This document shows, piece by piece, positions 1-64,000 of a stretch of 64,000 nt of DNA. The number at the start of each line of letters is the position of its first letter. Within the stretch, counting starts at the first letter, position 1. Under the pieces are notes generated by a model. The model was not told the DNA's origin, ran no database searches, and saw only the letters and a list, made by a program, of their open reading frames with translations. Position numbers and translations under genes: made by a program. Source of the stretch: Glaucostegus cemiculus (Eukaryota); NCBI GenBank assembly GCA_976551045.1, contig CDPCPM010000015.1, forward strand, positions 1,984,001 to 2,048,000. Direction: 5' to 3'.

Positions 1-71
1 ACCACTTGAAGTCAGACAGAACCAGTATTTATTCCAATACTGTTTCTGAGGGAACAGTGAATGTAGGTGCA

Positions 72-156
72 GTGTGTGCGTGTGTGTGTGTGCGTGCGTG
101 CGTGCGTGCTTGCGTGCGCGCGCGTGCGTGCGTGCGTGCGTGCGTGCGTGTGTGTA
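72..156. repeat. (GT)n/(GCGT)n microsatellite
   Basis: Direct reading; alternating purine-pyrimidine. Confidence 0.97.
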
Positions 157-609
157 TTTACAGTCCATGTGGGTGGGCAGAGAGTCTTGGTGCCCAGTGA
201 GCTTGCATGCACAGTGAACGTAGGGGTATATGAATTGTGGGATGTTCACAATGTGGGAGGCGCAGAGTTGGGTTTAGCATATAGTGCAGATACAGTAGGT
301 GTGCAAGGTGTTGGTCTGTAAGAGAGTGAGGAGGGACACAGAGCGTGAGGAGGAACACAAAGCCTGAGAAGGAACACAGAGTAGGGAGAGTCACAGAGAG
401 CAAGAAGGGACACAGAGAGTCAGGGGACAGAGAGTTGGGGTGGGGGTCAATCCCGTCTCATCAATAGCGACCAAAACTTCACCAGGTGCTCCACATGATG
501 TTTCACAACAGCCCAGTGCACTCTCAGCTGGACTGCAATTCCACCTCTCCTGCAATAAAGAACAACATCCAAACTCTTGGCCTCCTCTACAGTTTACTTC
601 CTGAAGTCA

Positions 610-990
610 GTGCAGTACTGGTTCACTGGATTGATTCCTAGGATGAGGAATTGTTCAAAGAAAGAGATTGAGTTAAATTGGTCCTTATTCACTGTAGTGT
701 TGGAGAGTGAGAGTCATCTCCTTAGGACACACAGGAGACTAGGAGCAATCGATATGGTGAATGCCAATGTGTTGTTTCCACAGGCCAGAGAGTGGAATGA
801 AAAACATTTAGGATTAGCAAGAATTTCACCTTAGTGATAGTTGTGAATCTTTGGCATTCTCCCCTCTGGAAGGCTGTGAGTCCTCAGTTCCTTCAGCATA
901 TTTAAGGCTAAGGCCGATAGATCTCTGGACACTCAGAGAATATGGGACTGGATGAGAAAGTGGACAAGACACAGAGCAGCTCATTCCTCA
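610..990 (+). mobile_element. Old CR1 3' fragment
   Basis: VQYWFTGLIPRMR.. and gttgtgaatctttggcattctc..aaggctgtg CR1 motifs. Confidence 0.65.
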
Positions 991-1199
991 TATCAATCCC
1001 TTCACTGACCTCTACCAGTGGCTTAATGCACTGTATAACAAGGCCCAAAGCAACCTGAGGACGTTTTTGACTATCAGTCCTTGTTTCATTTTTTCTTTCA
1101 TTTGCACAGTGTTGCTTGGTGGGCATGTCCCTATAGGTCAGACTATACAACATTAGCTGGTCTTCACGACACACTGCCCATTGAATGACCACAATGTTT

Positions 1200-1420
1200 C
1201 ACACTATTATAGCTATTCCCTGTGTTCCACCCATTGCCATTCCCACCTTCTCTACTACCTAAACTAACTTGTCATCTCTCTTTCTTAGTTCTGATGAAGG
1301 GTCTTTGACCTGAAATGTTAACTCTTTCTCTTTCCACAGATGCCGCCTGACCTGTTAAATGTTTCCAGTATTTTCTGTTTTTATTTCAGATGACCAGCAT
1401 CTGCAAGTTTTTTTGATTTT
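1200..1420 (+). mobile_element. Penelope-like terminal repeat with minimal hammerhead ribozyme motif (1287-1323)
   Basis: AGTT-CTGATGA-A-GGGTC-ttt-GACCT-GAAA-TGTT-AACT, followed by the shared cagatgc.gcctgacctg.t.a.tgtttccag block. Confidence 0.7.
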
Positions 1421-4400
1421 TGCTGAATAGCTGGGATCACATTGAACACAGGAGCAGGCTTGAGGGGCCAATTGAGTAGCTCCTGATACCGTTTCTTATG
1501 AATCTCACTATTTGTAATGAATGGTGTACAAATTCCATTTGGCTAATTTTTTGTGAGACTTCTGGACCCAATGTACTTCTGGCCCCTAGACAGGTGTGAG
1601 AGAGCACTGAGCTGCCAAATCCTGTCCTCTGGATCTGTGGGAGCCAAAGGCTCCTCATAAACCTCAAAAGGATCAATGACGTAATTTACTTTATAGCCAG
1701 ATTAATAAAGGTTGTAGCTAATTTTATAGGAGGCAAATTAGACATACTCCAATAACGGGGAACTGCCTTTCATTGGCCTTATCCCAATATATCAGATTTT
1801 AAATGGCAGAGGCTTCATTTTTACAGGATTCAGGAGAAAGAGGCTAGAATGCGTGGAGATTTTCACAACACTGTAGTTTTCTTGTGGCGGTCAGTTTTTG
1901 TGCCTGAGCACTGTTTCAGCTTTGACTCAGTGGGAGACACTCTCTTACCTATCCCCCAAGAGGGGAGGTTGTGGGTTCTAACACTGCTCCAAATCCTTGA
2001 GCGCAACAGGCTTGAATTGGTGGCTCTTGGATGAAAGGTTGTGGGAGCAGTAAAATAAAACTGTTCCAATCACTTCTTTGCATCAATTTGGCTCATGGTA
2101 AAACTATCCACCAAGGGTCAACATCTGTGGGACAGTCAAGACGAGTCCGGTGGGGTACAGGTGGTCCCCCACATTAAGGTCATTCGGGTAACAGAAATTT
2201 GCCTTTAATGGAATTCACCAATCACTACCCAAAACTTTGAGATGTAGAATAAAATTTGCTCCTACAGAATTTTGTGAAAAAAAAAATAATACACACAATT
2301 TTTTTCAACTCCTGTTCCTTTAAGCAGGTGCAGATAACGTGGCATGATGTGGACTGTTTTCTAGGAACTTGGGGGGGTCACCTGTAATTAAAGAATCTGT
2401 GTTTTATGCTTGGCCCTGGATGGCAGGTTCTTCAAGGATGGATGTGTCAAGCATCCAATGGCAAGACTGTTGGATGTTGAGACGGAGTGGGAGAGGGGCA
2501 CCAATATTTTGTGAAGTCACCTCAAGGGAGATGTCCAGCGGGGAGTTGGCAGCCCTTACGGACATAATCCATTTGGTCAATAGGAAGGTACAGAATAAAC
2601 CTGAATTTTAACATATCAATGAAATTTGGCTGCTGTAGTGTACATACTTAGTTAAACGGCCTGAAACTAATGTATTTGATCCATCAAAGGATCATGGATT
2701 CTTGGCAAGGACAGGATAGTTTAGATACAGAGTAAAGCTCCTTCAACACTGCCCCATCAAACACTCCCACAGCAGGGGCAACACAGATTGGACGCAGAGT
2801 GGAAGTCCTTTTCACTTCATGTCTTCATACACGACCAGGACAGGTATCGAAAACATTAGCATTAGACGCACAAAGTCAAAGAATCATTGTTCCAATGGAA
2901 AGAACCTTAGGTTATCTGATCCTTGCAGCTAAAATTTTACATTCCTGGCCATATCTTCATAAATTTCAGCACCCACTTCAGTCCAATCTGTATTTTGGTG
3001 GCCAGACCTGAACCCAGTACTCAACCTGTGGCTTAACCAGTGTTGTATATAATTTCAGTATAATTTCCCTGCCTTATAATTCTATGCCTTGGCTAATAAA
3101 GGGAAACCTCCCATATCCCTTTTTAACCACCATTTTGTTATTCCATGCTACCTGTAGGAATCCGCAGACAATACACGCTCAGATCCCTCTGTTCTTCCTC
3201 AAGGGTCAATGTCTACAATACCTACACCAGCCTGTGTCGTCAAAGGTGCTCAGAAGCAGGCTCACAGAAAGCCATTGAATATTCTGGAACTGCCACCCAG
3301 ACTGGTGTGGCACATTAATGGACATCACACGCAGACTCCTGGTTCTCGCTGGGGTCATTCATCAGGGGCACAGAGGAAACCACAATGAAAATGGCCAACT
3401 TTGTGCAACTTGCAAGTCCCAATCTTCATTAATGTTTAATCTTTTACAGAAGTTGTATCACAAACGCACAGCTTAATCTTTCAGCACACACCAGAGAATG
3501 TAAGGAGGTGAAGGCAGAGAGGGATCTGGGGGTTCAAAGAGTGATGGTGTGGTCAGTTAGTCACTAACTCTACCCTATGACCCCTGAGTACAGACTCTTA
3601 GCTGCTCAATCCAGCATTATCCTGATTCTAGGAAAGGCCAGATCACCCTGGATTGATCTAACTAAATGGTGCCCAATAAACACTAACCTTTTAATTAATT
3701 GTAACTGTTTGGTTCTAATTTAATTGCTTGGGGCTAAGTAATGGGTTTGGGTCTGGTTAGCTATTAGGCAGTACTGAGAAAGTGCTCACTGTCAGAGGTA
3801 CCGTTTGTAGGAAGAGGTAAACTGAGGCACCAGCAGCCTAGCCCTTGGATATAAAAGATGTTGGGGCATTGGTTTAAAAAGAGGAGACTTTGCTTGTGTC
3901 TGGCACTCTTTATGTCTTAATCAACATCATAAAACAATCAATCTTAGCATTATAATAAAAGGCACAGATTTAAATTCACCATTGACCTGTAACAACTGCT
4001 GTTTATCAAAAGAATTGTAAATTCCCATCACCATCTGTGTGGAGAGAGCTGGCTCTAAACTTCAGACTTTGCCCCACGTGCAGGACCCCTCCCTACTTGC
4101 GGGCTGCCCCCAGAACACTCGACGCAAAAGATGCGTTTAACTGTTCGTTTCAAGGCACATGTGACGAACAAAGATATCTTATCTTTTTCTCTGACTAGTT
4201 TCTCTCTATCCATCCCACAGGATGCTTTTAATATCTGAGAACTTTAACCAATCACCCCCTAACCTTTCAATTTCCATTGAATAAAACCCCATGTTATAAA
4301 CTAATCCTTGGAGATGAGATAACATTCTTGTAAATCTAATCTACTGTCCCTGAAAGGCCATCATTCCCTCCATGTGGAGAGAGGGCGGAGTTGTTCCTAG

Positions 4401-7394
4401 TGGTTTAGCCAGACCCTGTATCACTGAAGCAGAATATCTCCGGTCCTCTGATAGAGAGTGTGGCACCCAATCATCTGCCTTGATCATTTCGGTACCTGTC
4501 CATGATAATTAATGATTTACGCAGGTGGACCCCACTGTTTTTAGTCTCCAACCATTTTGAAAGACCTCTGTCTGCCCAGTTTTGGAGGATGGTGAGAAAT
4601 CATTCCCCATGTTGAAATTTTTATCTTAGATGGAGCCGAGTTAAGGATTCTTGGGATTCTGAAACTTCTGTGGCACTGATGAAGAGGCCTTTGACACAAA
4701 CCCCAATGCAAATCCTCCAACTCTCTTCTTTCCCAACCCCATCACTCTCACCCCTATCCACTCCATTCAACACCAACCCTGTCCTTGCCTCTTTTCCTTT
4801 CCTCCCAACCCCACCTCCAACTCCAGCCCCATTGCTGCCAACCCCTCCACTCTTATTCCCCAACTCCCTCCGCTCCATCACTTCCCTCCCAACCTATCCA
4901 CCTCCCCCCTACTCCATTCCCTCCCAAGCCTTCCCCTTCCCTCCCATGTACCAGATCACTTCCCTTCCAACTGACCCACCAACATCCTCCCACTAACCTC
5001 CCTCCCAAACCTATCACCTCATCCCCTTCTCTACCAACCCAGCACATACCCTCCAAACCAATTCACCAGTCCCCCACTCCTTTCTCTCTCAACACTTTCA
5101 CCTCCACCTCTCCAACCTCACTCCTTTCCCTTCCATTTCCCCAGTCAAAACAAGCCCAGTGGAAATGAATGAATCCTTTCCTCTGGACGTGGCAGCATTC
5201 TCTTCTCACCTCTGGGTCCAGTAGCCCTTGTGTTAATGGCAGCCCAGTTCACTTGGATCTTGCTGGTTGTAATTAACCATGGGCCTTTCTCCTGCCCTTC
5301 CATGGATAGCATCACTTAACTCATAGCAACATATTCTGGGGCTCCAGTGCCAATCTTTAGGTTTGGAGTTGAGGGTGTTGACAGTGTTACAATGTGCACA
5401 ATATTACTCTACACTGACTGGCACGAATAGGCTCAGTGGGGTGTGGAGCCAGCTTGATCCCAATCCAAACCCTATCAGTTTCCCAGTACCCACAGATTTT
5501 CCACTGACTGCCTGTTAGGGGCTAGGATTGTGCGGTAGGTGGGTGAAGGGCTGTGGCTCACTCTCAGATGCCTGGTGGGAGTGGCAAGCTTTCAGGTGAG
5601 ACTCACCAAGACTCCACCTTGCTCTCAGGTGGATGTAGGAGTTGTGATGGCAACGTGTGGACAGACCCAAGGGAGTTCTCCCCGGTGCCCTGGTGAATAA
5701 CTTATCCTGAAATTGTCATAATTTAAGTGCATTTTCTGGTCACTTTTCTACTTGTGGGATCCTGCTGTGTGAAAATCCGGATGACTGCCATTTGATCACA
5801 CTTTCAAATTATTTTGTTGTCTGTGAAGCTATTTGGAGTAGCCTGGAGTTGTGATAGGTGCTATAGGAATGCAAGGCTTGGGTTCTGGTTGTAATTCACC
5901 AATCCCACGGGAAATGGCCGGCAGTTATTGCCCATCCCTAGTTACCCCTGAACTGATCTGCTCACTTACCCATTTCAGAGGGCAGTGAAGAGGGGGTCTG
6001 GGTATGGGCAGCAGATTTCCTTCCTTAAATGCTAATAGTGAACCAAATGGGATTTTTAACAATAATTTGGTGATTTCATGGTCAGAATTATTGAGGCTAG
6101 CATTTTATTTGATTGAATTCCCAAGCTGCTGTTGTGAGATTTAAACTTGTGTCTCCAGATCTGGGCCTTGGATTGCTGGTCCAACTGCATAAGCACATCA
6201 CTGCAGTATCTTTAACAAGACCATGCTGAGATCTTGGGCACAAACAAGCAAATACAGCTGTGGTGTCCACCAGTAAAGTAGACCACTGGCATCAGCTGTC
6301 TACCTCAGTGCTGGCTAGTTCCAGATGGGTGAGGTAATGACTGCAGCCAGAGTTGGGAGCTCAGGAGCGTAGGTAGCAAAATGAGACAAGAAGGTAATAA
6401 AATGGTCACTAAAATAATAGGAATATTCAGATGCCAATAGGACCAGATGGAATGCGTCCAATAATAATCAAAGAAACAAAGGCTATAATAGTGGGAGCCA
6501 TGGCTGAAATATTTTGCAGCTCATTAAACATAAGGCAAGAACCAGATGAATGATTTAGGTTAAATTCTTTCTTGAAGCTCAGACGGCCAATTGTCTTGAC
6601 TGGTATAATGGAAAAAACATTGAAGGAAATAGCTTCAGCTACTTAACAAGAGCAAAGGTGATGTTTCTATGCCAACAAAGGTTTAAGAACAAAGGTCAGA
6701 TCCTTTAAAGATAAAACTTAATGTTGTGGATGCAAATACTTTGACAATATTTGATAAGGTGATGGATGAGATGCTTGTAACCAATTGGAGAGATCTTACA
6801 AAGAGATAGCATGTAGACAACAGGCCGGTGGCCTCAGTCTGTGCTGTATCACTCCATGAAACTAGGTGCTATCAGGGTTGGTCGATGAATTGTTTTTCAA
6901 CACTTTTAAACAGTGGTCAATGGGTGTCACTCTGACTGATCGCTCGGGCAAGTGGTGATAATGCTCAGAAGCAGTTTCCCAAAATGAAGAGACTAGGTCC
7001 CAGGACACGGTCCCAGGGCTGTTTAGCATATGTACCTTCACTCAGAGGGTTGGAATTCTTTACCCCAGACAGTGTGAATATTCAGTCACTGAGTATATTC
7101 AAAGGTGAGACAGTGGTCTCAAGAACTTAGTGGAAATAAGGATCAAGAGGGAAAAGGAATTAAGGCCACAAATTGCCAGATGACAGGGTAGTCTCAAGGA
7201 GCCACACAGAGGCAACTTCTTCAGTACCTCTAAGCACATTTTATAATGGGAGATCAGAACTCTTGATAGTACAGTATGATCCAACCAGAATATGACATAC
7301 CTAACAAGTTTTCTGATTTACAGTTTTATTCCCATTGAAATGACTCCCCCCCCCCCACCCCCAGTACTTGGTTTGATTTGTCGTTCAGTGATAG

Positions 7395-7690
7395 ATTAGA
7401 TTTCTTTATTAATCACATGTACATCGAAACACACAGTGGAATGCACCTTTGTGTAGAATGTTTTGGGGGCAGCCCACAAGTGTTGCCGTGCTTCTGGTGA
7501 CAACATAGCATGCCCACAACATCCTAACCCATACGTCTTTGGAATGGGGGAGGAAACCGGAGCACCCAGAGGAAACCCACACAGACATGGAGGGAACAGA
7601 CAAGCTCCTTACAGACAGTGGCTGGAATTGAACCTGGGTCACTAGTGCTGTAAAAGCATTACACTGACTGCTACTACTGTCCCTGGCCAC
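7395..7690 (-). mobile_element. tRNA-derived V-domain SINE, young subfamily with Rex1-like tail
   Basis: Reverse complement of the approximately 295-bp unit seen at 26253, 55348 and 59656. Confidence 0.9.
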
Positions 7691-7734
7691 ACACTACCGT
7701 GTCTGCTGATCTCTGTTGGCTTTGTGAAGGTTTG

Positions 7735-8342
7735 GTATTGGTATTAGTTTGGTCTATTATTGTCACTTGTACCGAGGTACAGTGAAAAGCTTTTCTTACA
7801 AACCGTTCGTACAGGTCAATTCATTACACAGTGCAGTTACATAGTTAGTACAAAGTGCATTGAAATAATACAGTGAAAAACAGTAACAGTACAGAATAAA
7901 GTGTCACAGCTACAGAGAAAGTGCAGTGCAATAAGGTGCAAGGTCGCACAAGGTAAAATGTGAGGTCACAGACCATCTCATTGTATAACGGAACCGTTCA
8001 ATAGTCTTATCACAGTGGGGAAGAAGCTGTCTTTAAGTCTGGTGGTGCGTGCCCTCAGGCTCCTGTATCTTCTACCCGATGGAAGAGGAGAAAGGAGAGA
8101 ATGTCCCAGATGAGTGGGGTCTTTGATTATGCTGGCTGCTACACCAAGAGAGGTAAAGACAGAGACCAAGGAGGGGAGGCTGGTGTCCGTGATGCGCTGG
8201 GCTGTGTCCACAACTCTCTGCAGCTTCTTGCAATCCTGGACAGAGCAGTTGCCATACCAAGCCATGATACAACCAGATAGGATACTTTCTATGGTGCATC
8301 GGTAAAAGCTGGTGAGAGTCAAAGGGGACATGCTAAATTTTG
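7735..8342 (-). mobile_element. Rex1/Babar-type LINE 3' end
   Basis: LTSFYRCTIESILSGCIMAWYGNCSVQDCKKLQRVVDTAQRIT..HSLLSPLPSGRRYRSLRARTTRLKDSFFPTVIRLLN is the typical Rex1 C-terminal region; tail tttcactgtacctcggtacaagtgacaataa. Confidence 0.9.
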
Positions 8343-9604
8343 AGTTTGGGTGTCTGGACACGATTATATCAACTGACTTTCAGGTTGTGCTGTTGGTTTC
8401 AGACACAAGACTTGAAACTGTTGGATGTGTGTTAATGAGAATAGTTATTGAAGTTTATTTGGCTCTACCGGAGACATTGATTTACTGAGACCTCCCAATT
8501 AACAACCCCTGAATGCCACCCCATCCACTACCTAAACATTCTCTCTCTCTCCCCACTGCTGGCACTCAGTGGCTACAGCGTGTACCATGGAAGTAATTCA
8601 CTGTTCCTCCATCATCACAGTGTGTAAATCCTGGAATTCCCTCCACAACAGCAACAGAAGGAGAAAGATTGCAGGGATTCAAGAAGGTAGCTCACCGTTA
8701 TGCTCACCAAGGTACTTAGGTTGGGCAATCAATGCTGGTCTTCCAGCATTGTCCACAAAACTGAACAATAAAGTAGCTAAATGGATATGAGGTGTAAAAA
8801 AAAGCCTTATTCGCCATTGGGTGGACCTACACATCAACACTATTCACTGTCAATACACTACATCAGCACTATGAACATAGTATTGTATAGGTAAGGTAGC
8901 CACCACCACATGGCTATCAATATATAGCCACATTGTACATCAATATTCTACCATGTCACTTTAGCCACTGCTATCCGCTTCAAAATCAGTGGAGCTATTT
9001 TCTACTTCATTAAAACTAATTGAGTTGAAAATATTATTGCTCTGTGGTTACTTGTAATCAAATGCCTGGACCACTGGTTCAGAGATACATGCTTGAATCC
9101 CACCATGTTAGAAGCAGAATATAAACGCTGTTGCATAAAATTGGATTAAAAGCCAGTATCAGAGAACAAATCAATAAAAGAATGAATAGTGTATCTGTAT
9201 GGAATACTAAGGGTTAAATTCCTTTTTCAACTCACTGCTGCAGATTATAAACTGCATGTTCATTATGTTTCATTCCTTGAAATAAAATGTAAAAATAAAT
9301 TGCTGTTTTCTTCTCCAAATCACAGTAGAAATGGGAGCATTAGAGGGCATCTGGCTGCTTTCAGCTACGCCTGAGCAACATCTGTGGGCAGCTGTGACAA
9401 TGCTGCAGATTATCTGAGGATGTTACCATGCCGACGCACAGCCTCATCCCCCCGTGCTGTGAGCCAGCGGCAGAGATGGGCAGGCTGACTGAATCTGGCA
9501 ATGCCCTCACTCAGAGCATCTGGCGTCCCGTGTGTGGATTGGGGCTGAGGCTGTTCCCTCTGGCAATCGGGACGGTTGGAAGGGGGTTTCAGGGCATGGC
9601 CTAC

Positions 9605-9713
9605 CTTTGTGATTGCCATGGCACAGCTGTAGCCTGCCATCTCGATCAGCTGCTGCTGTCCGAATCGGTATTCCTCATAGAGCTCCTTCTCCAGTTCCTT
9701 TGCCTCTTCTTTG
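9605..9713 (-). CDS. YJEFN3: Internal coding exon of YjeF N-terminal domain-containing protein 3 (homologous to NAXE exon 2)
   Basis: Minus strand reads ccttgtgtattccacag|C AAA GAA GAG...ATC ACA AAG|gtaggc. 109 nt, phase 2 to phase 0, encoding KEEAKELEKELYEEYRFGQQQLIEMAGYSCAMAITK. This aligns without gaps to NAXE [36 protein letters not shown], and YRFG.QQL.E is the YJEFN3-type signature. Confidence 0.9.
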
Positions 9714-10092
9714 CTGTGGAATACACAAGGAGGAGAAGGCGGTCAGAACACAAGCTCTGTCGCTCACAGTGACTCAGTGGGCAGCATCCTTACCCCTGAC
9801 TCAGAGTCACGGGTTCAAGACTTGTTCTAGACATATGAGCCCATAGAACAGGCCAACCCCTAGTGCACTTCAGAGGGACTACTGCACTGTCAGGGGTGCT
9901 GTCTGGGAGGGTAATCAAAAAAAAAAGCAGAGTTAGAGAGTCACAGATAGCTGAGGGATGGAGGAGAATGCAGAGTGAGGAAGGAGTGAGGCTATGGATA
10001 TAGATTAGAATTAGAAATGTAAAATCATGGATTGATTATGGACTGAGGAGCTCGAGTAAGAAGGCAACAAATGAAGTGAAGACTTGAGTTAT

Positions 10093-10415
10093 CGCAGTGG
10101 CTCAGCTTGTAGAGCTGCTGCCCCACAGCGCCAGAGACCCAGGTTCAATCCTGACCACCAGCGCTGTGCTGTGCCCTTTGACCGGGTGAGTTTCCTCCAG
10201 GTGCTCCAGTTTCCTCCCGCATCACAAAGATATGTGGATTGGTACGTTAAATGGCTGCTGTAAGTTGCCCTTAGAGCCTATGTGAGTAGCAGAATCAGTG
10301 TGTGCATGGCAGGGGGAGGGAGCTGATGGGATTGTGGGAAAATAGGTTAGAGTAAAAACGAGTGCTTGATGGTTGGCATGGATGGTGGGCCGAAGGGCTG
10401 TTTCTGTACTCCAAA
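10093..10415 (+). mobile_element. HE1-type SINE (elasmobranch V-SINE with CR1/HER1-like tail); other copies at 24195-24556 (-), 26652-27010 (+), 62155-62480 (+)
   Basis: gtggctcagc..agagctgctgccccacagcgccagagacccaggttcaatcctgacc head, V-core, and gggccgaagggctgtttctgt tail. Confidence 0.85.
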
Positions 10416-12844
10416 TGACGCTGTGTCTGAATCTTTTTAACTCTAAAGAGCCCTTATATTCAGGGGGAAGGCTTGATTAATTTACTCACTTTAAGATGAT
10501 TTTTCTATTAAGACTGACTACAGAGATAATTGCACAAGGCACAGTCTTCAAAGAAGGGAGATGAGAGAGCTCTAGGGAGGCTGAGTAACAACCTGTGCTT
10601 TCTTAAGGAGGGTGACTGAATGAGTTCCCAAGGCGATTGGTTTGGCGCTTGTTTTCTGAGGAGGAGGAGGAAGGAGAAGAGAGGATTCCAAAGTCTTAAA
10701 GCAGAAACCTGACCGGACCATTCCCAGGGAGAGGAGCTAACTGGCCAGTACAGTGAATTCCCAGGAGTCTCCAGAACACTACAGCGAGCAGCTTCCATGA
10801 GGGATAATCATGGCAGCGTGGAATTAAAATCACATGACAAAACATTCAGGGACAGGCCTAAAGACAACCAAAAAGAGCAGCACAGGTGGTGAGAAGATGT
10901 GGGAGGAGTGACACGGTGAGGGTACTTGGGGGAAGGAAAGATGGGGGTGGGATGTCACAGGGGAATGGTGCCAGGGGAATGGGGAATGGAGTGGGGAGCA
11001 GGGGCATATAGGGGAGAGAGGTAACATGGCAGGATGGGGGACATGGGGGAGATGGAAGCAGGAAGGCACGGGGAATGGGTTGACCTCGGGTGGGAAACAA
11101 TGGATGTGGAGACACAGAGGAGGAATTTGAGGCCTCAGGTGAGAGAAGGCAATTGGCAATGAGAAACAGGCAGGAAAGGGAGACAGAGGGAGGATCAGGG
11201 AAAGGAGACACAAGGGAAAGGGATGGGAATTCTAAACTAGGAAGACTAGAGGGAAAGTTTCTGGAAAGTAGGACTGGAAAAGGCTGGGGTAGGGGGATGG
11301 GCAGAAGTGGTGAGGAGTTGGTGCAGTGAGAAAGTGGATGGGTTAGAACATGAGTTCCAAGGAATTTTGCCAAAATTATTCCACCTCAGACAGAATGACT
11401 GTATTGTAACCTGGAAACTTTGATTACCCATATTCAGTGAGGTTCCTGTGGCAAAGGAACTGAACACTTCCTGGCTGAAGAGTTTGAAGTCGAATTGCTG
11501 GTGGAATGGAGAAAAGTTATAGCGTTCTGAAGAACAAGCTGGACCAGGAGCACAAAGCAGCTCTTTATCCAGCCACACCTCCAGTAACGTTCCAGCTCAA
11601 TGCAATCCAGGACAACCAGATCTGACAGAGTCCCCTATGCTTAACCAGCCATCCTTTCCACTCTCTGCAGTCTGCAACATCTTCCTGTTTATCCTCCAGA
11701 TCTAAGATCCCTACACCTCTGTAACTCTGATCTGTTGCACAGTCTCAGTTTTAATTGGCCCACCTATGACTATCATGTCCCAAGTTCCAAACTCTTGAAG
11801 CCACTCCCGCCCCCACCACCACCACCACATCCCCTGCGCCGTTTAAGATCATTGTTCCTTGACTGAGCTTTTGGTCACCTGACATTTTCTCTCCTGACAT
11901 GACAGCTCTGTGATAACTCTTTGGATGCTTTATTGCATTGAAGCTGCTATATAATGAAAGTTGCAGTTATTAACACCAAGCTAGATCAATATGCTTGCGG
12001 GAGCCTGGTACTGTGAGACAGAGAAATATCTGGTTCACCTTCCAACATCCTAGTAGTCAATCAATACTATAATGAGGTCATTGACTGATCTCAGTAATCA
12101 ATCTTGTCTACCACAGCCCCGGGAATGAGGTGCGGAGAGCCAATCAGGAGCACTTTGGGAAGAGGAGATTCAAACTTGCCCTGTTTCCCAGTAAATACAC
12201 TATAGCATGTAAATACTGACTCACAGTGAACACCAATTACCCTGATATTTGAAGCAGAAAATGATAGCTGACCTCTTCAAGTCTTTAATAATTATTTAAT
12301 TAGTCTTTGTTGTCTGTTTGTGAAAAATGCCAACCTCAGTACTGCTAGCAAGTGAAGCTCTCAGTGCAAGACCTGAGTCCCTTGCACCTTGTGAGGGGGA
12401 GTTTTATGATAACATTACATGCCAGGAATAGGTGAGTGAGGAGCTCTGCACCCCCGCTCAGTCTCGGCCTCTGCCCAGCAAGAGTCCTCTCTTATTTTCC
12501 GATGCCAAGCAAAGTTCCTTTCTCTTTACATTGCTGCACCTCCTGAGGTGCATAACATGGAAGAAAGTAAGGACTTGTACTTCTATGTCGATTTTGCATT
12601 CTCTGGACATCCCAGAGTCTTTTACAGCCAATGAAAGGTGCTCACTGATGTAATGTAGGAAATGGGAAACCCAATATACCCACAGGAGGGTGGGTTAATT
12701 AATGATATGAAAGCAGAAAATACTGGAACTAGTTCTGGTGAAACATCATCAATCTGAAATATTAACTCTACTTCTCTCACCACAGATGTTTCCTGGCTGC
12801 TGATGTTTCCAGAGTTTTCTGTTTTTATTTTTGATTTAGAAGAT

Positions 12845-13860
12845 TGAGGGGCGATCTCATTCAAAAGTACAACATGTTTAAGGTGCTCAACGGCATAGAT
12901 GCAACGTTGCTGTTTCTCCTGGCTGCGATGTCTTGAACCAACAGTCACAGTTTCAAACTAAAGGGTCAGCCATTCAGGACTGAGATGAGAAGAAATTTCT
13001 TCCCCAGAAGCAAGTGAATCTCAGCAATTCTCTACCCCAAGAGCCTCTGTATATTCAGGACAGAGAACTGTAGGTATTGAGGGAATCAAAGGATAAAGGG
13101 TTAATATTGGAAAGGAGTACTGAGCTTGAGTTGGTAGAGCAGGAACTAGGGGCTGAATAGCCTAGTCCTGCTTCTAGTTCTTTGTGTTCCTGTTTCCAAT
13201 ATCTGATGTGTTTATGTTAATTAGTGACTACTTTATTGATATTGCATGAAAATTAAAGAGCTTGAACCTACAACCATTTTGCTCCAGAGACAAGACACTT
13301 CCCACTGAGCCCAGATGGTGTTCCAAGGGGTTCTGTGGTGTCAGGGATTGATGCAAGACCTTCTTTCACAACATGTACATAAAGCAGCCCAATGGTTAAA
13401 GGCAGTGTATCAAAACACACCAAAAGTCTTTAGCAATTTGGAGCTGGTGATAAGTTTGGCTGAGACTTGGGATCTGATGTCTAGACAGATGATCTTATCA
13501 TCCTCATGAAGGAAGAAAGTTCCTTTGGCTCCAGTATACTTTGTAGCGAATGGGACCATAAACACGTGGTTACCTCATACATTAAACATGAATATTGTGT
13601 CATGGAACCTTAAAGAGAAAGAATTCTTTGCAATTGATTCCTGGGATTGTTTACATGACTATTATTGGCTGAACATCCACAGAACTGATCCAGAGAACTA
13701 CCTTACTTGTTCATAAATTGGCAATTAAAATGTTACTGGGGCTTTAAAGAGTTAAGTTAAAATAAACAATTTTGCGTAAACACTAGCTTTTATTCCCTTG
13801 AGAGATAATTGACCAAGGTGTTTAAGAAGCATAAAGGAATTCAGTTTGTAGACATGGAGA
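12845..13860 (+). mobile_element. Old CR1-type LINE fragments (3' end at 12845-13190; decayed RT at 13317-13860)
   Basis: gaggggcgatctcatt..gagatgagaagaaatttctt CR1 motifs. GVPRGSV and NLELVISLAETWDLM resemble RT GVPQGSV and DL..L..WA..W.M. Confidence 0.6.
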
Positions 13861-15184
13861 GATCACACTGGGCTCAGCACAAGCCTTCCATTCCCCTCTC
13901 GTGGGATGCCCACAGTCATATCAACCACTTGAGGCCCAACAGTTCCCAATGTCCTGCTGGCCTTGTGGTTGGGATTGGTCTGCAAGACAGAGGGGTCTAT
14001 GAGCATCAACTGAGCCACAGGCAGTAAGAGCAAAGGCCCTGCCCTCTGCAATCCTGATGGCATCTGACAGGTGATGTGGTGTCAAAACACTTTGTTGCTC
14101 CAGATTTCCAGTGCCTGCAGTCTCTTGTGTCTGCCACTGTTTCTAAATGTCTTTGGTGATTCACTCACTCTACATATGGAAATTAATTACACACAATAAT
14201 ATCAATTAAAATAAAGTAAAATAAATTACCTTCACTGATCCTAATACTGATGGTCAGCAATCCTTTTAAATGATTGGGCCAGTATACTGTATATGTGCCA
14301 GTTGTGGCTGGCATAATGCTGGAGGGCCAGATGTGGTGCCTCCAGCCCCCCAATTCTGTTCATCATGGATCCACCCCTTGAATCTGGGGTTGACTAGGAG
14401 GTTGGGTGGCTGTCATCTGTCCTCCAGCATGTTCCATACTTCCATAAGCCCAGAGCACACTGACATGCACATTCCAGGTGGACGGGACTTCTACTGGGAA
14501 GAGGCAGCCAGCAGTCAACACTGCCCAGCCCAATATTTCCATTAGTGTGGCGTCATCAGTGGGGATTCCAGCGACTCGATTCAGAGAGCCTGAGAACTGT
14601 CTACCACAGAGGGTGGCTGGTCTTGAAGTCTTCAGGCTGCAGCTGAGATGTGTTGGGGGTCCATATGCTTTGCTACACACAGTGTGCTGAGCAGGTTGTT
14701 GCATGAGGGGACAGATAGCCAGAGGCTATCTTCCTACAACGGTGAGAGGAGGCCAAGTACTGTATTGACCTCCACCGCTTTACTCTATAGGTCATGGATC
14801 TCCATCAGAGGGAGCCAAGGGCGTAACAACACCTCAGAAAGACAGCACTTTGGCACTGCAGCATCCCATCAGTACTGCAGAAGATGGAGAGAGGGTAAGG
14901 AAGGCTCCCATTTCGAGGGGCAGTGAGAGAATTCCTGCCAGTGACCAAGAGATGAGACTCGGCTTTAACTCCATGATTATCCAGAAAGAGCAAGCAAATA
15001 AAGGGAAAAGATTCCAAGGGAATGCTAAGAAGAACAGGGGAGCAAGGAATTATGGTCAACTTCTCCTCCTCCTCCCCACTGGTATCCCCCCCCCCAGCTG
15101 TAGTGTTGAAGGCAGGCACTAGAACCAGGATTACCCACAGTTTGCCCTCATCAATGTCGAACAGATTACACACAGACTGGGCGA

Positions 15185-15850
15185 TGCATGTCCCACCCTC
15201 TTGGCCTTACCAGGAGGGAGTGTCCAGGTGTCTGGAGATAAAGGGAGTGATGGGTTAGAACTTAGTGAAATTGAGACTGAGAAATATCTTTGACTTTGCT
15301 AAAAGGGTGTGGAGACGGATGCAAGGGTCCTTGTCTCGGTTCATCCCAAGCAGCTGCGCAACAGATGATTCTAATCTACAGGCTGCTCCCAGGGACACAC
15401 ACACAGACGGATGTCAAGTGCTGCTGGAAGGTAATCAGCTCGGTGAAAGATGTGCCTTGGTCTGCCTGAAATTTGTTGGTCTTCCAGTATAATGAGATGT
15501 CTGTAAGGTAATGCTGCCAACTGGTACATTCCAGGCTGCCAGAGTACGTGCTGAGGATCGCACTGAAGCTCAGTGCAGCAAACGCAAGGGTTCTGTGGGG
15601 AAGGACCACAGTCTGGGCTCCTTCTGCTACTGGACAGAGAGGGGCTGAGTCACATGGGGAAACCCCTCAAACAAGGAAAGGGTGTATCACAGCAGGGGGC
15701 TACATGAGTGGCGATGGTGCTATCATTAAAAAAAGTGCTAACACTATTGAATATATTGGCCAAATGACACTAAGAATGTCGAGTTTTTTTCCCTCTTCTA
15801 TATATATTTTATTATGAATAAAGTTTATTTTTGAAATTAAAAATAAATCT
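15185..15850 (+). mobile_element. Tx1-like LINE 3' end
   Basis: FAKRVWRRMQGSLSRFIPSS, LWSA.NLLVFQ-like segment, EYVLRIALKLSAANARVLWGRTTV, then tgaataaagtttatttttgaaattaaaaataaa A-rich tail. Confidence 0.7.
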
Positions 15851-17559
15851 TAAAGCAGAGAAGGTCCTGCAGTGGGTTCTGCCTTTTCTCACTGCAGCCA
15901 CATGAAAGGACTGGTTGGCATCAGACCACTGGAGTGACTGGGGCTGGGAGAAAAGTCCCAGATGAAGGGTCTCGACGCGGAACGCCGACTGTCCATTTCC
16001 TGCACAGATGCTGCCTGACCTGCTGAGTTCCTCCAGAAGCTTGCTTATTGCCCCACTGGCAACTTATTTGTGATACCCGGCCTAAATCTGCAAGTGCCAA
16101 TAACCTCCCTTCAGCCCCAGAGCCCCGTCTTCTCCATTTGTGAGCTCAGGAGCCCGTATCATGGGTCTATGACCCAGTGTGCAGGAGGTTGAGTGTGATG
16201 GATCACAGAAATTTAAAGAGTAGCTTGTGGTTACCAACTGCCCTTCATAAAATTTTCTCTGACTCACTAAGCTCCTCACCACCTTTCCCAATGCCTCACG
16301 TGACTCTGTGCCAACCTTTGGTGTAAAAATGGGCTTACACGTAGCCAGTAATTCCACAGAGAAACAGAGACAGAATGAAATAATCATCGACAGAAAGACA
16401 GAGACAAAGAGGATGGAAAGTGAAAAAGTAGATGAGAGACCAAGTGGAAAAACTGACATGGAAAATCTTTAACTAACTGGCAATTACTTAATTTTCTCTC
16501 CATGAACCAAGAATGACTGGGATTTCTCTGATGTCATTGACAGAGTGAATACGATCCAAGTGCTTCAAGCCTTGTCCAAACTCGGGCTCGCTCTGCCTAC
16601 TCGCCCAGCTCAGTTGATCCAGATTCTGTGGACTTGACTTGTCTCAGACTTCTGTGCACATGGTTTGGTGTGGAAGTCCAAAGTGAGCTGACAGTCAGAT
16701 GCTGGCATGCATGACCTCTTCCTGCATCTTGGACTCACCAGTGAGATCACCAGTGGAGCACAGATGTGTGAGACAAGGGGCCAATGATGAGAGGCACCGC
16801 ATTAGCCTGTTAAAATAGATCCTTGAACCTAAGCTGGTTCTAAGTATTTTTATTTAATACTTTTAATCATTTGCTATCATTGTGAAGCATTCTTAATTAA
16901 TTTTAAAAAATCTTTTGCCAGCTTTTATTCTTGTTTTAATGAGGTAACACTATTGGACAGTTCCTAACTGGTTCTGCTTGTCAGAGCCATTCAAAGTCCA
17001 TCAGGGTGTGCCAGGGTGGGCTGCAGTATCTGCCATCTGAGGCCTAGTCTTTCCTCGCGGCCCACTCCTGCTCACCCAGTGCTTCTCAGGTATGGAGGAT
17101 CAACTTGGTCGACCCTCTGTATCCAGATCAGTGCAGGCGGGGAATCATCATGGCTGCCAATTCAGACTGGGCACCAAATCCAGGGCAAGGCTTCCATGGA
17201 TCAGCTTGGGAAATGCTCACTCCATTACATAAATCATTATTTTTTTATGGTTGAAGACTGAAACTATTGCTATAACATTTTTCCATGAGATTTTTTTTGC
17301 TTGTTTCCTTTTACTTTACCTTCACTTTCTGTCTTCCTCTGTCACTATTTTATTATTTCTCAGTTTTGGTTTCAAACTTTTTTTTAATGATTCTTTTTTC
17401 TCTTTTCTCATCTTTCTTTATTCCGCGCTCCCTCTCTCACTTTGTCTCTGATTTCTTTGTTTCCTTCCTTCTTTCAGTTTCCTCTCTTTCTATTCTTCCT
17501 CGATCTCTCTTCTGCCCGGTTTCTGGGTTTTATGTGTTTCATTTCTGTACACGTAACAG

Positions 17560-17710
17560 TCGACATTGGCTGCCCCACACCACTCCCTTGCAGCTGTCAT
17601 CACCGCGATGTGGACCAAACAAGGGAAGATTCTCACAGGCACCCAGAAGAGCGATTACTCATTCTGAAGAGACTCAACACTCTGGTAAATTACTACAATT
17701 ACAGCAAGAG
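17560..17710 (+). other. Candidate exon of an unidentified plus-strand gene
   Basis: About 280-nt pyrimidine tract, then aacag| 151 nt open (VDIGCPTPLPCSCHHRDVDQTREDSHRHPEERLLILKRLNTLVNYYNYSK) |gtaagg. Confidence 0.45.
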
Positions 17711-18329
17711 GTAAGGGAGGTTTGTGGAGGATTCTTATCAACAAACTCCGGTCCTAAACAACAAATGAAGTTATGACAACTGGCGATCGAAAGCTGCAGT
17801 CTAATTCGGTGTGAAGGTTCCTGTCGGTTTTCAGCTTATATTTTATAAAGAGAAACACAATGCTCGCCCATTAACGTAACATCTTCTGCACAGGAAGTAA
17901 CTGCTGGCGTGGAGCAAGGTGGTTAACTAACCAATCACATCAACCTGCATTTGTACAGTGGGGACTCAAGAGACTGCAGATACTGGAATCTGGAGCAACA
18001 AACAAAGTACTTGAGGAACAGTGGGTCAGGAAACATCTTCCTCTCATAATCTGCAGCCCTTTGTTGCCTCCACCTATCACCTCGTAGCCGCTGTCCCTAT
18101 TTCTACCCTTCCCCCCTCCATCTACCAATCATCCCTCCTCCCTTGGTCTCAACTATCGCTTGCCAACTCTTGCCCTACCCCTCCCTCTCACATTATACAG
18201 GTCTGAACCCGAAACGTTGACTGTCCATTTCTGAAAAACCAGAGAGTGATGCTGCAGATGCTACATCCCATCATCACGTCTGTGCTGAGCCACAGTGAGC
18301 TACTTCACAACCAAGAGGGGATTTAAGCC

Positions 18330-19000
18330 GAATCCTTTGGAGGCAGTTCCAAAAAGGTTTATTCAGTTGAATCCTGGGATGAAGAGGAGAGGAAATGTTG
18401 AGCAGGTTGTGTCCATATTCATGAGGGATGATCATATTGAGAGATATAAGATTCTGTGGGGGTTTGACAGGGTAGACGTTGAAAGGATGTTTCCCATTGT
18501 AGGGAATCTAGTACTTGGGCCATTGCTTCAGAATAATTTTTCCAGAGGTTTGTGAATTCAGAGAGCTGTGGTGCTAGAATCATTGAATACATTCAAGGCT
18601 GAGATTTTCAATCTTTTTGGCAGTCAATAATTATTGGGAACCTTTAGATTTAAAGATTTAAATTTTATTTACAGCCTTTTTGGCCCAACGAGTCCGCGCC
18701 GCCCATTTTAAACCCCCAAATTAACCTACCCGTATGTCTTTCAGAATGTGGGAGGAAACCGGAGCACCCGGAGGAAACCCACACAGACATGGGAGAACGT
18801 ACAAACTCCTTACAGTCAGCGATGGGAATCGAACCCCAATCGCTGGCGCTGTAACAGCGTCGCGCTAACCGCTACACTATCGTGCTGCCCACTTTAGGAA
18901 AGTGGAGTTGAGGCCAAGATCAGAACAACAAAGATCTTGTTGAATGACGGGATAAGTTTGAGGGCTGAATGGCTTTCATCTGCTCCTGTTTCTGATGTCC
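18330..19000 (+). mobile_element. Decayed CR1 3' end split by a SINE insertion
   Basis: LEAVPKRFIQLNPGMK..RDDHIERYKILWGFDRVDVERMFP; tail gggctgaatggc at about 18962. Confidence 0.8.
18645..18890 (-). mobile_element. V-domain SINE with a different, CR1-like tail
   Basis: Same head and V-core, CpG-rich (young), but the tail reads gggcggcgcggactcgttgggccaaaaaggctgtaaataaaa on the minus strand. Confidence 0.85.
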
Positions 19001-20559
19001 TTTTAGTCGATCATCTTTCCAAGTCATATGTTCAAAGCAGGCACATTGATGTTTAGGGTCTGTGTGTCACTGGTCAGGGGACTAAAAGAGGGAGCCTCAG
19101 CATTGAGTCCCTGCTCCTGACTGCGGGAGGTGGGCAAGTAGTTGCTGAGTGAGGCCAGATTTGACACTATTTGGCTTCCACGGCCAAATAGCCTTCTTGT
19201 CCTCAGTGCTTAGGTAACTTCAACACAGCACAGGAGGGCAATCAGTCACTGCTGCTCTCTAGATTTACAGTAAGTTAAAGAAGAAAATTGACAATTTTCA
19301 TCAGAAATTACTCATACAGAAAGAAATAGATTAGCAACACATTTCTTCTAAGAAAGAGACATCAATTTCATGTGGATTGAATAAATAAGAGCTGCCAATC
19401 TTCAGTGAAAGAAAACGTGACATTGAAAAGCTAATGAGGCTTTCTGGTAATGATGAAGAATGGTTGAAGAGGTAATTAGTCCCTCATTATCCTCTTCAAT
19501 TAACAGTTATTTTCAGAAGCTGAACCTATGCCAGCTCCTAATGAATTGTCTATATCTGTCACTCGCAGCATGAAGTCCATATAGTTCCCACATACAGTCC
19601 TGTGCTTACAATACAAAATTGAATAATCTGTTTGGGAACGAACCAGCAACAACCTGAATTTGAATAGTACCTTTGACACAGCAGTACCCTTCAAGATATG
19701 ACCCAGAATATCAGTGGGCAAAATTTGTCTCTGAGCCACATAAGGAGGTTCAAGAACCACTGACTGTAATTTTGCTCAAAGAAATCTGGTCTAAGGAGCA
19801 TCTGAGAGGAGAGAGTTGGGGAGTGAATTCCAGAGGTGAAGCAGGGTCACCAGTGGTAACCAACTGTCAGAGTGTGATTGGACAAAAATTGACCAAAGAA
19901 GGAAGGGTTAGGTCAGATGACAAATTCAGACAAAGGGATAGGTTATGGTGTTTTTGAAAAGAGCAACTGCAATCTCATCAGTAAGCTGGGGCCAATATTT
20001 CTCTCTTACTGATCATTACTAAAACCAATGATTTGGTCATTATCACGTTACTGTTTGAGGGGAATTGCTCTGTGCTCATTCAATGCCACATTTCCTGTGT
20101 TTAGGGAGCCTGTAGATATTGCAAATCCATCTGCTTATTCTTATATTAACGTAGCAAAACATGGCAAAATATATCGTGGGAGTGTTGTCAGACAAGATCT
20201 GACTCGGAGCCACTGAAGGTGATGTTAGGCCAGGTGACCAAATGTGTAGTCCAAGATGAAGCTGCTAAAAGGAACAGGGAGGAAGTGGAAAAGTTGGGGA
20301 GGGAGGAGGATTTCCAGAGCTTGAGGAGAACATGCATACATCTGGCCACACACATGCAAGTGAAGGCATAGCTGCCAGTGGCAAGTTATCAAAAATAAGG
20401 ATGATCAAGAGGTCAGAACTAGGGAAGTGCGGAGATCTCCAAGAAATGGAGTTACTGGAGCAGGAGTAAAGATATGGCAAGAAAAGAGACTTGAAAGGGA
20501 TTTGAACACAAGCATGAATCAGTGTCCATAGATGAGAGCAGAGAAACCAGCAGTCCAAA

Positions 20560-20745
20560 TGCACACACACAAGCACACACATGCATGTGCACACATGCAC
20601 TCACACATGTATGTGCACACACTTACTCATACCTATGCACAGCCACGTGCATACATATGCACACACATGCACAGACATGCACACATGTACATACATACCC
20701 ACATACACAAAAGCACAGACACAATGCACATACATGCACAAACAC
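20560..20745. repeat. Degenerate (CA)n/(CATG) low-complexity tract
   Basis: cacacatgcatgtgcacacatgc... Confidence 0.9.
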
Positions 20746-23441
20746 TTTTCTAATGCAGGTCAGCATCAATTCTCCTGGCAGCTGTTCTATTCTCAAGTGC
20801 AGTAAAGTATAATGAGCACAAATTGTAAAAGCCATGTTTGCAGCACCAAGAATGCCAATTTATTAATAATACAAACCAACCTGACTGTTCACAGTAATTG
20901 GTAACTGCTTTCCTTCAGACTAATCCCCTCTTTCTCCAGCACTCAATCAATTCAAGTGTTTCCAAGGCCTATGTCCAACTGCCTTCTCAAAGCATAATTT
21001 CTATCAGCACTCAGTCATTCTCACTGAGGCTGATTCTGCAGTAAGACTCACCCTGGAAGATTTTAATAGCTCTCTCTATAGCAATAATTCTCCACTCCAT
21101 GGGCACCTTGTCACCTCCAAGATCCACACCCACAGACAAATGTCACTGAATCCCTGGTTCATTACCCTTTAATTTTCTATTTCCTACATTTAAAAAAAAT
21201 ATGTGAGTGCATATTCTTCTGGTTGTGTTCAACTCTACCATTAATGTTGGTATCTTACTGTGAAAGTGTTGCTGATTTATTTCTGCAATATCACATTTTC
21301 TGATTCCTTACTAAAATGTCAGAGTTTGTGGTTTATTACTGTGAGTCTGGTTATTTCTTATCTAATCCAAGCTGGACCAAACCTAAAAGGGCTTTGACAG
21401 GACAATGTGGGGTAAACTTTCTGTTTAATGTGGACTTCTGTGTTAATGTTGCTGGTAAATCGACAGTGGGTCCATCATATTCCGTGAGACTATTTTAAAG
21501 AAGAGCAGGGATGCTCCTGTCATGCCTGGCCAAAGTTTATCCCTGAGCCAGCCTCAACGAGGAATAGAACTCTTTTGTTCCTTTAGCAGATGGCATGTTG
21601 TTGGCAAAGCTGTAACACCAATCTGTAATTGCCCTGAGGGAGGTCACTAACACTTCAGAGGGCAGATAGGAGCCAACAACATTGCTGAATGACTGGGGTT
21701 TCATACAGGCCAAAACTGGATAAGGATGGCAGATTTCTGTCCCTGATGAACACTTAGTGCCGGGTGGGATGTTACCCCGACCCAGTGATTTCACAGTCCA
21801 CATTACTGACCAACTTAATCAACTGAATTTAAATCTCCATCTGTAGCCCTGTGACAACCAGGTGTGTTGTCCATTTTGGAAGGGCTGATGGCAGCCTGGA
21901 CTTGCATGTGCTAACAATCATCAACATACTGGGCTTGATGTTGTGGTCGTGAATCCATCTTAAGTTGGGGAGGATCTGACGTGGCTGATTATCTCCTCTC
22001 CCCTTCATCTGGTGAAGGAGGTTTGATGACACGATGGAGATTGCAGGTGCTGGCATCTGGAGCCAAAAACAAGGAACCCAGTGGGTCAGGCAGCATGCAT
22101 AGAGGGAAATGGACAGAATCCATTTTGGAATGAGATCTTTCATCTGGACTGGTCTTCTGTCAATGGAATATATACAGCATTTCCCTCTGTGGAAGCTACT
22201 TGATCTGCTGAGTTGCTCCAGTAATTTGTTTATTTGCTCCTGTACCTGTTGATCTTGTACATGTGAATGTACCAATTAGTACCAGGGGTAGGCCACTCGG
22301 CCCCTCAGTTGTCTCTGATCATCAGTCCAAGAGGCTAAATTACTATCCCAGTGACATATCCACAGGGGCACTATGCCCATATCACATTTCCATTTATGGG
22401 ATCTCACTGTGTCCAACTTGTCTGCTACATTTCAGTGGCTAAGCTTCCAAATGGACTTTATTACATATTAAACCGTTTGGGACCTCCTGAGATCAGGAAA
22501 GGCCCCACTGAGGTCACTTTAACTAACTATCTTTAGGTTGGGTGAACCTGACCTCTCTTTCCCAGCACTATATGGGTCACCTTACCCACTGCCTGTGGGA
22601 GGCAGACAGCCACGTCCTAACATTCATGCCACTGGTTACAGGCAGGATATGAACAAACCTGCAACCCTGTGAGGAACCCTGGTCCATTAAAGCTGGCAGC
22701 TGGGCTATATGCTTCTATGATATGTTGCCTGTGGTTAACAATTTTCTGTCACTTGCTCAGTAAGATGAACCCTTGCAATGCTGCTATGCTGTCCTGCAGC
22801 CTATAAACCAGGCTACAAAGTTACAACAATGACAGCAGAAGAGAAGCAATAGTAAACATTTCTAAATCACTGGTCTAGTCCCAGTTGGAGAATTGCGTCT
22901 GAAGTCGGGGTCCCATATGAGATGAAGGACAGACAGGCTCTGTAGGATTATCCCATTACGGAAATCAAAAATCACACCACTGGCGCTTTCCCTCTTCCCA
23001 CCCTTAGAACTTTTACTGTTTTAATCCACCTCCTTTTAACTTCCAGAAAACGTTCATTGCTCAATTTCCCCAGCCCCACTAATTTGCATATTTATATTGC
23101 TGACAGCAATATCTATTCATGCAACTGCTTCTATGCAATAAACCAGTCACAGAACTCCAGGTTAAGTGTAATTATCCAGTGAGAACAAAACTGCAGAGTT
23201 TCTGGACAGTCCCTGACCTTTTGTCCTGCTGTTCATTATACAATACATGTTGGGAGTCAAGTTATTCCGGAAAGTGGCGCTGACATAAATACCTTATTGA
23301 ATGAGGGAGCAGGTATGAGGGGCCAAACATTCTGCTCCTGTTTCAACCCTGTGAGGACCACAGGCTATACTTATGCTATAGTCGGTGTGGTCTTGGTAGC
23401 CGGAGGCTGTTTCTCTGTTCTCTGACTCTGTGCCTATGCCT

Positions 23442-23605
23442 AAGTCAAAGTCGAGTTTATTGTCATCTGCACAAGTACATGTGTGCGCAGGTGCAATGAA
23501 AAACTTACTTGCAGCAGCATCACAGGCACTTAACATCAGACAAGCAGCATTCACAAGAAAATCATAAATTATACAAATTTTTTACAAGAAAGAACACAAT
23601 AAGAA
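23442..23605 (-). mobile_element. Rex1-type LINE 3' tail only; second copy at 49170-49390
   Basis: aagtcaaagtcgagtttattgtcat...gcagcatcacaggca...cattcacaagaaaa is shared with 49170-49390. Confidence 0.7.
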
Positions 23606-24793
23606 AAAATCCTCTATAACTTATAGCAAAAACTGAAACCAAGGGAAATACACCTACCAAGTTGACCCCTGTAGAGAATAGACAATGTTGTGCACCTTCC
23701 AAACTGAATATAAACAGTGATGGCTGCAAAGTAGTATTGCATGCTGCCTAAAAGCTGTGAGCAGCGAAGTCAGATCCTCATTGGATGGAAGTTTTGTGTA
23801 TCTTTAGTATTAAACAGATGGCAAAAAGTAATTTTATAAAATAGGTGCCTAAAGGACATAGTGATAATGCAAATAAGCAAGTAGTTTCTTAGTCAAATTG
23901 TTTTTTGCGCGAAATATTTTACTTGCAAAGATGCTTGAATCTAATAAAATCCAGTGTTGTGAGAATCTACACTTCCCCCACTGCCTAGCACTGGGTCCCA
24001 GGCCCATTCTGCCCTTGCTGAAGCAGATCTCTCGCACCATTCCCCACACATGCATCAGCACTGCCCAGAATGCTGGTAGATTCACAGGAGCTCAACAAGG
24101 GTCTGAAGTCCGGGACACTTCCACCCAGCCAACAGCTCTCACTTACGCTTTTTATCCGGCTTATTGACCTCTTCCCTTTAAGCATCTGTAGGTGCACTTA
24201 CAATCCAAATGGAGGCCATTTGGCCCATTGGATTATGCTGGCTTCCAGCAGGGATATCCCAGCAGTCCCATTCCTCCCACATTACTTCCCTGCACCCTGC
24301 AATTTATTCTCTTTCACTTGCCCATCAAATCCCCTTTGATTTTTTTTTGCCATTTACCAATACCAAGGGGTAATTTACAATAGCTAATTAACCTTCCAGC
24401 CTGCCTTTAACAGCTGAGAGAAAACTGGAGCAGTGGGTGTAAATCTATGCCATCAGAGGGAGAATGCAAGAACTCCACACAGACAATACCAGAGGTCAGG
24501 ATCGAACCGGGGTCTTTGGAGCTGTGAGACAACAGCACTAAATGTTGCGCCACTGTACATGTTACCCTCCAAGGTCTCTCTGTTCCTCTATTCCAATCAA
24601 TATCCTCCCATATGTTGTGCTTTCCCTTATTTTGTTACATCTCCCCAGCTGTATTACCTCACACTTCTCTGGATGAAATTCCACTTGCCTCTTGGGAACC
24701 CCAGTCATATACCATCCAGCCCTGGAAATACATCACCCATACCTTGATCAGCACTGGGTCCAAACCCTGGAATTCCCTCTGCAACAGACCAGA

Positions 24794-24806
24794 CCACCAG
24801 AGGGCA
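24794..24806 (+). promoter_or_regulatory. CTCF-like core motif
   Basis: gaCCACCAGAGGGCAtc matches the CCACYAGRGGGCR consensus. Confidence 0.5.
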
Positions 24807-26167
24807 TCATTGGCTGGGTTATTGACAGATAATCATTGTCAATGATGTTGAGGGACAGTTGTCAGCCAGGTGCTGAGGGTAGGCTTGAAATTGTTCTGTA
24901 TAAAATTATTTTACAAAGGGCCAGCAGTTAGGATCATAACCGGCACATGTTTCTTGTGGGAGCTTGGTGTGTATAAATTGTCTTTAGTAATTCCCTACAT
25001 TGCAACAGTGACTAAACCTTGAGAGTATTTGATTGGCTGTGAGACACATTGGATATATATCATGCTGGCATGATATATATCCAAAGCCTTTTATATGACA
25101 TATACAAGATGAAGAATGAGGTCTTTAAAGCATTCAGTCTTCAAACACAACAGAATGCAGAGGTGTTCACACTGTCTCTGACACCCTGCCTTTCATCAGA
25201 CACTCTGTGACCTGCTGGTGAATTATTCAGCCTGTTATGAGCACAAGGTCCTTGCAAATCATCAAGATCAGTAAACTGGCAGGAGAGGTTTTAACAAGAC
25301 CTCCTTAATCTGCAAGCAAATCATTCCCTGTGTGACTTTGCCAACATATTAGAAATTACACAGTGAGAACTGTGGGAATACAGACCAAGATTTTTCTAAA
25401 ATGTAAAATATTGCTTTGATTTATTGGAACAAAGGAAACAATTTTCTTTATAAATCCATCCACCATCCCCAGCACATCACAAAGTGCTTAACAGACAATA
25501 AAATGTTTGAAATTCAAGAAATGCAGCACCCTGTCTATGCATGGAAGATCCCACAAGCACCAGGTTAATCTAAAATTATAGAACCATGGAAAATTTACAA
25601 CATAATAGAAAGACATTCGGCCCATTGTGTCTGTGCTAGTCGAGAAAGAGCTCCCCACCCTAATCACACTCTCCAGCCCTTGGTCCCACACTCTGCACCT
25701 CCCAACTCCCCCTGTTTAAATGTGGTGAAGAGTTCTGTCTCTATTACCGTATCTGGCAGTGAGTTCATATCCAGGCTCCCACAACCTCCAAGTCAAAACT
25801 TGTGTCATATCTCCTCTCTAATTCTTCTACCAATTCTTTTAATTTTATGCCCATTGGTTTTTAATCCCACTGACAAGAGAAATAAATCCTTCTATTGACT
25901 CTAGCTAAGACCTATATTTTCCTCAGCCTCCTCTGTTTGAAAGAAGAAAACCATTCAATCCATTTTACACTCCTTGCTACAATTTTCCACAGCTGACAAC
26001 ATCCATGTAAATCTCTTCTGCGCCCTTTCCAGTGCAATCACATCGTTCCTGCAATGCGGTGATTAGAGCTGCACGCAGTGCACAAACTATTGCCTAATTA
26101 GTGTTGTATACAGTTCTAGATAACCTCCCTGCCCTTCTATACCTCTGCAAATAAAGCAAAATATCTA

Positions 26168-26240
26168 GCATGCTTTTGGCTCAGTGGTAGAATTCTCGCC
26201 TGCCACATGGATGGCCCAGGTTCAATTCCCGGCCAATGCA
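26168..26240 (+). pseudogene. tRNA-Gly(GCC) pseudogene
   Basis: TGGCTCAGTGGTAGAATTCTCGCCTGCCACATGGATGGCCCAGGTTCAATTCCCGGCCAATGCA matches vertebrate tRNA-Gly-GCC, anticodon GCC at 26202-26204. The 5' acceptor strand is damaged, and CpG decay breaks the anticodon and T stems. Confidence 0.88.
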
Positions 26241-26252
26241 GTTAAAGTATTT

Positions 26253-26552
26253 GGGCAGGCATGGTAGTGTAGCGGTTTGTGTAGCATAACGCTTTACAGT
26301 GCCAACGACCCGGGTTCAATTCCGGCCGCTGTCTGTAAGGAGGTTGTACGTTCTCCCTGTGTGTCTGCGTGGGTTTCCTCTGGGTGCTCTGGTTTCCTCA
26401 CACATTCCAAAGACATACAGGTTAGGAAGTTGTGGTCATGTTATGTTGGCACTGGAAGCATGGTGACACTTGCAGACTGCCCCCAGAACACTCTACGCAA
26501 AAAAAAGATGCGCTTCACTGTGTGTTTCAATGTACATGTGACTAATAATCTT
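26253..26552 (+). mobile_element. tRNA-derived V-domain SINE, young subfamily
   Basis: Box A-like ggtagtgtagcgg, box B gggttcaattcc, V-core gtgggtttcctctgggtgctctggtttcctc, tail ttcactgtgtgtttcaatgtacatgtgactaataa. Confidence 0.92.
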
Positions 26553-27095
26553 TAATTTATTGGCCTGTTCTGCTGCTTTGAAGGATCTTTGGACATATTC
26601 TGGATAAAATTCCACTTGCCTCGTGGAACCTACAGGCTCCCCTCCCAATCACACATGGGTTTCCCCTGGATACTCCAGTTTCCTCCCACATCCCAAAGAC
26701 ATGGCAGGTTTGTAGGTTACTCAGACACTGTACATTGCCCCTGGTGTGTGGCTGAGTGATAGGATCTAGAGAATTGATGAGGATGTGCGGAGAATTAAAA
26801 TACGATAAATGTAGACACAGGAGATGGCAGATGTTGGAATCTGGAGCAACTCAGTGGGTCAGGCAGCATCTGTGGAGACAGAGGGGCAGTCGGCGTTTTG
26901 GGTCGAGACCCTGCATCAGGATTAATGTAGGATTAGTGTAAATGGGTGGCCGATGGTCAGCATAGACTCCATGGGCTGAAGAGCCTGTCTCCATGCTGAA
27001 TCTCTCCATGAATCAGTGACAATCCTTATCTGGAGATATATTGCCGGACTTTCATCATGCTTAGATCTAAATTCTGAAACTCCTCACCCAACGGA

Positions 27096-27108
27096 CCACT
27101 AGAGGGCA
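27096..27108 (+). promoter_or_regulatory. CTCF-like core motif
   Basis: gaCCACTAGAGGGCAtt. Confidence 0.5.
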
Positions 27109-27628
27109 TTACTGGCTGCAGTAATGGTCACATAGTCTATGTCAGTGACGTTGAAGGCCAGATATCAGCCAGGACACAAAGGACTCAAAATTACTTTGTG
27201 GGATCCTTTACAATAGCCAGATCCAGCTGTACAGTGCTCCCCCTGTGCTGTGTGGGAGAGTCAGTCTGGATTTGGTGCTCAAATTCATGGAGCCGATCTT
27301 GAACCCACGCATTTCCTGCAAGGGTTCACTATCTGAGCTAAGGTTGATATTGTCTTCAACTATGGTGACCTGTCTGGAGGGCCCTGTACAAAAGAGGTAT
27401 CGCTTTGAGAGTTGAGGAGGGGGATCAGGAATGTTGGAGAGCGAACAGTGCAGAACAAGTGAAAACATAATCACTTCAATCCATTTCTACCTGAGACACA
27501 ACCCTGAGATGGGCAGCTGGGACCGGTGAGGAGGGAGATGACCTTCTTTAACTGGACCAATATAAATGCCTCCAGCAGGACATCAGCAGGGGAATCATTT
27601 CCCCTGTTTTAGGCGAATCTCCTCTGAA

Positions 27629-27660
27629 TGCTGCATCTTTACCCACCAGCAGGGGGTATC
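27629..27660 (+). promoter_or_regulatory. CTCF-like motif with upstream TGCA element
   Basis: tgCTGCAtctttacccaCCAGCAGGGGGTAtc. Confidence 0.45.
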
Positions 27661-27929
27661 ATTGCCTGGGGTGATGCCCACTTGCCCCAGGCTGTGCTAC
27701 TGCAGTGGTGTAATGTGTCCCAACAAACTGTTCCCATTCATGTGAGACAGAACTATATTCTAGCTTGAATTTCTCTCCCAGATTTCTATAGTCTTGCATT
27801 TCGCTCCTCATCTTTTTTCCACTAACTTCAATTTTAAACGTGGAGTTCAACCAGCACTAGACAGCAACTTGTCCAAGTTCCTGCACTGCTGTTTTTGACT
27901 GTAGGAGGCAGTCCAGTGAAACACGACCC

Positions 27930-28430
27930 TCTGGAGAGGATTCAGAGGAGGTTTACAAGGATGATTCCTGGTATGAAAGGGCTTACCTATGATGAGCGTT
28001 TATCGGCTCTTGGACTGTACTCAGTGGAGTACAGAAGAATGAGGGGGGACCTCATAGAAGTGTTTAGAATGTTGAAAGGAATGGATAGAGTAGATGTGGA
28101 TAGGCTGTTTCCCTTGGTAGGTGAGTCCAAGACTAGAGGGCACAGACTTAGAATCAGAGGGAACCAGTTTAAAACAGAGATGAGGAGAAATTACTTTAGT
28201 CTGAGGGTGGTGGAATTGTGGAATTCTCTGCCACATACAGCTGTAGAGGCTCAGTCAGTGGGGGCATTTGAAGGGGAGTTGGATAGGTACCTAATTAATC
28301 GAGGTATCAAGGGATATGGGAATAAGGCTGGAAATTGGGGATAGATATGTTATCTTTTCTCTTCTCATGGAGCAGACTCGAAGGGCTGAATGGCCTACTT
28401 CTGCTCCCTTGTCTTGTGATCTTGTGACAT
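27930..28430 (+). mobile_element. CR1 LINE 3' end (ORF2 C-terminus plus 3' UTR)
   Basis: LERIQRRFTRMIPGMKGLTYDERLSALGLYSVEYRRMRGDLIEVFRML..TRGHRL..FSLRVVELWNSLP, followed by the gggctgaatggcctacttctgctcc tail. Confidence 0.95.
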
Positions 28431-28539
28431 TTGATCAGTGCTGGTTTTAACTCTCCCTGTCCATGGCCCAGACCTGAACACTGCATCCTCTGTTCTACCC
28501 CTTGCTCAACCACGGATTGACTCAGGACCCACCAGCTCC

Positions 28540-29060
28540 TCAAAGTGGGATGTGGAGGCAGCAAGTGCCTGGGAGGAACAACCATCAACAAAAGGACAAC
28601 CACAAACAGGATACTCTCCATTTGCCTGGGTGAGACCAACTCCACCAACACCTAAGAAACAACAATCCACACAAAGCAGCCCTTGTGATGGACAGATCAT
28701 CCACTGCTCTAAGCATCAATCCCTCCACCAGTAGCACACAGTGGCTGCAGTGTGGACCATCTACAAAAGGCACTGCAGTTACTTGCCTAGGTCTCCTTGA
28801 ATACACCACCCAAACCAGCAGCCTCTATCACCAAGAAGGATAAAGGCAGGAGGAGCAGTGGAACCTGCAGATTCCACTCCAAGTTGCACACCATCCTGAC
28901 TTGAAAACATAATGCCATTCCTTCATCATCGCTGGGTCTAAATCCTGGAGCTCCATAACCAAATACACTCACCAGGAGGTTCAAAAAGGCAGCTCACCAG
29001 CCCTTTCTCAAGGCAATTAGGCATGGGCAAGAAATGCTGGCTAACATTGTCTGCCCTCCA
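28540..29060 (+). mobile_element. 3' end of an old L2/CR1-group LINE; copies at 31310-31530, 38850-39125, 39600-40005, 52400-53010, 61090-61345
   Basis: Shared ccattccttcatcatcgctgggtctaaatcctgga..ggttcaa.aaggcagctcacca..ggcaattagg.atgggcaa.aaatgctgg. Confidence 0.65.
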
Positions 29061-30251
29061 TAAAAGGTAAGAATCCTCCAGTCTATCTGCACACTTACCA
29101 CTGCAACTCATGGGCCCCAGACCCACGCATGGACATCAAGTGATCTCTTGGAGGAGGGAAGATCAGATTATTTTTAAAAACTGAACAAAGTATGTAGAGG
29201 GTTTCTCTCTGTCTCCAACCTGATTGATCCAAAGTAGGAAACTTCTGTGAATGTGACACATTACCAGGACAGGTGCCACGCTGACTGAAAGGACCTCAAC
29301 AAATCGGTGTCCATACGTAGTTGGCAGCCTGTTCCAGAGGTGCAATGCTCTCTAAGAAAAAAGATCATCTCCTAATCTTGAATCTACACATTGAAATGGG
29401 AGATTCCTTACTTGGAATCTCTCATCCGTGCCTTTGTTACCTCTGGATTCCAAAGCTCTGAGAACTGATTCACAAATTCACACCCTTGTTTTCAAGTCTC
29501 CTCAAAGTTACTCCTCCTTCCTATCTCCCTAACCTCCTTCCATCCTGTACCCCCAACCCTCCTCCAATTCTGCCCTCTACGTCAATCCCACCTTTAAGAA
29601 CTCTGCCACCGGCAGCCATGTTATCAGCTGCCTATGTCCCAGGATCAGGAATTCCCTCCCCAACTCCTCCGTTTCCCTCCTCCTCTCATGTGCTCACAAT
29701 ACCTACACTTTGACCGTACGTTGGGTGACCTCTCCTAATATACCTTGGCATCCCATTTCTAGTGGAGGTGACAGGGGATTTTTTTTTACATTAAAGTTGT
29801 ATAAATTTCATAAGTTTGCGTTGTCCAAATATCAAGAGGTCTTGTGGGTTCTTTTCAAATCCCAGCCCCCATCACACCCAACTCCGCACTATCCAGTAAA
29901 GAGTGAGTTAAAAATACAGACCAACTAAAAGATATTTCAAACAGATGCACATTATTTGCAGCTATCTCCATCTGCATGCACTGCTACTGTCAACAGGGAG
30001 TTTCTATGTAATCTAAAGAAATATCACATTCTGGGAATAGAAATATTACAGGGAATTTAATTAACTGTAAATGAGGTTGTTTAAATCAAAGGCTCCATTG
30101 ACATTAATCACAGGAGCAGCATCTGCTCTCCTCCTCCTCCCTCAGGGGCTTGACAGCTCTCCTCAGCCCACCCACACAGTATATTTATTTGCTCTTACAG
30201 GACAAATTGTCTGGTAAGCACTTTGATTGAAACTTTTATTAAACCCCTCTG

Positions 30252-30255
<4 letters not shown>

Positions 30256-30344
<89 letters not shown>

Positions 30345-30346
30345 CA
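30256..30346. repeat. (TG)n microsatellite with degenerate TG-rich extension to about 30560
   Basis: About 40 perfect TG units. Confidence 0.98.
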
Positions 30347-32487
30347 CTATGTATTTTTGGCATGTGTGTGTAGTGTCCGTGCTGACTGTGGTATGTTGCA
30401 CATTGTATGTTGTGCCTGTATGCAGTGTGTGTGCTGTGTTTGTGCTTGTTGCATGCTGTGTAGTATGTATGTTGTGCCTATGTAGTATGAAGTTGTGTGG
30501 TATATGTGCATGTGTGTGTGTGGTGCACGTGTGTCATGTGTAGTGTGTGCACATGTTCGTGCCTTGAATGCACACAACTGCTGAGCATCCACAATAACCT
30601 AAGTGAGGAAATTGCTCCTTACCTCAGTCATAAATGGCTGAGCCCTTAGATTGGCCCCACTGGTTCCAGCCTCTCCAGCATCTCTCATTCCCCTCACATC
30701 CCCTCTCCTTCTTCTAAACTCCACTGGGTTTTAGCCAATTGTCCTCAGTTTCTTCTCACGGGGAATCCCCCCACTGCCCCAGCCTGGTGAATTCATGTTG
30801 CATCATTTCTGAAGCCAACGCACCCATCCTCACTCACACATCCTCCATCCCACCCACCTTCCCTTCCCTTTGGAGCAGACTCGATGGGCCGACTGGCCTG
30901 CTTCTGCTCCATTATCTTGTGATCTTGTGAAATGAAGACCAAACAATCACTTGCCTCGTGATTGCTTGCTAATTTCCTGCATGTTAATTTACCACTGGGT
31001 CTCATACACTGGCGTCCCTGATCTGCATTTTAGTTGTTTCTTACCATTGATTCTGTTTTGTATTCTTCCTATCAAAAACGTCTCTCCTGCCTCCCACATT
31101 CCTCTAAGCTCCTCCAGAATGTGTGGATATGTGCGCATGCACATGTATGTGCATGCATACATGCATCTGTGTGTAAATGCATCTGTGTGTCTGTGTGTAA
31201 ATGTGTGGGTGTGTGTGGGGGGGGAGGGCGTAGAGTGGCTTTGTGCACAGTTAAGCACACCACCCCCCACCCCACTTCCATGAATGAACCCCCGGGACTT
31301 GCATTCTTTGTCGGCAGCAGGGTCATCGATCTGCAGGTGGCACGACACCAACCCAACCAACGCCTTCCTGCCTTTGAAATACTTTGCCATTCCTTCATTC
31401 CCGCTGGGTCTAAATCCTGGAACTCCCGACCCAACAGGACCATGAGAACACCTTCACCAGAAGGATGGCAGCCATGCGAGAAGGCAGCTCAGCACAACCT
31501 TAGGGACGGGCAATAAACACCAGTGACGTCCAGGCCTTGGGAGCATAGTTCTGAAATGCCTAGGTACAGGGCAAGGACACATTTCCCCCACCCCACCACT
31601 CCCAAGGAGTATGTGGATTGCCTGAGGTCGTTTGTTTCTTGCACTCACCACAAACCCTGAATCCAACTCCTCATACTCCAGACCACAAGCCTTGCAGGGC
31701 AAAAGAAATCTTATCCGGTTTGCCTCTGAATGACTCAATACCCACTGCTCTCACCACCTCCTCTGGGACGCTGTGCTAGCTGATTACAATCTTTCCACAG
31801 GTTACAAATTATACCTGCCGTGGTGTCAAAGTTGGGAAGATTTAATGGGGAGTGAGGGCTTTTCCGTGGGAAGAATCTGAAACACAGAAGGCAAAATATT
31901 TGGAACAAAAAAGATCAGAGAAGATTCCCCACTGGATAATTAGTGTGAACTGCTCCAAACTGCCTTAGTGTCAGGCTTGGAAAAGCAGTCTTAATTCATC
32001 ACAACAAAAATGAGTCATTGCCAGAGGGAAATAAAGTGATACATTAGTCCCTCCGAGACCTCTCATAATCTCATTAACCTCCACCAGCCTTACTACTCCA
32101 CCCAGTCACTCCACCATGAGTGACCACGAGTGACCTTACTTTCAGCTGCATAAGTCTACCTTAGAACTCTCTCGAAACTACCCCATCGCTTCCCAGCAGC
32201 CTTTTCTGGGGACATCTCACCCAGCTCCCTCCATAGTGGTCTCACTGAGTTGCCTGCTGGTTCAAAGCCCCACTTGTCTTCTTAAATCTCACCTGCTACG
32301 TCTCATTCTATATCTTTATCTGCTGTCAACTGACACTCTCTCCCTCATTTGAACTCTTTAATACCCTCCAACTGTCTTATCTTTTTCCCTCAGGATCTCA
32401 CTTCCTTTTGTCTGACCATCTCTCCCTCTCACCACCTGTTGCAAACTCTCTGCTCCCAGTCTGTCTACCTCTCCCTTAGTTTCTCAC

Positions 32488-32519
32488 TCTCTGTCTCTCT
32501 GTCTCTCTGTCTCTCTCTG

Positions 32520-32551
<32 letters not shown>

Positions 32552-32552
32552 C
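32488..32552. repeat. (CT)n/(CTCTGT)n microsatellite
   Basis: Direct reading. Confidence 0.95.
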
Positions 32553-34971
32553 CCTTAAAATTTCCCAAGATTGCCTTTCCTAATGCGTGCCCAAGGACAG
32601 ATGCCAGGAAATGTTAGGTCCAGTCATTACGTTCCACAGTTTATATAATCTCCCCATGCTCACTACTGAGACTTACTTTTCAGGAAAAGCCTCCTCCTGG
32701 GAGGCTGCACCCCTAAACTTCTAAAGGTAACTCTCACAACTACAGGACATCCAGAAATTCTTCACAACCAATGAAGTGTAGTCACTGCAGAGAAACACTG
32801 CAGTCACTTTGCACACTGGAAGATCCCACGAACAACAAAGTGATGGATTGGTAGATAAACCTTTTCTTAGTAATGTTGGTTGAGCAGTAAACATTGGCCA
32901 GGATTGTGGGGACAACTTCACTGATTCATTTAACAGGAGTTTTTGTATCCTGCTGACAGTGGGCAGAACATTGGGTTTATGTCTCATTCCAAAGGCAACA
33001 CATCCAATGGTGCAGCAGCCCCTCAGTACTGCACTGGAGTATTTGCATTGGATACTCAAGTTAAGACTTCTGCTTTCATTTCTGATTTAATTAGAATATC
33101 TTGTGCCTTTTCCCTCTGCCATCCACAAGAAAAAAAATATAAGCTCAGTTCTTAAGAGTGAGACTTGAACACACAACCTCCTGTCTCTGTGGCGAGAGAG
33201 CTGTCACAAGCCACAGATTATTATTATTTCTAATTTTGGCAGTAGTTTGGGAATGTTTGGGCAGATTGGTACGATAACTCCCCTCACCACCCCACCCCCC
33301 TGCCCTCAGAGAGCTGAATTAATCCAGTTCAGGGCTCCATCAAGTCTTTCCTTTCACCAAAGCTCAGTAATGTTCAGTGTGAGCACTGAACTATATGCAC
33401 CTCTCAGGACCATGTGTACCATGGGGTATGACCATCAGTCGATTTCTGTGACATCACTGGTGTTAGCTGGAAGTTGGTTGCCTGACCCACTGAGTATCTC
33501 CAGCATTTCCTGTTTTTTTCAGATTTCCAGTAACTGCAAGTTTGCTTTTTGATTACTAGATCTTTTCAACACCAGTAAAACAACACCTGTCATTACCAGA
33601 TTGCTGATTATGGGAGCTTGCTGTGCACACTTTAGTCATCAGTTTTACACAGTACAACAGTTTTACTCTGTGCCTAACCTATGCTGTCAATGCCCTGAGA
33701 GTGTTTGATGAGATACTGGAGAAAGAGGTGCCTCTATATCTAATGCAGGCTTTCCCTGCCCAGAGTATGTTTGTTGGAACAGTTGAGAGAAGGCTTTACC
33801 CTGTATCTAAACCGTGTTGTCCCATTCCTGGGAGTGATCGATGGGACAGTGGAGAGGGAACTTCAGTCTGCATTGAAGCCGCAATTATGGTGGGTATGTT
33901 AGAAGGGAAATTGTTTCAATATCCAACACCAACGTTCTACAAATTAATTAATCAAAGGAAAAAAATCCAACATGACTGATTCAACAAGTTGAATAAAATC
34001 ACACACAAAGTCCCAGGAAATTTTAAGGAAAGAGAGTGCATTTCATTGGCTGTGAAGGACTTTGGGACATCCTGTGTTTGTGAGAGGCATTTTAGATGTG
34101 GGTATGGAACCTCACCGGGGGCAGTATCACTCCCATCCCTTAACGAAGAAGCTATTCCTGAGACACAAGCACTGGGAGATTTATGCAGCCTTGTGGAGTG
34201 TGGGGACTGGGCTGATCCCTAACATTGCTGCAGACCATTCCTGGCAGTTCTCCCTGGACACACACTTGAAGTGGGAATCCCGGGTAAACTTAGGGAGAGA
34301 ATGCACTTAGGACCGGCTGAGGTCCTGAAAGGCAGAATAGAAATGCAAGACTCGTGTCAACCTGTTTGAGAACGATGTGCTGTGGCAAACCACTCTGCAA
34401 CCTTCTCCATCATCCAGGGATTGCAAGTGAACGCCACGTCCCAAGAATGAAAAATAAAAAACAATTTCTGCTTCTGCTCTCTCCCCTGGGAGCCTGTTCC
34501 ATCAACTAAACCCTCATCCACCGACCCAGAACCAAGAGAGATCGTCAGTTAATGCGTCACCAGCAGACATGAGGGAGAGTCAGGTTTATGTCCTCATTAC
34601 ACATGCTCCATAGCACTAAGATGAACAAAATAACTTTACTGATGAAGAACATTTTGAGGTTTGTAACACAGGAAATATGGCAGTTTATTTGTACACAGCA
34701 AGATTCCATAAACAAGAAGACAGTTTACTCGATCATTTGTTTTTAGTGATGTTGGGTGATGCATAAGAATTGACCAAAGAGCTGGAGTACTTATTACTGA
34801 TCATTGACCCTCCTGCCTGTCAAAGATTCTTCCCCTTACACACCCCTCATAATGTCAGACATCTCTGTTAAACCTCCCCTTAACTTTCTAAGGAGAACAA
34901 CTTCAGCCTCTCAGCACTCCCAGAATGAGTGCTACTGTTTTTAATTAAAGTGAGGATCTTTCCGATGTAAA

Positions 34972-35562
34972 AAAGCAGAAAATGCTGGAAACACTCAGCA
35001 GGTCAGGCAGCATCTGCAGAGACAAACAGTTAACGTTTCATCTCCAGGACCCTTCATCAGAGCTGGGATAAAGAGAAACAAGTTTGATTTTGGTGAGAAG
35101 TTGGGGGAGGGGAATTAATGGAACAAAAAGTTCTCTGATTGAATGAGACTGAATGACCCAGTGTCAGGGCAGTTTAGAGACAGTTAAAATCAGATTAAAC
35201 TTTGTGTGATATGTTGCTAATGTTGTATTGTCTGTCATGCTCAGGCACCCAGACTAATAGGATGGCAGCCAAAAGTGCCCAGTTCTCATACAAACAGAAA
35301 GAAAGTGTGTTATCTAAAGTTGAATCATTCAATATTGAGTGCTGCAGACACATGTTGCAGCCACATTAGGTCGTCCAGTGTCACCCTATCGGAAATATTC
35401 TCTGTTCCACCCATCCCTCTCCACCACCTTCCCTGCCACCAAAACTAACACTTCTCTCTTTCCCAGTTCTGATGAAGGGTCCTGGACCTGAAGCATTAAC
35501 TGTTCCTCACTTCATAGATGCTGCCTGACCTGCTGAGTGTTTCCAGCACTTTCTAGATTTCC
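34972..35562. mobile_element. Non-autonomous Penelope-derived element with about 150-bp inverted arms, each carrying a hammerhead-like motif
   Basis: gaaaatgctggaaacactcagcaggtcaggcagcatct (left) versus agatgctgcctgacctgctgagtgtttccagcactttc (right): 1 mismatch in 38. CTGATGA cores at 35054-35060 (-) and 35469-35475 (+). Confidence 0.75.
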
Positions 35563-35615
35563 AACTTCTACTGTTTTTTGTTAAATTTTCACCTCCCTCT
35601 TGTGTTGTGTAACAG

Positions 35616-35808
35616 ACGCCGATGCTCAAGGAGAACCTGAAGCAACAGGGGCTTTTAATGAGCAAAGCATATTTCAGCACAAAGCCTTGTACATAAAACC
35701 ACAGCTTTTGGAGCAGCAAGCACCACAATGGAACACAACAGAGTTCCAACAGCAGCTGGTCAAGGAGGCACTCCACAACCTTAAGTGTGATTTTATTCAA
35801 CTTGTTGA
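35616..35808 (+). other. Candidate exon, copy 1 of tandem duplicate
   Basis: ttgtgttgtgtaacag| open frame DADAQGEPEATGAFNEQSIFQHKALYIKPQLLEQQAPQWNTTEFQQQLVKEALHNLKCDFIQLV |gtcagt. Confidence 0.5.
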
Positions 35809-35904
35809 GTCAGTCATGTTGGATTTTTTTCTCTGATTAATCTGTAGTATGTTGGTATTGAATATTGAAACAATTTCTATTCTAGCACACCCGCCAAAAT
35901 TATG

Positions 35905-36150
35905 GTTTGAATACAGACTAAAGTTTCCTCTGCACTATCCCATCAAACACTCCCAAGGCTGGGATAACACGGGTTAAATACAGGGTAAAGCCTTCTCTCC
36001 ACTGTGACAGGGACAGCATGGGTTAGTTATAGGGTGAACTTCTTTCTACAGTATCTCATCATACACTCTCAAGACATTGACAGCACAGGTTAGATCTGAC
36101 CACAGTGACCCATCAAATGCTCCCAAGGTAGGGTAGACTGCACACGTTAT
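35905..36150. repeat. Degenerate approximately 65-bp tandem repeat family; also 2712-2865, and reversed at 33655-33870 and 53655-53860
   Basis: Unit resembles gggttagatacagagtaaagctcc.tctacactgtcccatcaaacactccca.ggcaggtacagcac. Confidence 0.7.
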
Positions 36151-36204
36151 ATAAAGTGAGGGTCAGTATCTTTGAGACTGTACCAATCTAAGGGTACGTA
36201 TCTC

Positions 36205-36622
36205 GGTCATAAAGGCATGGAGCCATACAGCACAGGAACAGGGTCTTCCGCCCAATGTATCTATGCCAACCATCAAGTACATAGCCACACTAATCCAGTT
36301 CACCAACACTTGGTCCACTGCCTACTACACTTTGGTGATTCAATCGCTCATCTAGACATTTCTTAAATGTTGTGAAGGTACCCATCTCTACCACCCACTC
36401 AGGAGACCAGCTCCAGATTCCAACCAACTTCTGCATGAAAAGATTCTTCATCAGATCCTCTCTAAAGTCCTTACCCAAACCTGTGCCAATCTGCCACAGG
36501 GAAAATGTTTCTACCATCTACCTTATCTATACCCCTCGTAAGTTTATATACCCCTACCAGGTGCCCCCTCAGGATCCTCCACTCGAAGAAAACAAACCCG
36601 GTTTATCCAGTCTCTCCTCATA
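36205..36622 (-). mobile_element. Decayed CR1 LINE 3' end
   Basis: Minus-strand FREDLMKNLFMQKLVGIWSWSPEWVVEMGTFTTFKKCLD matches the CR1 C-terminus. Confidence 0.85.
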
Positions 36623-37672
36623 ACAGCATCTGTGAAGCTGGACCTCAGTGAGGGTCAGTGTCCGTGGACCCAGTCACCACTGTGAGTCAGTCTATAGGAT
36701 TGTACAACATTAATAGTTGTGTTTGTGAGATGGTGTTGGAGTGAGAAAGTGTCAAAGGAAGTGTACAGAACTGAGAGAGAGTGTTTGGCGGGCTGTACCC
36801 CAGTGAGATTCCCAAACGTTGACTCTCAGTGCCACGGGATTTTGCCCTGGTGAGAATGCCTGTGGGATTCATACCCCAGTGAGAGTCAGTGTCTCTGAGA
36901 TTGTACCCTCGATCAGGGCCAGTGTCTGTGGCGTCTGACCATAGAGATATTTGTTGCCTTTCAAAACTGTATCCTGTAACCCAGTGAGTCTCAGTATATT
37001 TTTTAAAAACATATTTCTTTTTGGAACCTGGTCTTATGCCCACAACATAGTTATTGCTCATTCCTAATTGTCCTTGAACTGAGTGATTTGCGAGGCTGTA
37101 CCAGATAGTGTTAAGGCATCATCATTGATGAGTCTGAAGTCACATAGCAGACAAACTCAATAAGAATTGCAGAGTTCCTCCCTGGAAGGACACCAATGAA
37201 CCAAATTGCTTTTTATGACAGGACCATAAATCTGTGATCATCCTTATGAATAATTAGAGTTCTTTTTTAATCCCACATTTTAATTACAGATTACTGACTG
37301 AATTAATTATCACAGCTACCACAACTGGACTGGAGCTCAGTCTTTAGAAGTATAATCCCACTCCCCTTTGAAAACTACTGTTGAATCTCCTTCTGCTGCC
37401 CCTTCAGGCTGTGCATCCCAGACCTCAACGTTCCATTCTTCCCATCTGCTAGTTTTGCTTTTGCTACAAAGTCTGTGACTCCCAACCATCAACCATCCTA
37501 CCTGTGGAATAAGCTTCCCCTTACAATACCCCACACTCCCAATCAGACACCTCTGTTAAATCTTCCCTTCACCTTCTTCAATCCAAAGAACAATCCGAAT
37601 TTCTCCACCCTCCCCAAAATGAGTATTTTTAAAAAGTTAAAGTGAGGTCCTCTCACTTGTGTTGTGTAACAG

Positions 37673-37865
37673 ACGTTGATGCTCAAGGAGAACCTGGAGC
37701 AACAGGAGCTTTTAATGAGCAAAGCATATTTCAGTACAAAGCCTTTTACATAAAACCACAGCTTTCTGAGCAGCAAGCACCACAATGGAACACAACAGAG
37801 TTTCAACAGCAGCTGGTCAAGGAGGCACTCCACAATCTTAAGTGTGATTTTATTCAACTCGCTGA
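37673..37865 (+). other. Candidate exon, copy 2 of tandem duplicate
   Basis: 12 substitutions and no indels in 193 nt versus copy 1; same splice-like sites; frame open. Confidence 0.5.
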
Positions 37866-40800
37866 GTCAGTCATGTTGGGTTATTTTTTACCCTGAGTAA
37901 TCTGTGGGATGTTGGTGCTGAATACTGAAACAACTTCTTAAACAGACATGGGATTGAGATTTTAAAAAAAACCACTCCACTGTCCCATCACACACTCTCA
38001 CCATAGATTATGTTTGTTGGAGGATCAACATTGGACCCAACTAATCTGGAGAAATCCTTTGCTCTTTGGTTAATTGTGCCTTGGGACCTTCCACATCTAT
38101 TTAAGAGAATGATAGGGTAGTTATTTTAACATTTCATCAGAAAGTCAGCACCTTCCTCAGAGCAGCACTCTGACCTGTGGCTCTCTGAGTGTTACCTGAC
38201 TATGTCAATTCTTTGAACCACTGGCTATAGAAGTGACAGTCTTTCCATTGAACTGTGGGGGATACAGAACTGCTGTGTATGGGCTGAGCACTAATACTGT
38301 GAAAACACATTCCAGTCAATGCATTACAACACAGTCCTGGATGTGGGTTCATTTGTGTAATGCACACCCTTATCTGTGTAATATTCAATGTAAATGCATT
38401 CCAACGGGTTATTCTGGGTGTTCCATACACCAATCAATGCTTTCTGAGGTATAATGCATTCGAGGCTGTCTGTAATTCCATATTACACAATCCAGCCTGT
38501 GTGTTTTCTCTATTGGAAAATAGAGGCTAAAACTATGAGTAATATTACTCTGTGACATCGGCCTGTGCACAGGAGGCGTGCTTTTGGTGTAGCAAAAATA
38601 GCAGCTGTTTATAGAAAGATGAGAGCAGGTGATGGATCGACGCACTCAGCAAGTAAACAAGAGCAGGCTGTTGGGCACTCAACCAGCCCGAATATTCCGA
38701 GCTCTTCTGTTGATGCTCCTGGGGATTTGCTGTGCCTCACATCTTGCTCTGTTTGCACAGTGGCCTCCCTATAGCTTGTTGGCTGCCTATGGAGTTCACA
38801 GACAGACATCAGAGCTGGTTTAGTCCAGAGCAGTGAGTAGCACCTAGAAAATGCACTGCAGTTCCTCACCACAGTTACTCCAGCAGCACCTTCCAAACCC
38901 ACAACCTCTACCATCAGGAAGGAGATGGGCAGCAGGCACAGGGGATCAGTTCCATCCTGACATGGAAATACATTGTCATTCCTTCTTAATCACTGGGTCT
39001 AAAATCTGGAACTCCCTACCCAACAGCAGTGTTGAGGTACCTTCATGAGGACTGTAGCGGTTCAAGGTAGCAGCTCATCAGCACCATCCAAGGGCATTTA
39101 GGGATGGGAAATAAATGCTGGCCTTTTTTATAAAAGCAGTTTTATAACTCCTTTCACAGCCCACAGATGTCCTAAGGAATCTGCAGCTAATGATGTCTTC
39201 TTGAAGAGAAGCCACTCTTTGAATGCAGGAAATCTCCCTCTGGCAGCACCTCGTTTGGAAGAAGTGAAATAGAAGTGCAGCACTGGGAACGTTAGCCTAG
39301 GTTTTGGTGTTTAAGCTGTCGGTCACCTGTAAGCAAATTTGCACCACACAATTGCCAGGTAATGACCACTGCAAACATGAGCTAGCCTAACCTTCTCCCT
39401 TTGACATTGACTGGCATTACCATCGCTATATCCACTGCCATCTACATCCCGGCAGCCAAGAGTTCTAGTTTCATCTAGATTCCAGCATCTGCGGCCCTTT
39501 GTTTCTCTAACATTGACCAGAAACTCATTTGGACCAGCTACATGAGTGGATGGCTCCAAATGCAGATCAGAGGCCAGGTATCATGCACTGAGTCATTCAC
39601 GATTAACACCCCAAAGCCTTTTCACCATCTACACAAAGCAGGAGTGTGTTAGAATATTCTCCCTTTGATTGGGTGGGTGCATCTCCCTAAACACTCAACA
39701 ACATCCAAGAGAAAGCAGCTTACTTAATTGGCACCCCATTCACTACCATAAGTGTTCACTCCCAACAGCACCAGCACACAAAGCCCTCTTGAAGTCACAC
39801 ACCATCCTGATTTAGAAATATGTTGCCAGTCATCCATTGTTGCTGGATCCAAGTTCTGGAACACCCTAGCCAACGGTACTGTGGGAGTACCCTCATCAGA
39901 GGGTCTGCAGTGGTTCAAGAAGGCAGCTCATCACTACCCATTCAAGAGCAGTTAGGGATGGGTAATAAACACCACCCTTGCCAACAAGCCCACATCCCAC
40001 AAATGAAGACAAAACATCTCAGCAGAATGAAACCAAAAGCAACAGCCTCTTAATCCAGAGAACAACAGCTACAACTGTGTCACAGCAGGTATAACCAAAC
40101 TGGCTCATTATTTAATTGTTTTATGGATAATTCTGCACATTGGGAAAGATGTCAAAGCCTTTTAGAGGGTCTGGTGGCAATTTGTTGGAATGGTCCCAGG
40201 CTGAGAGGCCTCAGTTACTGTGGAGGTCTCTGAAGGTAACTGGTGGATATTGGTAGGTTTTAGCCAAACCCCAACCTTAATGCCCGCCCAGGACTCCTGC
40301 TTTTACTTGGGGGTATGGCAGCATATTCGTTCTATCACTATATCGAAAGCCCAAAATCTTGGACCAATGGCCAGAGACCTTAGTTTCAATTTAAGTACAG
40401 TTAATCAAACACACTGGAAATTTAAATACTGGCATCACGAATGGTGATCATGAATCATTAGATTGTCAAAAAGTACATCCTGTTCACTAACATCCTTCAG
40501 AGCAGGAGATGAGCCATTCCCACCCGGACTGACCTGTACGTGACCCCAGTCCCACCAATATGGTTGATTCACAGCTGCCCTCTCAAAAGACTCAGAGAGA
40601 CAGTTCAGAGGCAACAAATCCCAAGCTCACCAGCAATATCTGCATCCCGTGAATGGATATGAAGAGAACTTGTGAGGACATAGAGGGAGAGAGAGAGATC
40701 TAGGAGGAAGGGGGAGAGGGAAGGGGAAAGGTGTAAAGGAAGTTATTTTTTCAAGGACTGTATCCCAGCACGTTGCCCAGGTACAGTCCCATCGCCAGAT

Positions 40801-41794
40801 GATCACTGTCACTGGAGCAGGGAAATCTGGCTAATTCTCAGATGTTAACTTTGTTCCGATCCCTTGATAATTCACCTGTCAATCAAACAAGCCCACAGGC
40901 TGTCATATTCCCACCTCTGTACTTATCACAGTCACTCTGTCTCCTCCCTGACAGTGCCAGTAGAATTTCCTACTAATGGACCAGTAATGACAGAGTCTCT
41001 ACTCTGGTCAAATCTCTTTAGATCTTTAATTGCTGGTTAATACAGTAGGGAAAAACAGTTTCAGAAAATTAGCCTTTAACTTGTGTCGGTTCCTGATATC
41101 ATCCTGTCAGCAAGCTGTCAGTCCTTAAGATATCTTTATTAGTCCCATGTACACTGAAACACATAGTGAAATGCATCTTTTGTGTAGTGTTCTGGGGGGC
41201 AGGCCGCAAGTGTCACTACGCTTCTGGTGCCAACATAGCATGCCCACAACTTCTTGGTGCAGTGGAAACTCAGAGATTTAAATGCTATCAGATCCCAGCA
41301 ACACTGGAGAGAAATGTACTGCAGCACTCAGGGTTGGGAACTTAACACCAGTCTCAGTAACAGGTCCATAGGTCTGTGGGCATAGGGTCTGTGATTGATT
41401 GGCAGGCCGTTGTTTTACCATCCACTTCGATCAACATTCATTCCAGTTCAGAAGCACTTTTTGCATTATTGCATTGTTTATAACAAACCCATTCCTTGCA
41501 TTATGACTAATGATTCCATAGTGTGCTTCCCATTCCATATTATACTGGCAATCTACGCTGCATACCTTCCAAAATCAATCTCTCCCTCCTCAGATGTGTG
41601 GCCCCAAAACACTCAGAGGGTTCCCGGCGTGGTCTAACCCTGGCTGTGTGCTGGTGTTAAATAACCTCTAGCTCTTTATAGTGTTCTCCTCTGGATAGGA
41701 AAGCCAGCATTCCATTCATCTGTTTGGTGGTTTTCTGTAGCTCTCCATGACATTTCAATGATCTGTATGCACAGACCGCAAATGGGCAGACAGA

Positions 41795-42560
41795 TCAGAA
41801 TCAGGATCAGATTTATTATCATTAACTTAAGTGACATGAAATTATTGTTTTACGGCAGCAGTACAGTGCAAAGACATAAAATTACTATAAGTTACAAAAA
41901 TAAGCAAAGAGTTCAATAATGAGGTAGTGTTCATGGGTTCATGCACAATTCAGAAATTTGATGGTGCCAGGGAAGAAGCTGTTCCTGAATCATTGAGTGT
42001 GGGTCTTCAGGCTCTTATACCTCCTCCCCAGTGGTAGTAATGAGAAGAGGGCATGTCCTGGGTGATGAGGGTTCTTAGTGATGGATGCCACCTTCTTAGG
42101 CACTGCCTCTTGAAGATGTCCTAGAAGTTGGGGAGGGTTGTGCCTGTGATGGAGCTGGCTGAGTCTACAACCCTCTGCAGCCTCTTGTGATCCTGTGCAT
42201 TGCAGCCTGCATACCAGGCTGTGATGCAACCAGTCAGAATGCTCTCCAACGTACATCTATGGAAATTTCTAAGAGTTTTTGGTGACACACCAAATTTCCT
42301 CAAACTCCTAACGAAGTAGATCCACTGGCATGCCTTCTTCATGATTGCATCAATGTGTTGGGCCCACGCTGGATCCTCCGAGACATTGATGCCCAGGAAC
42401 TTGAAGCTGCTCACCCGGCCCACTGCTGACTCCTCAATGAGGACTGGTGTGTGTTCTCAAAGCTTCCCCTTCCTAAAGTCCACAATCAATTCCTTGGTCT
42501 TGCTGACACTGAGTGCAAGGTTGTCATTGCAACATCACTCAACCAGCCGATCTGTCTCAC
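41795..42560 (-). mobile_element. Rex1/Babar-type LINE 3' portion (frameshifted)
   Basis: RVSSFKFLGINVSED..IMKKACQWIYFVRSLRKFG..RCTLESILTGCITAWY..KRLQRVV; HPGHALFSLLPLGRRYKSL. Confidence 0.9.
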
Positions 42561-42579
42561 ACCTGCTCTGTCATCATTA

Positions 42580-43450
42580 AGAAATAGAATCAGGAGGAAC
42601 CCACTCAACCACTTAAACTTGGTCTGCCATTCCATTAGATAGTGCCTGATCTTTTACCTCAGTGTCACTTCCCTGCACTAACCTCAAATCTTGTGATTTC
42701 CTTAATAACCAAAAATCAATCAATTTCTGTCTTGTACAAACTCAGTGACCGGGTCCCCACAGCCCTCCTGGGGAGGGAATTCCAAAGATTTATTATTTTC
42801 TGGTCAAGAAACGTCTTCTCATCTCAGCCCTGAACGGTTACCTCTTGAGCTTGTGACCTCTGCTTCTAGACAGCCCAAGCCAGAGAAAACATCATTCCCA
42901 TATCTAACCCATAAGAAGTTTGTGAGTTTCAATGAGATCACCTCACATTCTCCAAAACTCAAGTGAGTGTTGGTCCAGTTCAATCCAACCTCTCCCCATT
43001 ATACAACCCTCCCTTTCCAGGAATTAATCAAGTGAGCCTTCATTGCTCTCCTTGTATTGCAACTACAGCCTTCCTGAGACCAGATCTGCATGTGGAATTC
43101 CAGGTACAGCATCACCAGAACCTTATACAATTGCAGTAAGACATGTTATACTCAAATCCTGTTATAATAAAAGCACACACTGTTTGCCTTTTTAATTGCT
43201 TATTGTACCTGCATGCTAACTTTCCATAATTTACATACAAGGACATTCTGCTACCTCTGAATTACAACACTTTTCAATCTCTCACCATTTAATAAAACTC
43301 CACTTTTCTGTTTCTTGCACTTTTCCCTCACACTTTTCCACATCACATTCCACCTGCTGTGTTCTCACCCATTCACCTAGTCTGTTTAGTATCCCTGGAA
43401 GCCTCGCTGCATTCTCTTTACAACTCCCAGCCACCCAGCTTTGTATCCTT
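42580..43450 (-). mobile_element. Decayed CR1 LINE 3' portion
   Basis: Minus-strand NRLGEWVRTQQVECDVEKCE resembles CR1 RT DRL.EW...WQM.FN..KC; CR1-type 3' UTR near 42590. Confidence 0.8.
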
Positions 43451-44189
43451 GAATTTCCCCACCACTCTCTCAATATGATATTTCTCAAACACATCTCTTT
43501 GACCAGCTTTTATCAGCTGCCCTAATTTCACTTTATGTGGCACAATTATAGAATTTCGTCAACATCTATTCTTGTGACAGGCCTCAGGGTGTTTTGCTAC
43601 ACTGAAGATGCAGTTACGTAAATCCAAGTTACGCACTGTGAACTGTGCCACTGGTCCATTGTGGTCCCTGTGGTCATTAAATCTTCCTCAACAGCCACCA
43701 ATAAAGGCACAAAGGATTAGTTTCTGAGCTCCAAACAGTTCCAGTCAACATGCCACAAAAAGAAAACATTACATTCATTTTACATTGTACTTTTTTCTCA
43801 GGTGAGATGTCATGTGACAATCTTGTTGTCTTGAGTTAGCAGATTGCTAGTCTTGCTATTCTTAGCTTCTCCTCTGGGACAAGTCCCTCCCCTCCTGCCT
43901 GAGCCAATGAGGTCCATGACCCATTGTCTAAAAGGCTCAAGAGCAAGTAAATGGGAACCTCTCATAGGCAACCAGGCTAGAAATCCTGGGAATGCAAATC
44001 GTAAAGCCACTCACAGAGCTCAAAGAAGTTCTGATCACCACAAGTGGCCCGTGTCATAAGGACAGAATGTAGCCTGACCAGTCAGACCAGGAAGGCTGCT
44101 GTTCACTCCCTGGTCTGTGCTTAACACATTGACAAGATCGACCTATTGTGGTCCTATGGGTGCCATTCCCACATGTGAGCCAGAATGTT

Positions 44190-44555
44190 GAGGGTTCACG
44201 TCCTGACCGCAGTGATCCTTCAGTGCATCGCTGAGGGAGTGCTGCACTGTCAGCGATGCTGTCCTTTGAATGAGATGTTAAACCAAAAACCGTTAGTGTT
44301 CTCTTATATTGATATGAAGTATCCCATGACTACTGAGAGAAAGAGCAGAGAAGTTCGACCTGTGTCTTTATTGATATTTAGCCCTAACTAAAACAGATTA
44401 TGGAGTCATCATCATGTTGCTGTTTGTGGAAGCTTGCTGTGCATAAATTCGTTGTCTTTTCCAACATTGGAACACTGACTACAACCCAAGAAGGGCTTCA
44501 TTGGCAGCAGAGTGCCCCAAGGCTATGAAAGAAACTATATAAATGCAATTTTTTT
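44190..44555 (+). mobile_element. Ancient SacSINE1/DeuSINE-like SINE; many other fragments (e.g. 5620-5880, 9770-9905, 12560-12690, 32730-33215, 48640-48760, 62800-62935)
   Basis: gagggagtgctgcactgtc..cctttgaatgagatgttaaac..ttgctgtttgtggaagcttgctgtgcataaatt..ttcattggc..tataaatgcaa. Confidence 0.65.
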
Positions 44556-44559
44556 TGTT

Positions 44560-45060
44560 CTTTACAACAGCTCACATTCAAAATTTCCTTAACCAGTAAA
44601 ATCATGCCCCAGGTCATTTTTAGACAAAATTTAATGCCAAGCCGCAGAAAGAGATATTAAAGGGAAGATGGTGAGGAGGTTTATCAAAGACATTGGCTCT
44701 GATGCAAGTCTGAAAGGAGAAAGGCAGGGTCGGATTAGAGAGGGAATTCCACAGTTTAGGAAGCAACCCAACCAAAGTCAATTAGTGGAGCATTGAAAAT
44801 GGGCCCAAATTGGTGGGGTCCTGAGAGGGTCAATGGCTCAAGGAGGCACATGGGTGGGGAAGGGTGACTCCAAGGGCATTGAAAACAAGGGTGAGAATTC
44901 TACACCTGAAAAGTTGTTTTACAGGGAGCTGGTGCGGGCCAGTGAGCATAGGGCTGATGTGTGAACTGGACTTGGTGTGAGTTTGCATCGAAGTAGCGAG
45001 GGTTTGGATAAGATGAAGTTTATGGAGGTAGAGAATGGAATGCAGCCATGAGATAAGTCG
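44560..45060 (-). mobile_element. Decayed L2-type LINE fragment; related 3' pieces at 11640-11970, 29480-29830, 46570-46990
   Basis: Minus-strand LHKLHLIQTLA..TKSSSHISPMLTGPHQLPVKQ..RILTLVF is the L2 motif KLQ..QN.AA..HITP.L..LHWLPV..RI.FK. Confidence 0.7.
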
Positions 45061-45879
45061 TGAGACAACAATGATCGGCCAATCAGAAGCTCCCATCTCC
45101 TCACTGAGATCTAACTGGACAAATTGTAGGTTGGGGCTCTCTTAAGGAGAGACAGTGATTACCAAGAGGTGAATAAAGATTTTGGAGATTGAGTTCTTGT
45201 GGGAGTGAGAGAATGATGAAGAGGAGCAATGGGAGAAGGGGAGAGTGTCACAAGGAAAGAGGGAATGTAGGAACATAATGTTACTTATATCAACCACAAG
45301 TTCATGGATTATGTCCCAAGATCCAATGATAATTTCAGGTTGTTAGGAGCTTCTGAATGACTGGGGCCACAAATGGCACAGAAGTAATGTGACATAGGTA
45401 AAAAGAAATTTATTCAATTACTTAGAACTGATTTTTAAAAGTAATGAATAGATCTTCATTGGAACCCTCTCAACCTTCTCAATGCAATATTGAAACTGGT
45501 CTAACATGAGACCCTACAATGATAAAGGAATGGGCCAGATTACCATTATTGTGGTTGATGAAAAATGCCACAAAATATGCTCCCCCATCACAGATTGTAA
45601 AGGGACAAACCCTTCTCCAAACCCACCACCTTCTCCCTGTCAGAAAACTTGTTACTCTTTCTGAATTGAGCAGCCGGTCAAGCTGGGTAAGGTTGGGAGG
45701 TGGGGGGTGGTGGAAAGGGTGAGGAGGTGATGGTTGGCTCCTGTCTTATTATGGGTGTGCTGCTCTGTTTGGTGGACCTGTTGGTATAACATGTGGTCAC
45801 TATATTCAGTGGTTAATGTAGATTCAATAACACAAGAATGAAACCTTAATCTTAGGTGGATTTATGACATGATAAAGGT

Positions 45880-46390
45880 CAGTGGATGAGGGTAAGGGGT
45901 GTGGGGGAGGGTGGGGGTGAGGGGTGTGAGGGAGGTGGGCAGATAAGGTTGAAGGGTGTTGGAGGAAGTGGGTGAGTGGGGGCAATGGTTGTGAGGAAAG
46001 TCAGTGGAGGTTGAGGTGTGTGAGAGAAGGTGGATGGTAGGGGATTGAGGGATGTGGGGCTGGTGGGTAGTTTTGAGGGTAAATGGGGAAGGAGCAGTGT
46101 GGGGTGGAGGTATAGAGGAAGGTGGGTTTGAGGTCTGAGGAAAAGTGCCTTGGTGGGGTTGAGAGTGTGATAGAAGGGAGGGTGTAGGGAAAAGTGGGTG
46201 GGGTCGAGGGATGTGGGGTGTGGGCGGATTTGAAGAATAAGGGGGAAGATAGTGGGATTGTGGGATGTAGGGGCAGGAGGGTGGGTGGAGTTGAGAGGTG
46301 AGAGGTGCAAGGTGTGGGTGGATTTGGAGGGTTTGGGGGAATGTGGTAGTGGAGAATGCTGTGGGGAAAGGTGGGTCAATAGGTTTGAGG
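45880..46390 (+). repeat. G-rich low-complexity tract; similar strand-biased tracts at 4720-5150 (C-rich) and 10880-11340 (purine-rich)
   Basis: Dense GGG/GGGG runs separated by short T/A linkers. Confidence 0.85.
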
Positions 46391-47107
46391 AGTATAATGA
46401 GAAGGTTAATTCACACTGTGCAGGAACTAGGTGTCATATACATTCCCAAGGGAAGTTTCAGAACACACCTCCACACCATCACTAAGTTTTCACCTCAGTG
46501 ACATCGTCCTCTATTGTGAGCTTGGCTCAGTGACAGCTGAAACCCTCCCCATGTCTTTCTTGCTTCCAAATCTGATTATTGTAACACACTGCGCCCTGAA
46601 TAACATAAGATCACCTGAAACTAACCTGCACCAAATCCCACTCACCCATCACTTGCATGCTCACTGTCCCTTAATGGCCTCTGGTTTCTCTCTCTCTCTC
46701 TTTGAAGCCTCCTCCATTCCTACAACCCCCGAGATTTCTGTTTTCCTTCCACTCTGGACCCTTGAGCACCCTCTTTCCATCGCACCACCTCTGGTGGCCA
46801 TAGCTTCTGCTGCTGGGACTCCAACCTCTGAAATTCCCTCTCTAAACTTTGCAAACTCCCTGCTCCTCTTCCTGACAATAAGATACTCCTTTAGATCTAA
46901 CTCTCATATGGAACCAATTCTCATATATCTGGAATCAATTCTTGTTTGATATTTGGTCCAGTGATATTTCGCATATTAAAGGTGCTATTTGATAAGATCT
47001 TTATTAGTCACATGTACATCGAACCACACAGTGAAATATATCTTTTGCGTAGTGATTTTAAGGGGCAGCCCCCAAGTGTCGCCATGCCTCCGGCGCCAAC
47101 ATAGCAA

Positions 47108-47178
47108 TGTAGATCTATAAATGTATCTCTATATCTATAAATGTATCTCTATATCTACATGCATAAATCTATAAATGT
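47108..47178. repeat. Short 20-bp tandem repeat (atctataaatgtatctctat)
   Basis: Two full units and partial units. Confidence 0.85.
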
Positions 47179-50100
47179 GGAAGTGGAAGTCCAGCTTTTC
47201 TTCATTTCAAGGGAAAGCCACGAGGGTGCTAAGATTCAGTGATTAACCATCCGCCCTGTCCCTGAACCTTCCTTTTATTTCTACACAGCCATATATGTTG
47301 TCCTTCAATGAAAAGGGGATTAATTCATTGCAATATTAGCAGGAAAGCATGGAAATACTCAGCAAGCCAGGTAGTTTCCTTTGTGAGTGAAATGAATGAC
47401 ATTTTGGATCAATGACTCTTCATCAGAATGAGCTGAATTGGATTAAGCAGGTATATTGGGAAACAAGGGAGGAAAGAGCAAAAGGGAAGGTCTATAGGGC
47501 AGAATGGATTAAAAATAACAAGTGATCGCTCTGGAGAAGGTGCAAATGGCAATAACAAAATAGTTACTGGCAGCTGCTGTTTGAGGAAAGAGGAGTGAAG
47601 GCCATGATCTCAAATGGTTGAATTAGACATTGGTTCAGGAGAGCTGGAAATGTTTGCACTGTTATATCTTCACCTCCAACTTCCCCACTCTCAGCCCTGG
47701 TGCATATGACTCCACTTGTGCTTCTGAAGAACACTAGAGCTTGATCCTTCCCTGGCATGATCCACATGGGCAGGGTTTTGATCTGAGTGCAGATTCCATC
47801 CAGTATCAGCTGTCAGTTTTCAGCCATTGAGAAATGTGGGGAAATGCCAGACACCAGCCAGAGGCTCGGTGATGTTTGGCTCAGTTTGTTCCTTCAGAGA
47901 GACAGACCTGCACTTCCCTGCTGCGGGACACAACCTCTGCTCACTCCAAAGTTCTTCACAACCACTGAGGGGCTTTTGTAATGTTGCCACTAATGTAATT
48001 TAACAAACACAGCAGCTAATTTGCACATAACGAGTTCCCAGGAACAACACTGATTGAGAGATAAATATTGGCCCTGGGAAGTAACACCATGTGGTTATTT
48101 CTATCCACCCGGAAGTGCAGACAGAGCCTTGGCATAAGACATCAGCTGAGGAAAAGTATGTATGTTGAAAACGTTAAATATCCCATCCCCCCAAAGAGTT
48201 AATAAGGCAGCTCAGCAATCACTGCACTGTTGGGCCTCTCAGTCTGAGGCCTAATTCATTAATCACAAAATCAATTGCTGGAGATTTGTTTTTAATGTGA
48301 GTTCTGAAACAGGCCATCTTTCTATCCAGTGCCCCTGCGTGACTTCCACTTGCCAATCAATTATTCAGGGCTCATTGAGCATTGCCTGCTAGACTTCCAC
48401 CCGCTTGCTGTGATGGGTCCAGTGCAGCACCAAGGCTGGCTGTCGGGAGAGGGAGTGGGGAGTGTGAAACGTGACAGCGGGAAGGGTGGGGCGGGTTGCA
48501 GTGATGACACCAGCCAGGCAGCCTCCCTTGACGTGAGCCACAGCACAGTTCTGCAGCAAAGCCGCAGCTAGGCACAGAGCCAGCAGCCCTCACCTCACTG
48601 AAGGATAGTCTCACACCTAGCAGCAACTTTTCAAAATATCTCAAAGGATCCAGCAGCCTATGAAGCCATTTTAAAGTGTAGCCACTGTTGGAATGTAGGA
48701 AACATGGCAGCCAATTACTGCACAGTAAGCTCCCACAACCAACAAAGGGATAATGTCAAATCCAATCTGGCCAAATTGCTCACTCAGTGTGGATCAAAGT
48801 ATTCACTGAGTCAGTAACTTGGAATTGTTGAAGTAAACTAGATTCCACACTGGCACTTGATCTGTGAAACCTGAGCTCTAATTCTTCCCAGCCTGTTGAT
48901 GTCAGCCTCCTCACCCTCTTGAGAGTGCTGGTTTTACACTGCCTTCACCTATTCCAGGAGCTCAGAAGACCAAGTATAGCACATGCAGCATGGTTGCAAA
49001 TGCCAGAGTGCACCAACCAACATCAACAGGGCGCTGAAAGAAAAATAAACTCATCTCTTTCAGGGCATTTTGAACCTTTATCTGGGGTGGGACAACTGGT
49101 TGAAATTAAACGAAGTGCAATGAACCTGACGTAATTAGTTGTGCTCAGACTGAATGATGTTGAAAAAGTAGTCAAAGTCAAGGTCAAAGTCGAATTTATT
49201 GTCATATACACAAGTATATGTATGCACAGATGTAATGAAAAAAATATTTACAGCAGCTCCACAGGCACATAGCATCATACAAGCAACATTCACAAGAAAA
49301 ACATAAATTAAACATAAATTATACACAATTTTTACAAGAAAGAACAAAAAAAATGTCCATTTAAGTGCAAAATGGTCAAAGTTGTCATAGTCTAGATTGT
49401 GCTGAGTCAGGTGGATGGGGAGGCTGGAACGGGATGTCTCAGATGGTTGGGTTGGGTGGATGGAGAGGAGTGTGTGTCTGCTGCCTTTCCTTACAATGGG
49501 GTTGGGGTCAGGAAATGGCCATTTTGCTTGTTGCCAATTCATCTCTCTCTCTCTCCCTTTCTCTCTCTCCCCTCATCTCACAGCATTTCTCACTGTAGGT
49601 TTTCTATGTTTCTACGTTTCAATCCTATTCTCTCAATGTACCTCTTCTCCCCACATTTCCATCTTCCAGCCGTTGCTCTAAATCTCCTCTCATGTTGTCT
49701 CTCAACCCATCCATACTCCCTGCTTCAATATTCTTCCCTGGAATATACTTCACATTTCTCCTTGGCTTCCCTTTCTTCCTCCCACTTTTGGCCAACCTTC
49801 CCTGGAACAAGAAATATTATGCACTACTTATAGGGTTGACTTAAATCCATAGTACAAAGAGAATAATTCCTGGTTCTGTTCCTTAAAAGTTCCTTTGCAA
49901 CAGCTCACAAATCAGGGCATTGTGCTGATATTTACTGACATTGGCTTGTCTTTATGCTGTGAGCAGGTGATTAGGCAGAACAATTAGATTAACTTTAAAT
50001 CATGTTATTAAAGTGTTCCTTGTCCCTGGAGTGCACCTACTTCCCTCTTGCACACTGTTATTGTGTGGTGAACCAGCTGCCTGAGAACAGAGATCAAAGC

Positions 50101-51389
50101 TGCAAACCACTAGATAATGTTACATAGGAATTAAATTCTGGAATATCAACAGTTTAGGCAATATCAGAAGGGAGAGAAACAGATGTAATGTTTCAAATCA
50201 ATAACTTTCATCAGAACCTGGAAAAGTTAAGAAAACAAAGAAGACAAAGAAATTCCACAGCAGGACCACCAAACCTCATGATTTCTCAAGTTCTTCAAGG
50301 CCAATGAAGTACTTTTGAAGTGTGGACAATAGAGAAATGCATCAACCCAGCAAGGTCCATGGTAACCTTCGTGTTCAGACTAATCTGTTTAGTGATATTG
50401 CCTAGCAATCAGCTAGGGAAAACCGGAAACATGCTTGTGTATGGGGAACACTCAGAAAGTCAGCCAGTGTCCGTGGAAGGGAAACAAGTCAACTTTCAGG
50501 TCATTAACTCTATTTCTCTACCCACAGATGCTACCTGACCTGCTGAGTGTCTCCAGCATTTTCTGCTTTTATTTCAAATTTCCATAAGCTGCAGATTTTC
50601 ATTTTCATGCTTGTTGCTTAGTTGTAATGAAATGTCAATGACCTGAAACATTACCCATTTCTCTCCCCACAGATGCTGCCTGAACTATTGAGTATTTCCA
50701 GCAATTTTTGTTTTCATTTCAGATATCCAGCATCTGCAATTTTTTTGCTTTTCAATTAATTTTGGGAAACGACTGACAAAGATTGCTAATGACGAGAAGT
50801 AGCTGCCGTTCCTGATTCCAATTGAAATGTCTCATTGGATTCCCCCAACCATTTCAGCAATTCCCAGTCCCAGCGTCTCACCATATCACTCAATAAACCC
50901 CTTTCCTTATCCCAGTCCAATACTTCATCCATCAGTCCTAAAGGTGCTGTCTCTTGCTGGGCAATAGTCTCCCTATTACCAATGGTCAAAGACATTACAA
51001 CTCAGTGGACACTCCACCACATAGACGGGCAGACTGAGTGAGCAGCAGTAGGGAAGACCTACACTTCCGTAGCAGAACCACCAAACCTCATGATTTCTCA
51101 AATTTTTCACAGCCAATGAAGTTCTTTTGAAGTGTGGACAATAGAGAAATGCATCAACCCAGCAAGGTCCATGTTACCTTTGTACTCAGACTAATCTATT
51201 TAGTGATATTGCCTGATAATAATTCTTCAAACACTAGTGAGAAATTCACTGGTATGCCTCAAGTGACGTCTGCAGAGGACAAAGAAAGCCACAGTTTAAC
51301 ATTTTGCCCAAAGGACAACCTCTCTGACAGTGTGGCATTCCCTCAGAACCACTCTGTTGTTACTACACTGCCGCTCTGAGTGCTACATA

Positions 51390-51770
51390 TCCACAGCACT
51401 GCTCTGACAATGTGGCTCTCCTTCAGTATGCCTAGCCCAATAGTGCTGTGCTCCTTCAGTACAGGCTCTGCTAACAGTGTGGAACTCAATCAGTGCAGTG
51501 CTCCCATGACACACTCTCTCTGACTGTGCAGCACCCTTATACTGCCCCCAGTGATCCCTTTGAGTGTGTGCCACCACCCTCATGACTCTGATGGCATAGC
51601 ACTCCCCGCGCTTCCTCGGCACTGCCCCTCCAACTGCATGGCAATCCCTCAGTACTGCCCCTCTGACAATGCAGGACTCCCTCAGTACTGCCCATCTGAC
51701 AATGCAGAGTTCCCTGCCCCTCCAAGAGTGCAAGGCTCCCTCAGAACTGCCCCTCCAAGAGTGCAGGGGT
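51390..51770. repeat. Degenerate approximately 30-bp minisatellite (ctccctcagtactgcccctctgacaatgcag)
   Basis: Repeated cagtactgccc / ctgaca.tg units. Confidence 0.8.
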
Positions 51771-53079
51771 CCATCGACTGGGATTTAAACAATAGCTTAC
51801 TGAGAGGTAAGTGTGCCTGCAATGAGCCAGAGTGACACCCCTGCACCAGCTTGGCATTCACTTACTTCCCACACAGAACATCTACATTAAAGAAGGGAGA
51901 TAAATTTTCCGCATTTGCTGAATCCAGGAAAATTCCACGATATGATAAGAGGTCTCAGTCAGTGTTGTTAAGGGTTAATTGACTTCTTCACATCCAGGTG
52001 TAAATTTCATTTGCAAACCCACTAGCACTGATATTCATCTATACTTAGCTGTGAAAAAAATCAGGGTTACTATAGTAACAGTTGGCAAAGTGCTGGAATA
52101 CTTTGAATTTAAACGCACATTCCTCCCCACAAGGATTTTCTTTCTCTGTAGGGTTTCTGTCCTTTAGCCCTCCCCCTCTCTTCCTCTCTCTCCCTCTCTC
52201 TCTCACATTCTCCCTCCTCCTCTCCCCCTGCACAAGTAAAGGAGGAATCTCTGCTGCCAGTTCTGTGAATGAGCAACTGTTTCAGGTTGATCAGAAACTC
52301 AACCAAACAAAGCCCATCGATGCTGTGATAGGTCAGGTGCTGGCTGTCCGGCAGCGAGTGACTCATTCCCTCACACACCCCTAGGCCCTTCCACTAGTTA
52401 CAAGGCACATGATGTGTCATGGGATACTCTCCACTTGCCTAGATGAGTGTCGCTTCAACTGTAGTCAAGAAGCTCAACACCATCTAGGACAAAGCCATCT
52501 ACTTGACTGGTAACCCACTAACCCTCTAAACATTCAACCCCTCCCCACCAGCGCACAATGGCTGCAGTGAACACCATCTACAAAATGCACTGCAGGTCCT
52601 CGCCCAGGCTGCTCTGACAACACCACTCGAAGTCTCAAAATTCCGTCACCAAGAAGGACAAGGGCTGCAGGAGAATGGGAACACCAGGATCTGCAGGTTC
52701 TTCAAGTTACAGACTATCCTGACCTGGAAGTATATTAACATTCCTTCATCATCACTGGGTCTAAATCCTGGAAAACCTTGCCTAGTAACACCATGGGAGT
52801 ACATAGAACATAGAACATAGATACCTACAGCACAATTCAGGCCCTTCGGCCCACAAAGCTGTGCCGAACACGTCCCCACACACACTATTAGGTGTGTGGG
52901 GACGTGTGGTGTACCTTCCAGAGAAGGACTACAGCAGTACAAGGACATGGCTAACCATCACCATCTGAAGGGCAATAAGTTCTTGGCAGCAACAGACACA
53001 CCCTGAAAGTGAGTAAATAAAATTGATAATTAGTCCAGCACTGCTGAATCAACTCAACACTCCTGACCTTCCTACTTCT

Positions 53080-53239
53080 NNNNNNNNNNNNNNNNNNNNN
53101 NNNNNNNNNNNNNNNNNNNNNNNNNNNNNNNNNNNNNNNNNNNNNNNNNNNNNNNNNNNNNNNNNNNNNNNNNNNNNNNNNNNNNNNNNNNNNNNNNNNN
53201 NNNNNNNNNNNNNNNNNNNNNNNNNNNNNNNNNNNNNNN
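53080..53239. other. Assembly gap (160 N)
   Basis: Run of N. Confidence 1.
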
Positions 53240-54559
53240 AGACAATGGCAATTTATATTTGCTTAGTCCCCTTAGCACAGTAGAACATTGCAGCTTAACC
53301 AAGTAAATGTGACACCATGCCACAGAAGTGGTATTAGGGCAAAGACCAATAGGTTGAGAAATTAGAAGGCTTTGAGACTTTTCTAAAGCAGGAAAGGGAC
53401 ATAGAGTGACAGAAGGTTTAGAGAAGGAATTTCAGATCAGGCACTTCTAAATCAGAAACTCCTGTTGATTTAATTCATTTCCCTTGTCCAGGATCAAAGC
53501 AACAAAGCATTGGCAACACGGCTGAGGACAACTAAGTCAAGAGAAAATGGACTGATCGCTGAAGGTTCTTGTATTCCATAGCTCATCTAATATCTAGATA
53601 AAGAGATCCTAATCTCACACTGAAAGCAATCCCATCATCTAGACACTTTTAGTATTGGTGGGACAGTGTAAAGGGAGTTATATTCAATATCCTGTATATG
53701 TTCAACGATCCTTTTCAGGGATTTGTGTGATCATTCACTGGAGAGAGAGTAGTCTTGACAGGACAATGTTGAGGAAGTTTTATTCTGAATCATATTTGTG
53801 CTGCTGCTGCCCTGGGAGTGCTTGGCGACAGTATAGAGAAAGCTTTGAGCAATATCTGGAAATTGGCATATATATTACATGTAATTATTCATTTTAACTT
53901 ATTATTCCCATTTGATAGCTGTTTTAAATTAGAGCAGTCTCCCAGCTTTAAAATAAGATACATGTCCCCGGGTGTGTGGACTTATGAGCTGTAACCACCT
54001 GCGGTGTTCTCAGACATGAACCTCGAACATTCTGCTCAATCTCTCCATCCAGCAATGCTGGTTTAACCTTCAGCTCTGGGAAGGTATGGCAAATTCTACC
54101 TCTGGCTGTCTAAACAGTGACGGTGATGTGAAAATACCCAGTGTGGTCAAAGAGGAGAAAAGAGATTGCTGCTCTGTCAAACAGAGACAAAGAATTATCA
54201 GTGTTGTGAGTTTGCCAGGAATATTACATCTGGTTTCATTTGTGGGAATGAGCGCCATTCATGGGACTTGAGCCTATCACCAATGGTGCGGAGCTGAAGG
54301 ATTTCTGCATTGTTGGAAGGACCTAGTTTTGGACTAGGCGATAAATTAACGCTTCATCTGCTCTCTCAGATGGACGTTAAAGTTCGCAGGGTTAGTATTT
54401 TGGGGGATTACAGGCAAGTCCTCTCTCATAACCTGGGACCAAAATTTATCCCTCAACCAATATCACTAAAGTGCAGTCATTAATTGACCATCGTTTCTGA
54501 GGCAGAGAGTATGACCACCATGTACAATTCATCAGTTGTATCTTCTTCTTCTATGGTAG

Positions 54560-57500
54560 TCCTTCGGGTTACCCATTGGGTAATGTGGGAGTAACAGACA
54601 CCGCCATAGGTGGAGCAGAAGGTGCTTGGGGAAGTTGGGCCAGAGAAGTGATTGTAGGAAGCTTGTGGGCTGAGGTGTGCTCCATTTTCCATTTCCACTG
54701 GGCTTCAGTGTCTTCCCACTGCATGGACTCAAGGTTCATGGTGCCATCCTGAATGTTCTTTCTCCAATGTGAGCAGTCATAGGCCAGGGCCAGGAGATGA
54801 TGGGATGATACACCTGATCTTGGAGCCTTTGAGAACATCCTTGAATCTTTTCTGCTGCTTTGGATCTTTGGCTGTGACTGAGCATGAAACAGAGTTGTCT
54901 GCTTCAGGAGGCTGGGATCAGGCATGTGAACAATATGTTCTGCCCAATGCAGCTGACAGAGTGCTGTTAGGAACTGGATGTGGCGTTGCTGGAATAGGAA
55001 AGGATGCTGATATTGGTGCATTTGTTCTGCTATGGATTTGGAAGATTTTGCAGTTACAGTGATGCTGATCCTTCTTGTGCTTTGAGATTCCTGTAGTAAT
55101 AATCCGAGTCTTAGAAATGCAAGGAAGTCAGGGACGAGTAGAGAGTTTGTGCTGTTGTGCTTTTCTCAGATGGACCAAGGGTGTGCTGGGGCCCTGGAGA
55201 TGAAGGTGAATTTTCTCACCTACCTGCTCTGAGAGCTGGCACCTGAGTTATGAAAAGTGGACCATATTTTCCAGGGTCTCACTCTATTGTTGAAGGGTGG
55301 TGTTGTATACAGTAGCAGGTTAGCAGAGAGCCTTTGGCACAGTAGCAGGGCAGGCACAGTAGTGTAGTGGTTAGGGTAATGCTTTACAAGTGCCAGCGAC
55401 CCAGGTTCAATTCCGGCCACTGTCTGTGAGGAGTTTGTATGTTCTCCCTGTGTCTACGTGGGTTTCCTCCGGGTGCTCCAGTTTCCTCCCACATTCCAAA
55501 GACATATGGGTTAGGAAGTTGTGGGCATACTATGTTGGCACTGGAAGCATGGCGACACTTGTGGGCTGCCCCCAGAGCACTCTACGTAAAAGATGCATTT
55601 CACTGTGTGTTTCAATGTACATGTGACTAATTAAGATATCTTATTACAGATGTTAAATATAAGGCTCTAACTCTTGCAAGCTTCAGTGAATAAGTCAGCA
55701 ATGACTTGGAGCTCAGCCTCTGAACATCGCATAAGGAAGCATTGTCTGCACACTGCAGTGTGATGACAGATTGGGTTGACCTTGTTTCTGAAATGTAGAA
55801 TCTGTAGATTGAACAGTTTTGCATTAAATCCCATGGATTGTGGCAATGACAGAGACCTGCTTGACACAAGCCTGCATGGATTTTAGATTTTCTGTGGACC
55901 TGTTAGTTAGCATCACGACTTGTGTACCAGAAATAAATTTCTGTGGGCACCTAAAAGCTCAATAGTCCCTCTTGATTGACAGAGTTAAAGAGTTTTGTAA
56001 AAGGCCATGTGCAGTGTTGATGCTACAATTCTCTTGGACTCTGCACATGATGAAGATCTCTTCAGTACTTCCACATAGTAAGAATGCATACTACAATTTG
56101 GAGAGTGGCTCCTTCACTGGGTGGAGGTGGCTCAGAAGGAGCTTGTAATAATTTCCACTGGGATAGTGAGCAGAGACAACGCTCAGTAGTTATATTGCAG
56201 TTGGATTGGCCTCCTTTTATGAGCATGGTCATGACTATGGTGCCTCTGAGGTCCCATGGCATACCCTCCTTTTGCCACTCATGGGAGATGAGACTGTGAA
56301 TTTATGATTAAAGTTCCTCACCACCAGGTTTTTGAACATCAGCAGGGATGCTATCTGCTCTGAAGGCCTGTCCAACTACTTGTTAGTCCAGGATAACTGT
56401 AAGGCTGCATCAGATGATTTACTGTGGGATAGAATCAAGGATGTTCATACCAAGAACAAAGTCTACATTAAGGTGTTCTTCAAACTGACCCCTCCATCCT
56501 TGGCTGTGAGTAGAGTTTCCCCATTGGTGTTTTGTCTATAGATGGCCTTGACAGTGCGTATTATGGCTGTCGATGAGTTGCTGGATCTTCTGCCCTCTTC
56601 CCACCCACCACCTGTTCTTCAGGTCACAGTTTTTTCTCTTGGATCTCAGCCTTCGGGTGCATGTAAGGCTGTTCCTTACCACTTGAGGCAAGATGGAGCT
56701 TCCATTCCAGGAACGCCTTGCATTTACAGCCAACTATACCTGGATGTCTTTGTCATTCTCATCACACCATCCCTGGTTCTCTCTTGCAGAAAAGCCAAGA
56801 CTCTCACCACAGGTACTAACTAATGATGTACTTCAAGGCAGTTCAGATATTTTGTGGCTACCCTTGGTTGGGAGTCGTAAAGTTATCTATGATGCACTGT
56901 CTCTGAAGTGCTATCTTTCTGGGGTCCTTGAGACCATCAACACGGATTTTCTGTTTATGCTGTTACTAGGGGCCAGTATGATGGCGATAACTGTGTGGAT
57001 TGGGAAGTGATCAGTCCCTGTCCTGATGTAGGTGATGCAGATGTCCTTGCAGTCTGTCGAGGACAACATAACATAACGGGTGCTAATACCTGGACTAGGG
57101 GTGTTGCCATGAAATCTTTTGCTGGTCACTCTGGCAAAACAGAGTATTGGTTGTGAGAAAACCAGGTTCCAAGCATTTTGTCAGGAGTCCATATTCCCTA
57201 TCTGCTCCTTGCTGATACTGTCATGCCTGAGGATTGCACATGTTCCAACAGTGGTGTCGAAGTCCCAGGACAATCAGTTTCTCTCCCTCGGAGTTGCCAT
57301 CCAGGGATTTTTCTAGGTTAGAAAAGGTGCCTGAGCAGCTGCATATTATGGCAATCACAAGCCAAAGTATGAAGTTGGCTACTGGGACTCGACTTGCCTG
57401 GTGCTTTTGACACCAGCATGGAAATCCGATGTAAATCAAGAAAATCTGCCCAGGAGCTGATATTGCTGAGCGATACTTCCCTGGCTGTGGGATGGTTTAG

Positions 57501-57590
57501 ATATCTTGAGATGATGAAAGCAAACTCTTTTAGCGATCTCAAAGCTAATAGCCTCAGTAATGGGTGAGAGGAATGAAGAGAACACAATGT
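54560..57590 (-). mobile_element. Decayed RTE-clade LINE (endonuclease to C-terminus), interrupted by a SINE
   Basis: Minus-strand remnants EKLIVLG.., DCKDICITY..TGTDH, CQLHWAEHIVHMPD.SLLKQ and LAYDCSHWRKNIQDG resemble RTE/BovB-type ORF motifs; many stops and frameshifts. Confidence 0.75.
55348..55643 (+). mobile_element. tRNA-derived V-domain SINE, young subfamily
   Basis: Full-length copy of the same unit, inserted in the RTE LINE. Confidence 0.92.
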
Positions 57591-57617
57591 CTGGTCATTT
57601 ACAGACAGATATCAAAT

Positions 57618-57911
57618 GAGATAAGATAAGATACCTTTATTAGTCACATGTACATCAAAACACACAGTGAAATGCACCTTTTGCGTAGCGTGTTCTGGGA
57701 GCAGCCCACAAGTGTCACCACGCTTCCAATGCCAGCATAGCATGCCCACAACTTCCTAACCCATACGCCTTTGGAATGTGGGAGGAAACTGGAGCACCTG
57801 GAGGAAATCCATGCAGACATAAGGCGAATGTACAAACTCCTAACAGACAGCGGTGGGAATTGAACCGGGGTCGTTGGCACTGTAATAGCGTTACGCTAAC
57901 CGTGACACTAT
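57618..57911 (-). mobile_element. tRNA-derived V-domain SINE, young subfamily
   Basis: Full-length reverse copy ending in (TCTTA)n, seen as gataagataagata. Confidence 0.92.
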
Positions 57912-58761
57912 GTGCATAACACCCTGTTCCACTGGTTATATTTTGTCCTTTATTTGTGGGCAATGGCTTTCTCAGCAGGTGCCTGCAGACATTGTCTTCC
58001 ACTCCACTGCAGTTTAGACAACCAACAGCCAAATGATGCTGAATGCTAATAACGCTTTCTGCTTCTGCCTTTAAAGCAACGTGAGCAGAACTGACAATCA
58101 TTCTGCCTAGTCCCTCATCCACACCTCCTGCTGGTCAGTGACCTTCAGCCACCAGTTTAAGAAAATCAAGTCATCTTCAGGCAGCGGAAAAGCCCAGAGG
58201 AAAGACTGTCACAGTGAGGAGAACCAGCAGTCACAATGAGTTAAGAAGGCATCTTCTGCGTGAAGAATTTCAATGATATGATGTGGAAGTAAGATAATGG
58301 TGTCACTGTTCTTCTTTTGAGTAATTTCTTCAATATAAGCGACAGTGGTGAGTTACTTGTTGGATACTACATCAACAATGGCCTGCAGGAATGAACATTA
58401 TGGGATTCTACGTGTGAAGCTGGTGACAGAGGGGCCATTGCCTTTGTTCCGGAAGAAATGATCACCAATTCTCTTATTGACTGGAGGCAAGTGAACTGCA
58501 AACAAGTGAACTGCAATGTCAGGCCCGCACAGTGCTTTCCAATAACAGCTTTGTTGCCTTTGTTCATTCAGAGGAAAGGAGCTGAGGACAAACTGCAGAC
58601 AACTTACAGGCACGAGACACGGTTAATCAGATGGCAGAACTGATGCACACACATACACACACAAACACAGGCATACTCTGATAGACACACAGATGCACAC
58701 AGGCAGACACTAAGTCATTCACTGACAGACATGCACATACAGAAGCAGACACAAAGCTGTG

Positions 58762-59600
58762 GAATCACTGAAATGTACAACACAGAAACAGGCCCTTCAG
58801 CCCACCTCGTCCGTGCTGACCGTGATGTCTCTACACTCATCCCATTTGCCCACATTAGGTCTATATCCCTTTACTCCTTTCATATCCAAGTACCTGTCCA
58901 ACTGTCTGTTAAACATTGTGATAGTATCTGCCTCCACTACCTCCTCTGGCAGCTCGTTTCAAATATTCATCACCTTCTCTATGTGAAAAACATCCCTCAC
59001 ATCTCCTTTAAATTTCTCCCCTCTCACCCTAAACCTGTGCCCTCTAGTTTTAAATTCCCCTGCACTGGAATAAAGATTCTGTCTATCTATCTATCTAACC
59101 ACACCCTCCTAATTTTATAAACATCGATAAGGTCACCCGTCATCCTCCTACGTAACAGTGAGAATAAACCCAGCCTGTCTAATCTCTCCTAATAACTACA
59201 GCCCTCCATTCCAGGCAACATCCTGGTGAACCTCTTCTGTGCTCTCTCGATTGCCACCACATCCTTCCTGTGGTGTGGTGACCAAAACTGGACACAAGTG
59301 CAGTCTAACCAATGCTTCATAAAACTGCAACGTGGTTCCTCAACTCTTACACTCAATGCCTCAGCTTATGAAGACAAGCAGCATACCAAATGCCTTCCTC
59401 ACTTCCCCGTACACCTGTGTTGTCAACTTCAGGGAGTTCTGACCTTGCACTCCAAGGTCTCAATGTACATCAACGTTCCTAAGGTCCCTGCCATTTACTC
59501 TCTATGTCCTACCAGAATATGAACTCCCAAAGTACATTACCTTGTACTTGTCTGGATTAAATTCCATCTGCCTCTGCTCTGCCCAACTCTCCATTCATAC
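58762..59600 (-). mobile_element. CR1 LINE 3' portion (decayed RT/C-terminus)
   Basis: Reverse complement carries CR1 ORF2 C-terminal motifs and the ggcccttcagccc tail. Confidence 0.85.
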
Positions 59601-59655
59601 ACAGACTGACACAGTCATACACTAACAGACACATGTGACGAATAAAGATATCTTA

Positions 59656-59952
59656 GGGCAGGCATGGTAGTGTAGCAGTTAGCGTTACGCTTTACAGAGC
59701 CAGCAACCCAGGTTCAATTCCGGTCTCTGTCTGTAAGGAGTTTGTACGTTCTCCCCGTGTCTGTGTGGGTTTCCTCCAGTTGCTCCGGTTTCCTCCCACG
59801 TTCCAAAAGACATACAGGTTAGGAAGTTGTGGGCATGCTATGTTGGCGCTGGAAGCATGGTGACACTTGCGGGCTGCCCCCAGAACACTCAAAGCCAAAT
59901 GATGCATTTCACTGTGAGTTTCGATGTACATGTGACTAATAAAGAAATCTTA
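59656..59952 (+). mobile_element. tRNA-derived V-domain SINE, young subfamily
   Basis: Full-length copy. Confidence 0.92.
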
Positions 59953-60288
59953 TATTACATAGACCAATGCAATCATTCACTGACTGAAACATAGACAAGC
60001 AGAAATAAGTACGCAAAAAAACATTTCCATGCAAAGGAAGAAATACAGAATTTACACAGGGACGTGAACATGCAGGGAGTGGAGGGGTGATGTGCAGGCA
60101 GACAGGATTCGTTTAATTTGGCATCATGGTTAGCACAGACATCATGGGCTGAACGTCCTTTTCCTATGCTGTACTATACTCCATGTTCTACAGATACACA
60201 TGCACACGGACAGGAGAACAAATACACATTGATAGGATATCTGTATTAGTCTTAGTGGGCCGAAGGGCCTGTTTTGTGCTGTATTGTT

Positions 60289-60549
60289 CTTAGTCACATG
60301 TATATCCAAACACACAGTGAAATGCATCTTTTGTGTAGAGTGTTCTGGGGGCAGCCCGCAAGTGCCGCCATGCTTCTAGCGGCAACAACTTCCTAACCCA
60401 TATGTCTTTGGAATGTGGGAGGAAACCGAGAGACGCGGAGGAAACCCACACAGACACGGGGAGAACGTACAAACTCCTTACAGACAGTGGCCGGGATTGA
60501 ACCCAGGTCGCTGGTGTTGTAAAGCATTACGCTAACTGTTACACTACTG
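60289..60549 (-). mobile_element. tRNA-derived V-domain SINE, young subfamily (internal deletion)
   Basis: Reverse copy. 3'-only fragments of this family also occur at about 4095-4185 (+), 41130-41255 (-) and 46993-47105 (-). Confidence 0.9.
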
Positions 60550-62957
60550 TACAGACAACCACACACACAAAAAGTGGCACAAGCAAATGGAAACAGAGAC
60601 ATAAATACACATGCACGCGCGTGCATACACACACACGCACGCACGCACGCACACACATACACATGTACGCTCAAGCTAAGGTTTACAGCTCCCTGAGCTG
60701 AAAACCATTCTTCACTGTGGCAAACTGCAACAGAGCCATTTCATCCCCACCCCATTCTCTCTGGGAATATCTACACGTGTCAGTCCAACTCTCCAACCAT
60801 TCTACAGAAAATGAAAATAATGCGACCATGGTCTCAGTAATGATCAAATCAAACCAGGCCAGTCAGAGGATCCAGTGACTCGTGAGTGGCCCTGATGCTC
60901 TTCTCATAACAAGCTGCTTAATGGAAAAGGGATCAAATTTCCCACAACACACAGGGATGCTTCAATCTTATGTCATTATGGTGTTTTTAAAATTAGGTTA
61001 ACCCGCAAGCATGCATGGGCTTTCAAACAATTTGTAGCCTAATGAATCAAATGACTGCAGAAAGAGCCATCTATAAAAAGCAGTAGAATTACTCGCCTGG
61101 GCTACTCTAACAGCACCTCCCAAACCTGTGAACTCTACCGCCAGGAAGGATAAGGGCAGAAGATGTATGGGAACACAAATCTTTAATTGTCACTGCGTCC
61201 AAATCCTGGTACTCCCTCTCTAGTACCACAGTGTGACCACCTTCACCAGAAGGATTGCCCCGTTTCAGAAGCATACTCACCACGATGTTCCCAAGAACTG
61301 TTAGGGATGGCGATAAGTGTGGCCTTACCAGCAACATACTGGAAATGGATGTATTTATATATTAAAAAAAACTATTCTGTGTTGTACTGACCAAGTATCT
61401 TTTGCTGTCTCCTTTCCTTCTCTACTTCCTCCACACAAACTCTGCTCACCTCTCCCATGCATCAGATTTCACCCAGGCTGAGACAGTGAATGCCAGCAGC
61501 ACATTTCACCATTAGATCCTGACCCTTGTCCAGTGATCACATCCACCATCAATGGAGGGTGTGTGCAGGTACTTAAAGAGGAGGTAGACAAATGTTTGAA
61601 AGACTGGGGAATTGAGAGCACTGGGAAAGTGGCACAGAGGGGGAGTTACGGTCTGGGGCAAATTGGTCACATTGAAAGGTGGGACAGGCCTGAGAGACCA
61701 GTTCGCCAACTCCTCCTCCTCATTTCTCACGTTCTTATGTGTGGTGTGTGAGGCTGAGGAATGGGGTCACAGGATAGTGATGAAGTAGGAAAGTTACCAC
61801 TGACTAACTTATCCCAAGAGTGTGCAGAGCAACACTAATGTGTGTGGTGATTGTCATGACTGATTCTGATGTGAGGCAAAGACTGCTCCCCGTCAGTAGC
61901 GGGAGGAGCCCCTGTATCCACCACAAGTCATGTCTCCAGTTGTTCAGATATTATATCAAGAGGCACTAGTCTCTGAAAGAAATGTTACCTTAAAGGAATT
62001 TGAAGGAATCAATACTGCCTGCCAGCAGTAGCTCCTGAGGGAGCCTGTTCAGTGGCATGAGTACTCATGCAGTGAAATGCTGTTTCTGCACATTAATTTT
62101 ATCTTTACCAAGGGAGCTACAGAGACCAGTGAAACTGAGGAGGAACTGAGGCCAGCACAGTACACAACTGGAGCCTCACTGCTCCAGGGAACTGGGTTCA
62201 GTTCTGACCTCCAGTGCTGTTTGCACAGAGTTTGCAAGTTCTCCCTTTGACTGCATGGGTTTCCCCCAGGTATTCCAGTTTCCTCTCACTTTCCAAAGTC
62301 AAGATCTTGGAAAATGCTGAGCAATTTACTGTAGCCAATTAATGTAGGTGGGAGAAGAAAGGTGTTGATGGGCATGTAGGAGAAAATAAGTTCCAGAGAA
62401 ATAATTAAGGAAATTGGATTGACGGGGCTGCCTCATGAGCTGGCAATGGGTTGATGGGCTGAATAGCCTTCTTCTCTTTCATAAGGTATTATGAAAACAT
62501 GAACTGTGTAGATCACTGGCAGAGAACGTGACTGAGAGAGGAAGGGAGCTCTTGCCCCAGTATCAAACTGTATCCACTACTTTGATTTCATTATTTATTT
62601 TAAACATGTGGTTTTGGAAACCCTTCATCAGAACTTTTCCAGTTCAGATGAAGGGTTGTTAACCTAAGGCATTAACCTGAAACATTAACATTTTTCTCTC
62701 TCTTCAGATGCTGCCTGACCTGTTGAGTGTTTCCAGCATTTTTTGTTGTTATTACAGATTTCCTGCATCTGCCATTTTTTCTGATTCTGTAGTGTGAACT
62801 GTGGCTCAGTAAGTAGAACTCTTGACTGAATCAGAAGATTACGGATTCAACTCTCTGTCCAGAGAGTTGAGCGCAAAGACCTATCTAATGGTCCAGGGTA
62901 GAACTGAGGAAGTCCTGTACTACAGGAGGTGCAAACTTTCACAGTGTTAACCAATGT

Positions 62958-64000
62958 GTTTAAACTAGTTGGGATGGGGGTTGGGAACCAGGAGGGCTGG
63001 TTGGAGGATGTAGGGATTACAGAAAAGGCAGATCTGACAAATGGAGTTGCTTTGAGGAAGGAGAAGCAGTGTACAGGCAGTAATAGTAAAAAGGTGGATA
63101 AACTAAACAGGCAAGGCAAGGGAAACCAACATGGCTTAAAGGAGGAGGTATGCAGGATCACGTCGACGTGTACTGAAGATGGAGAGGAGTTGCATCAAGC
63201 AGGTGATGAGGCTTTGGGGAGGGAGGGGCAGGATGAGGGATATAAAAGGGTTAAATTGGATGGGTTAAAGTGTGTTTACTTTAATGCGAGAAGTGTTAGG
63301 AATAAGGGTGATGAATTGAGGGCTTGGATAGGTATGGGGGATTATGATATTGTAGCCATAACTGAGACGTGGCTGTCGTCAGGGCAGGAGTGGGTATTGA
63401 ACATTCCTGGTTTTCAGTGTTTTAAAAAGGATAGGGAGGGGGGGAGAAGAGGAGGAGGGGTGGCGATATTGGTCAGAGATGATGTTACGGCTGCGGAAAG
63501 GGCTGAGTTTGCGGAAGGATCCTCTTTCGAGTCGGTGTGGGTGGAAGTGAGGAATAGGAAAAGTGTGGTTACGCTGCTGGGAGTATACTATAGGCCCCCA
63601 GGTAGCAGTAGGGATATAGAGGAGCAGATTGGCAGGCAGTGCTTGGACAGAAGCAAAGATAATAGGGTTGTAATAATGGGTGATTTCAACTTCCCGAATA
63701 TAGACTGGGACATGCTCAGTGCCAGAGGTTTGGATGGGAATGAGTTTGTTAAGTGTGTCCAGGATGGATTTCTGGAGCAGTATGTTGACAAACCGACTAG
63801 AGGGAATGCTGTGTTGGATCTGGTCTTAGGAAATGAACCGGGACAGGTGAGAGATCTACTAGTGGGTGAGCCTCTGGGAGACAGTGATCATTCCTCGATA
63901 AGCTTTAGAATTGTCATGGACAGGCATAAGTGCAGGGAGCGTAGGAAGATATTCAACTGGGGTAGGGCAGACTATGAGGCTATAAGGAAAGAGCTTGGGA
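62958..64000 (+). mobile_element. Young CR1-clade LINE, 5'-truncated near the ORF1 stop; ORF2 APE endonuclease frame open to window end
   Basis: Frame containing codon 63241 reads LKCVYFNARSVRNKGDEL..YDIVAITETWL..DREGGRRGGGVAILVR..LLGVYYRPP..VIMGDFNFPNIDW..PTRGNAVLDLVL..LGDSDH. No stop from 62902 to 64000. Confidence 0.95.

Follow-up and report, generated by a model that had tools for sequence, protein, structure and literature searches.

The hammerhead-bearing repeat dispersed through this 64-kb window (the whole stretch of Glaucostegus cemiculus DNA analysed here) very probably consists of decayed terminal pieces (UTR, predicted hammerhead and tail) of endonuclease-bearing Penelope-like retroelements (PLEs), likely Neptune, left by old retrotransposition bursts, and the copies in the window are likely inert.

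Occurrence of the repeat in the window

A profile built from genomic copies matches the window at 15 places and its reversed sequence at none, so the occurrence is not chance, and longer subfamily profiles resolve 17 pieces. A sequence-only reading of the same DNA had named 12 places, all of which carry the motif or its 3' half on the strand it gave; its count of about 12 copies is too low, at 15-17 pieces depending on the profile. The 37-nt unit that it described is also too short, as shared sequence extends to both sides of the motif: self-comparison of the window reveals a tail of ~110 nt 3' of the motif that is common to copies, and in some copies UTR and the end of the ORF precede it over as much as several hundred bp. 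The pieces are as follows (subfamilies A-D are defined in the next section).

984..1418 (+): 5'-truncated subfamily A copy with endonuclease/UTR remnant at 984-1233 (weak), UTR, hammerhead and tail; EN/UTR profile E 3.7e-5 and 9.6e-7, pLTR profile 1173-1418 at 202 bits
1287..1323 (+): minimal hammerhead motif, the sole strict-descriptor pass in the window; stem III CpG changed to a U-G wobble; predicted stems I and II, pairing probability 0.75-0.98
12731..12845 (+): subfamily A stub beginning with the first stem I base; stem II disrupted, A6 altered
15954..16065 (+): AGTC-type stub (motif 15954-15990), U4-to-A, 3' core broken
17961..18038 (-): piece of tail only, inverted relative to its partner, the 18105 copy
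18105..18231 (+): subfamily B piece, UTR and 3' half of the motif
22024..22152 (-): subfamily B stub (motif 22115-22152), U4-to-A, head-to-head with 22167-22232 (+)
22167..22232 (+): inverted tail piece
26841..26964 (-): subfamily D copy (motif 26887-26923), A9-to-C, with G12 and U16.1 also changed
33479..33547 (+): tail-only piece, absent from the earlier list
34954..35349 (-): long subfamily A copy with the last GIY-YIG ORF codons, UTR, hammerhead 35027-35065 (core intact, stem II broken) and tail; EN/UTR profile E 7e-24 (35349-35122), pLTR profile 157 bits
35360..35585 (+): inverted partner, truncated at its 5' end, with hammerhead 35464-35502 (changes at A14 and G16.2), head-to-head with the 35027 (-) copy
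47330..47430 (-): front-edge subfamily A stub with a change at G12
50135..50234 (-): subfamily A copy, decayed
50444-50511 (-) and 50502-50602 (+): head-to-head pair, absent from the earlier list
50620..50747 (+): subfamily A stub, decayed
62619..62782 (+): subfamily A copy, internally duplicated, with a short inverted hammerhead arm immediately 5' of it

The degraded state that the sequence-only reading ascribed to these copies is confirmed: 11 of the 12 listed copies fail a strict descriptor, and the one that passes (1287) does so only through a U-G wobble. An Rfam scan of the window at E<=10 returned 24 matches with no hammerhead family among them, and a 27-letter pattern derived from the earlier layout found no window match at 3 mismatches.

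Other repeats share the window. A second, unrelated dispersed repeat (~200 bp, SINE-like) lies at 59751-59950 and is present as 13 pieces of 78-91% identity, the others at 4095, 7398, 10186, 18728, 26361, 26656, 41128, 46998, 55444, 57629, 60287 and 62241. Local repeats, 85-91% alike, adjoin hammerhead copies at 35600-35940 (with 37649-37938 and 33883-34004) and at 49853-50002 (with 51065-51214).

Motif architecture and subfamilies

Clustering on tail columns only, using the 262 of 401 matches that cover core and tail once duplicates are dropped, separates four subfamilies. The main one, A, has AGTT/AACT arms, U at position 17 and a G-U pair closing stem II; B has AGTC/GACT arms and C at 17, so that the AGTC...GACT type noticed in the window is a genuine cluster of genomic copies. 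Subfamily C has A at N7 (22 of 23 copies), and D, which accounts for 45 of 288 randomly sampled copies, combines a shortened stem I with an A9-to-C change (25 of 32). The innermost stem I pair is U-A in one type and C-G in the other, a switch that probably happened once.

The core CUGANGA...GAAA...UH is found in the majority of A, B and C copies; most D copies, with their A9-to-C change, and a U4-to-A sublineage of B depart from it. Both U4 and A9 are catalytically important in hammerheads. An extra A between positions 9 and 10.1 is nearly constant (155/168 in A, 38/39 in B, 22/23 in C and 29/32 in D). The predicted layout, that of the minimal type I hammerheads in Penelope pLTRs, is supported.

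Two details of the earlier description change. It took AACGTT as the stem III palindrome; the palindrome proper is a 4-mer at 15.1-16.1, extending to a 6-mer only if position 17 is U. It also attributed mutation of the copies mostly to CpG decay, which holds for stem III, where the palindromic CG of positions 15.2-16.2 (without a loop) has decayed in both directions (TG 33, CA 65, CG 32), but not for the stem II closing T of the main subfamily. That site in subfamily A reads TG in 125, CA in 8 and CG in 4 of 168 copies, making T ancestral; in B, C and D, two-way decay points to an ancestral C. Helix II is short (4-5 bp), and the sequence proposed earlier for a cleavage assay has G-U where the conserved G10.1-C11.1 is expected.

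Covariation of the stems across copies, put forward in the sequence-only reading as a check on the fold, does not rise above shuffles, with one compensatory pair in total and none in stem II. In 65 score-selected copies (>=60 bits, covering the motif), 78% of cells are paired against 18-46% with slid partners; this copy-level check is nonetheless not passed, because shuffles often reach the observed values (161/500 for cells paired, 65/500 for the covariation score). Better support for the predicted fold comes from an unrelated young family (described below), whose stems differ and are paired. Could the motif resemble a hammerhead by chance? The empty Rfam result and the insignificant copy-level covariation would both be expected, yet the most variable core position among subfamilies A, B and C is N7, which is free in hammerheads; the young family, dissimilar in DNA, shares the core, the extra base and the 4-mer palindrome while its stems are wholly different and fully paired; and the position in the pLTR matches the published one. 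We therefore consider a chance resemblance scarcely credible.

Linkage to Penelope-like retroelements

Searching the 2.85-Gb genome at the DNA level gave 2,183 preliminary candidates, of which 40 were scored and 30 retrieved. In an independent set of 30 loci, chosen on the endonuclease region alone, 26 have the motif or tail 100-700 bp downstream on the same strand (opposite strand, 1), which substantiates the linkage to RT/GIY-YIG sequences elsewhere in the genome on which the Penelope assignment had been made to depend. Approached from the motif, an ORF remnant lies in the preceding 900 bp of 22 of the 167 random matches that have enough upstream sequence, with none in a mirror control, and all four subfamilies contribute. 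The motif sits ~300-400 bp 3' of RT/GIY-YIG frames: in many of the 30 retrieved loci, broken frames resembling the GIY-YIG C terminus lie ~300 bp upstream of it, and stepwise extension upstream of those loci reached RT motifs.

A stop-free frame of 169 residues has 14 relatives, the best from the rays Mobula and Hypanus, in agreement with the elasmobranch host proposed by the sequence-only reading; full-length relatives carry RVT_1 and PF26215, and one (P0008) also GIY-YIG. With tblastn, 70 of 112 loci match these protein relatives, and matches to P0008 and a second relative, P0006, are collinear, indicating a single ORF with RT followed by a C-terminal GIY-YIG domain, in which RT and EN motifs are present. 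A CX2-5CxxC linker precedes the endonuclease in 14 of 19 long copies. From these features the parent elements likely belong to the Neptune clade, the linker being shared with Nematis. In L143, a decayed near-full-length copy and the only one of its kind analysed, the tail is directly repeated before the ORF start, and protein similarity starts ~200 nt past the motif.

The ORFs themselves are decayed. Long copies from the protein search are broken or partial and 41-58% identical to P0006, and no intact ORF of the window family is present among the 52 matches listed from a protein search with a stricter prefilter; one stop-free stretch of 525 residues is partial. Pfam searches of 6 read-through and 7 stop-free decayed frames reached no curated cut-off (best RVT_1, E 0.11), and the ORF is identified through its protein homologues. 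Within the window, tblastn found no ORF remnant, and the remnants there are seen by DNA profile only.

Two ray proteins named as host-gene isoforms (P0001 and P0004) consist almost wholly of this element's RT/endonuclease sequence, and probably represent annotation read-through into element copies.

Abundance, arrangement and decay

Sampling 96 stretches of 10 kb (960 kb) at round positions of large contigs gave 186 matches, 95 of them covering the core, and none in reversed DNA, a density of 1.94 per 10 kb (bootstrap 1.61-2.27). The high abundance proposed from the window alone thus holds across the genome, where we estimate 5.5-6 x 10^5 copies, an extrapolation that assumes the sampled large contigs to be typical. 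Applying the longer profiles to 136 stretches recovered 288 copies reaching the tail. Exact searches of the genome found at least 5,000 matches to a 27-mer from the subfamily C tail and 1,780 to a subfamily B 35-mer. The strict descriptor finds 6 motifs in 1.36 Mb, corresponding to ~1.3 x 10^4 genome-wide (95% interval 4,600-27,000).

Inverted arrangements are common: 58 of the 186 matches lie in head-to-head pairs and 2 tail-to-tail, and inverted partners and head-to-head pairs are known from PLEs (PMC8557442). Only 12 pairs among the 186 matches lie on the same strand within 1 kb of each other. Partners for a dimer are therefore rare, as inverted pairs supply antisense partners and same-strand pairs are so few; the 4 intact motifs in the 960-kb sample each lie in a separate stretch. 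An active dimer is outside what RNA cofolding of the motifs models. The densest sampled cluster (L178:2518-9459, G000:C74) has nine matches in 10 kb, several on the same strand and 250-950 bp apart.

Identity to the subfamily majority is about equal in core and tail (A 0.84/0.83, B 0.89/0.91, C 0.98/0.94, D 0.87/0.86), so copies appear to decay neutrally; no selection on the core is seen in A, B or D copies, and the C values come from 9 unbiased copies only. This bears on whether some copies have been kept by the host as working ribozymes that cut host transcripts, an idea to which the ~1.3 x 10^4 strict-descriptor copies, with both stems predicted to fold, lend some appeal. We regard such domestication as highly improbable, given a core no better preserved than the tail in A, B and D, covariation within the range of shuffles (161/500 and 65/500), the failure of 11 of 12 listed copies at the strict descriptor and the reported lack of in vitro cleavage by single minimal motifs (PMC4209133).

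A front edge at stem I

The 5' ends of copies pile up at a front edge. Among the 288 copies, 82 begin within the 12 nt from -8 to +3 of C3, compared with 20 in the 48 nt upstream (-60..-13) and 25 in the 12 nt around the cut site (+23..+34), an excess with binomial p of 5e-39 and 1e-8. Simulated truncation of 58 long copies at uniformly distributed points produced no such peak (421/443 recovered). A search among the sampled genomic copies for an accumulation of 5' ends at the cleavage site found none; some copies nevertheless start near it, the 5' repeat of L143 one column after the cut site. Fifty-eight of the 288 copies reach >60 nt upstream. The pattern is less clear-cut among 30 tail-selected subfamily C copies (25 of them on a single contig): the extent of truncation ranges from 19 to 687 nt, only ~3-4 of 30 start at the front edge, and 2 of 30 start within 1 nt of the cut site. 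The 66 solo edge copies match the element back to about -4/-5, and their composition approaches background beyond about -6.

In all four subfamily profiles an A/T-rich island precedes the stem I A by 29-31 nt, with a TATA-box consensus in C; we take this distance to be promoter-like from the usual spacing between TATA box and start. The same -45..-1 stretch reads in all four profiles both as a TATA/initiator promoter and as an acceptor with pyrimidine tract and CAG, and in subfamily A it has a branch-point-like motif. The edge might accordingly be a 3' splice site, with the stubs copied from spliced RNA, as the tract and CAG before the motif in every subfamily would allow and as the D. virilis intron ending at the 5' end of helix I would parallel (PMC4209133). 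The AG, however, persists in edge copies (A 0.64, G 0.67; next base 0.68), and the 66 solo edge stubs show no common spliced exon upstream. Of the TSD-defined starts, the two nearest the edge fall on the A, although this is 2 of 7 only. We judge splicing a distinctly unlikely origin of the edge. Against a TATA-driven start at the edge, the Drosophila Penelope promoter is described as internal and TATA-less (PMC2377424).

The core variants behave differently with respect to copy length. In subfamily D, A9-to-C is present in 9/12 long and 9/12 edge copies, from which it follows that a coding lineage likely spread with the changed core. In subfamily B, U4-to-A is present in 14/20 front-edge stubs against 4/16 long copies, and may mark a stub-biased sublineage. 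Such a bias would fit a self-propagating stub lineage, that is, a non-autonomous, SINE-like, pLTR-derived ribozyme element whose own short transcript is copied in trans by Penelope proteins. Non-autonomous PLE derivatives have indeed been described (bioRxiv 10.64898/2026.07.22.740005), the 5' edge common to copies is sharp, and flanking direct repeats are found at 7 of 66 solo edge copies against 5 of 322 swapped controls, with scattered starts; yet ORF-linked copies exist in all four subfamilies, 58 of 288 copies extend >60 nt upstream, tail-selected C copies are truncated over a broad range, the stubs lack the upstream A/T island, and tandem units, the defining trait of retrozymes, are rare. 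As an account of the repeat as a whole we find this unlikely. The separate non-coding Penelope derivative advanced by the sequence-only reading is thus not supported: for the most part the copies derive from coding elements, as stubs or as ends lacking the 5' part, and each of the four subfamilies includes ORF-linked copies. Given the U4-to-A stub bias, there may be a minor non-autonomous component alongside these remnants.

Proposed mechanism

If the copies are remnants of coding PLEs, the element's RT-endonuclease would nick the target and reverse transcription would start inside the RNA, ~110 nt past the motif. Initiation in the 3' repeat would yield long truncated copies, and initiation in the 5' repeat would yield stubs reaching the 5' end of the RNA. 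From the DNA alone, that 5' end is likely where transcription begins, on the first stem I base. The templates copied were likely uncut in most cases, and the motif of the parent element is probably a weak ribozyme, dimer- or protein-assisted and unneeded for insertion. In the anole element PAc, reverse transcription starts 111-118 nt into the ORF, the ribozyme requires protein, and catalytic mutants insert normally in vitro (PMC11167929). Single minimal motifs are reported not to cleave in vitro, and dimers to cleave weakly (PMC4209133).

More tentatively, and with somewhat less than even confidence, the insertions could be taken as an in vivo record of copying: a TATA/initiator start, a hammerhead at the 5' end of the RNA, internal initiation close behind it on uncut RNA, which yields stubs, and the spread of core variants, with cleavage dispensable for mobility in animals. 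Dispensability follows in this record reading because lineages with A9-to-C and U4-to-A would have spread to tens of thousands of copies. If it is true, a young family with intact tandem motifs offers a live test system.

A young, separate Penelope-like family

One such family is present in this genome. Its 740-residue open frame encodes RT and GIY-YIG and is 98.6-99.6% alike across 11 loci (L132-L142), and more than 30 genomic places are listed, often clustered. Seven intact motifs lie within 20 kb in tandem units 1.1-1.2 kb apart, with the same core, extra base and palindrome as the window family and fully paired stems of wholly unlike sequence. Its features map as follows.

L145:622-1860 and 3182-5404: young family features
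L146:575-9930 (G000:C4): young family features

The surrounding region has frequent CCCTAA hexamers (39 and 57 per 10 kb) and, upstream, a 679-residue proline-rich frame. Among the sequencing runs listed for the repeat of this family none is an RNA data set, a result that weighs neither way. We rejected this intact family as parent of the window family, as it has no DNA similarity to the window profile.

Comparison with known systems

By layout and position, the window repeat is a predicted minimal hammerhead (min-HHR) of a PLE pLTR, an arrangement already published for metazoans (PMC4209133). As described there, min-HHRs have the same core boxes, a single additional base between 9 and 10.1 and a loop-free palindrome at 15.2-16.2; they form several sequence families per genome and are mostly single dispersed motifs from truncated elements with some close opposite-strand pairs. 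Our intact-motif count (~1.3 x 10^4) is of similar order to those given for coelacanth (4,000) and Xenopus (9,000). Compared with the motifs in that description, helix II here is short (4-5 bp) and closed by G-U in the main subfamily, two sublineages carry common core changes (A9-to-C and U4-to-A), and total remnants reach ~5.5-6 x 10^5. The available portion of PMC4209133 names no cartilaginous fish, and literature searches, with Repbase, Dfam and paper supplements outside their scope, found no publication on the window family. Our results extend a published motif to this genome, where remnants occur about twice per 10 kb; this is useful for repeat annotation and unsurprising.

Non-LTR retrozymes also carry a type I hammerhead of pLTR origin, and they are reported in the one chondrichthyan genome sampled (bioRxiv 10.64898/2026.07.22.740005). 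As defined in the accessible part of that work, they are built of tandem units each with a complete motif, whereas the window family is dispersed, single or head-to-head, and no such tandem units of it were found in the 960-kb sample.

Among coding elements, the endonuclease-bearing (EN+) PLEs of the Neptune clade, as far as set out in the part of PMC8557442 consulted, correspond in domain order (RT then C-terminal GIY-YIG), in the CX2-5CxxC linker, in heavy 5' truncation with an inverted 5'-truncated partner, and in having a pLTR with a hammerhead. They differ in that our best matches contain no intact ORF, and the linker occurs in Nematis as well.

The Poseidon element PAc of Anolis belongs to another clade, and its ORF starts in stem II; it likewise places a hammerhead at the pLTR/ORF junction, with copy 3' ends ~110 nt beyond (PMC11167929). 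The 5'-end pattern and the core-variant sublineages bear on whether PLE minimal hammerheads cut in vivo and on whether cutting matters for transposition. The in vitro finding for PAc that uncut RNA is the main template (PMC11167929, as excerpted) fits the 5'-end pattern seen here, and the spread of core variants agrees with it too.
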